A DNA stretch of 64,000 nucleotides from NCBI GenBank assembly GCA_009103225.1, contig RHPI01000773.1, positions 517,990-581,989 of the forward strand. The letters run 5' to 3'. The notes beneath the pieces were generated by a model. It worked only from the letters and a program-made list of their open reading frames with translations. It was not told the origin of the DNA and ran no database searches. The number at the start of each line of letters is the position of its first letter. The stretch's first letter is position 1. This DNA is from Chlorokybus atmophyticus (lineage: Eukaryota > Plantae > Mesostigma and Chlorokybus algae). The translations under genes were made by a program, and so were the position numbers. Shown in pieces: positions 1 through 64,000 of this stretch.

Positions 1-991
1 CTGTCGTACCATCCATGGTACGACAGAGGCATTGCTCGATCAGCCCAAATGGGAGTTAGCGTGCACTCACCCAAATACGCTTCATTGATGACCGGATGAT
101 GGCACGCAGGGGCCAGGTCGATGACGGGTCGAATGTCAGGCTTGATGGGCCTGGGTTCGACTAGGAGGCGGAGGACCAGAAGTCGGCGGCGGCGGCGGCG
201 TGGCATATCTTGCGAGAAGTTGTGGTCGTAAGAGTTCAAGCAGCGAAGCCAGCTACTACCGGGCGCCACGTCATGGATCATGGCAGGCGTCAGCAATGGG
301 GCTGTCCAACATGCATCACCAACATTGGAAAAACCAGCAGGCAAGCCATTAAAGACCATCTTCACACAGAGAGCTGCTTGGTGGCTCACTTTCTGTAACA
401 AGGAGTGGATTATGAGCTGTAGTCCTTTGAGCCCCTTGTCGGAACCATGCGGAACCAATTGCGGCTGTGGAAACAAGCACAAAGAAATCCAGAGGTACGC
501 TCAACAGTCACATGCATTTCCTTGCAAGAGCAGTTTGTTTTTTAGCGCAGTCCATGTTATATATGTAGCGTGGCTGCAGGCCTCCACTATTCACCCATAC
601 CCACCCTACAGTCAAGCCGACATTGCGGAAGCCAGAGCAGATAGGCAGAGCTGGGCGGCGGTATGTTGTTGCCAGTCTCGCTGTGCATGTTGACTGCATG
701 CACCTCCAATGCATGCCTACCTTTGCATGCTAGGATGTGCGTGAATGTGCGAAGTCGCGCGCGCGTGCCGAACGAAGTAGGCTGGGTTTGAGCACAGGAG
801 CACGTGGCCATTCGTCCGGCATTCAACCAATAGTGCATCAACCAGCAATGACGCAGGTCATTGTTTGAAGCAACAAACAGATGACGGTGTGACACAGTTG
901 ACTACTGCAATTGCAGTGTTGCAAGCATGCAGCTAACCCACATGTGATTGGTTGACAGCACCACAGTGCACTAGGTCATGTTGGAGCTCCT

Positions 992-1261
992 ATGCAAGCC
1001 TGGAGTCAATTCCATCAACTGGTCCTTCAATCCCACTTGCTGATGGGCGCGGCAGCAATGCGGCATCAGTTAAACATGCATGTTGGCCTGTTAAATCCCA
1101 ACATGTCCATTGGGGCAGTGGCGCATGATGTGCCCATGGTTCACGAGCTCCGTGACGAGTCTGCGATCGAGGGTGGCGGGGAGAGTGCACCCAATACCAC
1201 TTTGTCAGCCCCCATGGCTTCCCCTGCTCCATGCAGCCCACGTGCCATTGAGGTAAGTCGC
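992..1261 (+). pseudogene. 5' fragment of the Pro/Ala-rich ORF that originally continued into 19520->19257
   Basis: Re-inverting 1261-19520 gives the in-frame join ...PRAIEVSR|PLLHAQVVSPAAPAP... Confidence 0.5.
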
Positions 1262-3931
1262 GAGGTCTTCAGCAGCAACCATGGCGATCAATGTGCGGAA
1301 GGTTGTATGCTTACTTGCAGGTGCAAACACTTCATTGAAATCCACACCTTCTTGTTGTAAAAATCCCTTTGCCACCAACCTTGCCTTGTAGCGCTCGATG
1401 TTGCCTTGACCATCACGCTTCACCTTGAACACCCACTTGACCGGAATGGGCTTCACACCTTGCGGGGGCTTCTCCAACACCCATGTGTTGTTGGCATGGA
1501 GTGATGCAATCTCATCATCCATAGCTCGCTGCCATTGTTCTGCATCTGGTGCTCGCAATGCCTCCTCGTAGGTGCTTGGTTCTTCACTCTCGTCATTGTG
1601 CACACTAACGATGTGTGCCTTGTAGAAGTCAGGTGCTTGTCTTTCCCTCACTGGGTAGCGTCGAGCTTGCTCCTGCTGCTTCTGCTTCTCGCCTGCTACA
1701 GATGAGCCCTGCTCTTTATTGATGACTGATGCCTCGCCTTCAACCTCTTCTCTGCTTGAAAGCTCTTCAGGTTGTGCTTTGTCATCTTCATCTTGAGGGT
1801 AGAAACCTTCTTCAGCTTCAACTTGTGATGAGCCTTCGTGGAACACGACTTCTCTGCTCACCACAATCTTGCGCGTGTCCTCCAGTAGGACCTTGTACGC
1901 CTTTGAGCCTGGTTCGTAGCCAACGAAGATGCCCTTCTTGCTGACCGGCTCCAACTTGTGTCGCAATTGACTTGGCACAAGTGCATATGCCACACATCCG
2001 AATACATGCATACCACTCACATCTGGCGCTTCACCGTAAAAGAGCTCCCACGGAGTCTTTTGCTCAGAGCTTATCGGTGAACGGTTGCGGATGTAGTTGG
2101 CAGTGAGAACGGCCTCTTTCCACAGACTGTCCTCCAACTTGGTGTCATTAAGCATGGCTCGAACACGCTCCAACAACGTTCGGTTGAGACGTTCAGCTGC
2201 TCCATTCTGCTGCGGAGTGTATGGTGCTGTTATCTCATGCCGTATGCCTTTGCTGGCGAATAACTCTTTGAGCTGGGCGTTGATGTACTTCCCTCCTCGA
2301 TCACTTCTCATTGCTTTCATCTTCTTGCCCGATTGAATCTCAAGCAATGCAATGACTGTGTGCACAGCTCCAGCGACTTCTGACTTTTGAATCAAAGGGA
2401 AGACGATAGAAAGCTTGCTGTAGTCGTCGAGGAAAGTCGCGAAGTACCTTACCCCTCCTTTCGCCACAATGCGCATAGGCCCGCACACGTCCATGTGCAC
2501 AAGCTCGCAAGGATGCGTGCTACTTGAAGTAGATGATGGGAACGGCATGCGATGCTGTTTGGCCAACACACAGGGTTCACAGAGCGTAGTTGAAGACGCT
2601 TGAAAATCTTCCTTGCTCACAGTGATGCCCTTTACCATGTCTTCAGCGACCAGGCGTGTGAGGTTGCTGTAGCCCAAATGCCCGAACCTCCGATGCCAAA
2701 GCTCAGCTGTCTCCCTTTCCTTCACCATCATGGCCTTGTTGCCATGAGTCTGCTCCACAATATAGAGCCCTCCTCGTTGGGTGCCGACCATGTACTCGAC
2801 CCCATCCATGCGTACGGAGCAGCGTCCCTCCCGGATCACTATCTCAGCTCTCGCGTGTTCAGCAACTCTCACCGAAAACAAGCTTGCAGCAGCTCCGGGT
2901 ACATGCAACACTTCACGCAACACCACCTCTCTCTCACCATCACCAACCTTGCATTGAAGTCTTACTTCACCAACTCCTATTGCTTCCAGCTCGTGACCAC
3001 TAAAGCCTTCCACCTTCCTTGTGGTTGACAGCTTCCTGTAGTTCTCCATCACCTCCTTGTGCGGTGTGAGATGCTGGTCACAGCCTGAGTCAATTGCCCA
3101 TGAAGTTGTGTTAAACTTCCTTGAGGCAGTAAATGCAACGCCCTTCTCTTTGCGTTGAGCGTTGCTACTAGTGCCTGCTTCAGATTGCTCCCGTTGGCGC
3201 TTGCGACAATCCTTTGAGATATGTCCTTTACTACCACAATAGTGGCATGTGAGATTCTTGAACTTTGAGTTGCTGCCTTTCGCCTTGTTCTTGTCTTCAT
3301 AGTTGCTTAATTTCTTGTATTTGTCTCGTGTATAGAAGGCCACAGAGTCCGCTTGCTCTTCCTTCTTTGAGACGCGTTGCTCCACAGTGAGCAACTTGGG
3401 TAGCACATCATCTAGGGTTAGCTCCGATGACGATGTCTTGAGCAGAGTAGCAACAACTTCGTACTCTAATGGCAGTCCTGCAATAATCGCCAATACGACC
3501 TCCGTCTCTTCCATCTTGTGGCCGACGTTGATGAGGTCCGCCCACAGCTCTCTCGCACGTGCAACATACTTTGTGACCGGCTCTGCCGTCTCTTTATGAA
3601 GCGCGCTTAGCTGCTTGCGTAATTGTATCTTTCTGGCGTTGTTCTTGGCTTGAAATACGGCTGCAAGCTTCTCCCAAGCCTGTCTTCCATCTTCACATGC
3701 TGTGAGCATGGGAAAGTGATGTGGCTTGCAGTTAAGCACCATCAATGAATGTGCTTCAACTGAGTGTTCAAGCCAGATGCTTTCTTCTCCTGCTCTTGGT
3801 GCAGATGCCTTCGGGTCAACATACTTCTACATCTTCTTGTGGATAAGTAGTGCCTTCATCTCTACGCACCAAGTGCGGTAGTTGTTTGTGTCCAGCTTTG
3901 CGATCAGCCCTTTATCGTAGCTTACCTCCAT
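1261..3931 (-). pseudogene. copia gag-pol polyprotein, 5' part (one premature stop near 3830)
   Basis: ATG at 3931 reads MEVSYDKGLIAKLDTNNYRTWCVEMKALLIHKKM*, and the 846-aa ORF 1205..3745 follows with copia domain order gag-PR-INT-RT. Confidence 0.9.
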
Positions 3932-4240
3932 CTTTGGCGCGCCTGCTTTCTTCTTGCAGTTAGCACTTGAGACTTGCTTTAATAATCTTCACGTGTTGTG
4001 ACTTGAGTGACTTTGTTGACTTCAGTAACTTTAATCTACACTTCACTCTTGAGTGACTTCAATGACTTCGGTCTTGAATGACTTCGGTCTTCATTTCACT
4101 CTTCAGCGCCTTCAATTTTGAGTGACTTCGGTCTTCTCTTCACTCTTCAGTCTCGAGTAACTTCGATTTTCACTTCAATTCACTTTGTCACTTTTCTTCA
4201 CTTCGCTTTCTTTCTCTTTCTCACACTCTTCACGCGTAGT

Positions 4241-4254
4241 GTGGGCCCATAACC
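4241..4254 (-). promoter_or_regulatory. copia primer-binding site GGTTATGGGCCCAC (internal/half tRNA-iMet type)
   Basis: Directly abuts the LTR end (CAACA|GGTTATGGGCCC); same motif as the PBS of Drosophila copia and green-algal Osser-type elements (recalled, not searched). Confidence 0.75.
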
Positions 4255-4656
4255 TGTTGAGAAGCAAGCATGCAAGTGAAGAGGGCAAGCAATGACACAC
4301 AGGAGAAGGCAACACACTTCCCGGTTTATTACCAACAGACCGCGGGGTTATATACCCGCCAGTCAGTACACAGTTTGTACACACTGCTGGTCTACATGCA
4401 ACAGCGTCCGATACACTGAACCATATCCTACGCTGTAAGATGTGCCACGTAGCTAACTTAATAAGCTTTGTGACATGCTATGCCACGTCCTATAAGACTG
4501 AGTATCCTAGGAGATATGACGATTCTCCTAGGACCCTTCTCTGCAGTCCGCGCCAGGACCTTCATGTCCGGAGTCTTCGAGATCCTCCCATCGAGGTCCC
4601 TTCTCTTCTCTCTTGTATGCAAGGCAGGCTGACCAGATGTAGGAATATCTTCAACA
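4255..4656 (-). repeat. copia 5' LTR (402 bp)
   Basis: TG...CA termini; reverse complement of 20774..21175 with about 16 substitutions (~96% identity, counted by eye). Confidence 0.95.
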
Positions 4657-7019
4657 GTAAGTAATGCTCATGGTCGGAGCAGGTATGGCTCGCGCGGTTG
4701 TATAGCAATCCACATGCCGCCAATGGCTTCAATCTCCAGTACAGTGGTGACGAGCACAGCTTTGGCCATCCTTCCACGGGCGATTGGTGGAAGGATGTGG
4801 AGGTGGATTTGAGGAGAGAGGTGGGGGAAGCGTCCTACTTAGTGCCTGCGATTCTGGTTAGTGACAAGACCATGCTGGACAGCGCGGGCAAGCGCTCTGG
4901 CTACCCTCTGATGGCATCGCTTGCCAACTACAGCTGGGACATGTATGCTAGCAACATGGGGGTTATTATGATAGCGCTTCTGCCGATTAATTCACGCAGT
5001 GGCCGGGCATCCCACCTGGGCGCAGGGCAAGGAATCGTTCTCCATTCGAAAACGTGAGATTTTTTATGACGCTTTGAATGTAGTGTTAGGGGATGTGAAG
5101 CGGGCGAGTTGGGAAGGTCTGCAGCTCATCGACCCGGATGGCATCGAGCATCGTGTGTTTCTCGCGGTTGCCAACTACATCAGCGATTTGGAGGTAGTGG
5201 GCATGCATGGTTGTAACCGGATGCAGCCTGCCAGCAAACAGTGCATGGAGGATGTTGTCAGTAGAACTTTTGAGTTTGTCGTGTTGTAAGAGACTGCCAC
5301 ACTCGCACGCACTGTGTCGGGCAACCAAACACGACACCCTTGCAATGTTTGTCTCGTCACCAATCCAGATTTGTTGGAGATAGATGAGGACCGGGAATTG
5401 AGAACCGAGGCCTTCTACACACCAGCAATACGTCAGCTGCGGGCGGATCTGCATAGCGGTGTTAGAAATGCACGCCAGACAGCCAAGGCTTTCAAAGAGC
5501 AGCACTCCATGCATGTCGAGGAGGTAATGGTCAAATTATCGGCATTCGTGAGGATGAATGGCTTTCCGTGAAACCAGGCAAATGTGGTTTGGCAACAGAA
5601 TGCACTGTGGGGTTGGCGACAGTCGCAGGTTCCGGGAGCTGACTGCTCCTCTCGTCTTGCCCCTGACGCAATGTATGTGCTGGGAGGCATCATTGACCAC
5701 CTGCTTGCTGCTATGTACGACGCCGCGAAAGAACAAATGCGTCCATCCACGAGATAGATTCTGCAGGCCAGGCACGTCTTTGGTGTTGCTTTTGTGTTGA
5801 ACACAAAAGCCAACGACACGTGCTCACAGGCAGATGTGCACAGGCTGAATGCATGCAAGGCAACTCTGCGGGTTTCGCACTTCAAGGCACCCACAAGCAC
5901 AGTACATTTCTTCCTGTCCGACCACTCCTTTCAGGTGGTGGAGAAAGTGGCGGTGCTGCAGCTGCTGCCGATCCTCGCAGACGGTTTGCTGCTCGACAAT
6001 GAATGCAACAATTTCTTCACCATTGCTGCCGCATGGCTCGCCCAGTGGAACAAGAAGTTGCTCAAGGCGCATAAACACACAAGAGAGACCCTGACCACAG
6101 CCGACAACAAGCTGGCTGCCTTTAAAGCTGCAGTGTTGCATCCGCTACTGTCGTCATATTCTGCACAGAAGTCAGGTTGGAAGATCGAGAAGATGCATCA
6201 GCTCACTCATTTTGGGCCAGCAATTGTCAGCTGCGGACACACGGATTGGTTCAGCGCCAACCGCATGGAGCTGTGCCGAGACGCACGCCCGAAATATCGA
6301 ATGGTGGGCGCGTGGTGGCAACAAGCAGGACTACCAGGCACGTATCTTGAAGGCATGGAGCTGTGCGGAATATGTGAGAGAGGATGGCATGATCGTGAAT
6401 CCCGAGATGCGCTCGATCATGGCGCAGGCGCGGCAGCAGTGCTGTAATGTTATGGAGAAGGCGGACAAGTTGCTACGGATGGATGTGTTGACAAGGAGGG
6501 AGTCCAGCCCGTATTGGAGCGGATTTGCGCGTAGCCGCCAAGTCGCCTTGAAGACTCCATTCGCCGACAAGCTGCCTGCCACCCTGGACAGCTGATTGAG
6601 GAGGGATCAACTGGAGTTGGCCGACGGGTGGCATGCTGTTTGCGTGGTGAACGGAGGCGCAGCGGTGTACATGACATCAGGAGTCAGCATGGCGCGCGCA
6701 ACTGGGATGTTCTATGGGCGGCCTTGGTTCTCTATACTTGAGTTGGAAGGTGATGAGGACGGTGTGCACGTGACGTGGTGGGCTCAGGCACTCCTTTTTT
6801 TGCGCGTGGTGGTGTGGGGTGGTAGCGGCGAGCGTGTGGAAGGAGGTCATGTTTGTCCGCTTGTACACTAAGTTAGATGTGACGAGCGACACAAAGTGCA
6901 TCGCTCTGGAATGGGAAAAGCGTCGAGGCGGTCCACATCTCGATGTCGTGACTCTGGAGCAAGTAAAAGGCATTGTCCAGCTGCTCCCCATGTTTGACAT
7001 AGACAGCGCCCGTGTATAA
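4657..7019 (+). pseudogene. Plavaka-like DNA transposase, C-terminal two thirds (spliced and decayed)
   Basis: Motifs GHPSTGDWW, PAILVSDKTML...YPLMASLAN, DPDGIEHRVFLAVANYISDL, CNVCLV, HQLTHFGPAIVSCGHTDWFSANRME and the C-terminal WAQALLFLRV...VKGIVQLLPMF resemble Plavaka transposases; spread over several ORF fragments with GT..AG introns. Confidence 0.75.
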
Positions 7020-7264
7020 GAGGGCAAGTCTTGGGTGAACGTTCAATGCACTTACACATGACACATGTACTTGTCTCACTACTCTGAGTTTGGAGCATAT
7101 CAGTCAGTTAGGCATTGCTAATCGGATGCTAAGACTTTTGCATGTGGACGTGTACAATACCGGGCAGCTGTCACTGCACAACTGTCACCACAATCAAATG
7201 TGCCATGCAACATTCAACAATCAGTCCGCCGTGTGGCATTAAGCATCAGTACAGTGCACCACAC

Positions 7265-8005
7265 TCAAGCCTTATAGTTCCATGACACAGGAGGGTAGTC
7301 ACAGCGCATATCCATTGTTTCAAGCATGAGACGCCCTATGTACTCCGCCATTGCGAGAGGAAATGCATTCGCTATGGAAACGGCCGAGGTCATCCATGGC
7401 ACTCCCAGCGCTGTTTGCCACGCAGCAATGCCGCCTCTGGTGCTTGAAAGGCCATAGACCGGGTACATCTGCTGTGGCGCATTTGATGTCACGATTGTCT
7501 TCTTCGCGCTAGCGGACAGGTGCGGCGATAGCAGTTCAACTGCCTTGCCCGCGTGCGAGCAGCGTGCTGGTGGGGTAGCTACCACTGGCTGTGTCTCAAA
7601 CAGACGGTGTCGGAAAGTTGATAGGCTAAACATTGTGCCACAAAGGGACAGATTGGGTCTGAATGAGGAAGTTGCTTCTGGCACATTCTCAATCACAAAG
7701 TTGACCTGGCTTGCAAGCAGCAGACGTCGAACGAGCGGTATCATATCCTGGTGTCTCCAGGATGTGCCATGTGCCGCCCGTTAAGGTGCTGGGATAGCAC
7801 CTGAATAGGCCTGGCATGGTGGACTGGCCCAGATGAGCTCATACTCGCTCAGCTCTCCTGCACTCAGGGTGCATACATCGCTGTGTATGAAGGGCAGCGG
7901 GTACTCAGAGGAGGGACTTATGTTCATCTCGGTCACGTCAAAGCCTGCGTGGTATAGACTGACACTAGCACCGCCATCGCCGCAGAGTAGGTCGAGTGCC
8001 CTTGG
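7265..8005 (-). pseudogene. DNA cytosine-5 methyltransferase of compact bacterial/phage type (one in-frame TAA at 7781-7783)
   Basis: Manual translation: motif I RALDLLCGDGG; motif IV IWASPPCQAYS; motif VI FVIENVP; motif VIII-like LCGTMFSLSTFRHRLFET; C-terminal ALGVPWMT...NAFPLAMAEYIG. Confidence 0.85.
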
Positions 8006-8023
8006 TCGCGTGTGCGTCCAAGC

Positions 8024-8476
8024 TTAATGTCGTGGCGTGTATGTGGTCAAGGCTGGCCGTGGTGCTGGCCAAGAACTAACAATGATGCCGTCCGGGCTTA
8101 CTTTGCGACTGACATTCTCCCCTCCAGCGCGCAGAACATGGCGTGCCCCGTCAACTGATGTGTACGCAAATACGTTGTGCCCTTTGAAGTTGATGGTTTG
8201 TGGTCGATCACCGTCATCAAATACTATACGGTGCTGCCCTGCAAAGACATTTTTCATTGCACCATGCATATATGATGCGTCCTCAATCTCGCACGCCATG
8301 AAGCGATGCTGACCTGACGCTTGCTTGAATGATTTCACAACGCCCGCATAGCATTCCCCATCCAGCGGCCAATGCACCGTGACACTCACACCGATCAGCT
8401 GCTCGCATCCCAACTTAATTGCGTTCCGCAGCCGATGCAGTGCGCTGTCGAACGGTCGATGGTTTGCCTCCTCCAC
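8024..8476 (-). CDS. Tudor-like domain exons, in frame with the methyltransferase (75-nt intron 8239-8313)
   Basis: After splicing GT..AG it reads LIGVSVTVHWPLDGECYAGVVKSFKQASGQHRIVFDDGDR, the pattern of plant PDS5/MSH6-type Tudor domains; separated from the MTase only by TAA at 8024-8026 in the same frame. Confidence 0.7.
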   Translation of the reverse strand: MEEANHRPFDSALHRLRNAIKLGCEQLIGVSVTVHWPLDGECYAGVVKSFKQASGQHRFMACEIEDASYMHGAMKNVFAGQHRIVFDDGDRPQTINFKGHNVFAYTSVDGARHVLRAGGENVSRKVSPDGIIVSSWPAPRPALTTYTPRH

Positions 8477-8579
8477 AGCGGCCAGGGGATGGAACTGCCC
8501 ACGCCGTGGAAGACTGCTCTGAATGCGACAACAGCTTCAACATGCATAAAATAAGCATACGCCCAACATAACATGCAGT

Positions 8580-8980
8580 GATACGTCGCGGTCCACTCTG
8601 CCGAATTACCTCCACAGCATCCACCACCTGCCCACTAACCACATGTCCCGGTGTTGTCCATGTGAAGAAGCGCATGGGTTCCCCTCGCCACTCGAAGCAT
8701 GAGCGCGAGCACGATTCGCACACGCACTGCACGCAATGGAAAAACTCGGGTTGCATGGCACTTAGCCCAGGTGGCAGCCAAACACGTCGACATTGTGTGT
8801 GGTGTGATGCCAACAAGCAGCACTAAAACTGTGGCACACTGTCTGCACTCGCTGACATTCGGTCAAGTGTGCTCGCATTTGCTGCCTACGGCAATTGGCA
8901 CATATGTACGCATTGCATTGTGGGCACACCAAGCATGGTCTCCTAGGTGAGGGGGATTCAACTGCTGCCACCGACATCAT
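8580..8980 (-). pseudogene. Cys/His-rich zinc-finger (PHD-like) exons upstream of the Tudor domain
   Basis: PCLVCPQCNAYICANC...CQRVQTVCH...GCHLG*AMQPEFFHCVQCVCESC in fragmented ORFs. Confidence 0.4.
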
Positions 8981-9463
8981 GCAAAATAGGAATCGGCACG
9001 GCTGCCCACAAATTGAGCGAGACTTTAGCGTATGGGCATCAATCTAAGGTTGCCAGCTTACGAACCCTAAATGGGTCAAACTTCAAATGAAGCACGACTG
9101 TACCATGGACGCTATTGCAAACCCATGCATGGTACTACATCAACATGAATGGTACTTCATCTGTTAATGGTACTACACTACAAGGATACTCGCATACTAC
9201 CATGATTGTACAGTAATACTGTGCTGTCATGCCATGGAACCCAGAGCGCTGTCCGAATTTATTGCTGTCAACCACGCTCTAAACCAACGAGGTATGCAAG
9301 CCATGCACTGACTCATGCGCCGGGCAGTCATCATACACACGTACAGCCAATGCTTCTGACAACAGCAGATCTCTGGTGCACCATGCACCTTGCTGCAACC
9401 ATACATGTACCTACATGGTTCACAGGAAGCCAACACAATACTACAATACATGCACAATTGGCA

Positions 9464-9992
9464 TCAAGGCGGGGTCCAAATCACCGCCGACACGTTGGCG
9501 TCTTGCATCAGGCGTGGCGACCAAAACGGGTGAGGTTGCTTGCAGAAGGGACACGCTTGTAGATTCTTTGATTTATTTGCCACAGTCTTCTGATGTGCTA
9601 TGATGCAGACATGGCACATCGCTTTCTTGCAACAGGGCGTCTCCCCATCCGCTCGGGGGGGAGGCTCTTCAATGCAACAAATCAGCACACATGGTGCACG
9701 CGGGTGTGCAAGCTGCCTCCGCCACCAAACTCTGTTATCGCGTTACAGGCGTAGCGACTCCCATCTCAATGGCGCAGCATAACGCTCCATTGCCTGCTTG
9801 ATCAACTGTTGCCCATCTGCCGCCATACACCACCTGCTAGTCTTGATGGTCTCGTCCAGCATGCGTTTATCCAGGCCCTCGACATGGCTGTCGTCACTCG
9901 TGTACTCCCCCGCATTGTCATTTTCTTCGAGCTTCCACAGAACCAGCTCGACGTGCCGTATGACATACCGCCACTGCCAGTTAAAGCATGCC
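9464..9992 (-). pseudogene. RING-finger-like exon of the cargo gene, downstream of the LINE insertion
   Basis: Frame NWQWRYVIRHVELV...RL*RDN...PCVLICCIEE...TPCCKKAMCHVCI...ACPFCKQP; continues in frame from ORF 17266..17571 once the LINE and one TSD copy are removed. Confidence 0.55.
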
Positions 9993-10157
9993 GAGGGCGG
10001 TTACAGGAAGCGAACTAGGATCGGCGGCGGCGGCGGCGGAGTAGCTTGGGAGGGGGGGGGGGGNGGGGGTGGTTGGGGCTGCGGTCCTACCCCTGACCTG
10101 GCCACCTCGCCGCCCTTTGTAGCAAACCTATTTTTGGGTTGGTCAACCCTGGTCAAC

Positions 10158-12844
10158 ATGGCTGAGGAGATAGACAGCGCGGAGGCCATGCTTGCTGCGC
10201 TTGCCTCCCCTCTACCGGCTCAGCCTTCCCCTCCCCCCCTTCAAGGGGAGGGGCTGCCCCAGGCCACCGCCTCGCTTGAGGTGGCCGGAGGCGCCTAGAG
10301 CGCAGGAGACCCACGGCGCCCTGCTGGCCGTCCTGCCCCGGGCTTGTCTACCACGCTTTCCGGGGCTTCGCAAGAGGCCCCTCCTCCCACAGCTGAGTGC
10401 CTAGCTACAGTTGTGTCGGGTTGCCCTGGCTCTTTGCTAGTCACCCCTTCTCTGGAGGGGCCTGCTGAATGCTTAGAGATCACGGTAGCTTCCCCACTGT
10501 TTGAGGACTGGTTGTGCGTGCTCCGCTCGCGCGCACTCGTCTTTACTTTTCCTTTCGCCGCATCACTCACATCAGCTACAAGTGTGCGGCTTGCTTGGTT
10601 GCAAGCGGTGTGCTCGGAGGGGCAGCCGGCTAGCTTGTTGTCCTCGGTGCATCCAATTGCCGGAACCGGGGATGTGCAATGCGTGTTCACATCCGTGGCA
10701 GGTGCGGAGCACGTCCTTTCCCTTGCCAAGCGCAACCTTCTTCCTCCGTGCAGCCACAAGACTGTTCGTGTGCATCGGTGGGAGGAGGCCTCGCCTTCCC
10801 GCTTCTGGATCTCCTTCCTGGGCATGAGGCCGGAGCTTCTCCCCTTCATCCGGGCAGCCGTGCAGCAGCTAGGGGTGCTGGGCGAGGCTCTCCCGAACGC
10901 TCAGACAGGAGAGGTTCCGCTCTTCGAAACTTCGAGCACACGCTACTGCTTCCTTCCACGCCAAGAGGCGGTAATTCCCAAGAAGCTTGCATTCCGCGTG
11001 AAGCAAGCGGACAGCTGGCTCACATACACGGTGGACGTGGTGACATCTGCCACTCCTCCCACCTGCTTCTTGTGCAAGCAGCCTGGCCATGTTCGTGCAC
11101 GCTGCCCTCGCGCGCGCGCAGCTGGACAAGCTGCTCCGACTGCCCCGTCAGTTCTTCCCGCAGCAGCAGCCCCTCCCCCCTCCCACTGTTGCCACACATG
11201 CAGCGGAGAGGCGAGAGGACACCAGGCACTCTGCATCCGAGCGCACGACGAACCAGCCAGCTCCCCGTCCGCGTCTGCCTGCGCAGCGGGAGGTATCAGA
11301 GGCCATGCTCGTGGCGCCCGCGGAGGAGGAGAAGGAGGGCTGGCAGCAGGTGCAACGCAAGGGCAAGCGCCAAGTTGCCTCGTCGTCTGCCCCTTCCTCC
11401 TCCCCGCCTGCAGCTGGTGCGCAGCCTTCCGTTGCGGACTGGCTCCTCCCCGCATTGCAGGGGGACAGCCCGTCCCGTCAATGGTGTGACATGGTGGAGG
11501 AAGAACAACAGCTGGCGGAGCCTGAGGCCCGTCCCCAGGACCCCCCCGCACCTGTTCTCTCCGAGGTGCTCTCTCCACTGCTCCATTCTCTCGAGGTGGA
11601 TGTGGGGGAGGGCGTCTTCGACACAGTGTACGTGGTGCCGGTGGTTGGGAGCCATCTCCACGCGCGCGGGTACGCCGAAGGCAAGGCCAAAGTGCTGCTC
11701 TCGGATGTGGGGCAAAGCTCGGGTATGCGGGTGGAGAAGCTCCCTCCCCCTCCCGCTGCCTCTCCCCCCACCGAGTCATGGTTCTATGCACAGCTGAGGG
11801 AGACACTCCTCTCCATCAGCTACCCGCTGAACACGACAACGGAGGAGTTGGCGTTGTCGGCCGCGCTCTCCAACATTGTCGCTGTCCGGGGCAAGGGCAC
11901 ACGACGGGTCAAGCTCTACCTGCTGATTGTTGTCCCGGAGGATGGCTCCCACACTCAGCCCCTCGGCCTCGAGCAACGTTGGGCTTCCATTGCATTGGAG
12001 TGGGAGGAGGGCCTGCGCACGAGCGCAGCGGGGCGCATGGCGACGCTGGGGTTCATGCTCCTTGCGGCCTTCCAGGCCTGGCAGTCAGCTCAGCAGCAGC
12101 CCACTTCCCCGCTGCTGATGGATCCCTCCTCTTCCTCGGCCGGCACGCTTCCGAGGCTGTCCGTGGTGAAGAGGTTATTCTCTCCACCCAAGCCGATGTT
12201 GCACGCAGCAGCAGACGCTCCGCCCAGTCCGGTGCACTTGCAGCCTGCGCTGCGCACTCGCTTTCGCTCCCCGGAGAAGGCGCCACCCCCTCGCGCGGTG
12301 CGTGCCATCATGGCTGTGCTGCGCTGCCACGAGGGGGAATGGTGGTTGGGCTTGGGTAGATGCCCGCAGATGTCTCTCGTGCCCTTCGTCTTTGGCTGGC
12401 TCGGAGGAGACAGCCTCGGAACCGCAGCTGCGCACCTTGGCAGCGGGAGCGCTTCAACTGCCCCTGGATGTGCCATGGGAGGAGTGGGAAGCGGCCTCCA
12501 GCTCATTGTCGCTCCTCCTGCAGGACGAGGAGGTGCCGCAATGCAAGGTGTGGGTGGTCACCCTCCCGGACTCCTTCCACGCCACGGGGGAAGGGGACGT
12601 GGTGTGGGCCAATGTCCGCAAACTTCATGGCGTGGCGGGTGGGGTGGATGCATTGGTGGGCCCCATCGTGGCTTCCGCTCTTCGGTTGCTGCGGAGACAG
12701 GCCTCACAGCTGCTCCCCCTCCCCCGCAACGCGGATACCACGCTGATTGACGCCCTGCAGTGGGCAGCCGTGGACTCGGGCGACATCTCCCTCTCGGAGC
12801 TGCTCGGCCTTCCCCACGAGGACGACCTTCTTCTCTTACCATGA
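10158..12844 (+). pseudogene. LINE ORF1 (zinc-knuckle protein; one stop and frameshifts)
   Basis: ATG at 10158; TCFLCKQPGHVRARCP; stop overlaps the ORF2 start (ATGA at 12841-12844). Confidence 0.75.
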
Positions 12845-15800
12845 AGGCCGCACTCACAGTGTGTGCCTGGAACGTGCGGGGTTTGGGGGGCGCTGCGTCT
12901 TATCTCGGGCGCAGCAAACGCTCGACCCTAGCGCGTCGCGTAAGAGAATGGGAGGAAGGGGACAACATGTTCCTACTTCTTCAGGAAACCAAACTTGATG
13001 CCTCGTCGGACTCCCAGTGGCTGCAACGCTTCTGGAAAGGGGGTTCGGTGTGGGCGCCTGCGGAGGGCAGTCGGGGGGGGGGGGGTGCAATCCTCTTCCC
13101 CTCGAGCTGGAAACCAAGGGTGTTGGACTCCGGAGCTTGCGTGGCTTCTCGCTGCTGCTGGGTGCGCGTGCGCTGGGAAGGAAAGCTCCTCCTCGCTTCA
13201 ATATACGCGCCCAACACTTCCTCGGAGAGATCTTCCTTCTTCTCGGAGCTCTCTAGTTCCCTCCCCCCCGCGGATTGGCGCGTGCTGGGGGGGGACTGGA
13301 ACTTTGTCGAGGACGCGCGGTTGGACCGCTCGCACACCTCCTCGGACGTGTCCGCGTTCTCCCCTTCCTCCTTTGCTGAGCTCGCGGACGGACTGGAGGT
13401 GGAAGATACGTTCCGGGCTCTTCACCCGGAGGACGTCAGCCACTCGTGGTGCAACGCCCGCCTGGGTGCTGCACGCAGGGCTGCCAGGCTTGACCGGCTG
13501 TATATGAGCATCGACATGCGCACGCTCACTGTGCAAGCCGAGGTACGCATGGGGGAGACGTCAGACCACAAACCAGTCCTCCTCAGCCTGCACTCACCCG
13601 CTTCGGTCCCACGAGGGCCGGGGTATTGGAAGTTCGACCCCTCCTTGCTTAAGGATCCCTCCTTCTGCTCGGACGCGGAAGAACTTTGGTCTCATCATCA
13701 AGCTCAGCACCCGCCCTCGACCCAGCGCGTTGAGTGGTTCGAGGCCGGCCTTGACTCCTTGGCGATGCTCGCCAAGCAGCATGCCACGCGGAGGAAGGCG
13801 GAGCGAGGAAGGGACGAGAACAACCTTCGCCTCCTGCTGCATGCCAACGAGCAGGCATTGTGCCTGTCTCCGGAAGATGCATGTTGGCAAGAAGAAGGCC
13901 TGCGCCTACAATCCTCCTTGCGGGCGTTGGAAACTCGGACGGTGGAAGGCTCTTTCATCCGCTTTTCTTCGCGTTGGAGGCTAGAGGGGGAGAGGATGAG
14001 CAGCTCTTTCTTTGCCAAGGGGCGGGCAGACAGACTCTCTTCCCCGATGCTCGAGCTTGATCACACGATGGTCCCTCACGATCCCCCGCTAAGCGAGCAA
14101 TCGGATCTCCTCGCGGCCACGCGGGACTTTTATGCGCAGCTGTACACCTCCTCGCAAGTGGACCAGGTTGCCAAGTCCGCTGCTGTGGAGGAATGCCTGC
14201 GAGCGGTGGAACCCTTGCTGTCGGCGGAAGAGGGAGCGCGGCTCGACTCACCAGTGACCAGCTCGGAGCTCCACGCAGCTCTTCGGGCTATGAACCTTCA
14301 CAAGAGCCCGGGGAGGGATGGCCTTACTGCAGCCTTTTGGTTGCACATGTGGCCGGTGATAGGTGAGGACTACACTGCATACTGCCACGCGGTGTTGCAG
14401 CGGTCTCGTATGGGTTGTTCTCAGCGGGCGGGGGTCCTCACGTTGCTGCACAAGAAGGGTGCACTGTCCGACTTGCGCAACTGGCGTCCTATCACGCTAC
14501 TGTCTCTACACCACAAGATCCTAGCGAAGGCCTTTGCTTTGCGTATGTCCCCCTTGCTTCCGAACATCCTCTCCGAGGAACAGACGGGCTTTGTCAAACA
14601 CAGGTACATCTTGGACAACTTGCTCACCGCAATCGATGCCATTCATTGTGCGGATGCTACGCAACAAGAGGTCGCCCTCCTCTTGTTGGACTTCGAGAAA
14701 GCCTTTGATCGCCTCGACTGGGACTTCTTGGACAGAGTGATGCAGGCTTTGGGCTTCGGCCACACCTTTCGGGGTTGGATACGCACGCTCAATGGTGGTG
14801 GCAGCTCCGTTATGGTGAATGGCTTTCTCTCAGAGGAGTTCCACTTGCAGCGGAGTGTGAGGCAGGGCTGTCTGATGGCCCCTGCCTTGTTTGTCATCGC
14901 TACTGAAGCGTTGGGCAGCATGCTCAAGAGTCACCCGGCCATTAAAGGCCTGGTTCTTCCCTCGGATGATCTACCGCACGCAGGAGATCACGACGAGGTT
15001 CGCTACTTTGCATTTGCTGATGATACGGCGGTTTTGCTCGAGACCTCCCCCTCAGCGTTTGAGGCCTTCTCGTAAGTCACGCGCTTGTATTGTCTCGCCT
15101 CCGACTCGCAACTCAGCATGCACAAGTCGGTGGGCATCCTTTTGGGCGCAGCTACCTCCCAACCTGCTCCCGCATTAGGGGTGAAGTGGCTGCAGGAGGG
15201 GGCCTCCACCTCGTTGCTCGGCGTCCCCATGGTGTTGTCTCTCCAACAGCCTCAGCTCTTCGAGGCTGTGCTTGACAAGATGAGGAAGTGCATGCACATG
15301 TGGAAGGGACATTACCTTTCGCTTGTTGGCAAGGCGCTGGTGCTCAATCAGTCCGTGCTCGCGTGCATGTGGTACATCGCGGCAGTGGCTTCCCCGGCCT
15401 CCTCCGTGCTGAAGCAGCTGCGCAAGGAGTGCACCTCTTTTCTGTGGTCTTCCTCTGCTGGCCTGGACGGGATCCCCACACGTGGGAAGGTGCGCTGGGC
15501 TGTTGTTTGCCTCCCGAAGTCCGAGGGGGGTCTTGGGGTCTTGGATCCCACGTTGCAATTGCAAGCTTTGCTGGCGAGGTGGGCTGTCCGGCTGGCTGAC
15601 CCGACGTGGGCACCGTGGAAGGTTATGGGGTATCAGCAGCTCGCGGTGTGGGCATCGGACGCCCGGGAGCCTTCCACTTTATGGCTCCCACCCGGGGCTG
15701 CCTTGCTCTCCACCGGCTTGCCTGTCCATGCACGCGTAGCCCGCCACTGGCGTGCTATTTTTCGGGCGTGGCAGGCGGTTTCCCCTCCCTTGCGCGCTCC

Positions 15801-17184
15801 GCCCACCAACTACGAGGAGGTGCTGGCGCAGCACTTGTTCTACAACGGACTCCTCCGTATGCAGGACGGCAAAGTGCTTGGCTCGGGGGCTAGCAAGAGC
15901 TGGTTCCGCCCCTGGGCTCGGGAAGGGTTCCACCGTGTGTGTGACCTGTGGGATCCTCTCCTCCGCAGGCCATACACCGCGGAGGAACTCTTCTTCTGGG
16001 TGCCGGTGCTCACGCAGCAACGACTGGATGTGCTCTGGTCTGCTGTCCCACCGGAGTGGAGGGCCTTGCTGGACGCTGGTCCGGGCCTTCCGGTGCACGA
16101 TGAGTGGTGGGCTTCTCCCACTCCTGCCGGCAGCATTGATGCAGTGCTGTTGGTTTCCCATGTGCAGGGAGCACGCTGTGTTGGCACACGCTTCCCTTTC
16201 GTGGGCCCCGAGCGTACTACGCTGGGTGAAGGGGTGGAAGGTAGCTCGCTCTTCCTTCAAGCTGCCAGGCGAGTGCGGGTTCTTCCTCCTCCTCCACGTT
16301 GGGGAAAAGGTCCCGCTCCTCGCTCGGCGGCCTGGCTGTCTCTCCCGGTTACTGCCCGCCATCACGGTTGGTTCGCAGTAGGGGGAGCACCTGTTGCGGA
16401 TATGCATTGCGACCCGCAAGCTATGAGGTGGACGCTGCAGCCAGGAGCGGGCTTTGTGGCGTCCTCCCTATGGGATTAAACTTCAAAGTTGGGGTATCAT
16501 GTCCTCACGCGCAAAGCGGTGGCAATGGTGCCCGGGCCGAAACGTTGGCTGCTGCTGTCTCCGGACATTCCATGGCAGCAGGTGTGGCGTACGGTGCACA
16601 ATGCACCGGTTGTAGGAAAGCAACGCACGTTGCTTTGGTTGATAGCGCAGGACGCTATGTTTACGGGGGAGCGCCTCCAGTTTCTGGATGCAAACACCTC
16701 GTGCCTTTCTTGTCACGCGGTTGGCATGGAGACTACATTGCACTTGTTCTTCTCTTGCTCTTCAGCCACCTACGCTTGGTCTTGTCTCTCCGCAGTGTTT
16801 GGCAGGATGGGGGCCTCCCTCGTCACTTCTCCTCGCTCAGTTCTGTTTGGGGTGGGTCCTGCGGTCTCCCCGCAGTCTTTCTCACCGCTCTGGAGGGCTA
16901 TGCGCCCCACTGTTCTGTGGATCATATGGTGCTACCGGTGTGCCAACCGGTATGGCACATCTGTTCCTGTTAGCGTTCTTCGCGCCCGGATTCTCCAAGC
17001 TGGTTGTCTACGAGCACGCGAGGAGTGGCTCTCGGTTCTTACCACCCCTCTTGCTGATGGCAAGAGGGAGGGTGCTCTTTCTGCCTTCACCTCTTCGTGG
17101 GGTAGCGGGGGGGTCCTCTGTACGCTCACCTCTACCCTGCCCTCGCCTCGCGCTCTCTTCAGTCATCGGGATATGATAGACTAG
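12841..17184 (+). pseudogene. LINE ORF2: APE endonuclease, reverse transcriptase, zf-RVT (stops at ~15075 and ~16479)
   Basis: CAWNVRGL, LLQETK, LGGDWNF, RLDRLY, SDHKPV (APE); KSPGRDG, WRPITLL, LDFEKAFD, VRQGC, FADD (RT); CLSCHAVGMETTLHLFFSC. Confidence 0.92.
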
Positions 17185-17335
17185 GGACATCTTCCGTTTC
17201 CATGCTCAGTCTTTGGTTCGCTATGGTTAGTGTAATTCTCTAGTTTCCTTTAGCACGTAGTTGTATTACTCTGAACTCTTGTCCTTATGCTTAATGCAAT
17301 CTTTGTTGGGCTCAAAAAAAAAAAAAAAGCATGCC

Positions 17336-19520
17336 AAGTACAGCTCGAATGGTTTTACTTGCCGCCCAGTAAGTTTGCTCAGGTAGTGGCACACATCCCG
17401 ACCCGCATCAGTCGACATCGACAGGTACATCTGCTGCAGCAGGTCGAAGTTCTGCTCCGCAGATAGCTCTTGCACATTGCCGGGTTGCTGCGGCAGTAAC
17501 AACACCATCATATCGAGGACGGCGAGGGGCAACAACGTACTACGCATGGCCATATCGTGTATGGGTTCCAATCACGGCCAATCCCTGGAGGTCTGTTTAG
17601 ACCGCACTCTCCGCGTTTGCTCCCACTTATTGCATACTTTTGTCACCCACCGCGAGGCATGCCGCATGCAGTGACGCAGCGCGTCTTGGGCATATTGTAG
17701 GGCGATCAACTCCTTTGCACTACGAGTCAGCCCCTCAAAGCGTCTGCGCGTCGGTGTTTTGAGCTTAGGCAGCTCGTGCCGCACCGGCTGTTTCTCTGGA
17801 CGATGCTGAGCAGCCACTTGACGCTGTAAACCCGCCTGTGCCTACTCAGGACACACAGCCAGCCCCAGTGAGGCTTTAAGGCGCTGTGCTTCTTCTAACG
17901 TTGTAACGATGCTTCACCTTTTCTTTTTTGGTCATGTCAGCGACCTTTGTTCCAACAACCTTCTTCTTTTTTATTTTTTCAACCTGCACATCCTGGCAGG
18001 CGCTCTCCGTGGCACTGTCACTCAGAGGAGGTAAGGCGTTATCTTCTTGCTCCACAGCCTTGCGCTTGTGGGTTGCCTCCCGTTCCTCCACGACCTCACG
18101 TCGCTTCATGAGGTCGAGCATGAAGCCTCTGTCTTCCAGCGCAGCTTTTAAAACACCTCGATTAATCTCTTTACCAATAAGACAGGCTGGGATCAATGTG
18201 GCAAGCTTAGAGGGAGAGGGCAAGCTACAGCTGCTTCATGATGAAGATGCCTCCGGATGGTCAGAGTGCGGCGGCAAGTGAGTCTCCGCGGCAGGAAGGG
18301 AGGGTGCTGAATTGGGATTGCGAGCATGTGGCTGTGGTTGAGGGGAGGCAGGATGTGCAGAACACTCGGCTACTTCTTGCCTAGCACACGAAGGCGAGGC
18401 TTGAGGCGTTGGCGCAGCACTCTGGGTCACAGCCGGTGGTAGCGGGGAGTTGGCAACGCCATTCCGCCACTCTCCGATTAGGTGTGTTACCTCCGGTGGC
18501 ATTCATCATGCATAGACCACGACCACTGTTTGGTACTTGCAGGCTTGAGGAGCCAAAAGTGTGCTTCTGGCTCATCAAGAGCAGTGTTGCCCACCACCGC
18601 GACTGAGTTGGGGGCTTCTTTATTTTCAACCCAAACTGCGCTGCCGGGCCGTGGCACCCACTCCCCATGCTCGCGCTGAACGGTCACGCAGCCAATCAAC
18701 AGCCCAGCTTGTTGGCAAATATGGTCATCTACAAGTGCTCGACGTACACATCTTTTCTCCGCACGATCTGTCGCACCTTGGCCATAGCTAGGTCGATGTT
18801 GCGATTAACATCAGCCAACATGGTCGCAGGCGGTTTATCGTAATGCTGCGCCATCTCTCCCGCGGCACCAGTGGCTCTGCAGAAGTCTAAGATTTTGCTC
18901 GCCACGCCTGCATCGACAGCCTTGGCGGTGATTTTGCGGAGAGTGTGCCCCCTGCCGTCGTCGTCCATGGTGTCCAGCATGGCCCAAAATCTGCTCGAGC
19001 TGGGGCACTTGTGATCATCCAGGACACTTTGCGCTATGGATGGCCTGGCGCGAAATACACAATGGTAGAAGCAATTACCGTCCGTGGCGCATTGAAGTGG
19101 TCTGATGAGGCGAGCTGGCCACCTAGCATAACTGACGGCCATATGCGGGTTGCGGCCAGCTCCTCTAATGACTCGCTGGCAGGTGGTGACCCCTGCTGCA
19201 TGCGCATACAGCACTCAAACGATGTGTCCAACTGTGGACGGCAAGAGTCACAGTGACTAATAAAGTACCTGAGTTTGGGGCAGACTGCCGGCTTCAACTT
19301 GCAGCGGGTGGGGTAAGGTAGGTGCAGAAGCCACATCGGTTGTTGCATTGTGCTGTGGTCTCGCCGGTGGCAGCAAGAAGGATTGTTGCCCCGCAATCGC
19401 CGGTGCTGCTCGTGGAGGAGATGGCAGTGCATGAAGGACTGGTGCCGCGGAAGGTGGTTGCGCTCTGGCTGCGAGGGGAGCAGGAGCTGCAGGTGAGACC
19501 ACTTGTGCATGCAGCAAGGG
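17336..19520 (-). pseudogene. Middle part of the cargo gene, including an OTU-like cysteine protease domain
   Basis: ATDGNCFYHCVF (OTU catalytic Cys motif, ORF 18729..19214) and EAHFWLL (candidate catalytic His, ORF 18487..18699); Lys/Glu-rich and Pro/Ala-rich exons on either side. Confidence 0.55.
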
Positions 19521-21175
19521 TGTCACCACCTTGATGTGAAGACTGCTTTTTTTACGGAGAGCTGGAGGAAGAAATCTACACCAAGCAACCACCAGGCTAC
19601 GCAGAAGGGGAGCCAGGCATGGCTTGCAAGTTGATCAAGGCTTTGTATGGGCTGCGACAAGCACCACGTGTGTGGCACATTCGCCTCACGAAAGTGTTGG
19701 AGAAACTCGGCTACAAAGCATCCTCAGCGGATCCGGGGCTCTTCATCCATGAAGAGAAGAAGGTTTACTTGCTCGTGTATGTGGACGACATCATCGTCAC
19801 GGTCAAGCAAGTTGAAGACCTGAAGGAAACGAAGCACGGATTGCAGCAAGCATTCGCAGTACGCGACCTTGGAGAGGTCAAGTTATTTCTTGGCATGGTG
19901 ATAGAGCGTGACAGAGCAGCACGCACAATCAAGATCAGCCAAGAGCAGATGGTGAAGCAACTTGTCACCAAGTTCGGACTCAATGAAGCAAAGACCAAGT
20001 CTACTCCATTGGCACTCGGCACCAACCTCGTTAAAGCGAAAGATGAGGAAGTACTCGACAAGGCTCAGTATCCCTATGGTGAGCTTGTTGGGAGTATGCT
20101 CTACCTAGCAGTGTGCACAAGACCCGACATCGTACATGCGGTTGGAGTGCTTGCGCGCTACATGTCTGCACCAAGCATGGAGCATTGGCGTGCAGCGAAG
20201 GGAGTATTGCGCTACGTGGCTGGAAGCGCAAGTGTTGGCATCAAGTTTGGTTGTGGAAGCACAGAGATGGAGGGCTATTGCGACGCAGACTTTGCAGGTG
20301 ACCTCGATATCAGGAGGTCCACCACGGCGTACGTCTTCAAGTTGAATGGAGGCGTGGTGAGCTGCAACAGTAGGCTGCAACCCACAACAGCTGCATCTAC
20401 TTCGGAAGCGGAGTACATGGCAGCATCGACTGCAGTGAAGGAGGCGTTATGGCTTCGCAAGCTGATGGCAGATCTGGAGCACCCGATGGCGCGTATCACG
20501 ATCAACTGCGACAACCAAGGCGCCATCAAGTTGCTGAAGCACCCCATTGCCTCAACAAGGACAAAGCACATTGATGTCATGCATCATTTTGTGCGAGACA
20601 GAGTCACACGCAAGGAGGTTGAGTTCCAATATTTCAATACGGAAGACATGCTCGCGGACTTCATGACGAAGCCACTGTCACCGCTGAAGTTCAAGGCATG
20701 TTGCAAGGGACTCGGCATATGTGCTTAGGTGAAAGAAGACCAAGCGTTGAAGGCCAAGCTGCCCGCGTGGGAGTGTTGAACATATTGCTACATCCGGTCA
20801 GCCTGCCCTGCATACAAGAGAGAAGAGAAGGGACCTCGATGGGAGGACCTCGAAGACTCCGGACATGAAGGTCCTGGCGCGGACTGAAGAGAAGGGTCCT
20901 AGGCGAATCGTCATATCTCCTAGGATACTCAGTCTTTTAGGACGTGGCATAGCTTGTTATAAAGCTTATCAAGTTAGCTACGTGGCACATCTTACAACGT
21001 AGGATATGGTTCAGTATATCGGACGCTGTTGCATGTAGACTAGCAGTGTGTACAAACTGTGTACTGACTGGCGGGTATATAACCCCGCGGTCTGTTGGTA
21101 ATAAAACGGGAAGTGTGTTGCCTTCTCCTGTGTGTCATTGCTTGCCCTCTTCACTTGCATGCTTGCTTCTCAACA
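19520..21175 (+). mobile_element. Ty1/copia LTR retrotransposon, 3' half (rest of RT, RNase H, PPT, 3' LTR)
   Basis: Starts at CHHLDVKTAF; YGLRQAPR, YVDD, GYCDAD, TKHIDV; purine tract GTGGGAG at 20767-20773; LTR followed by CTTAC, matching the flank of the 5' half. Confidence 0.95.
20774..21175 (+). repeat. copia 3' LTR (402 bp)
   Basis: TGTTG...CAACA; inverted copy of 4255..4656. Confidence 0.95.
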
Positions 21176-22565
21176 CTTACTATGCTGGCCTCAGAATAGA
21201 TACTGCATCGATACTGCATTAGGTACTGCATTTCACAGACCTTGGCCGGCATATATGTGATGCTGATGTCCTGATCCTCAGGGTCTCCAGGCTTGCGTAG
21301 GTAAGCCGTCACGTAGTTCTGATACGGCAGCACACTCGCATGTCCATATGTGACATGGCTCTGATGGTTGAAGCACATGCACCGAGAACACACCTCAGAC
21401 TGAGAGAAAGCAATTGTGGTCCGGAGGTAGCTGGCCACATGCACACCGGTCTCCCACTGGAGCTCTTCCATCAGGAAATGTGCATTTCGGATGCACTTGA
21501 TGATCCGCCCCATAACGGAGGCCGACAGGCCTTGGCCGTTGTTGCACTGCACGAATGCCACTGCAAGAGCATGCTCCGAGCCATACCACCTGGATTCCGA
21601 CGCGTGCTAAGGGACGCCTCCATTTCCATGTTGGCGTGCCACAGGTTTCTCAGGCACACGCACACATCAAAAGCCCTCGTTCACTTCCTCCTCCTCCTGT
21701 TGCTGCTGTGCGTGTGTCTCCTGGAGGGATCCATTAGCATTAAGCATGTGCGCATCTTGGATCGAACTCCCCGGTTCAACATGACCCGCATCGTACTATA
21801 ATAGACGCTGGCCGACATACAGCTTGATCTGCTTGCACACCCTGCTGCTAATAATGTGCATGTAGACCGAGTTGCGTGTGGCGAAGCGCATGTGGCAATA
21901 CGGACAAAGGACTCCCATATCTCACCACTAACGTCGACACAGGTGTGGCCAATGTAACCTGCATCATATCCAGCAACACGCGCACCCGCGGCCGCCGCCG
22001 CCGCCGCCACTGCCACCGCCGCCGCTACCCTTGCATGCCAGAGGCGGGAAACTTGGCCGCCATTCACTGGCTCCGTCATACCATCATTATGGTACGATCG
22101 AGCCATTGCACGTCCCGGATGAGTCTCTGCATATATATATATGTATATATATATATCCTGATTGAACCGTTTCAATGGTACGAAGATGCCTTTGCCAAAA
22201 TGGCATTGAAATGGTACCTTTGTACAATGGCAATGACAGTTCATACCATTGACAACTCTGGCAATATCAGTCCCCCTACGCATAAAAACACCATTGATAG
22301 CTCCGCCAAGCTATGCCCTTACAGGGGCGTGATGCCGAGGGTATGTGGCGTTTGGAGCATTGTTGGCGGCGCTGCCAGGGGCGTAGTGGGCATTGTGGTC
22401 GAGGTCCGGGATGAATTCCATGTTCGCATAAGGCGGGCAGGGTGCCGGAGGGGTGTCCTCGGTGTCAAACCCCACCGTGCCTACCAAGGGCACAGCCAAT
22501 GACAACAGTGACTCGGGCGATATCTTACAGGGCTCCCCCTCCGAGTGGGCAAAGGCACACCACAA
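21176..22565 (-). pseudogene. Probable N-terminal part of the Plavaka-like gene, separated from 4657..7019 by the copia insertion and the inversion
   Basis: Shared TSD places 21176-21180 next to 4657 before insertion; same coding orientation; fragmented ORFs 21151..21561, 21681..22283 and 22311..22565. Confidence 0.5.
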
Positions 22566-23079
22566 TACTTCCTCTAAAAATCCGACCCACCAGCAGCTGC
22601 GACCACGGCGACATGATTTAAGGGACCAAACAAGACTGGCACCAAGGTGGGTTACGATGCACTGTCAATGCCACATGCTAGGGTTCTTTTATCTTGCACA
22701 TGCACAGCCTCAAGTATCTTGCACTTGACATACACTGTCAATACCACATGCACACCCTCATGCACATCCTTCAGTGCCATGCACATGAACAGCATGACCA
22801 ACTCGCAAACGCACAGCCTATTTCCACTTGCGGGAGCTCACAGGTCGCAAAAGAGAAGCTGCGGAGTACCACGAACGGGTAATCCATGACCTAGTTTAAT
22901 GTTTCCAGCGGTAATTAAGCAGCATGCTTGCAGATTGCCATGTTGGTCAGAGTGAACATAGAGCAGCGCGGCAGACTGAGTGTCTGCCTAGCGGAGTGCA
23001 ACAAAGCGGAAGACAAGGTAAGCATGTGTATGCTGATGGGCTAGTCCTCTGGCAGCACGCCACTCTTACAGCATTACCA

Positions 23080-23259
23080 CATGCAGGTGGTCACTCTCAA
23101 AGCGACCATCAAGCGCATGCGCGTGCCCGGCGAGGCGCTCACATTCAAGCTGAAGGACGAAGTAGCCGCTGTACTGTCAGCGAGCGATGCAGCGGATGAA
23201 GATGACTCCGGCGCTCAAGCAGAAGACTTGTCGGAGGAGGAACATGAGGAGGGGGTTTG
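23080..23259 (+). other. Possible last exon of a small acidic protein gene
   Basis: Reads RMRVPGEALTFKLKDEVAAVLSASDAADEDDSGAQAEDLSEEEHEEGV*; no recognisable family. Confidence 0.25.
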
Positions 23260-24371
23260 AGGAGGAGTTGTGAGGCAGGCACCACGGGTTGACAAGCTGC
23301 GCATGAGTCCGACAGCTAGACTCAATGTTATAGGGTAGTTTCATGCGCAAGTCGGCTGCTCAGTTGCAAGTGGACACTCTCACCACTGCCGGTACATTGT
23401 ATATATTGTGGGCTTATAGGTGCAAGACCAAACAATCTGTCCAAGGTTTGTACAAGCTGCATGGCATGTTAGTGCTGGCTTACGGCTAAAATTGCCAACT
23501 TTTGTCAAGCGGCAAGGGTCACATATTAACAGCAGTGTAACGGCAAAGAAACTGCCGGCTACTGTTGTCAGCTGTCCGTAACTACCGGCTAACGGCCGTC
23601 TTTGCACATCGACCAAAGGGTAACTGGTTGACATCTCTTGGCCGGTTAATGCCACTGACAACCACTTTCGACCCGCGGCCGTCTGCGTCAGTCCACTTAA
23701 GCCAATGGCAAACCCAACAGTCCAAAAGTAACATTTTAGGCAGCGACAGGCAGGCTCAGGCAGGCTCAGGCTCCAGTCAGTCCCTCAGTCCTTAGTCAGT
23801 CACCGTGTAAATTTTGCAATGTCCGTATCTCGGAGGAGGAGGTGGCCTCCCACTCATCAAGCTTTACCCATCGCTGGTTGGGGCCAGGGGAATACTTGCT
23901 AGTGGTTTCCACATAAATGGGGCTGACTAGAAAGAGAACAAGGGTGTCATCTGCGCCATTGCGCACAAAACCGCTGACACTATCACAGATTCCACGCATG
24001 CATTCATAAAGTACACTGTTTGTAACGATGTGGTAGCACTACTATGTACTATGTTAGCAAACTTCGCAAGCTTGAACAAGCTTGCGAAATCATATAAGAC
24101 CGTGACAGTTGCTGTGACAAACAAGAAGTTTCATAAGGTACTTTTTCAAAGAATTGGACATATATCGTGCATGATGTTGTAATATCCTTTTGTATCCCCG
24201 TAATTGCATCTTCGAAATGTCTTACGGCAACCTTGTACGTACTACACACAGCAAGTTAACCAGTTGTCATTTCATCTGAGAGACCAACAACGGTTATTAA
24301 CACCCCACATCAATCAAAGTTTACAGCTCAAAACGCAACGACAGCAACCATTAAAGCTGCTCCCGTTGACG

Positions 24372-27300
24372 TTAACTATCATTAAGAAAAGCAGTTCCAT
24401 CCTGCTCAAGCCTAACAACGTACTTGTTAGGGTGAAGCTCTTGCAGATTAATTACACAGTCTTTGCTGAGGTGGACGCGTCCGGGCCTACCGGAGCTCTC
24501 CATCTTATTGGCTATCTGCACGGTCTCCCCCCACACTTCATAACGTAGAGCTGCTGTGCCCACCACTCCTGCAACAACGGGGCCTGAGTGCAGGCCAATG
24601 CGCATGGCAATGTCATGGAGCTTGGCTTGGCGGGGCGGGGAGACGGCGTGGGCGTTGGCGGCAACGAGGAGGTCATCACGCAGGGCGGTGATGGCGTGGA
24701 GCATGGAGCGCGCCATTTCGACGGCAGCGGCGGTGTGGGCACCATCACGGGTGGGGACACCCGCCACGCACACGTAGGCATCCCCGATGATGTTGACCTT
24801 ATACACGCGGTGTTTGTCGCAGAGGCTGTCGAATGTGGTGTAGAGGCGGTTGAGGAATACCACGAGGCGGTGTGCACCCAGTGCCATCGAGAGGGGGGTG
24901 AAGCCCACCATGTCGCTGAACAAGCATGTGGTCTCGCTGTAGTGGTCCACTATGCTGCGCATGCCCCGCTTCAGCAGCATGCCTATCTGAGGCGGTACAA
25001 GATCGTGAATGAGGTTGGAAGACATACGGTTCTGCTTCACCAACTCCTTCTGCAGCAGGAAGTGGCCCCGCATCCTGCACTCCTGCTCCCTTACCTGCGC
25101 GAGAGTGTGAGAGACGTGCGGGGTGAACATGCACACACGCGCAACATACACATACACGCAGTACTCACTGAAGCCATGAGAAACAGAAACTCGATGGCGT
25201 GGGAGACGATGCCCGCGGCAACGTGCGCATTGTCGTTGGGTTCGCTGTCGCTGTTGGTGTGGCCACGATGTCGGGTCGTGAGGACGGCCAGGAGGCCGCC
25301 GAAGAATGCGACAGCGCAGACGGCGGCGGCGGTGGCGTGGACGAAGGTGAGGCCACACGCGAGCATGACAACGGGGAGCGTGATGGTCATGGTCATGATC
25401 ACCTCCTCATTGACGCTGGCGTAGCCCTCGTTGCGCATGGCCGCCAGCGCCATCACCACCGCGCTGCCCGCCACCGCCAGCCCCGTCATCAGCCGCTGCT
25501 GCGTGAGGGCACGCACTCTGCGCCTTGGTGAGAACGAAGCCACCGACATGTACACGAGCGCAGCGAGGGCTAGCGAGGTGTATATCAGCCGCATGGAGAA
25601 CGCCACGGCGAGCCACGAGTCGGGGCGGTGCTGCAGTATGTCAAAGAGCGTGTAGGGGAGAAGGGTGCTGCAATAGAGCCCAACCACCACTTGCATCTGC
25701 GCGTAGTGTTGTGAGTCGCACAAGCTGCAGGTTTTGTCGCATTTGCTTCTGGCGCGTGCGTGTATACCTGGCGGAGGGAGGCCTTGTCGCTGTCACGTTC
25801 ATATTGAGTTTCCAGCTCGGCGCTGCACATGACACACAACCCTTCTCAAATTGCGATGTAGAACAACTTGTGCCGCGGCACCGACGTCCACACCGACAAT
25901 ACGAGCACGCACACGCACACACGCGTGTACACACGTAATTCATGCATACACACGCAAGCAAGCGCCGAACCAAGCGATTGCAAGCTGGCTGCATGCCTTT
26001 TGAAGCGCAGAGTGATGGGGTGCCACTGCGTGACGTGAGAAGCAGGGGAGGCGCTCGGGTTTGCTGCCGTGGCGGTGGTGCTGACCGCCTCAAGCAGCGT
26101 TGGCAGTGTCTTCGGCCGCTGTGTCGCCTGCCCGTTGTGCTGGCTGCCGCCGGAAAAGGACCAGCCGCTGCCGCTCGGATGCAACAACTTCTCCCTCAGC
26201 AGCGTCGGCAGCGAATGCCACCACCAATGCTGCAAGGGGCTATCAGTGACTCGCAACCAACACCAGTCGGTCATGCACATAGAGTTAAGTGAGCAGTTTG
26301 GAACTTGAAAGAGTGTGATCAATGTGCAAACGGTTTGTCCTCACATGTTTGGGTTCGCATTTGTCGTCCGCGGCATTGCGATCCACCTTTCCTGTCGTTC
26401 CCATTGTCCTGGGCAGCAGCATGTTAATGAAGTCTAACGACATGCTCGTCCTCCTTCTGCCACCCGGGCTGGGTCCTTTGTTGTCTTTGCTGTCACTCGC
26501 CAAGCCCTCCGTGCGCTGCAGTCGAGAATGCATGAACACTAAGTAACTGGGGAGACAGTATTTTGTAGTACATGTTGGTACCTTTGCGGATGGCTTTGTT
26601 GAAGCAGAGGGCGACGGAGGGAACGGGGACACGGCGGCAGCGAGCAACGGTCGAGAAGGAGGGTAATGCTGATTGTCATGCTGACTGTGATGCTGGTTGT
26701 GATGGGGGTTGTCACGTTGGGTGTCGCTGGTTCCGCACAGCAGCAGCCGCGCCACACTCCGCACAGTAGCCGACATCTTGTTGTTGACCTTGTGATTGAT
26801 GTGATTGTCACGGGAGCCGCGTGCTTCGTTGCTCCACTTGCGGCCAAGTTGCCGATCCGCCTGAGTTTGTGTTTTCGTCAGTCAGTGAGATGTACTTGTG
26901 TGCTGACGTATTCACGTACTCTTGTGCCTGTCCCGCACACCTCATCTTGAAGCCGCTTAAAGCTGGCGTGGTGGTACAGTTGGGAGTCGTCCACATCGTG
27001 CTCCAGGAAGAAGGTCTCCATGGGTCCCTTGCCCTTGATCTCCATCACGCCCCTGCTGGAGACAGCAAAGCCACTACCCTGTCCAACGCACACGCACAAG
27101 TACGCATTCACATCAACGCGGAGGATTGTGCACAACGTGCTGCCTCTCTTCGTGGGTAACGACAATGACACTCACCTCTAGCAGATCTTTCGTCACCCCC
27201 GACATGTGGACTTTGCCCGGCAACCCGTGACTGCGTGTACAACCATGCATACTCAGCAACACAATCACGATGCATGTAACCATTCCTCACAGCAATGTAC

Positions 27301-29911
27301 CTGCACATTCTGCTGGCTGTGTTGACAGTGTCTCCTGCACACCAAGCCAACAACAACACAGTGCGTGAGCACCGCTGCTTGCAGTATCTCTGCAAGCGCG
27401 CGTGATGTTGGGTTACTGACCAAAGGCGCGATAGTGGAGTCTTTTGGCGCCGATGATGCCCGCGACGATGGGGCCAGAGTGGAGTCCCACTTTGAGTGCG
27501 AGTGGTATGTCGTGGACTTTGTTGGTTTTGACGGATTCTAGCAGCATCTGCACGCGTATAAGGTCCCGCGCCAGCGCCGCCGCCCTGCGCGCATACTCGC
27601 GTCCGTCGTCGCTGTTGTCGTCGCCGTCAAGCAAACCCGCCCCCGCCAGGTACGTGTCGCCCACCGTCTCGATCTTGTACACGCTGTGGCTGAAACGCGC
27701 GCACACACATACGCCATGTGACATAGTGTCGCTGGTGGTGTTTGCAGCCAGCAATAGTGTGTGCACACATGTATCACTGGATGCGTGCGTGCGTGCACGT
27801 GTGCAAGTGTATACGCATGAGCGCCCGCATCAGCGTATGCGTGCACCTGTCCGTGTTCATATAGACTGATTGACCAGCTGTAATGTTGCTTACTGGGCGC
27901 AGAGGGAGTCAAACTCGGAGAAGACGCCATTGAGGAAGTTGATTAGGCGCTTGGCGGGTGTGCTGGCCACAAGGTTGGCGAAGCCTTGCAGTGAGACAAA
28001 CATGATGGTGACGTTGCAGTACTTGTCGGCAATGAGGCTGCCGGGATTGGCTTCAAGGGCGCGGATGATGCGCTGCGGCAGCATCTGCGTGAGCAGATCC
28101 TGCGCGCGCACCCGCTCGCTATCTACCTCCTTCGCCAACAGAAACCTGCGAGGATGTGTATGTGTGTGCGTGTGCGTCCGCAAGTGTGTGTTCGTGAGGG
28201 AATACCACGTATGCGCATCACTGCGGCATGTACATTGTGAAAATGTGTTTTGATAAGCATGCAAACACAAAGCTTTGCGAGACGGCAGCAACTGACCTTT
28301 TGCGTTCGGTGTGTTCCCGATTGTACGACGCAAAGAGGTGCAGGAACATATTGAGAAATATGTACATGTTCATGCGCGTGAGCTCCTGCTTCTCTGCGGA
28401 TGTGGCGGGCGGGGTGGCCGCATACGCAACACTGTTAAACGTGATGAAGCCTGCTACAGCCACAGCGTAGCGGACACCACTTAACTCTACTAGATGATAC
28501 ACAAAACTAAAAGCTATAAGCAGCGCTATTTTCTGATCGAACGGGCGCCACAGCGGCCGGGAATTCGGCCCGCTTGCAGCCCAACTCAACATGAAACCCA
28601 CACCCACCACGACAGTTAACGCCACGGGCACGGTTAAAGTCAACAACCAACTCGTTGTGTGTGTGTGCTTCCTAAGTGCTCCCCTGTTTAAGTATCGCAC
28701 GCAAGCCCACCAGCCGGCGAGCAGCAATGCCATGAGTGATGCCAGCGCCACCCACCAGGCTGGTGAGGTGATGGCCGCCAGACCCGCTACGCCCGCGTGG
28801 CACGCAAACCCCAACACAACAAGTGTTATTGCCAGGAGGAACGCACGCACCAAGTCCTGTGTGGGTGGGTGGGTGGGTGGGTGGGCGTGCGTGCGTGCGC
28901 ATGTCTAGAAGATATGTGGGTGCATGAACTAATTGATAGTTGAGTGAGATGGTTGTGCAAGTTGAGCACGACACAACATGTACTGCTATAATACTAGCGT
29001 ATGTGCACCTTAGCGGCGTGCGGTGCGAGGTGTGTGCGGAACTCAGCCTCGAGTTGCGGGCTGCGGAACTGCAGGTAGGGTCTAAAGCGTCGCAGCGCCT
29101 TCTCCCTCCTCTGCGCCACCAACCTACCAAATGCTTGCACGGCGGCTGCGAGGGCCCCCGCGCGCACCCAACGCTGCGCCGCGGGACTTGCGCCACGCGA
29201 GGCCGCCACCGCACCGCACTTGACGGCGAGCACCGCCACGGCCGACTGCGTGCGTGCACACACTCTCATCCAATGCTGCTATGTTGGCATGTTGTGCTCG
29301 AAGCCTTGAACTGGTATGCAAACCCACGCATGCACGCAGGTGTGCATACTTGTACACAACAACAGCACGCATGTCTGCTAGTTACAGTTGCCAACATTTG
29401 TTGCGAGTGTGTCAGCGCGGCATAGAGCCAGTATGCATTACCATGATCCTGGCATGGTCTGAGTTAGCGATCGCATTGCGGCGGGTGTGGCCATGACCAC
29501 GATCGGTAGCAGCAGTAGCATCCCGGACGCTAGGGTCGCTTCCGTCCGACGTTCGCTGACAGAATGCACCACAAGAAAAACGAGTAACCGCCAAAGTCCC
29601 CAACAACTTGCACACAACAGCAGTTCACACGCACCCGGACAGCCAGCTAGCCTGTACTACCCTTGCAATTACAACCTACGGAAACGCAGCAAATACACAC
29701 AGACGCACACCTCAGCGTGCGATGATGTTGTGGCCAATGCTGTTGATGTGGCCAGCCAATTGTCGAGCATTGCAGCATCCCCATTGTTCTCCTGCTGTTC
29801 AGATGGACGCTGCTGGTGGCTGCTTGAATCCTCATTGCTGAACCGAAACGTGTACAGCGCCTCCTCGCTTTCGCCCTCGCCCTGCGTCAAAGGGACATCT
29901 CACACACGCAC

Positions 29912-29943
<32 letters not shown>

Positions 29944-30265
29944 GCGAGAGAGAGAGAGAGAGTGCCAACCTGCGTTGTATATCGGCGCTCGCTTGCGCTG
30001 CCTTCGTCGTCGCCATAGTTGCTGGCGTTGGCGGTGCTAATTGCAAGCTGCACGTCGCTGGGTGTGGCAACGGCGGTGGAGGTGGCGGCGGCGTCAGCAA
30101 CGGCACTTGGCTCAACGTCATCTTTGGAGATCTCCGCACCCATGAGCGATTCGCACAACAGCAGACGCGACACGCTCAGAAGCTTGTCCTGGCTCAACAG
30201 CGCCGCAGCCGCAGCCGCCGCCGGGCTGCGGGGCGTGGAGGGGTGCTAGATGGCGGCAACAACAT
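24372..30265 (-). CDS. Multi-exon membrane class III nucleotide cyclase, TM-C1-TM-C2 architecture (probable guanylyl cyclase); 5' end uncertain
   Basis: C1: VTIMFVSLQGF, YKIETVGDTY, KVGLHSGPIVAGIIG, GDTVNTASRM, IKGKGPMETFFL. C2: LFSDMVGFT, YKVNIIGDAY, RIGLHSGPVVAGVVG, YEVWGETV. Hydrophobic TM exons at 28218..28853 and 25091..25723; short GT..AG introns. Confidence 0.85.
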
Positions 30266-32439
30266 GGCAAGCAGCGACGCTTGGAACACACAGTGAGCCT
30301 ACCAGGCCTACTTATTTTAGGGGTCAAGAGGCTGTAGGCTTTCAACAGCATCTTGGCAACAATCATGGCAAGCGTTGATTTGCAAGGACAAAAGCAGTGA
30401 AACCGCAGCCTTGGCGATCAATCATTTGAAAAGATATCTTACTCGCTGTTTATGGAGGTCGCCAACAGCCCGGCATGGAAACTCGTCGAGGAGCACGCAT
30501 TGCTACGGTTCCGGTTGCAATTGAATCAATGATTGCAACCGACATGATTGGCCTCAAGTGATCTATGAGCATCAGTTTGCTTGGCAAGGCTGGAGTTGGC
30601 TATTGGACTCTGAGGTAGCCTAGCAATGTTAATCAGTGTTTCTATTAGCCAAGCGGCAAGAGCTTCACCTCGCTCATTTGCGTTCTGGCGTAGTACACTA
30701 TTGCACAAACAGCAACTTGACATCTCAAATCAAATTTGACTACAATAATAAATAAAGGTTTGCACTGGTGGGTTGCATGCGGTCAACCTCGGCGTGCCTA
30801 CCATACAGCTTGCTAACATTCCGCACATTTATTGCACGCACTTACTTATGTTACAGCAACGGTTGCCCTTGCTGTCACGTTATTGATTAATTTGTAGGCT
30901 GCTGCTACATGTGTACGTTCAATGTGAGCCGGAATTAAATTAAAAATTGAATTAGCATGATTACGAATAGTTTGCCGGCCCGCTTTTGTTGGGTACAATC
31001 ACAGCTCTATCGGGCTACCGTATGTGCATGCTGTGAGCTATTCATTCACGGCTTGGACACAACAAGTTGTTTTAAAGATGGTGTGGGGTGAACTACAGGA
31101 CATGAATGTCCTGTTGTTCGCCCCAACTTTCCATATGGAGAAGGGCATGTTGAAGGGTACACATGAGAGAAAGCTTAACATGGTAAAAGAGGGGCAACAC
31201 AGGCTTAAAACATAGAAACAATGACGATGACACAATTATGCATGTTGAGGGTGGCGGTGAGAATGGCGCCAAAGGGAGAAGAGCTAACGCATTACGTATG
31301 ACAACAATGCCACATACTAAGAGATTGCAACTAGTTATAATTTGAACTGCTCATTTCTGCTGGTAAGTTTGTACATGTGCAGATGCGATATAAGAACTTG
31401 TAAGATTGGTGCAAAATTGCTTGAATCATAAGCAAGTTGTGTTATATCATTTATTTAGATCTACTTTGACGAGGTCAAATGTACGCTTGAAATCAAATCA
31501 CTGCAACAATAAACTGCGAAACATGTGATAAATGGTTTATCTATAAGCCTATCGAGCGGGTGCAAGCGTGTTTACACTCTGGCTTTGACATCTCACAGCG
31601 CGTGACCCCAAACATATTTAAAGTTAATGTACTTAGAGTAACTTTTTAAGGGATCAATCTAAGGCTCGATGTGCCGGACCAGCAGGTCCACGGGTGCCGC
31701 AAACCAGTCTTGAAACCGAGCTAAAGGATTGGTGTTGGTCCCCCTTTTGGAATGCGCTTTTGTTACAACGGCGGCCACTTACAGCCCTAGCATTGGTCTA
31801 CCGGTCATCTCAATTAAACCAATATTAGCGCAAACTAACATGCCAATTCTTATTGTATTAACAAGACTGATCGGTACTCGAACATTTATTATAATGGTAA
31901 ACTTTAGGGAACATGCTATTTGGCATGCAGAACTTAAAAAACCACATACTTATAAATGAGCATTCCATATGGAGTGTAGATATGTGGAATAACATTGGTT
32001 AAGCTGATTGGCATCATGGTATGAGCTGTATACTCATAGAATATTGCTCGTATGATACGAGCAATATCCAGTGGGTATACAGCTCAAACCTGCCCATTGT
32101 GCAATGGTATTATCAGTCATCTACGCCACAATTCATATGATAAGCGTGCAAATGATTCTGGCATGTGTTTCGCATACATTAATGCTATTGCAAGGCTACT
32201 TGCCTCCAGTATGCCTCAATTGCCATGTGCTTTTCACGCTTACGCACGGGATCATGCTGCGCTAATAGTGATAGCATGACGTTAAACTTGCGGGGGTGCT
32301 ACATTGTTTGCCAATATTCATAATGAGAAGATTTAAACCAGTGGCTTGGATTGTCTAATTGACAACTTAAATAAACGCAAATAAACGCAAATAAATGCGC
32401 GACAAGAGCACGGTGTGAACATGGCATCAAAGAGACCGT

Positions 32440-32820
32440 AAGCACATATATGCATACATATTGAATGAAATATTATATGTACATATGTGTACATATTTGG
32501 ATGTCTGTAAGATATATATTCAATGTGTATGACATATGACATGCCATATTTCACTGTACATGCATCATAAGTATAACCCATATAAACACACACATGTATG
32601 CATAGACACACACAATGTACACTACGATATATATATATATATATATATATTCTTATAAACATATATTACATTAATATACATATGTATATATACATTGCAA
32701 TGTGTATGTATATAAATATATAAATATATGTATGTGATATTTTTATATACATGGGTGCAATTATATGCAATTATGTGTATATGTGTATGGTTATGATTGA
32801 TACTATATATATGTACGTAT
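32440..32820. repeat. AT-rich (TA/CATA) microsatellite-like tract
   Basis: Runs of tatatata and catatatg. Confidence 0.8.
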
Positions 32821-32884
32821 CCACACATACCAAAGTTGTAAGAGTGATATACCAGCTAACAAGGCGCCTAAGGGGGACCTCATG

Positions 32885-33305
32885 TATCTAAAAATCACGT
32901 GTATTAGCGTGATCAATTACACGTTTATTACGTCAACCAATTTAACGAATTACTTTGTATCAATGGTCGTGATGTGTTTGATTTAATGCAGATGACGCGG
33001 CCGCTGGAGGCGCCGTTTAGAAAGTGGATACGGATTGGTATTGTGCGTACGAGGTTTCTGATATGAGGTGTTAATATAGTGCGACGAGGAGGCAAAAAGT
33101 CACGCACCCGGCATGACTGGTCACGCGCGTGTCACATTAAGTGCATTAATGATCAATGTGTAATAACGGTGGTAACGTCTAACGCAGACGACGCGGCCGC
33201 CGGAGGCGCCGTGCAAAAAGTGGACACCGATCGGTATTGTGCATACGAGGTTCTGTATAGGACTTGGGAAATCAAGTCACGCGTTGACGTGACTGATCAC
33301 GCGCC
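32885..33305. repeat. Degenerate ~190-bp tandem repeat (~2.3 copies)
   Basis: aatgcagatgacgcggccgctggaggcgccg...gtattgtgcgtacgaggtt (from 32985) vs aacgcagacgacgcggccgccggaggcgccg...gtattgtgcatacgaggtt (from 33181); aaa(a)gtcacg...gatca motif recurs at 32890, 33094 and 33270. Confidence 0.7.
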
Positions 33306-34089
33306 TAAACCGTCACAAAATGCGAAGACATGAGAAGCCGTCGATCTTCGGGCAGCGACGCGTTAAGCGCCGCCGAGAGAACAAAGGAAACACTGTTAAA
33401 TGCGTGGACTTGAAACTTGCAGTAACGGAAAAAATAATTCTACGGGTTGAAGGGACCTTTTTCAAAATTTTCCGCGTCACATGTGATATGGCCTAGCTCA
33501 AGTTATTGTCGGTCAAAGACTGCCTACTTACACAGGGGCACTTGCTGTACTCCTCCTTATTATCGGATGTTTTGCTGCCCGGCCACAGCACGCCACACAC
33601 GCTATCAATGTGCAACCCGATGGTGGATGATGGTATCTATTCGTATTTGATACCGTGTGACACAGCCCGTTCTAATGGGGCGATACATGATGCATATTGC
33701 ATCGATCATCCGACGAGCATATGTAAACAGTTGCTGCCTTTCGGCAATGTTGCGGACTAACGAGTAGTTGCGCATGTCGGTGGGGCGCAGCGGAGTGCTC
33801 CAAAAATTCGTGTGGCCTTTTTAAGGTCAATGTATGTAAGGCGGGCATTAGGCTGATTGCATGCCATTACTTTGGTTTTTGGCATCGTCTGCTCTGTTAC
33901 TTGCTAATAGACAACCCGAACGTTGCTTGCGGCCACCACATCATGTTAGTCCAAGAAGGCTAAACAACCAGAGTAGTAGCCTTCCATTCGTTTAACTTGC
34001 AGTGTTTCTACGCTAGCACCACCGCTCGTCCTGCTACCAATTAATCAAACGAATTTGTATAGGTGAGTCAACTGTGCATATTTGATTGC

Positions 34090-34750
34090 TAACCTTTCAA
34101 AGTCGTAATGATTCTTTCAAAATTTAGCGTGTTTAAATCAGTCTCTCTTTGTGTTTCATATGACTTCTCATTGCGCATGCTTGCTTTTGAGCATATTAAG
34201 CTCAACCATGTTGGCTTGTTTAAGCTTCGTACAAGCTGTGTCGCTTTCTTCAAACAATCAACACATCCGCAGTTTGGCTTGCCTGTTAATACTCTTAACT
34301 TGAGTTGAACTCATATATCGCAATGTTGAGCTTGCTCCACAACTTGCTGCACGTTCACTTTAGCTTGTGAGTGTGCTCAAATTCTGATTCAATTAGCGCC
34401 TTCAGCTGATTGTGCATGTGCTTATTTCATAGCTATTTTCATAGCTTTGTCCTAATTGTTGCAGCTTGCCTAAACTTCTTACACATTGTTCCTTCCAAAG
34501 TGGTTAATGTGCATGCCATGCAGCAATGCTTACTGTGGATGATGGTATTTTGCATGCCTTTCTCAGCTTGTTCATTGTTTCAAGTATTACTACTTTTTGA
34601 TTGTTTGTTTATACTTCTCACAGCTCACAATGTCTTTAGCTGATTTCGCAAGCTCCTTGTGAAGATCAACTATCTCAATTGAAAAGAAGAAGATGTACAT
34701 CGCAAACTTGTCAAACAAGCTGAGCAGGAAGCATGTTTAGTGCATGTTCG
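34090..34750 (-). pseudogene. Decayed coiled-coil coding remnant
   Basis: Minus-strand translation is rich in E/K/Q/L (LHKELAKSAKDIVSCEKYKQ..., HNQLKALIESEFEH) with many stops. Confidence 0.25.
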
Positions 34751-35664
34751 CTTTACCCAAAAACAATGAGAGCTCCCACTACGTAAAGTGCTTAAGCTCT
34801 GTACTATGGTGTCATGCGCGAGCATGTAGTGTCATGTGCATGGTGCCCTCGGGGCTGGCGGCATGGATGGACCTTGGGATTTCGGCTCTCGTAGCCATTT
34901 TGTAGGGTTTATGTGTTGGGTTTGTTGGGAACTCATGTTTGGGTCCTCATGGACGTGAGGGAGGTGTGTTCGAGGCGTATCCATAGTCAAATACCGAGCT
35001 GACAGCATATTTGAGTCATTATAGTATCCCGCGCAGCTGTTTTGGAGTTGTGACTTTGAGAAGCCATAACTTACAGTTGGAGTGGCGGTTTGGCCGTGGG
35101 TTGGCGTCAAAAGATGCGTCTTGAAGTGTACTTGAAGAGGATAGGCTTGGATAAGCCTCTGCTAACCGTCTGCCGTTACATATCAACGCCATCATGACTG
35201 TTACTATGCTGGTGCAGACTGACAGTTAGGGTAGTTGGAGAGTTGGTTGGGCTTGGGCTCAACGGTGGTATATAAGGCTTTGCTAGCTTGTTTCCTAGTT
35301 TGGTTGGATGCAAGTTGGCCTACTGGAGTGCAAGCAACACCTTTGGGAAGAGGTTCTTGGCTGAGCGGATGCTTGTGCACATGCTTGCATGTATGGTGTG
35401 TGCACGTGTTCGTTGCTGTGCATGAAGGGGTGTGTGTCACTGCTGCGACTTTGATGCACCGTATGGGCTGCCTTAGCATGTACATTGAGTGAGGATTGAG
35501 TTTGGACTGCTCTACACGAGTGAACGGCTGATTGCAAGTCAAGTTGTGGTCATCTTGCCTACCTTTTGCAAGGGGACACGTATTTTTAACTTGCATCCAA
35601 CCGGTCGGCATCGGCGTCGGCGTCGAGTTCTCTCACTCAGCTTGGAGACAAGCTAGAGGAAGGT

Positions 35665-36180
35665 GTGGGGAGTGTAGGAGGGATGTTGGCAAAGCTTCCC
35701 GCCACTCGGCCGGCCTTGAGAGAGAAGATATCGTCAATTGTGGCGATGGTGGACAACCGAGGGGGGCACATCAGCCTGGATGGCTTCGTGCCGGATGTTG
35801 TCTTGGTGGATACAGGTGCCCAACCTGTCATTTTGGGTGCTAGAGCTGTCACAGGGATGGGACTCAGCCCCAAGGAGTGGGAGCCATGCCCGGTCATGAT
35901 CAATACCTCGGCGGGAACCGTAGAGGCCGTGTGCGGCATAATGGTGCAGCCGGTGGACATATGCTTTACTGCGTTGGGAGGTGCTACCACGACCTTCAAG
36001 GTTCGATGCCTCATCACGGATGCGAAGGGGTATGATGTGCTGCTCGGACAAGACTTCTTGTTCCCCGTCGGCGGCGGCGTTGACAATTGGATCGAACAAG
36101 GGTTCTTTCGGCCGCGTTGGCGTGTGGGAGGAGGTGAGAAGGCCTACTTTCCGTTGAGCATCACGCAAGGGGGTGTATAA
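35665..36180 (+). pseudogene. Element A aspartic protease
   Basis: VVLVDTGAQPVILG; in frame with the DNMT ORF across a single TAA. Confidence 0.85.
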
Positions 36181-36216
36181 AGGTCTCCAACATCCGCATC
36201 TGCTGTTTGGGCGTGC

Positions 36217-37500
36217 TTGAGTCGCCGTTCAGTCAAGGGATGGCTTGGTGACAGCACCGACTTGTACTACGACCATGTGGAGGAGGAGGAGAGTGTCTCC
36301 ACGCACAAGGAGGAGGGGAGACCTCCGAAGCTGGTCTATATGGCTCAAACTCAGTCGCAAGAGCTGGAAATGGCTGCACAACACCGTGCTCAGCGGCAAC
36401 AAGAGGCTCGAGACAAGGTTAGCCAAGCATGGATGAAGGATGTGATGGCATTGGAGCCGCCGTTGCTGCTCAAGGGTGTGAGAGTTGTTCATCCGCCTAT
36501 CAACTACAACACCATCGAGTGGAAGGTGCCCGAGGATGGTGTCGTGATGGTGGAGCTGTTTGGTGGCATTGCAAGTGGGCTTGCGGCCGCGTTGAATGCC
36601 GGCATCAAGGTGCGGCGCTACGTCTATGTAGACCCTTCGCCAATGGCACAACAAGGTGCACAACATCATGTGAGGATTTTGTTGAAGAAGTATCCAGATC
36701 TGCTACATGAGGGTGCGGTGAAGGGCTTTCAAAGCACATGGCCGCAAGACATTTGCTTGGTGGGGCCACATCATCTCGCGGCAATCGGCCATGTGGATTT
36801 GCTGGTAGCGGGGTGGGAATGCCAAGGGCATTCACGGGCTGGTCATGGCAAGGGATTGATGGATACACGCTCGTCATTGTTTTGGGAGTTGGTGCGCGTC
36901 ATCAACATGATTCAGCAAGGCCAAGAGCAGCTCATGGCGTACATCATTAAAAACGTACCAGCTGAAGACGACAAGCGCAAGCGCGTGCGAGAGGACTATC
37001 TGTTGGTGAGAAATGTTTTAGGCCATGAGCTGGTCATAGATGCGGTACGGCATGGTTCGCGCGCGCATCGGCTGCGTGTGAAGTGGACAAACCTCGCGCC
37101 TATTGAGGTACTTCGCACGGTGCAGCAAGAGTATAAAAGACCGCAAGGTTTGACAGTCAACCAGGTGCTGGAGCATGGGCGCACAGCACAACAGGTCAGC
37201 AAGGCTGATCGGCCGCCTCAGGAGGTGGTGAACCAGGTTGGGCACGACATGGCGGCGTTGTCGACATTGGTAACATACCCAGGCTCTTATGCATTCCGCA
37301 AGGGAGGGCCAGGGCTGGTGTGGGACTCGCGAAACTGCAGGTTGGAAGAGCCAACACCGGTGAGCGCGAGCGTGCGATGGGGTTTTTTTCCGGTGCCACA
37401 GCGGCGCCAGGGCTGAGTGATCAACAGCGCCGAGTGCTGCTAGGACAAGCCATGGACCAAAATAGCATGGTGTGGCTTATGGTTGTCTGCTTTGGCGGCA
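36217..37500 (+). pseudogene. Element A cytosine-5 DNA methyltransferase domain within pol
   Basis: VELFGGIASG (motif I), LLVAGWECQGHS (motif IV), YIIKNV (motif VI, E>K), RAHRLR (motif VIII), LGQAMDQNSM (motif X, after a frameshift). Confidence 0.88.
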
Positions 37501-37700
37501 CAAGAGTTGGTGGCAAGCATCATGCCGATGTGACAGCAAGCGCGTCGGGAGCCTGCGCCTCTGTCGAGGGGGTGGGAGCATGATGTACAGCATGAGGAGA
37601 GTAAGGGGGTGTCTTTTTCACCTGTGACAGCTGCAAGTGGCAAGAAAGCGGCTGTGGATGGTGCCTTGAAGCAGGAGAAGGCCACCGACCAGACCATGGA

Positions 37701-38830
37701 GTGGTGTATAGATCATTGAATGAGAAGACCAAGACTGATCGGTACCCTATGCCTATCCCTGAGGCCATTTTTGATGACATCGGTGGTGCAAAGGTGTTCT
37801 CCATTGTGGACTTGAGGCAGGGTTTTAACCAGATAGCCATCAAGCCAGAGGACCGTGGCAAGACAGCGTTTTGGGGAGTGGATCAGCTCTACCAATGGAA
37901 GGTCATGCCGTTCGGCTTGAAGAATGCACCTGTGAAGTTTCAGCGTGTGATGGACCGTGTGCTTCGTGGTCTACCCTATGCACGGTGCTACATCGATGAC
38001 ATATTGGTGTTTAGCCACACGATGGAGGAGCATCTTGTACACTTGGAGCGCGTGTTCAAGCGCGTGCGCGAGAGCGGCATGAGGTGTCACCCGGAGAAGT
38101 GCTTGTTCGGAGCTGATCACATCCCTTATCTCGGCCATGAGATAGTGCCGGATGGCGTCCGTGTGCAGCAAGCAGCAAAGGTGGATGCATTGGTGCAAGT
38201 GCCTGCACCGACAGACATTAGCTGACTACGGGCGTTTCTCGGCTTGGCGAACTACTATTGGAGGTTCGTGGAGGGGTATAGCAAGATTGCAAAGCCCTTG
38301 AATGAGTTGTTGAAGAAGGACAAGGCCTGGTGCTGGTCGGAGGAGTGCCAACATGCCTTTGAGCTTCTCAAGGAGAAGCTATGCACCGCGCCGGTGTTGA
38401 GACGGGCGGACTACAACCGTCCCTTCATCCTACACACAGATTGGAGCCGGTTGGGCATTGGGCCGTGTTGTGTCAACATGACGACAACGGGAAGGAGTAC
38501 GTGGTCGCATACGGCAGCCGAAGCAACAACAACGCTGAGGCGAACTACAGCTCCTACGAGGGGGAGTGTTTGGCAGTAGTTTGGGCCATCGTTCACTTCA
38601 GACCGTTCCTCTATGGCCGTCCCTTCACACTTATCACCGACCATCAGCCCTTGAAGTGGTCGATGACCAATGACAAGCTCACAGGGAAGCATGCCAGGTG
38701 GGCGTTTATACTGCAGGAGTATGATTTTGAAATTGAACCCCGAGCTGGTGTTGACAACATGGACACGGATGGGCTGAGTAGGAACCCAAACCCTTCATTG
38801 TTGGATGAGAGTGAGGCGAGGCATGACTAT
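37701..38830 (+). pseudogene. Element A reverse transcriptase and RNase H
   Basis: [51 protein letters not shown]; stops and a frameshift. Confidence 0.9.
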
Positions 38831-39029
38831 GGCAAGCCCGTGGCTGGGTTTTTGGCCTACCGTGTGGCCTCTTTGCTGGTGTTGGCGGGTCGGTGGAAGC
38901 ATGCGCATCCACGCGCGCAAACGCAGCTGGAGAGAGCGACAACGATGGTGCGATGCCGCCTTTGGAGGCTGCACCAGCCCCAACGGTCAATGACATTGAA
39001 GGGGAGGAAGCCGAGGCTTCAAAGAACAT

Positions 39030-39722
39030 TTGGAGGGATGAGCAAGTGCTTGCTCACCTCAAGACCGGGCTGTATCAAGCTGGTTGCAGCACAGCGACGG
39101 GAGATCGCGTGTGGCAACGCGCGCAACGCTATCGGTGGGAGGGAGACCACCTTGTGCGCTTGATGCCGGATGGTGGTGTGAGGATTGTGCCTCAACCACA
39201 TAAGAGGAAGCCGCTTGTGTAGGTGCATCATGAGAAGATGGGCCACTTTGGTGTCAAGAGGACACTTGGGCTTGTGCAATCAGCATATTAGTGGGCTGGC
39301 ATGCAATCTACCGTGGCGGGAGTTGTTGCAAGTTGTGTGGAGTGCGATAGGGTGAAGGCAAGCTTCAATACCAAGCACCCACAGCTGCACCCTCTGCCTA
39401 TCGAAGGACTATTCTATTGGTGGAGCCTAGATCTGGCCGGAGATCTACCAGTCAGCAAGAGAGGCAACCGCTATGTGCTCGTGATGATAGAGCACTTTTC
39501 AAAGTAGGTCGAGGTCGTGGCGCTGCCATCGAAGGAAAGCAAGCTTGTAGCTGAAGCTTGCATTGACCAAGTACTGAGCAGATTCGGTGCTTGTGCTGAG
39601 GTTCTCACTGACCAAGGCACCGAGTTTCGTGGCCAGTTTGATGACTTGTTGGCGCAAGCCTTCATCGACCATCGAAGGACTTCCCGTGACCATCCTCAAG
39701 CCGATGGGCTTGCTAAGAGAAT
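39030..39722 (+). pseudogene. Element A integrase, N-terminal part (HHCC and first DDE residues)
   Basis: HEKMGHFG...CVECDR, WSLDLAG, VLTDQGTEF, HPQADGLAKR; cut by element B. Confidence 0.88.
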
Positions 39723-39963
39723 TGTCGGGTCGAGGGGAGTCGAGGGTCACGCTGTCTCGGACAGTTGCATGGACAGCTATGCTTGCTGGACATGCTGCTG
39801 CGTTACCTGCGTTACGTGCCGCAAAAGCAAAAGATGACCCCAACCCTCATGGTGACAAGTGCTTTGTGCAGCTGGTCTGCTGCTGCTAGGTAGTACGGGC
39901 TGGTGGAGTCGGTGTTCTCCCTAGTGTACATGCTGTGCTGTAGCATACAAAGTCAACAAGCCA
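39723..39963 (-). repeat. Element B repeat B2 (right terminus)
   Basis: ~91% identical to B1. Confidence 0.9.
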
Positions 39964-40532
39964 CTACTATAGGTAATGCTGTTTACACAGTTCTTTGCAT
40001 GAGTGGAAGAGAAATTACACTGTTAAGTGAGGTGAATGAGCAACACGTGGATGCTATGCCCTGACTAATACCAACAAGCACACCGCGACCAAGTACACAA
40101 AGCTCACAGCAAAGACAAGCACAGTGCACGAGAACATGCACAGGCTCTTACACGGTGAGGGGATTCATGGGAACCGGGACGGTGTGTTTCGTAGTTCAAG
40201 TCGCTTTACAAGCTCTTAGCTTTCTCACTTACAGTGTCACCAGCTGATCCGGTAAACACTGTGCCTACTTATACAAGTCAACTCAAGACTGTCCAGAACA
40301 TAAGCTAACGGTCATATCGAGGCTACTTCCACAGAAAATCCGCACTCGATATAGAACCCAACTTATAACTGAACTCACAACTGAACAGCTACGCGCGGTG
40401 CCTATGTAGGCTATGGTCATGAGCTACTTTATAGACACGACCTAGCTACTGGTCAGAGACGCGCGCGGGTTGTCATGCTGGTAAGCCGGGTGAGGGTCTT
40501 GCTGTAGGCATGCCCGGACGATGGGCCTGACA
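39953..40532 (-). repeat. Element B repeat A2
   Basis: Direct repeat of A1 with about 20 substitutions and two indels (18 bp and 4 bp). Confidence 0.9.
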
Positions 40533-40534
40533 GC

Positions 40535-40775
40535 TGTCGGGTCGAGGGGAGTCGAGGGTCACGCTTTCGGACAGCTGCATGGACAGCCATGCTGTGCTGG
40601 ACATGCTGCTGCGCCACCTGCGTAACGCGCAGCAAAAACAGAAAGATGACCTCAACCCTGAAGGTGACAAGTGCTTCGTGCAGCTGGTGTGCTGCTGCTG
40701 GGTAGTACGGGGAGGTGGAGTCGGTGTTCTCCCTAGTGTACATGCTGTGCTGTAGCACACAAAGTCAACAAGCCA
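40535..40775 (-). repeat. Element B repeat B1 (directly after the PPT)
   Basis: Direct repeat of B2; starts TGGCTTGTTGA and ends CCCGACA. Confidence 0.9.
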
Positions 40776-40820
40776 CCCCCCCTGGGCTCTGGGGGAGGTT
40801 CTAGCTCCAGAGCTCAGCTG

Positions 40821-43800
40821 CTAGCGCAAGTGAGGAGGGCCGTTGGTACGGCAATCGTCGCACCAATATTCCTCCATAGGTATCGTATCCAAAGGTGGCT
40901 CCAGGCAGTAGCAATGCAGGCCCTTGTTGCAGCCATCGCAGAGCATCATGAGTGCGTCGTCGTCGGCGCTGCCACAGCATTCACATCGTGTGCTGCGCGA
41001 GGGACGAGGGTGTTGGATACGCCCGAAGCCGGCTACGTAAGGATGGTGACATGGCGCACAGTTCACCATGTTGTCCTTCAACCTCTCTCCGTTTTTACCA
41101 AGGAGGTCCAGCACCCCTGTGGGGTACACTTTGAGTACCTTGTAGACGGTGCGGCCTACGGAGGTGTCAAGCGTGTCTTTGGTGGCTGCCATGCAATAGG
41201 CACAGTCCCCCGCTTGGAACCGCCGCTGGCGCTCCTTGTAGAAGCCGCTGCGTACGCGCTCGTAGCGCAGCGTGTCGCGATGCTGCTCGATGTGCAGGTT
41301 GTTGAAGGCCATGGGGACAGTGCGCTCGAAAAGCGCTGCGCGCGTGGTGATGTCGTGGTGCATCCAGTCCGGGTCGTCGAGGTTGTTCACGACGCGATCC
41401 ACCTCCTGCTGCGCACGGAAGGGGAGCAATGGTGGTCGCCCGAACAGCAGGTAGTACGGGCTGTACTCCCGCAGAGCCGCCTGCTTCGACAATCGATATC
41501 CAAGGGCCACCCACGGGAGGTGGTCATCCCAAGTGTTCTTCTCGTACTCCAGCACGTATTGGCGGAGTGCCTTCTTGATGGTCTGTACTGTACGCTCGGC
41601 GAGGCCGTCGGCTTGAGGGTGATCACGCGAGGTACGGCGGTGGTCGATGAAACATTTGTCCAAGAGGGTGTCGAATTCCCCTCTGAACTCAGTACCTTGG
41701 TCAGTGATGACCTCGGCGCAGCTGCCAAATCGGCTGAGAACGCGAGAGAGGAAGGCTTGAGACACCCCCCTACTGCTCTTGTCGGGTAATGGTACCAGCT
41801 CCACCCATTTGGAGAAGTGCTCGATCATGACCAGGATGTACCGGTTGCCACACGCTGAGGGTGCCAAGTCCCCCAAAATGTCGAGTCCCCATCGGTAAAA
41901 GAGACCGGAGATGGGGAGTGGGTGCAAGGTGGCGCTACGCGTGTTGAGGCTGGCGCGCACCATGTCACACTGCTGGCAGTGGCTGACGAACCCCTGCACC
42001 TGTTTTGTTAACCCATACCACCAATATTGTGCCCGCACTAGGCTGACTGTACGCTTGACACCGAAGTTCCCAAGCTCAGTGTGGAGGGAAGTGATGTTGC
42101 CCTCTCGCGTGACCGGTGTCGGCACTTCATTGTCTTTGTCGTGGAAGCGGCGATACAGCTTGTCACCTGCCCATCGATAGTGACGGGTGCGTTGGGTGAC
42201 TCGGTCCTTCTCTCGAGCGTTCATGCCGGAGGGAAGCTGGCCCCTTTGCAGAAAGGAGAGTGATGGCTTGTCCTGCCATATGTCCTGCCTGGTGTGAGTG
42301 GGCGCCAGCTCTGTGTTATCGACGTCACTGTCGGCTGCGTGGGCGTCTCCCAAAGGTGTGGTTGTAGCAGGGTCGGTAGGCTCAAGGGCAGGAATTTCCT
42401 CTGCCACTGCTGAGGCCATGGTGTTGGTCTTGCGCCCCGAGCGCAACGCGGCAGCAGCAAACATTGCTGTCATGGTGGGGGCTGTTGCTGCAGGGACGAG
42501 CTCATGACGAGCTCTAGTTGCATCATTGGTGCTGAGGTGAGGGTTGCGACTGAGGCCATCGGCGTCTTGGTTGGTGAGGCCAGCGCGGTGGTCGATCTCG
42601 AAGTCGTATTCCTGCAACAGCAGGGCCCATCGAGCAAGTTTCCCTGTCAGATGTTGGTTGGTCATCAGCCACTTGAGGGGCTGATGATCGGTGATCAGTT
42701 GGAACTGTCAACCAAGGTGGAAAGGTCGAAAGAAGGAGATGGCCCACACTGCAGCGAGGCACTCCCCTTCGCAGCTGCTGTAGTTGGCCTCGGCGCTGTT
42801 GTTGCTGCGGCTGGCGTATGACACCACCCGCTCCTTCTTGTTCTCATCGTGCTGCACCAGCACCGCTCCCATCCCCAGCTTGCTCCAATCGGTGTGAAAG
42901 ATGAAGGGCTTGGCGTAGTCCGGACGTTGAAGGATGGGAGCGCTGGTGAGCCTGCTCTTCAGCTCCTCGAAGGCCTGCTGTTGCGGCTCCTTCCACGCGA
43001 ACTCCACCTCCTTCTTCAGTAGCTCGTTGAGGGGCCTTGCAATCTTCGCGAAGTCCTTCACGAACCGGCGATAGTAGTTGGCAAGTCCCAAGAAAGCGTG
43101 CAGACGTGTGAGGTCTGTCGGGGCAGGGATAGCTGCCAGAGCCTCTACTTTTGCCTGCTGCATATACACACCATGGGGCACAATCATGTGCCCTAAGTAC
43201 GGCACCTTGTGGGTGAAGAAGGTACACTTGTCGGGGTGTACGGTCATCCCCACTCCCTTGAGTCGTTCCAGCACCGCTTCGATGTGCTGAAGATGCTCCT
43301 CGTTGCTGCGGCTGAAAATGAGGATGTCATCGATGTAGCACCGCGTGCAGTCTAGCCCCTTCAAGGCCTTGTCCATGACGCGTTGAAAATTGGCGGGGGC
43401 ATTCTTTAGCCCGAACGGCATTACCTTCCATTGGTACAACTGTCCGTGGCCCCAGAAGGAGGTCTTGTGCTTGTTCTCGTCCTTGATGGCGATTTGGTTG
43501 TACCCTTGACGCATGTCCAGGATGCTGAAGACGGTGCAGTCTCCCACATCATCGAAAATACCCTCTGCTGTAGGCATGGGGTACCTGTCTTGCTTGGTCT
43601 TGTTGTTGAGGGGGCGATAGTCGCCACACATGCGTCGCTCTGTCCAGTTGCCTGCTGAATCCTTATTCAGTGGCATGACGGTTGCTGCTGCAAAGTCCGA
43701 TGTGGACTCTTTGATAAGGCCTGCATCAAGCAGCGCCTTACATCTCTGTTCCACCAAGTCCTCTTCCAACTTGGAGAGCCTGTATTGTCGTCGGAACACC

Positions 43801-45929
43801 GGCTCAGTGTCCACCAGCTCGATGTCCATCTGGTACACGGAGCATGTACCTAATTCCTTCACATTAAAGCTGAATTGGCTCCTCCATTTGTTGAGGAGAG
43901 CCTCCAGCTTCTCTCGAGTGTCTTCTGTGGCCAACGGGCCAATGGCATGGTCCCAGGAGGTTGCATTGGCAACCACGGGAATGTCCTCCACTGTCACTGC
44001 TGCTTGCTCCTTCATTTGGACCACCTCGAGGGCTGTGTGAGCTGCCTTGGTGTCGGTTACGCGATCAGCCCACCCCCCAGCCAAGTGTTCGAGATCCTCG
44101 AAGGACACGTGGCGGTCCTGCAATGCGAAGCTCAGCTCTAGCAGCCATGCCATGCTGTTCTGGTCCATGGCGCGACCAAGCAGCTGGCATTGCTGACTAT
44201 CTGTCAGCGATGAGCCCGTGATGCTGTTGGGGAAGAATCCCATGGCGCGTTCACATTCGCGTGCGTTGGGTTCTTCCAGCCTGTTGGTGGTCGCATCGAA
44301 CACCATCCCGTCACCACCGTTCCGAAATGCGTAGGAGCTCGGGTAGGACACCAATGTGGGGAGTGCGCGACGGGGCTGACCGGGCTGAATGCACGGGTAG
44401 AAGTGGTTGTGGTCATGACGCAGAACAGGTTGTGCTGTGCGGCCGGGGTCAAGGATGTCATCGACCAGCAGGTTGCGCGGCCGAGCGCTGCGTGTGTATT
44501 CGGCGGTCATGAGTTCCTCCACGGTGGCCAAGCCTGTCCATTTGGCACGTACACGATGTGCGCGCGAGCCATGTCGTGCTGCGTTCACCTTGAGTGGGTG
44601 CCCCAGAATGGAGCAAACTTGTCGGTAGCTGGAGGCCACGTGCGGACGCTTGTCGTCCTCTGAATGCACATTTTCGATGACGTACCCCAGGGGTCTGGAG
44701 ATTTGATGGTGTTGAAGGAGGTGGATGATTCTCATCAGCTCCCAGAACAGCCCGGAGCGAGGGTTTTCGAGGCCTTGCCCCTTGCTTGCCCTGGAGTGCC
44801 CTTGGCATTCCCATCCAGCTATTAACAGGTCGACGTTGCCGAGGGATAGTAGGTGATCTTCAGTGATCAGCCAGATGTCCTGTGGCAATGCTTTGAGGCT
44901 GCCTTGCAGCGCCGAGAGGGGTAGTTGACGTGGATACCTTGCGTGCAGTTGGCGTAAGTGGTGCTTGAGGACCGTTTGCGCGTGTGGGTCTGGGTCGCAG
45001 TAATAGTATTTGACAACCTTCACGCCCGTGTTGAAGACCGCAGCAAGACCGCTGCCAATGCCTCCAAATAGCTCTAACACTGTGATGCCCTGTTGCCTGC
45101 GAAAGGTGTGGAACTCCACCACTCCGGTGGCCACCATATGGTGGTCCTGCACCTTGATGTGGCTTCGGTAGTTGGGGAAGCGCGTGGTGATCAGTGGATG
45201 GCTGAGCAAGACGTGCGCATCCACCTGTGCGCGCCAGCGCCGTTCAGCTGGGTCTTGTAATGCTACTTCCACGGTGGCATCCTCCTGCTCCTCGTTGTAC
45301 GGGGTGGGAGAGGAGTCGACGGTTCGACACGGGGCCGTGGCACCAGCAGCGACTTGCGTCCGAGCGCCGTCGTATGTGGCCATTGCAGCCTCCCGGGTGC
45401 GGGCGTGGCTGCGTGTGGCCACGGCAGCCACTTGACGTTGGGCGCGCGTGCGCGAGACCAACTCGAGAGGCAGGAAACCCTGCACCTCTCCGTCATCCTC
45501 ATCCCAATGTGGCCGAAACCACGCTCGCTCTGTCAAGCAGTCGAGGCCCATGCCCACAGGGAAGTTGAAGTCCTGCTCAAGCAGAAAGCCGAAGGAGCCG
45601 GCATTGGTGACCACACATTGTTGGACGATCTCGGTCGTGTGGGTTGGGTCCAGCCCTGTCAACCGAATGCAAAAGGCCTCCCTGGTGACTCCCATCACCT
45701 TATCTCGGCTACCTGTAGCAGTGTCCAACACGTACGGGCAAGGCACCAAGTCGGAGCTGTTTATCCCGAGGGACCGCGCGAGGAAGCGCCCGATGATGAC
45801 AGGCTGTGCTCCGGTGTCCAACATTACTCGCTTGGGTGCCAGGCCGTTGATGGTAACAAGCTTGCCTTGGTTGGCCACCATGGCAGCATTGGCGTCGATA
45901 CGCAGCCTCTTCATACGAGTTGTCTGCAC
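40821..45929 (-). pseudogene. Element B pol: protease, C5 DNA methyltransferase, RT, RNase H, integrase, PHD finger (single in-frame TGA at ~42708)
   Basis: MLDTGAQP; VLELFGGIGSG, LLIAGWECQGHS, YVIENV, RAHRVR, LGRAMDQNSM; YIDD; FHTDWS; LHTELGNFG...CQQC, WGLDILG, ITDQGTEF, GLAER; CECCGSADDDALMMLCDGCNKGLHCYCLEPP...WCDDC. Confidence 0.95.
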
Positions 45930-45959
45930 CTCTGACTCAGTTCTCTCAGCTGGGGGTGC

Positions 45960-48444
45960 TTAGCGCATGGCAGCCAGAGCTCCTCTGCCTACTGGGTCCG
46001 GAGAACCCCCGCCTTGCCCTCTCCCTCTGCCGAACCGATCGGCACTGGTTGTGGTGGCGGCGCAGGTGGATGCCGCCTCTGCGAAAATGGAATCCTGCTC
46101 GCGGGTGTACCCAATGGCTGTGGAGGAAACCCCGGTGGACCCGGTGTTTGTGGGCCTGCCTCGCGTTCAGCTCGCTCCGCGGCGTACGTCCAGCGGACAG
46201 CATGAGCCGCCTCTCAGACCAACGTCCCTTCCCACGTGGCCGTGGGCTCGGTGTCCGTGTCGGTCCAATGATGATATTGAGGCATGGGCTGCAGGTATAC
46301 GCCGCGTAGTAGCTGTCGCCGCATGTCGTGAGTGATGGTGGGGACTCGCAAGATCCCTGCCATGTAGGCATCCCACCTTCCTTGTACCACTCCCACATCG
46401 AGCACGGTCATGGCGCGCGCGCGTAGGGTGCGCTGGAGGTTAGTCTGAAGGGGTGCAACTCATGAGCAATGGCGATGCGCCGCCGTTGGCGTGCGGCTTC
46501 CAATCCTGGCAGCCGCAGCATTGCCTCTTGCATTCCCTCCAGCGTGTCCGGGGCTGTGGTGGCAGCCTCGTCGTAGGCTTGTCGCAGCGAGCGAACGAAT
46601 GCCTCCAACCATGATGCTCGGTTGCCAAAGGCAAACAGGGGGACAGCAGGGTGATTGCAACGAGCCATGTCACGAGACGGGCTAGAGCGGCGCTGCCCTC
46701 TTGCATCCCCATCATCTGTCTTAATGTGTTGCCCTCAGGCCTGTGCAACATGACTGCTTGCCGGATGAGTGCGGTACGGAGTTGTTGCTCCCCCACCATA
46801 CCAGCTCCTCCTCGTTGTGTAATGTCCCCTTGCGGGGTGAGGTACCCTCGCCCTGCATCGCGTTGATCCTCAGGCATGTCTTCGACCAAAGGAGGCAGCA
46901 GGGGGGCGATTACCCCCCTCAATTGTTGCGCCAACGCCTTCGCTTGGTCTGCAACAGTTGCTTGCCTTGGCTGTTCGATGGCGACTGCTGTGGAGTAGGT
47001 TGTGGTCAGCGCCGTGGAGGCGCTGGCAACATTTGCCGGCATTACGGGTGGTACGCTAACGGCGTGTGCTGCTTCGTACGCCTGTCGGCGCGCGTCCACT
47101 TGGGCAGCTTGGTCCACTTGATAACGATGGGCTTGTTCGAGAGCAGAGAAACGCTGTTGACAACTGCCTGGAGTGAGCCCCCGGAGCGCGGGATCAGCGC
47201 CTAGCGCGATGTCTGACATGGTGACCACGAGGTCTTGTATTTTGTAGCGCTGGAGTCCGAGTGGGTCCAGTGGCGTGGGCTCGAAGTCGATCTGTTGAGC
47301 GGGCATGGGTTGCCGCGGGTGACTGGGTGCGCCCTGTAATCGTGCGTGTAATGCCAAGAACAATTGAATGGCCAGCTCCAACACTGCAGGTCGCCGGTAG
47401 GTGACCCCGAAGAGACGATCCCTCATCTCTGGTGCAGTGCCGGCGAGGATTTCATCCTCCAGCTGCTGTTGTGTGGGTTCCGGCAGCGTGTGGTATTCTG
47501 GAGGTGGTAGGGGCAAGATGCCATCATCGCGTGCCACGCGCGTGGTGCGTTGCCCCCCTGATCCGTACGCAATGGTGGTGGGCTCCACGTTGCGTATAAC
47601 CGACGCCCAGGCGCGTTCTGCTTGTGGTCCGCGTGGCACCTGCTGTGTGACGTCAAGTGCTGGTGGCGGTGCCATTCGAATCTCAGAAAGTGGTGCAGTG
47701 GGTGCAGCAGCACTACTGGAGGCGATGATGGTGGCACCTGCAGCAGTTGTTGTCACTGAGGTGGCGGCCGTGAGGGTGGCAGCAGTTGTGACCGCTGTGG
47801 TCGCGCCAATAGAAGCAGGAGTGGTGGATTCACCACCCACGAACCCAATGCCCATGGTTGTTGCGGCGTGGGTGCTTTCCATCACCGGGGACAGCGTGGT
47901 GCCAAAAGTGTTGGCACCTGCTGTTGTGGTCGGTGTGGACGCCGACGGTGTCGTCGACGGCGTCGTCCCAGCAATGGTTGTGGCTGCTGAGGCAGCACCA
48001 CTTGTGGCGTCCGACGATGCCGATGTTGACGACGCGCCAGTTTCCCTGCGCGCACGTCTTGATGGTTGTACGCGTGACGGCGTGCGAGTGTCCGTATCCC
48101 GTTTTTGTGCCATCAGTGCCCACCTAGCAGCATAGCAGGCTTGATAGTCCTGCTCCTTGTTCTCCTTCAGCTGTGCCACGCGCGCCATCAGGGCTGCCAC
48201 ATGGTCAATAGCTGGTGGATTGGTTGGTGCCTTTACAGCAGCAGCTCCAGCGCGAGGACGTCCCTCCGGTCCTTTGTGCTGTGGGGGGCGGTTTTTCCCT
48301 CTGTAGCCAGCTTCTTCCTTGCGAGCCCCAGCGTTGTTGTTGTTGTTGGGGTTGTGGCCACCAGCGTTGTTGCCGTTGTTGCGACCACCAGCGTTGTTGC
48401 TGTTGTTATAGCCGCCAGCGTGGTTGCTGTTGTTGTAGCCCCCG

Positions 48445-48476
<32 letters not shown>

Positions 48477-49946
48477 GCCGCGGTAGCCAATAGCGTTGCC
48501 GTTGTTGTAGCCAATAGAGGGCCGCAGCTCAGGGAACTTGAGCCAGCATACTGCCTCCAAGTGTCCCGTCTTGTGGCAGTAGTCGCACACAAGGTTGCCG
48601 TAATCTTCGGTGCACTCCTTTTGGTAGTGGCCATGTCGACCACACCGGTGGCACAGCACTGGAGCCACAAGGGCAGCATGAGCTAACCGTTTATCCTTGT
48701 GGTGGATGCCTTGCGGCTCTCAGCTGCGGTCCCGCCGAAGAGGCTCTGCACTTGTGCCTGCCATAGGCCGCGAGGCACTGCGGTTGATGTCCAGCACCGC
48801 TTTCTCATACAATGCACGCTTATGGATGGCTTGTGCAGTCTCGAAAGCTTCCTTGAGGGTGTAGCCGAGGGGCCTGCTGTAGTTCAGCGTCAGGCGCGTT
48901 GACTCACTCAGGGTGGGATCCAACTCGGCCACATACACCACTGCTGCCGCCTCCTCACTGACAATCTTGTAGTCAGTGTCTTTGAGCAACCCTTCCAACC
49001 GTGAATACAGTCGGAGAGGGTCCTCGTGGGGCTTCCGTCGAAAACGCCTCAACTCCTCCACCTTGCTGTTGGTTTGAGGTGGGAAGGTGCGCAGGAGTGC
49101 GGCGTAGAGGTCCTTCAACGGGGAGTCCGACATGGCCACGCCCACCGTAAGCGCGGGTGCACGCAATGCCACTGAACCGAGGGTGAAAACACTGCCTCCC
49201 GCTGGAGCACGCGAGTTCGGTGTTGGTAGCAGTAGCGTACCCATCTCCAACGCTGCAGCTTGCTGCTCCTCTTGTTGCTCCCTGATGATGGCAGCGGTGC
49301 GGTTGAGTATTCTGATCCGGCGTTCGGCCTTCTTGCTTTCGATCTCTGCAGGAGTCCATGAGGCCACTACCACCTCAACTTCTTCATTCTCTGCCTTCTC
49401 CATGGCTGCAGCTAGAGTGACACCCGTGACTGAGGCTGGCGGGGCCGCTGCTACAGGGACAGTAACCGATGGGCTATGCAGTGACGTGGAGGCTATTGTG
49501 CTGGCCAACTCGCCATAGCCATCAATCTTGTGCAACACAGCGACGGACTTTCACACATCATGCGCTTCGTGATCAAGGTATTGGGCGGACACATGAAACG
49601 ATACCTTATCTGTCCAGTCCTTGCTCTTGAGGGCTTGCTGCCACATCTTGGAGTGGAACTTGATGATGAACTCGTCAAGTGAGGTGGTGCCAGGGCGTCC
49701 GGAGAAGCGTAGGGAGTTGGTTGAACTGGAAGGCTCCATCTCTTCGTCGTCACTGTCCGACGGTAGTGGAGATGCTCGTTGGCGAGGAGTGGAGTGAGAG
49801 GAGGTGAAGCCGGAGACGGGGCGTGAGCCTCTGCTGCTACGGTAATCGCTCCCTTCACTTGCGCGCTCGTAGGTAAGGTTGGAGGTTGGGCTCCAGCTGT
49901 TGAGGTCCCCTTCTTCTATTGGCGAGAAAGGGGTGGGCCTGCTCAT
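45960..49946 (-). pseudogene. Element B very long gag-like ORF (two zinc knuckles; Asn-rich and Thr/Ala-rich tracts)
   Basis: ORFs 49551..49946, 48720..49538 and 46440..48668 are one frame split by two TGA codons; CHRCGRHGHYQKEC and CDYCHKTGHLEAVC; 3' end frameshifted and uncertain. Confidence 0.7.
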
Positions 49947-50157
49947 ACAGCTGATGCGATGGTGAAAGTGGATGAAGGGTAGAGTGTTTGTGCTCTACAA
50001 TGGGATCTCCAGTGCTGCTATCACCCAACACACTAGCGCTTGTGCGCGCTACGCGATGACGGTGACAACACTGCACTGTGATGTGTACAACTACAGATTG
50101 CGATTCTGATGTACAGCCTGCAACTACACTCACCTGAGCAAAGAGGGACACTGTAAA

Positions 50158-50760
50158 TCAACAAGCCACTACTATAGGTAGTGCTGTTTACACAGTTCTT
50201 TGCATGAGTGGAAGAGGAATTACACTGTTAAGTGAGGTGAATGAGCAAGCAACACGTGGATGCTATGCCCTGACTGATACCAACAAGCACACGGCGACCA
50301 AGTACACAAAGCTCACAGCAAAGACAAGCACAGTGCACGAGAACATGCACAGGCTCTCACACAGTGAGGGGATTCCTGGGAACCGGGACGGTGTGATTCG
50401 TAGTTCAAGTCGCTTCACAAGCTCTTAGATTTCTCACTTACAGTGTCACCAGCTGATCCGGTGAACACTGTGCCTACTTATACAAGTCAACTCATGACTG
50501 TCCAGAACATAAGCTAACGGTCATATCGAGGCCATTTCCACAGGAAATCCGCACTCGATATAGAACCCAACTTATAACTGAACTCACAACTGAACAGCTA
50601 CGCGCGGTGCCTATGTAGGCTATGGTCATGAGCTACTCTAGAGACACAACCTAGCTACTGGTCAGAGACGCGCGCGGGTTGTCATGCTGGTAAGCCGGGC
50701 GAGGGTCTTGCTGTAGGCAAGCCCGATGACGACTGGCATGCCCGGACGATGGGCATGACA
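50158..50760 (-). repeat. Element B repeat A1 (contains a TATA box and the putative TSS)
   Basis: ~96% identical to 39953-40532; TATAAGTA at 50482-50475. Confidence 0.9.
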
Positions 50761-51520
50761 GAATGGTACAGGTGGTGAAGAAGGGGATTCGCAAGTACTA
50801 TCTCAACCACAACAAGAGAGATTGGGACTTGGCGTTGCCATGGCTGGCGATGGGCTATCGCATGACGCGGCAGGCTGCGTTGAGCTCCTATACAGCCCCT
50901 ACTTTTTATTGTATGGGAGAGAGCCCATACTGCCAACATCAATCCGGAGACAGGTTGAGCAGGAGCTTGACTTGGAGGATCCCACTGTGTGGGAGAAGGA
51001 GATGGCGAAGCGTGCGGAGCTGTTTCGGCGTGTGATGCCAATCGCACTTGGCAACTTGCAAGTGGCGCAACACCGCGACACGTTGCGCTATGCTAGGGTG
51101 AGGAGTGGCTTCTATAAGCCAAGACGGCAGAAGTTTCAGCCAGGTGACTTTGTGTACCTGCAGAGAAAGACCAAGGACACGCTGGATACGAGTGCGAGTC
51201 GCACCATCCTTCGTGTGCAGAAGCTCCTCAACAACGGTGTGTTGTTGTTGGAGGGAGCTGATGCCTGGACCACCAAGGAGCACATGAAGAGCTGCGCTCC
51301 TTGCCATCTGCCAAACGTGGATGACAGTGTGGATCCGGCCCTGGCAATACCAGATGTGGGTCACCGTTGTGAACAGTGTGGCCGAGCAGAGGGCTGGGAC
51401 ACCATGCTTCTATGCGACAGGTGTGTTGCCGGTTGGCACATTGAGTGCCTTCGTCCACCACTTGAGGAGATCCCTGATGGAGCATGGTACTGTCCAGAGT
51501 GTACGAGGACTACGCGATGA
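50761..51520 (+). pseudogene. Element A integrase C-terminus plus PHD finger
   Basis: Resumes (R)MVQVVKKGIRKY after the GAAT TSD; CEQCGRAEGWDTMLLCDRCVAGWHIECLRPPLEEIPDGAWYCPEC. Confidence 0.9.
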
Positions 51521-53748
51521 GCGTGTGAGTCAGCTGAAGGCGCACGAGGGTGTTGGCGCTCAGCTGCAGGGGGTAGTGACACGCATCTTTCACTATGTGT
51601 GTCTACCATGTGATGAGAGGCAGTGCATGAGATAGCATGACATGGTCTCATGGTGTACAATAGCATACGGACATGCATGACAAGGTGGTTTACGACGAGT
51701 TCAAGCCACGATGAGGGAAGGCACGACAATGGACTCTACAAGGGACGAGCGCGCTTTAGATTTGGGACCCCTAGTGCTACAGGAACAACACTGCTCTTAA
51801 ATAGATAGTCAACCGAAAAGCCAACTTTGGATGTGTGGAGTTGGCAAATGGGCGGTGCTATGAGATCTTTAACCAAATGATGGACCACAACAGCATGACA
51901 TGGCTTATTAATGTCGCCATCACGTTGTAAAATTACCATCATGATGTCACGGCGACAGCATGTTGACTAGACGGTAGAATAGAGAAAGACAACGACGAGG
52001 TAGTCATAGCTGTGAGAGATTAAAATTTGATTCAGCCATCTGTAGACTCTAATTAGCTTAATCAGCCATGATAATTAATATGCTTACTCAAACTGTTTAA
52101 AGGTGTTATGTTGTGTGTCTAAATGTAGAAAGCTTGCATATCAACATGTTATACGCCCACAAACGCGGCAGTATTGAGCTGGTACGGGCATTTAACGAAG
52201 CATTTACTTTGATAGTGGTTTTTTTCAATATGTGCCGTTTCTTGTAAGACTATGGAGGTGTGCGCGCCTGCAGCTGCGTTTAATGGTCTGAACCGGGCTT
52301 GTTTTAAGTAAGGAGGTTGCTATAAGGGCCAGCAATGACAAGGTAGTAATTGAGCCGCTTAGAGATGACACTACAACACTTGGAGCATTTGCATGAGGTG
52401 GCCGGTGATTCGAGCACGATAGCTTATGGGAGTTTTTGGACAAAAAGGAGGCAGAACCTCCATGTATAGGCTGGAGCTTTATTTGACACAGAACTCCACA
52501 ACTTGTTTTAAAAGCACTTGCACTTATTGGTTCAAAGGCGAAGGATTTCTATTCGGTAACTTTGAATGCTTGCTCTGCGGCTATAAAGGCCTTAAAGAAG
52601 TTATCTGATTCCTTCCAAAAACAATGCCAAGCATATGCACTGTGTCTAGCTTAAGCGCGAGTTGAACACTTTGCGAAAAGAGCGCAATGAATTAGGCAAT
52701 TTGTACCTAGCGTGAACAAGAGAGCTTGAGAACTTAACTCAAGTGCTTGTTTACGTTGTGCATGTGGCTTTTGTGAATATATTATGCAGTAGATGGGCAA
52801 GTGCTATACACATAAGTGCATGCACACCACTTACATATGCCGCCTTTTAGGCCTACATGTGTACGGCCTGCGTGTTGATTTGCGCATGTGCACACGTGAT
52901 GCCTTTTACACACATTCAGTCTCACAGACAATTAGGCTTGTTTGCATACTAGGTAAGGCGTGCGGGCATTTAAGCATGCTCATGTGCAAGCACATGAGCC
53001 TACATACGCATGGAGCCTTCTACGCGAGTTGAGCCCCAAAGGGTGCAGGCGTGTTGCATGCCATCTAGGCGTGCTGAGCGTTTCGACGCAGTGTTCGCTT
53101 TGTGTAAGCATACTTTGTACCGGTATTCCCTTGTGGCCTAGCCCAGTGGCTTGTTAATTTAATCATCATGCGAACATGTGATCATCCAAGATAATTCTCG
53201 ATAGGGCAAGCCGTGTATCACTAATACGCATGCACGTGAAAACTCCACGGATTTCAGGATCAGTACTGGTCCATGCATTAGCTATGCGACGCTGATTGGT
53301 TGAGACCAGCGATGGTCCGTGCAAGAAGCTCAACATTAACCAATTAACACTAGGTTAGCAATTATACTCTTAAGTACTTTTACTCTATTAAATATTGGAA
53401 ATTGGGATTTTGAAGCCATTAGTTTGTGCAAAACCACTACGCTTTGTGCAACATGGCGTACATATATTAATGGAAGCACAATATGAAGGGCTTTATTTTA
53501 AAATTAAAGGCTTTGATGCTATATCGAGGCACGCGCGGTTGACACGATGTGTACATGTGCAAATTGCGTACAATTCCTGTTGCTATTGCAGAAGAACATA
53601 CTGTGTTGGTGGATAGCAATGTGGCTACTGAGGATGTTACTTCAATATCTGTTGTGAGAATGCTACATCAACACGTGGCTGCGCATGTCGCTGTGCGCAC
53701 AGCTTAGCACCACAGCCAATTGAGCAGCATGTTGCTCATGTTTCTTAG

Positions 53749-56057
53749 TTGCAACTCAATACAAGCAAAGCCACACTCGGATTGCAAGGGCTTAATTGTG
53801 CACTTGCGCAAGCATCTATAGATGACTTGCAAGGCTTTAAAGTTTTGCTGCAAGAGTTGCAGAAGCAACCATTAAACGCGCCAACTGCAATCTATTCACT
53901 TATGTGCCTCCCAATACCAATTGCTACCAACAAGTTTGTTGCGCTGTCAACTGCAATGCAACAACAATATGTGGCAGACATTTGGGGGCAACTGCAAATC
54001 ACTTCATCGCAACCTCTAATACCACATTGCTCTGATTCCGAACGGAGCGAGATGGTGATCAGTTCCATTTGGAATAGTGAATGTTTTGTGGCAGGCATAC
54101 CTGAACTGCACGCGAAAGCGTGGTAGACATGGCTTCACCTTGCGAAACAAGAGAGAAATGCGCATGTACTGCGCTGGATGAAGGAGGGATTCAAGCTGAA
54201 GCGGTGTGCACTGCTGCGGCAAAACCAGCAAAGGTGGAAGAAGTGAAGGCTTCTCTCTTATTCAAAAATACTTGTTGCCTCACTATGTAGCAGAGATTGT
54301 GAATAGGAAGGTGCCCACATCAGTTAGAGTAGGCAACCGATTGTCTTCAACACTGCACAAGGAGTTCGTGCACGAGGAGTTGATGGACGTGCAGTGCACA
54401 AGTGCGATATCCATTGTTGAGCCTGTGGAGGTGCAAGTAACTACAGGCATTGGAGTGGTCACTCACCCCAAGATGATGTTAATCCTAGATTTGAGATATG
54501 TGAACCTTTTCTTGGACATCTGCCTTTCTCATATCAGACACTGTCAGACGCGTTGTTATACACTAAGCATGACTACGGGCAAGTGACGTTGGACTTAAAA
54601 TCGGGCTATTATCCGGTGCCCATGCATCCCAGCAGCAAGCCTTTCTTCGCTATGTAATACAAGGGAGTCATTTACAGGTGGAATGTAATGCCTTCTGGCC
54701 TCAATTAGGCATGCTGGGTTTTTACACAAATGATGGGCGTGGTGTTCTCGCCGCTGAGGACATTGGGCATTGGATGCTTGCACTACATTGACGACTTCCA
54801 CTTGAGTAATAAGCTAAAGCAACATCTGATGTGGAGAGCGTTGCTGCTTCTCAAGATGTTCAAAGCCTTCGCAGTTTTTATGAGTGCGGCAAAGAGCAAG
54901 TTGCATCCTCAGCTGGTCGTTAAGCTGTTGGGCCTGTTGGTTGACACCCACCATGCAACATTTTAGCGATTGAAGATAAGATGGCAAAGATCATTGCAGG
55001 CATTGACAACCTGCTGCAATCATGTACAGTTACGAAGAGAGCCGTGGTGCGCATTATTTGCAAGTTGGTGGCAATCAAGCTGGCATTCGCCCCTGCGTAC
55101 TTGTATGCTAGGCACTTGTACCAACTGCTGAGTGGAGCTATAGATTGGGATAAGGTGTTCCCGACCTTTGCGGACTTGAAGAGTTTCCTGTCTTGAGTGA
55201 GGGCACGCCTCCCTCAATACAATGGCAATTCATAGTGGAAGCCTCCCACCGCAATGGAGCTGAAAGTTGATGCTTCGAGCACAATTGGGTGGGGTGCCAC
55301 AGGCCCTTGGTCACACTTGATTGGCAACTTCTCTCAATCACAGATGACTCTGCCACCCTCGGTGAAAGAGGCGCTCGTGTACATTGCGGCCTTTCTTAAT
55401 TCGTGCGCACGCGTCCGCAGCTGCAACATGCTGCTGGGCGTATTGTGGGAGACTGTCAGCCGGCGGTGCGCATGCTGCAGCAGCTTTTAGCAGGGCATGC
55501 GGCAGCACGGCAAGCGCTGCAACAATTGTGGCATACCTGTTGGGAAAAGGATTGAGCTGTGCAGTGCACATGGGAGCCGCGACAGCAATTGGAACTTTAG
55601 GCTTTCCAAGTTTACAGATTGGGGGGATTGGTCTCTGTGCGAGGAAGTTATAACAGCCATTATGCCGGGCATGGGAACTTCAATGCTTGATGTTTTTGCA
55701 GCTGAGTGAAATGCCAAGACAGATGCTTACTTCTCATTTTTGCCTATGCCTGGTAGCATTGGCAATGCGCTTTCATCGGACTGGCGCGCAATGCTCGCAG
55801 AGTTGGGGGGTGACCTTGTCTGGTGTCATCCTCCACTTGCTATGCTGCATGAAGCCATGGCATTGTTAGTGCAGTGGCGCGTCAATGCGATTGTCATTGT
55901 GCCAGAATGGCGCTCTGCTGTATGGTGGCCAGCTTTCATGGCCTTGCCCATCAAGCAGCGCATGCTAGTGCGCAATAAGCCGCAATTGTTCAAGAGAGGC
56001 TCTAGAGTTCCGCCCTCCACTATTAACTCGGGAGTGTATCCTTACCAGGTGGTTTAG
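53749..56057 (+). pseudogene. Decayed DIRS/PAT-type retrotransposon pol: RT, RNase H and N6-adenine methyltransferase-like domain
   Basis: LILDLRYVN, DLKSGYY, WNVMPSGL, HYIDDF (RT); LKVDASS (RNase H); LDVFAAE*NAK...VWCHPP...IVIVPEWRSAVWWP (DIRS MT domain). Confidence 0.8.
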
Positions 56058-56885
56058 GTGCGGTGGGAGGTAAGTAACTTCTTTGATGCAAGTATAGCTG
56101 CATGCTCTCAGGTCATTTCCACAATCCTTGTGCTTGTATCTCTTCTAGGGTGGCACCGCGAAATAGAGCATGCTAAGCTGCTTCCCGTCTAAAAGAGTGC
56201 AACCCCAAGTACGGCCGGTAAATGTTGCATGCCTTGCAATGCTTCACAAAGGCATAATAAGTGTAGTCATAGTGCATGCCTTTATAACCCACTTTCCGAC
56301 TCTGTGCCAGAGGCCTGAACATTGGCCCGCAGCTGATGGCAAAAGGGCTTCCTTGCATGGCACTTATGTACCATTGCAGTACGTCCGAAAACTGGCAGGG
56401 TAGTTGACTATCTCTGATAGAGATGGTTGGCACTCCCCCGTTGCTATAGTTTTTCAGAATTGTACTGCTACTGGCAAGCGCCCCTTGTACTATATGAAGG
56501 TTTTTTCGCATGCGTGCGTGCGCCCTCGCCACCTCTTTGCCTTGTGCACCACAAGTACATGCAGAGACTATAGTCTCTCCAGCAACTGACAACTTGAAAT
56601 GTCATCGACCTTGAATTTTTGCAGGAAGTAGCTGTGTAAAGAACTTGACAAGCGTATGCATGTCCTCAATGGTGAGCGGGGTAGCTGCAGTTGGCTGTAC
56701 ACCATGTTGAGCTGACAGCTTGGCATAGCCCGTTTTAAATTGAGCAACAGCATATAACTGGCATGGGTTGCCTTGACGCGCATCTCTCCATGGTCCTTGC
56801 ATTCCCAATAACTCATATGCACTGCCCAGCTGCTTAAGAACTTGCTAGATACTAGCCGGTGCAATCCTCGGTTGCCCATCACGCC
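56055..56885 (-). pseudogene. Tyrosine recombinase of the same element, antisense and tail-to-tail with pol
   Basis: TPLTIEDM...; LGLHSFRR(E)A; GATLEEIQAQGLWK*PESMQLYL (HxxR motif and catalytic Tyr region). Confidence 0.72.
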
Positions 56886-57797
56886 CCCGCTTGCGCGCAC
56901 TAGCAATGTGCACATCCGTCCAGTGCCCAGCTATGTACGTTGTGACGGTGCTCGTGCCTTGTCACCTATGAATTGGTGCAATCAACAACCCTCTCACCAA
57001 GACACGGTATTTACACCGGAACCTTGCCCCCTCTGCCAAGCACACATGCGCGCCCCACCACTCGCGTACGCACGCGCATGCGCTTGAAGCTACACACCGA
57101 CTTGCGTCGCGCCTTGCATTGTCACACAAGCAAGCACACACTAGTGGACACACGCTAGCAACCAATGCTAACCATCATCAAGCTTGCACACAAGAAACTA
57201 GGGAGCTAAAAGTGTTTTTGCACATAGTGAAATGTCTCTGTTAAACCTACCGATCTGCACATGCTACTATCTAGACAATTCTAGCGCCAGACGGAATTAG
57301 ATGCTAAGATATTCTTGCAGAATTTTGTAGTACACCTCTAGACCTTTCCTATTCACCAAAGATGTCCTCATTTGATGCCCATATGATTAAGTTATACTAT
57401 ATGGCGCCAGGCCCTCTTCCAAAAATCTGGTCGAGCCCTTCTCGACTGGCCCTCCGTTTTCTGGCACCTTCCGGACTGGTCCTGGGCCCCGGTCGACATC
57501 TGCGGCAGACTCACAACTCGCCGATATCCGCCATAAGTCATGAAAACGTGGTGCTCGAAAAATGGGCCAAAGAAGGTCCTAAAGTTATGAAAAACTTGGC
57601 CTCGACGGTTACATTCGTGGTGATGATGCTTAGGGTCACCTGCTGCGGAGTTATATGCAGTGCACCAAGATACTGCAAAAACTCCTGCCAGCAACTATCT
57701 CTTCATGCTTGCGTTGCCAGTGCAATGGCAAAGCTGCTGACGCGCTCAACCTTTCGCAACGCGAGCACTGCTCGGTGTCGCATGTGATTGCAAATTG

Positions 57798-58875
57798 AGA
57801 GAGTTTAATGCTAGCTTACTCTCTGTTCCTACATGATTACATGTATATACGTTGGGTGGGAAAGGAAGTAGTTAATGCATTTAAACAAAACAACAACTGA
57901 ACGACTACATCTCTGCTCGCTATAAAACAGATTTAACGCTAGCTAGTTGCTTTTCCCAACTTAGACATCCAAATAAATGTTCAGATGTTGAAGCTTGTAA
58001 TGTTACAACCTTCAACATCTCAACGTCTATTCAAAAAATGTTGCAATGCTGCAAGCGCACTGCTGTTATACATTATCAGATACTCGAGCGGCCGGCTGAT
58101 TAGCTAACCGCTCGCGCGTTCTCTGCCGCCTGGCACAGGACATTTCAATTATGTAGACTGACCGCTGTAAACGTCAGCACCGCTGACGTTTGCAGCGCCT
58201 GTAAGCAGCCATAGCCTAGCTTATTGCGATATGACGCTGAGCAGCTTTCGCAGTTGTTCTTCTTATCTTTAATGTCTTCGCTAGCCGCGGCGGCGGCGGC
58301 GGCGTTGTTTTTCACCCGCTGTCCTCACCCTTACACCGCCGCAATTGCAACACTAGCCACTTGCTGTCGCACACCGCGCGCTAAGCGTTAGTGCACACAA
58401 AGCACCGTTACGCGCAGTCCTGACACGTTGCGCCACATGTTTGACATGATCTTGTACATGTCACGACACACACATACGTACCACGCTCGTTAAGTGGCGA
58501 CATCCCCACCGTTGAGCATGAGGACACGCGTACTCTTTGCCTTTTAGTGCAATGCATCTATACAGAACGACAACTCTACGACTACATCTCTACTTACAGA
58601 AAAACAAATCTAATGCTAGCTGGTTGCTTGTCCCTAGGGAGAGCTCAATGCTAGCTTAGTCTCAGTTCCTACAAAAACACATTGATATACGTTGGGTGGG
58701 AAGGGAAAGTAGTCAATGCATACATACAGACCGACAACTCAGCGACTACATTTCTACTCACAGAGGAATAGATCTAACGCTAGCTAGTTGCGTCTCCCAA
58801 CTTAGACTCTAGAATAGACGTTCAGATGTTGAAGCTTGAAATGTTGCAATGCTGCAATCGTATTGCTTTCATACA
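57798..58875. repeat. Diverged ~270-bp direct duplication (57798-58075 and 58639-58875) with a partial third copy near 58560
   Basis: Shared gagag..aatgctagctta, tatacgttgggtgggaa, aacgctagctagttgc, gttcagatgttgaagcttg and aatgttgcaatgctgcaa. Confidence 0.75.
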
Positions 58876-59089
58876 CAACTTACCACCGGTAGAACATGCT
58901 TGTCTACAGTTCGCAGCCCCGTACAGCGCGCCACCGACCCCATTGCACCGGTCCGCGGTGCGCTGCCGGTGCATTCGGGCCGGTATTTTGTCCGGCAGAC
59001 CTGACATGTCACTTTTAGTCCGGTAGGTGTTTGGCACAAACAGCGTAGATGCTGATTGGCACGGACGGCCCCCTCCTTGACCATTGCAG

Positions 59090-59292
59090 CTTCGGTTCGT
59101 CGCTTCTGTGTGCCCGCGGAGGACTAGGCGCTCACAACCCAGAAAATGTTTTAGCTTGTGTACGCGTGCGCTGCCGCCGCAACCAGCGACGTGGTAGTTG
59201 GCACCGTCAAAGCCAGCGAGGACGGAGAAGGCGAAGGCGGAGGAACTGAGTGCCGACATGCAACGCAGGTTGGGAACGCTCACTCTCACACA

Positions 59293-59340
<48 letters not shown>

Positions 59341-59572
59341 TGGGAGACTGCCATTGTGATCCCCTCCGCGCCATACGTGCATGACTTCAGCACAACTTTC
59401 GCAAACCCCGACTACTTTTTCAACAAATGTCAGGNNNNNNNNNNNNNNNNNNNNNNNNNNNNNNNNNNNNNNNNNNNNNNNNNNNNNNNNNNNNNNNNNN
59501 NNNNNNNNNNNNNNNNNNNNNNNNNNNNNNNNNNNNNNNNNNNNNNNNNNNNNNNNNNNNNNNNNNNNNNNN

Positions 59573-59661
<89 letters not shown>

Positions 59662-61900
59662 GCGCGTGTGTGAGATGTTCTTCTTTGACGCAGGTCAAGG
59701 GCGAGGAGGCGTTATTGATGATTCGCTTCCAGGTTGAGGAGAATCTAGCCGCCAGCAGCGTCTATCTAAACGGAAGCAGACACACAAAGGTGATGCTGCC
59801 ATGCTCAATGACCGGCTTGCGACATCATCAGCACGGCCCACAACAGCATCACATGCTGAGTTATGCGTCGGTGTCGTTGTGTATGTGCTGAGAGTCTCCA
59901 TAGCTGGTGCCTGCAAGGTAGTATTGTGCTGCATTCGTGTTGTCCACAAACGCCGAAGCAAAAGGAAGAGGTCTCCGCTTCTGATCGCGTTCTTCTTGGC
60001 CACAACCGCCGTGCCGCGATCGCCAACTCAGACCACGCCAGAGTTGTCATGGTAACGCACAGATGCCTGTTTGGCCGACTGAAGTGACACAACAACTCAC
60101 GCGGGTGTGTGCACGCACGCAGTCGGCCGTGGCAGTGCTTGCTGTCAAGAGCGGTGCATTGGCAGCCTTGGGCGGCGCGAGTCAGGCGGCGCAGCGTTGG
60201 GTGCACGCGGGGGCCCTCATCGCCACCGTGCAGGCCTTTGGTAGGTTGTTGGCGCAGAGGAGAGAGAAAAAGCTGCGGCCCTGCCGACCCAACCTGCACT
60301 TCCGCAGCCCACATCTTGAGGCCGAGTTTCGCACACACCTCGCACCACACGCAACCAAGGTGCGCTTGGTAGTTGTGTCGCGCCTCCCAAGCACATGTGT
60401 CTGCGCACGTGTGCGTGCCACTCGTGTGCACACATCTGCATGCGCACACGGTACCCACAGACCCACCCGCACAGGACTTGGTGCGCGTCTTTTCTCTTGG
60501 CGGTAACACTTGTTGTGTTGGGGTTTGCATGCCACGCGGGCGCGGCGGGGTTGGCGGCGATAACTTCACCGGCATGATGGGCTGCGCTGGCATCCCTTAT
60601 GGCATTGCTGCTCGCCGGCTGGTGGGCTTGCTGCAATACTTAAGGAAGCACTCGGGAAGCACACACCCATAACAAGTTGGTTGTTAACTTCGACCATGCC
60701 CGTGGCTATGAATGTGGCGATGCGTGCTGGGTTCATGTTGAGTTGGGTCGGGAGTGGTCCAAAGAGCCGACCGCTATGGCAGCCCCCTCGTTAGAAAATA
60801 GTGCTGCTTGTAGCTTTCAGTTTGTGTATCACTTAATGAAGTTGAGTGGCGTGCGCTACGCTGTGGCTGCATCGGCTCTCATCACATTCAACGCTGTTGC
60901 ATATGCGGCCACCCCGCCCGCCAACCACACAGAGAGGCGGGAGCTCACACATATGAACCTGTGTACATATTCCTCATTCTGTTTTTGCACCTCATTGTGT
61001 CGTACATCCACGAACACACCGAGCGCCAAAGGTCAGCTGCAAACATTGTCATATTGCACGCGTCACGTCATTGGGAGTGTGGTACTCGCTCATGGGCACG
61101 TGGGTGGATGAACGCACCCACCCACCCACTAATTCACATCTCCCTGCAGGTTTCTGTTGGCGAAGGAGGTGGATAGTGAGCGTGTGCGCGCGCATGATCT
61201 CCTCACTCAGATGCTTCCGCAGCGCATTACCCACGCCCTCGAAGCCAATCCCGGCAGCCTCATGGCCAACAAGTACTGCAACGTCACCATCATGTTTGTG
61301 GCACTGCAGGGCTTCGCCAACCTCGCGGCCACCACACCCGCCAAGCGACTCATCAACTTTCTCAACGATGTATTCTCATGGTTTGACGTCCTCCGCGCAC
61401 AGTAAGCAATCGTATGTGACCATATGTGACCGTTCATACCTATATGCACCGTCAGCAACAATGTGTGTGTGTGTGTGTGTGTGTGTGCGTTGCAGCCACA
61501 ACGTGTACAAGATCGAGACGGTGGGCGACATGTACTTGGCGGGTGCGGGTTTGCTTGACGGCGACGACAGCGTCACTGACAACGGGTGCGTGCACGCGCG
61601 CAGGGCGGCGGCGATGGCGCGGGACCTCATACGCGTGCAGATGCTGCTTGAGTCTGTGAAGACAACAAACAACAAAGTCCACAACATAACACTTACACTC
61701 AAAGTGGGAGTACACTCGGGTTCTGTCGTCACGGGCATCATCGGCGCCAAAAGACTCCACGATCGCGCTTTTCGTCAGTAGAGCAACATCACACACACTC
61801 GCAAAGACTTGACAAACAACGATGCTCACGCGTTGGTTGGCTCGTTGTGCAGGAGACACTGTCAACACAACCAGCTCAATGCATGTATATCGCTGTGAGA
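59090..61900 (+). pseudogene. Paralogous membrane class III cyclase gene, 5' half (TM block and C1), followed by the element C insertion; probably decayed
   Basis: Exon-by-exon homology to 27300-30200 (LLTQMLPQRI..ALEANPGSL, YKIETVGDMY, KVGVHSG); GDTVNTTSSM lacks the conserved Arg. Confidence 0.8.
59435..59572. other. Assembly gap (138 N) flanked by a (CT)n microsatellite
   Basis: Run of N followed by (tc)n to ~59659. Confidence 0.98.
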
Positions 61901-61954
61901 CACGCACCATGTGCAATCTTGAATATGTTGCTGAGTGTGCATGCGTGTACACAC

Positions 61955-63920
61955 TGTCCGGCCTGGCAGGGTCGTGTGCCCCTCCAGGTCGCTCCCAACT
62001 GTATTGCCACGATGGGGAATGAAGCTAGCCTTGTGGACTGGTTGTGTAGCTGCACAGTATGGAAGGCAAAGAATCCCCCCCTGTATGTACCTACTTGTGG
62101 GGAACACACATGTGAGGCTCATGACATGTGGAACGATGTGGTGCTGTGCGCTCTGAGTGATGAGAGAGTGTGGCTGGTAATGCTAACAAGAGCAAGTCAA
62201 CAAGCCACTACTAGAGGTAATGCTGCTTATTCAGTTCCTTCAATGAGGTCAAGATAATTCCACTGTTAAGTGAGGTGTATGAATGCGGCAACTCGTGGAT
62301 ACCACACTTTGATGCGGACCACACAACGTGCACCCACACAACCACAATCACATCAATTGACAAGCAATGCACGTGTGCATACACTGCATTCTCTCACGTG
62401 TAGATGTGTGTTGGCCGGGCCGGTGAGGTGATGCAGTCACATCAAGCCACAACCTTTATAGACCAAGTCCCGAGCACTCCAAAGATCAACATCCGTACTT
62501 CTTAGTTCCAAGTCTTTCAGCTCTCACTTACACTGTCATCAATGTACAGAGACTAAGTCCTAAGTGTTATAGTCAAATGACAACTGTTCAGTTTTAAGAT
62601 AACGGCTAGTTTACAAAAATGACCTAAATCAAGCCTAAGTCAGCACTCGCAACGGGTCAGCTAGTACGAATTATGTCAAGCCTACGAAGACTGCATGATG
62701 ACTGCTTCGTGTCGCATGGGATTCATGCCGGTAGCCGGGGTCGAGGTCTAGCTATAGACATGACTACTCAAAAGGAATGTCGATGCTGGTAGCATGGGAA
62801 CGACGCCTGGCTGTAGGCATCAGCGAGGAAGTTGGCCCCGCCTGGACTGCTGGTATGACAGCCGTCGGGCCTGGCAGGGTCGTGTGCCCCTCCAAGTCGC
62901 TCCCAACTGTATTGCCATGGGGAATGAAATCAGCCTTGTGGACTGCTGGTTGTGTAGCTGCACAGTACGGAAGGCAAAGAATACCCCCCTGTCTGTACCT
63001 ACTTGTGGGGAACACACATGTGAGGCTGATGACATGTGGTACGATGTGGTGCTGTGCGCTCTTAGTGATGACAGTGCGTGGCTGACAATGCTAACGAGAG
63101 CAAGTAAACGAGCCACCCCTCCTGTGAACTGGGGAAGTCCCTGCTCCAGTGAGCAGTCTTCATCGAGAGTGAGGAGGACCACGAACGCAGCAGTTCTCAC
63201 ACCAATATGCCTCAAGAGGCACAGTGTCTTCTTATGGGTCGAGGCAGTAGCAGTGCATACCGTTGTTGCAGCCGTTGCACAACAAAACGAGTGTGTCGTC
63301 GTCGGCACTGCCGCACTTCTTGCGACGCTTGCTGCGACTGGGTCGAGGGTGTTGAATGACGTCAAAGCCTGCGATGTGCGGCAGGTGACATGGAGAGCAG
63401 GTCGCCATGGTGTCCTTGAGGCGTTTGCCGTTGTTGCCGAGCAAATCCAGCACTCCAGAGGGGAGTACCTTCAGGACCTGGTAGACGACACGCTTAACAC
63501 TGATGTCAAGAGTGTCCTTGGTTTGGATCATGCCGTAGACATAGTCGCCCGCTTCGAAGCGGCGATTGCGCTGTTTGTAGAACCCACTGCGGACGCGTTC
63601 ATAGCGCAGTGTGTCTCGGTGCTGAGCGATGCGGAGATTGCCCATAGCTATGGGGATGACGTGTGCGAACAGGTAGGCGCGCTGTTGCATATCGTGCAGC
63701 ATAGCCACAGGTTTGTTAAGGTTGTCTAGCACGCATTCCACTTCCTCTTGTGCGCAGAAGGGGAGTAAGGGTTCCCTACCAAACAACAGCTGATGCGGGA
63801 TGTACATGCGCATGGAAGCTTGCCTGGACAGTAGATAGCCCAAGGCTATCCATGGGAGGTAGTTATCCCAGGTGCGCTTTTTATGATTGATGACGTACTT
63901 GCGCAAGGCATTCTTAACAC
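61955..63920 (-). mobile_element. Gypsy-type element 'C', 3' end (integrase C-terminus and PHD, PPT, B1-GC-A2-B2)
   Basis: KNALRKYVINH...PWIALGY...CSPCHLP...CGSADDDTLVLLCNGCNNGMHCYC; PPT 63116-63123; B1 62863-63115; GC 62861-62862; A2 62197-62860; B2 61955-62207 ending GACA; integrase joined to unrelated sequence at ~63920. Confidence 0.88.
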
Positions 63921-64000
63921 ATGGCGCCTGCAGTGCGTGCCGTTCACGGCACAAGCAGTCAACTTCTTCGGCGCAGACGGCACAACCAGGCTGTGCCGTC

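What the first reader, a model, noticed from the sequence alone, without database searches (positions are those of the whole stretch)
39723..50760. Gypsy retrotransposon with split direct repeats (A1-internal-B1-A2-B2) instead of LTRs
Seen: element B encodes a normal Gypsy DDE integrase and has TGTC...GACA ends and a 4-bp TSD (GAAT). Its left end carries only repeat A (50760-50158), while the right end reads PPT, B1 (40775-40535), GC, A2 (40532-39953), B2 (39963-39723). Element C has a completely different B sequence but the same PPT-B1-GC-A2-B2 layout, so this is not a one-off rearrangement. Established: A...BAB split direct repeats are the hallmark of tyrosine-recombinase retrotransposons (PAT, Ngaro, TOC/kangaroo), which do not make DDE-type TSDs. 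Inference: this is a DDE-integrase retrotransposon group that has converged on the split-repeat architecture. I know of no description of this, and standard LTR finders would mis-annotate it.
Basis: partly seen in the sequence, partly recalled or inferred. Interest (0 to 1): 0.95.

Follow-up and report, generated by a model that had tools for sequence, protein, structure and literature searches.

The report
Gypsy retrotransposon with permuted terminal repeats
An 11-kb Gypsy-type retrotransposon of the green alga Chlorokybus has the repeat order A–genes–B-A-B instead of two identical end repeats, although it inserts with an ordinary integrase; the oddity is real, is shared by relatives in other algae and in liverworts, and was noted once in print in 2018 but never explained.

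Summary
Element B (39723-50760, minus strand) reads A1 – PBS – gag/pol – PPT – B1 – GC – A2 – B2. It has TGTC…GACA ends and a 4-bp GAAT duplication, which I verified because the element splits the integrase ORF of another element. Element C has the same 3' layout.

The window is from Chlorokybus. I found the same architecture in Klebsormidium, Closterium (three loci) and two liverworts: eight B-A-B 3' ends, four of them in complete copies that each have a 4-bp duplication. All these elements fall on one side of a 100/100 RT-tree branch. They encode PR–C5-DNA-methylase–RT–RNaseH–DDE integrase–PHD.

The B1|A2 joint is a conserved palindrome, (CAC)GACA-GC-TGTC(AC), which equals the two element ends abutted. 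B always starts right after the polypurine tract. A always ends right before a Tf1-type self-primer site.

My reading is that the reverse-transcription LTR is B+A and that the integrase site lies inside it. Integrated copies would then be a U5|U3-joined (2-LTR-type) intermediate opened at one palindrome. This mechanism is inferred, not shown.

The architecture is not undescribed: de Mendoza et al. 2018 (Fig. 4c legend) noted it for KnitGypsy-Dnmt3. So this is a new member of a barely characterised known kind.

The parts
39719..39722 (.). Target-site duplication GAAT, copy next to the 3' end of element B
   Evidence: The host integrase ORF is continuous once element B and one GAAT are removed.
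39723..39964 (-). B2, the terminal repeat at the 3' end of element B. It ends ...CCCGACA at 39723. Its first 11 nt (TGGCTTGTTGA, 39963-39953) are shared with the end of A2.
   Evidence: 91.4% to B1 over 244 nt.
39953..40532 (-). A2, an internal full copy of A. It starts TGTCAGGCC at 40532.
   Evidence: 95.2% to A1 over 583 nt.
40529..40538 (.). Perfect 10-bp palindrome GACA-GC-TGTC at the B1|A2 joint. It equals the 3' end of the element, then GC, then the 5' end. Proposed integrase (att) site.
   Evidence: the only exact copy in the window. The same core occurs in all seven related elements.
40535..40775 (-). B1. It starts directly after the polypurine tract and ends ...CCCGACA.
40776..40790 (-). 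Polypurine-type tract (AGAGCCCAGGGGGGG) abutting B1
   Evidence: A G-run sits 0-3 nt before B1 in 8 of 8 related elements.
40821..42665 (-). Integrase ORF: HHCC zinc domain, DDE core (rve) and a C-terminal PHD finger
   Evidence: In one search it aligns to the Ty3 and PFV integrases, with D, D and E present in the alignment.
42708..45929 (-). Pol ORF: aspartic protease, C5 DNA methyltransferase, RT, RNase H. It is in the same frame as the integrase ORF and is separated from it by one in-frame stop.
46440..49538 (-). Two gag-like ORFs (46440-48668 and 48720-49538). Asn-rich low complexity, a weak CCHC knuckle, and no Pfam family above threshold.
50147..50156 (-). Putative self-primer binding site TTACAGTGTC, one nt after the end of A1
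   Evidence: Shuffle test: 18 of 2000 shuffles reach 10 nt.
50438..50447 (-). GACACTGTAA inside A1, the reverse complement of the PBS. Putative first bases of the transcript. TATAAG lies at 50477-50482, about 30 nt upstream.
   Evidence: Analogous perfect matches of 12-15 nt occur in H, L006, L008 and L011.
50158..50760 (-). A1, the only repeat at the 5' end. It starts TGTCATGCC at 50760.
50761..50764 (.). Target-site duplication GAAT, copy next to the 5' end of element B
61955..64000 (-). Element C, 3' part only: integrase/PHD (from 63163 up to the window edge), PPT 63116-63125, B1 63115-62863, GC, A2 62860-62209, B2 62208-61955
34810..51728 (+). Host element H, a related DNMT-Gypsy interrupted by element B. 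It is flanked by ATGG|TGTCATGC...CACGACA|ATGG. A 34810-35587, self-primer 35302-35316, PBS 35588-35602, pol from ~35665 (no gag), PPT ~51566-51573, a single B 51574-51728, and no A2-B2.

Best explanation
Element B belongs to an old streptophyte lineage of Ty3/Gypsy retrotransposons (PR–DNMT–RT–RNaseH–DDE integrase–PHD). In this lineage the long terminal repeat made by reverse transcription is B+A. U3 starts at B, right after the polypurine tract. Transcription starts inside A. U5 ends at the end of A, right before a Tf1-type self-primer PBS.

The sequence the integrase recognises is not at the ends of that LTR. It is a palindrome in its middle, (CAC)GACA-GC-TGTC(AC), at the B|A joint.

A new copy would therefore not come from trimming the two cDNA ends. 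It would come from an intermediate in which the U5 end (A) has been joined to the U3 start (B), giving two LTRs in tandem as in a 2-LTR circle. The integrase opens this with a staggered cut after each CA of the palindrome in the PBS-proximal LTR. That single cut yields both CA-3'OH ends with 2-nt 5' overhangs, which is the normal strand-transfer substrate. Insertion with a 4-bp duplication then gives A–PBS–genes–PPT–B·A–B.

This arrangement is replication-competent. The promoter in A1 drives an RNA that still contains a full B1 and the 5' part of A2.

Shown: the anatomy, the duplications, conservation of the palindrome, the PPT and PBS borders, and the clade. Inferred: the joined intermediate and the internal cleavage. 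Unknown: how the A|B joint is made, whether by ligation or by a plus-strand end-to-end jump.
For: 1. Eight independent elements have PPT–B–GC–A–B: window B and C, K. nitens L005, Closterium L006, L008 and L010, Calypogeia L011, Riccia L012. None has A-B-A at the 5' end or a B upstream of A1. That is 8 of 8, or 0.4% under a 50:50 choice of isomer.
2. Four complete copies each have a 4-bp target duplication placed exactly at TGTC…GACA: GAAT, ACTC, AAAT, GTCA. Element H adds a fifth, ATGG.
3. The B1|A2 joint is GACAGCTGTC in 7 of 8 elements, with one mismatch in C. It extends to CACGACAGCTGTCAC in Klebsormidium, one Closterium element and both liverworts, although B and A are otherwise unalignable between hosts.
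4. B1 begins 0-3 nt after a G-run in 8 of 8.
5. The bases right after A1 are the perfect reverse complement of a site inside A: 13 nt in L006, 14 nt in L008, 12 nt in L011, 15 nt in H and 10 nt in element B. A TATA-like box lies about 30 nt upstream of that site in the four checked (L006, L008, H, element B). This is the Tf1/Sushi self-priming signature (PMC6317226).
6. The A2|B2 joint is U5 end + U3 start. It has an 11-nt overlap in Chlorokybus, 0 nt in the liverworts, and 1-2 extra T in two of the three Closterium elements (none in the third). Tf1 RT is known to add untemplated bases to cDNA ends (PMC11042837).
7. There is biochemical precedent. PFV and HIV-1 integrases cleave the palindromic LTR-LTR junction of 2-LTR circles and produce processed ends (PMC1180852 and PMC1905944).
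8. All these elements lie on one side of a 100/100 branch in an RT-RNaseH tree.
Against: No extrachromosomal DNA, RNA ends or enzyme activity were examined, so the intermediate is inferred.

A symmetric 2-LTR circle carries two identical palindromes. It should therefore also yield the A-B-A…B isomer, which was never seen (0 of 8). Some directionality is unexplained. One possibility is that only the plus strand jumps from the U5 end onto the U3 start.

The self-primer match in element B itself is only 10 nt (18 of 2000 shuffles reach it).

Two elements, H and L009, have a single B at the 3' end. That is compatible with B1×B2 recombination, but also with direct use of both att sites on a linear cDNA.

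The sample is ten elements, not a genome-wide census.
Confidence: 0.6

Rival explanations
1. DIRS/PAT-like replication. The RNA lacks the outer parts of A1 and B2. The internal B1A2 joint serves as a template or splint that restores and joins the ends of a single-stranded cDNA into a circle. The DDE integrase replaces the tyrosine recombinase only for the last step.
For: The repeat order is identical to PAT, Ngaro and SymbioDIRS elements (PMC7192593 Fig. 1; PMC5890265). The B1|A2 joint is an exact internal copy of the abutted termini.
Against: The borders of B and A coincide with a PPT and a self-primer PBS. That is what ordinary two-jump LTR-type reverse transcription predicts, and it makes a B+A LTR without any splint. 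The RT-RNaseH is Ty3-like. No tyrosine recombinase is present.
Confidence: 0.15
2. A covalently closed 2-LTR circle made by host end-joining is cut at either palindrome at random. Only the A…B-A-B isomer can replicate, so lineages persist through it. The other isomer exists but was missed in this small sample.
For: This is the simplest use of known biology: 2-LTR circles and integrase cleavage of their junction.
Against: Every insertion, competent or not, should stay in the genome, yet 0 of 8 informative 3' ends and 0 of 4 complete copies show the other isomer. The 11-nt overlap at the joint in Chlorokybus and the precise joints in the liverworts look templated rather than like untidy end-joining.
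Confidence: 0.15
3. The true LTR is A alone. B2 is a secondary copy of the 3' untranslated segment B1, added after insertion or by read-through.
For: A1 and A2 are the longest repeats and flank the coding region like LTRs.
Against: The plus-strand primer would then have to lie at the end of B, which is not purine-rich, whereas a G-run abuts the start of B in 8 of 8. The target duplication flanks the end of B2, not the end of A2. The end of B carries the conserved integrase-end sequence.
Confidence: 0.04
4. Misassembly or a one-off rearrangement of the 39.7-40.8 kb region.
For: Short tandem-like repeats are a classic source of assembly errors.
Against: The same order, spacer and palindrome occur in a second family in the window and in six loci from five other assemblies. 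The duplication is verified through the interrupted host ORF.
Confidence: 0.01

Closest known systems
KnitGypsy-Dnmt3 of Klebsormidium nitens (de Mendoza et al. 2018, Nat Commun 9:1341; PMC5890265)
   Same: A Gypsy pol with an inserted C5 DNA methyltransferase, and repeats 'the same as that of a DIRS retrotransposon' (Fig. 4c legend). A K. nitens copy (L005) has the same PPT–B–GC–A–B 3' end and groups with the window elements in the RT tree.
   Different: The host differs (Chlorokybus), and protein identity to the K. nitens copies found is only about 40-50%. The paper gives no target duplications, no end sequences, no PBS/PPT analysis and no mechanism. It does not report the lineage outside Klebsormidium.
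PAT-like / Ngaro-like tyrosine-recombinase retrotransposons (DIRS order)
   Same: Split direct repeats A1–internal–B1A2B2, with an internal copy of the joined termini (PMC7192593).
   Different: Those elements encode a tyrosine recombinase and are thought to integrate a circle by site-specific recombination, which would leave no DDE-type target duplication (my own knowledge; no duplications are mentioned in PMC7192593). Here there is a DDE integrase, no recombinase, 4-bp duplications, TG…CA ends, a PPT and a self-primer PBS.
Tf1/Sushi/Tcn1 self-priming Ty3/Gypsy elements
   Same: The first 10-15 nt of the presumed transcript are complementary to the PBS next to U5 (PMC6317226). In Tf1 the cDNA ends carry PBS/PPT extensions and untemplated bases (PMC11042837). 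From my own knowledge, not from that paper, the integrase has to clip these.
   Different: Those elements have ordinary identical LTRs and usually a chromodomain. Here the repeats are permuted, the C-terminal module is a PHD finger, and a DNMT is inserted. Clade membership was not tested against named references.
Integrase cleavage of the palindromic LTR-LTR junction of retroviral 2-LTR circles (PFV, HIV-1)
   Same: A DDE integrase cuts a palindrome made of abutted element ends and produces 3'-processed ends (PMC1180852, PMC1905944).
   Different: In retroviruses the palindrome is the junction of the two cDNA ends, and cutting it merely restores the normal linear genome. Here the palindrome is inside the reverse-transcription LTR, only 2 bp separate CA and TG, and cutting would give a permuted genome.

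Membership tests
Ty3/Gypsy (Metaviridae) LTR retrotransposons | Pol domain order PR–RT–RNaseH–IN, with Ty3-like RT | tested here: met
   Pfam gives Asp_protease_2, RVT_1, RT_RNaseH_2, Integrase_H2C2 and rve in that order. The best solved relatives of the RT-RNaseH are Ty3 entries 4OL8 (3e-64) and 7Q5B.
Ty3/Gypsy (Metaviridae) LTR retrotransposons | DDE integrase making a short target-site duplication, with TG…CA element ends | tested here: met
   The D, D and E are aligned with the Ty3 and PFV integrases. Five elements have 4-bp duplications, and all ends read TGTC…GACA.
Ty3/Gypsy (Metaviridae) LTR retrotransposons | PBS next to the 5' repeat and PPT next to the 3' repeat | tested here: met
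   A G-run lies before B1 in 8 of 8. A self-primer PBS follows A1 in 5 of 5 elements that have a 5' end.
Ty3/Gypsy (Metaviridae) LTR retrotransposons | Two identical LTRs, one at each end | tested here: not met
   The 5' end carries A only and the 3' end carries B-A-B. No B lies upstream of A1 in any of the 4 complete copies.
DIRS order (PAT-like / Ngaro-like) | Split direct repeats A1…B1A2B2 | tested here: met
DIRS order (PAT-like / Ngaro-like) | Encodes a tyrosine recombinase and lacks a DDE integrase | tested here: not met
   No Phage_integrase hit in any sense-strand ORF, even at E ≤ 1 for the unassigned ORFs. A DDE integrase is present.
DIRS order (PAT-like / Ngaro-like) | Integration without a DDE-type target-site duplication | tested here: not met
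   A 4-bp duplication is verified through the interrupted host ORF and in three other complete copies.
KnitGypsy-Dnmt3-like elements (de Mendoza 2018) | C5 DNA methyltransferase domain inside Gypsy Pol | tested here: met
   PF00145 lies between PR and RT in element B and H and in L006, L008 and L011. The Dnmt3 subtype itself was not tested.
KnitGypsy-Dnmt3-like elements (de Mendoza 2018) | DIRS-like repeat arrangement together with Gypsy domains | tested here: met
KnitGypsy-Dnmt3-like elements (de Mendoza 2018) | Shares a clade with K. nitens copies | tested here: met
   In the RT-RNaseH tree the window elements, K. nitens L005, the Closterium elements and the liverwort elements lie on one side of a 100/100 branch. 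L005 is a long branch, so its exact place is unsure.
Tf1/Sushi-type self-priming elements | The 5' end of the transcript is complementary to the PBS | tested here: inconclusive
   Sequence complementarity is present (10-15 nt). Transcript starts and priming cannot be tested with these tools.
Tf1/Sushi-type self-priming elements | Phylogenetic placement within the Tf1/Sushi/Tcn1 clade; chromodomain | not tested
   No named reference sequences were available. The C-terminal module here is a PHD finger, not a chromodomain.

The most novel reading that the evidence does not exclude
This is a natural lineage of DDE-integrase retrotransposons that obligatorily integrate through a U5|U3-joined (2-LTR-type) intermediate, opened by restriction-like integrase cleavage of a palindrome lying inside the LTR. 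If so, the 'split direct repeat' architecture of DIRS, PAT and Ngaro elements and of these Gypsy elements is one general consequence of placing the integration site inside the reverse-transcription LTR, whatever enzyme does the joining. It would also make 2-LTR-type junctions a productive intermediate rather than a dead end. The lineage has persisted from Chlorokybus to liverworts.
Probability: 0.45. Interest if true: 0.8.

Novelty: new member of a known kind. Interest (0 to 1): 0.6.

Why it matters
Annotation. LTR finders expect two identical terminal repeats. They will mis-bound or miss these elements, mis-date them, and may call A–B units solo LTRs. This affects genome annotation of streptophyte algae and liverworts.

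Mechanism. A DDE integrase that must act on an internal palindrome, far from the cDNA ends, would be the first natural system in which a 2-LTR-type junction is required for transposition. It would also give a simple common logic for split direct repeats in tyrosine-recombinase retrotransposons.

Biology. The same lineage carries a DNA methyltransferase and a PHD finger, so it bears on how transposons interact with host chromatin. The liverwort copy has repeats that are 99-100% identical. This suggests the lineage is still active in land plants and offers material for experiments.

Tried and rejected
- tRNA primer. I first read TGGCTTGTTGA after A1 as a tRNA PBS. No support was found. The relatives have no TGG there and show perfect self-primer complementarity instead. 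I now read the 11-mer as the end of U5, which is also the start of U3.
- A+B as an ordinary TG…CA LTR. Rejected, because the coding region lies between A and B, not after B.
- Reverse-transcription schemes that would make B-A-B at the right end by mispriming at the 11-mer. On paper they all duplicate the left end instead.
- Metagenome contigs L001-L004. They stop just after the PPT or carry no repeats because assemblies break in repeats. Uninformative.
- L007 (Calypogeia). An integrase fragment in a nest of other repeats, not decoded.
- Repeats for host element H by BLAST and Smith-Waterman. None found. H was later resolved from its ends, duplication and self-primer.
- Organism from transposon proteins. 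Best identities were only 36-49%. A host cyclase exon gave the answer instead.
- The palindrome pattern alone is not rare at ≤1 mismatch in the window: 5 hits against 3.5 expected. Its weight comes from its position and its conservation across taxa.
- The direct repeats at 57799-58008 and 58639-58849 have no palindrome and no nearby integrase. I do not count them as part of this family.
Full report
**1. The observation**

Self-BLASTN of the window gives A2 39949-40524 = A1 50155-50736 (95.2% over 583 nt) and B2 39723-39964 = B1 40535-40776 (91.4% over 244 nt).

Read on the minus strand, the element is:
- flank ATTC | TGTCATGCC… (A1, from 50760)
- …CCTATAGTAG-TGGCTTGTTGA (end of A1, 50158)
- about 9.4 kb of coding sequence
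- a G-run polypurine tract (40776-40790)
- B1 (40775-40535, ending …CCCGACA)
- GC
- A2 (from 40532, TGTCAGGCC…)
- B2 (ending …CCCGACA at 39723) | ATTC

The B1|A2 joint is the perfect palindrome GACAGCTGTC, the only exact copy in the window. It equals the 3' end of the element, two bases, then its 5' end.

The sense strand encodes two gag-like ORFs, then protease – C5 DNA methyltransferase – RT – RNase H, then an HHCC/DDE integrase with a C-terminal PHD finger. Pol is one reading frame with a single in-frame stop. No tyrosine recombinase is present.

**2. The ends are real insertion ends**

Element B lies inside the integrase gene of another element of the same kind on the plus strand. Integrase residues 1-362 map to 38663-39732 and residues 357-605 to 50757-51502. 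The flanks read …GCTAAGAGAAT | element | GAATGGTACAGG…. Removing the element and one GAAT restores an open integrase frame. The 4-bp duplication and both boundaries are therefore verified, not just plausible.

**3. Element C**

Element C has PPT, B1 63115-62863, GC, A2 62860-62209 and B2 62208-61955, with joint GACG-GC-TGTC and B1/B2 at 90.2%. Its B is unrelated to that of element B. Only the last ~100 nt of A are similar. This is the usual pattern of a fast-evolving U3 and a conserved U5. Its 5' part is off the window.

**4. Source organism**

A host exon (24372-25358, minus strand; guanylate/adenylate cyclase) is 241/243 identical to a Chlorokybus atmophyticus protein in EukProt. The window is from Chlorokybus or a very close relative. 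Chlorokybus is an early-branching streptophyte alga.

**5. Relatives**

Protein searches found DNMT–RT–RNaseH–IN–PHD proteins in Klebsormidium, Closterium, liverworts and metagenomes. I fetched the genomic loci.

| Locus | Organism | Layout found | Joint | Duplication |
|---|---|---|---|---|
| L005 | K. nitens | PPT–B1–A2–B2; B1/B2 98%; 5' end cut by contig start | CACGACA-GC-TGTCAC | not checkable |
| L006 | Closterium NIES-65 | complete A1…B1-GC-A2-B2; A 97.5%, B 95.5% | CACGACA-GC-TGTCAC | ACTC |
| L008 | Closterium NIES-65 | complete; A 99.8%, B 98.4% | CCGACA-GC-TGTCAC | AAAT |
| L010 | Closterium Naga37s-1 | B-A-B 3' end | CCGACA-GC-TGTCAC | not checkable |
| L011 | Calypogeia fissa | complete; A 99.4%, B 100% | CACGACA-GC-TGTCAC | GTCA |
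| L012 | Riccia sorocarpa | B-A-B 3' end | CACGACA-GC-TGTCAC | not checkable |

Pfam confirms DNA_methylase and RVT_1 in L006, L008 and L011, RNase H also in L006 and L011, and rve plus PHD in L011.

In total, eight elements have the B-A-B 3' end. Four are complete and each has a 4-bp duplication. None has the mirror order A-B-A…B, and none has a B upstream of A1.

In an RT-RNaseH tree, all of these plus five metagenomic relatives lie on one side of a 100/100 branch against eight other Gypsy hits, with host-specific subclades.

**6. Where the repeat borders lie**

B1 always begins 0-3 nt after a G-run. That is where plus-strand synthesis starts in an LTR element.

The bases right after A1 are a perfect reverse complement of a site inside A:
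- 13 nt in L006 and 14 nt in L008
- 12 nt in L011
- 15 nt in host element H
- 10 nt in element B (18 of 2000 shuffles reach this)

In L006, L008, H and element B a TATA-like box lies about 30 nt upstream of that site; this was not checked for L011. This is the signature of Tf1/Sushi-type self-priming, in which the first bases of the RNA fold back on the PBS (PMC6317226).

It follows that transcription starts inside A, U5 ends at the end of A, and U3 starts at the start of B. The LTR that reverse transcription must produce is B+A. The A2|B2 joint is then a U5-end|U3-start joint, as in tandem LTRs or a 2-LTR circle. It shows an 11-nt overlap in both Chlorokybus elements, no extra bases in the liverworts, and one or two extra T in two of the three Closterium elements, with none in the third. 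Tf1 RT is known to add untemplated bases and to leave primer-derived extensions on its cDNA (PMC11042837).

**7. Mechanism (inferred)**

With a B+A LTR, ordinary reverse transcription gives BA–PBS–genes–PPT–BA. The integrated form A–PBS–genes–PPT–BA–B is exactly that molecule with its two ends joined (A|B) and reopened at the palindrome of the PBS-proximal LTR.

A staggered cut after each CA of GACA^GC·TGTC leaves two CA-3'OH ends with 2-nt 5' overhangs, which is the standard integrase substrate. PFV and HIV-1 integrases are known to cut the palindromic junction of 2-LTR circles in this way (PMC1180852, PMC1905944).

The arrangement is self-sustaining. An RNA from the promoter in A1 to a terminator in A2 contains U5, the genes, all of B and the 5' part of A.

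What I cannot explain with a symmetric circle is the absence of the other isomer (0 of 8; 0.4% under a 50:50 choice). A directional joint would give only the observed isomer. One candidate is the completed plus strand jumping from the U5 end onto the U3 start and copying B. The 11-nt U5/U3 overlap in Chlorokybus fits this. It remains conjecture.

**8. Single-B copies**

Host element H resolves as ATGG | TGTCATGC… …CACGACA | ATGG, spanning 34810-51728. GC content steps at both borders (0.39→0.50 and 0.55→0.43). A runs 34810-35587, the self-primer/PBS pair is present, pol starts about 60 nt after the PBS (no gag), and a PPT is followed by one B with no A2-B2.

L009 (Closterium NIES-54, same family as L008) also ends PPT–B…CCGACA followed by unrelated DNA.

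These A…B copies could arise from B1×B2 recombination, the analogue of solo-LTR formation. They could also come from an integrase using both internal sites of a linear cDNA. The data do not decide between these.

**9. Comparison with what is known**

The domain set and RT place the element in Ty3/Gypsy. It fails one defining feature of that group, identical LTRs at both ends.

It shares the repeat order of PAT/Ngaro elements (PMC7192593). It fails their defining features: it has no tyrosine recombinase, and it makes DDE-type duplications.

The combination was noted once. The legend of Fig. 4c in de Mendoza et al. 2018 says of KnitGypsy-Dnmt3 of K. nitens that the repeats are those of a DIRS element while the domains are those of Gypsy. 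Neither the text nor the supplement goes further. Full-text searches found no other description.

New here are:
- the Chlorokybus, Closterium and liverwort members
- the verified duplications
- the conserved palindrome
- the PPT and self-primer borders
- the permuted-LTR reading

**10. Verdict**

The finding is real, is not an artefact, and is a lineage trait. It is a new member of a known but barely characterised kind. The mechanism proposed is moderately likely and testable.

Noticed in passing
window 34810-51728 (+), interrupted by 39719-50760: Host element H is a related DNMT-Gypsy with a 4-bp duplication (ATGG), a 15-nt perfect self-primer/PBS pair (35302-35316 and 35588-35602), no gag between the PBS and the protease, and a single B at its 3' end (no A2-B2). 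It is the 'A…B' form.
   Followed up: yes
L009:6600-6900 (Closterium sp. NIES-54): A second single-B 3' end: PPT–B…CTCCGACA followed by unrelated DNA and a long tandem array with a ~14-bp register (6897-7874). The 5' end is cut by the contig end, so no duplication can be checked.
   Followed up: partly
window 39723-40776 versus 39949-50736: B1/B2 are more diverged (8.6%) than A1/A2 (4.8%) in the same element, although both pairs should have been identical at insertion. A1 also has about 20 extra nt near its start relative to A2.
   Followed up: no
window 27225-30040 (+) and 59198-61961 (-): An inverted pair of ~2.8-kb repeats (76-86% identical) with no similarity to Gypsy proteins. The second copy begins exactly at the 3' end of element C and contains a run of 138 N (59435-59572, an assembly gap).
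   Followed up: partly
window 1205-4656 and 19619-21175: Two halves of a Copia-type element in opposite orientation. One half is gag–IN–start of RT on the minus strand (1205-3745). The other is the end of RT on the plus strand (19619-20728). Each lies next to one arm of a 402-bp inverted repeat (4255-4656 and 20774-21175, 96%). This looks like an inversion or two truncated copies.
   Followed up: no
window 10000-17200 (+): A GC-rich block (60-64% GC) with a LINE-type ORF (endonuclease/exonuclease/phosphatase + RVT_1, 12760-15075) and long flanking ORFs that have no family match.
   Followed up: no
window 24372-25358 (-): An exon of a host adenylate/guanylate cyclase, 241/243 identical to a Chlorokybus atmophyticus protein. 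It identifies the source organism.
   Followed up: yes
window 57799-58008 and 58639-58849 (+): Direct repeats (82%, 840 bp apart) with internal sub-repeats. There is no palindromic joint and no nearby integrase. Nature unknown.
   Followed up: partly
window 48333-48511 (-): A GTT/AAC-rich imperfect tandem array inside the 742-aa gag-like ORF, giving an Asn-rich low-complexity stretch.
   Followed up: no
L011:3782-13708 (Calypogeia fissa): A liverwort member with 99.4-100% identical repeats and three long ORFs (1339, 797 and 248 aa), so it looks like a very recent insertion. The lineage may still be active in a land plant.
   Followed up: partly
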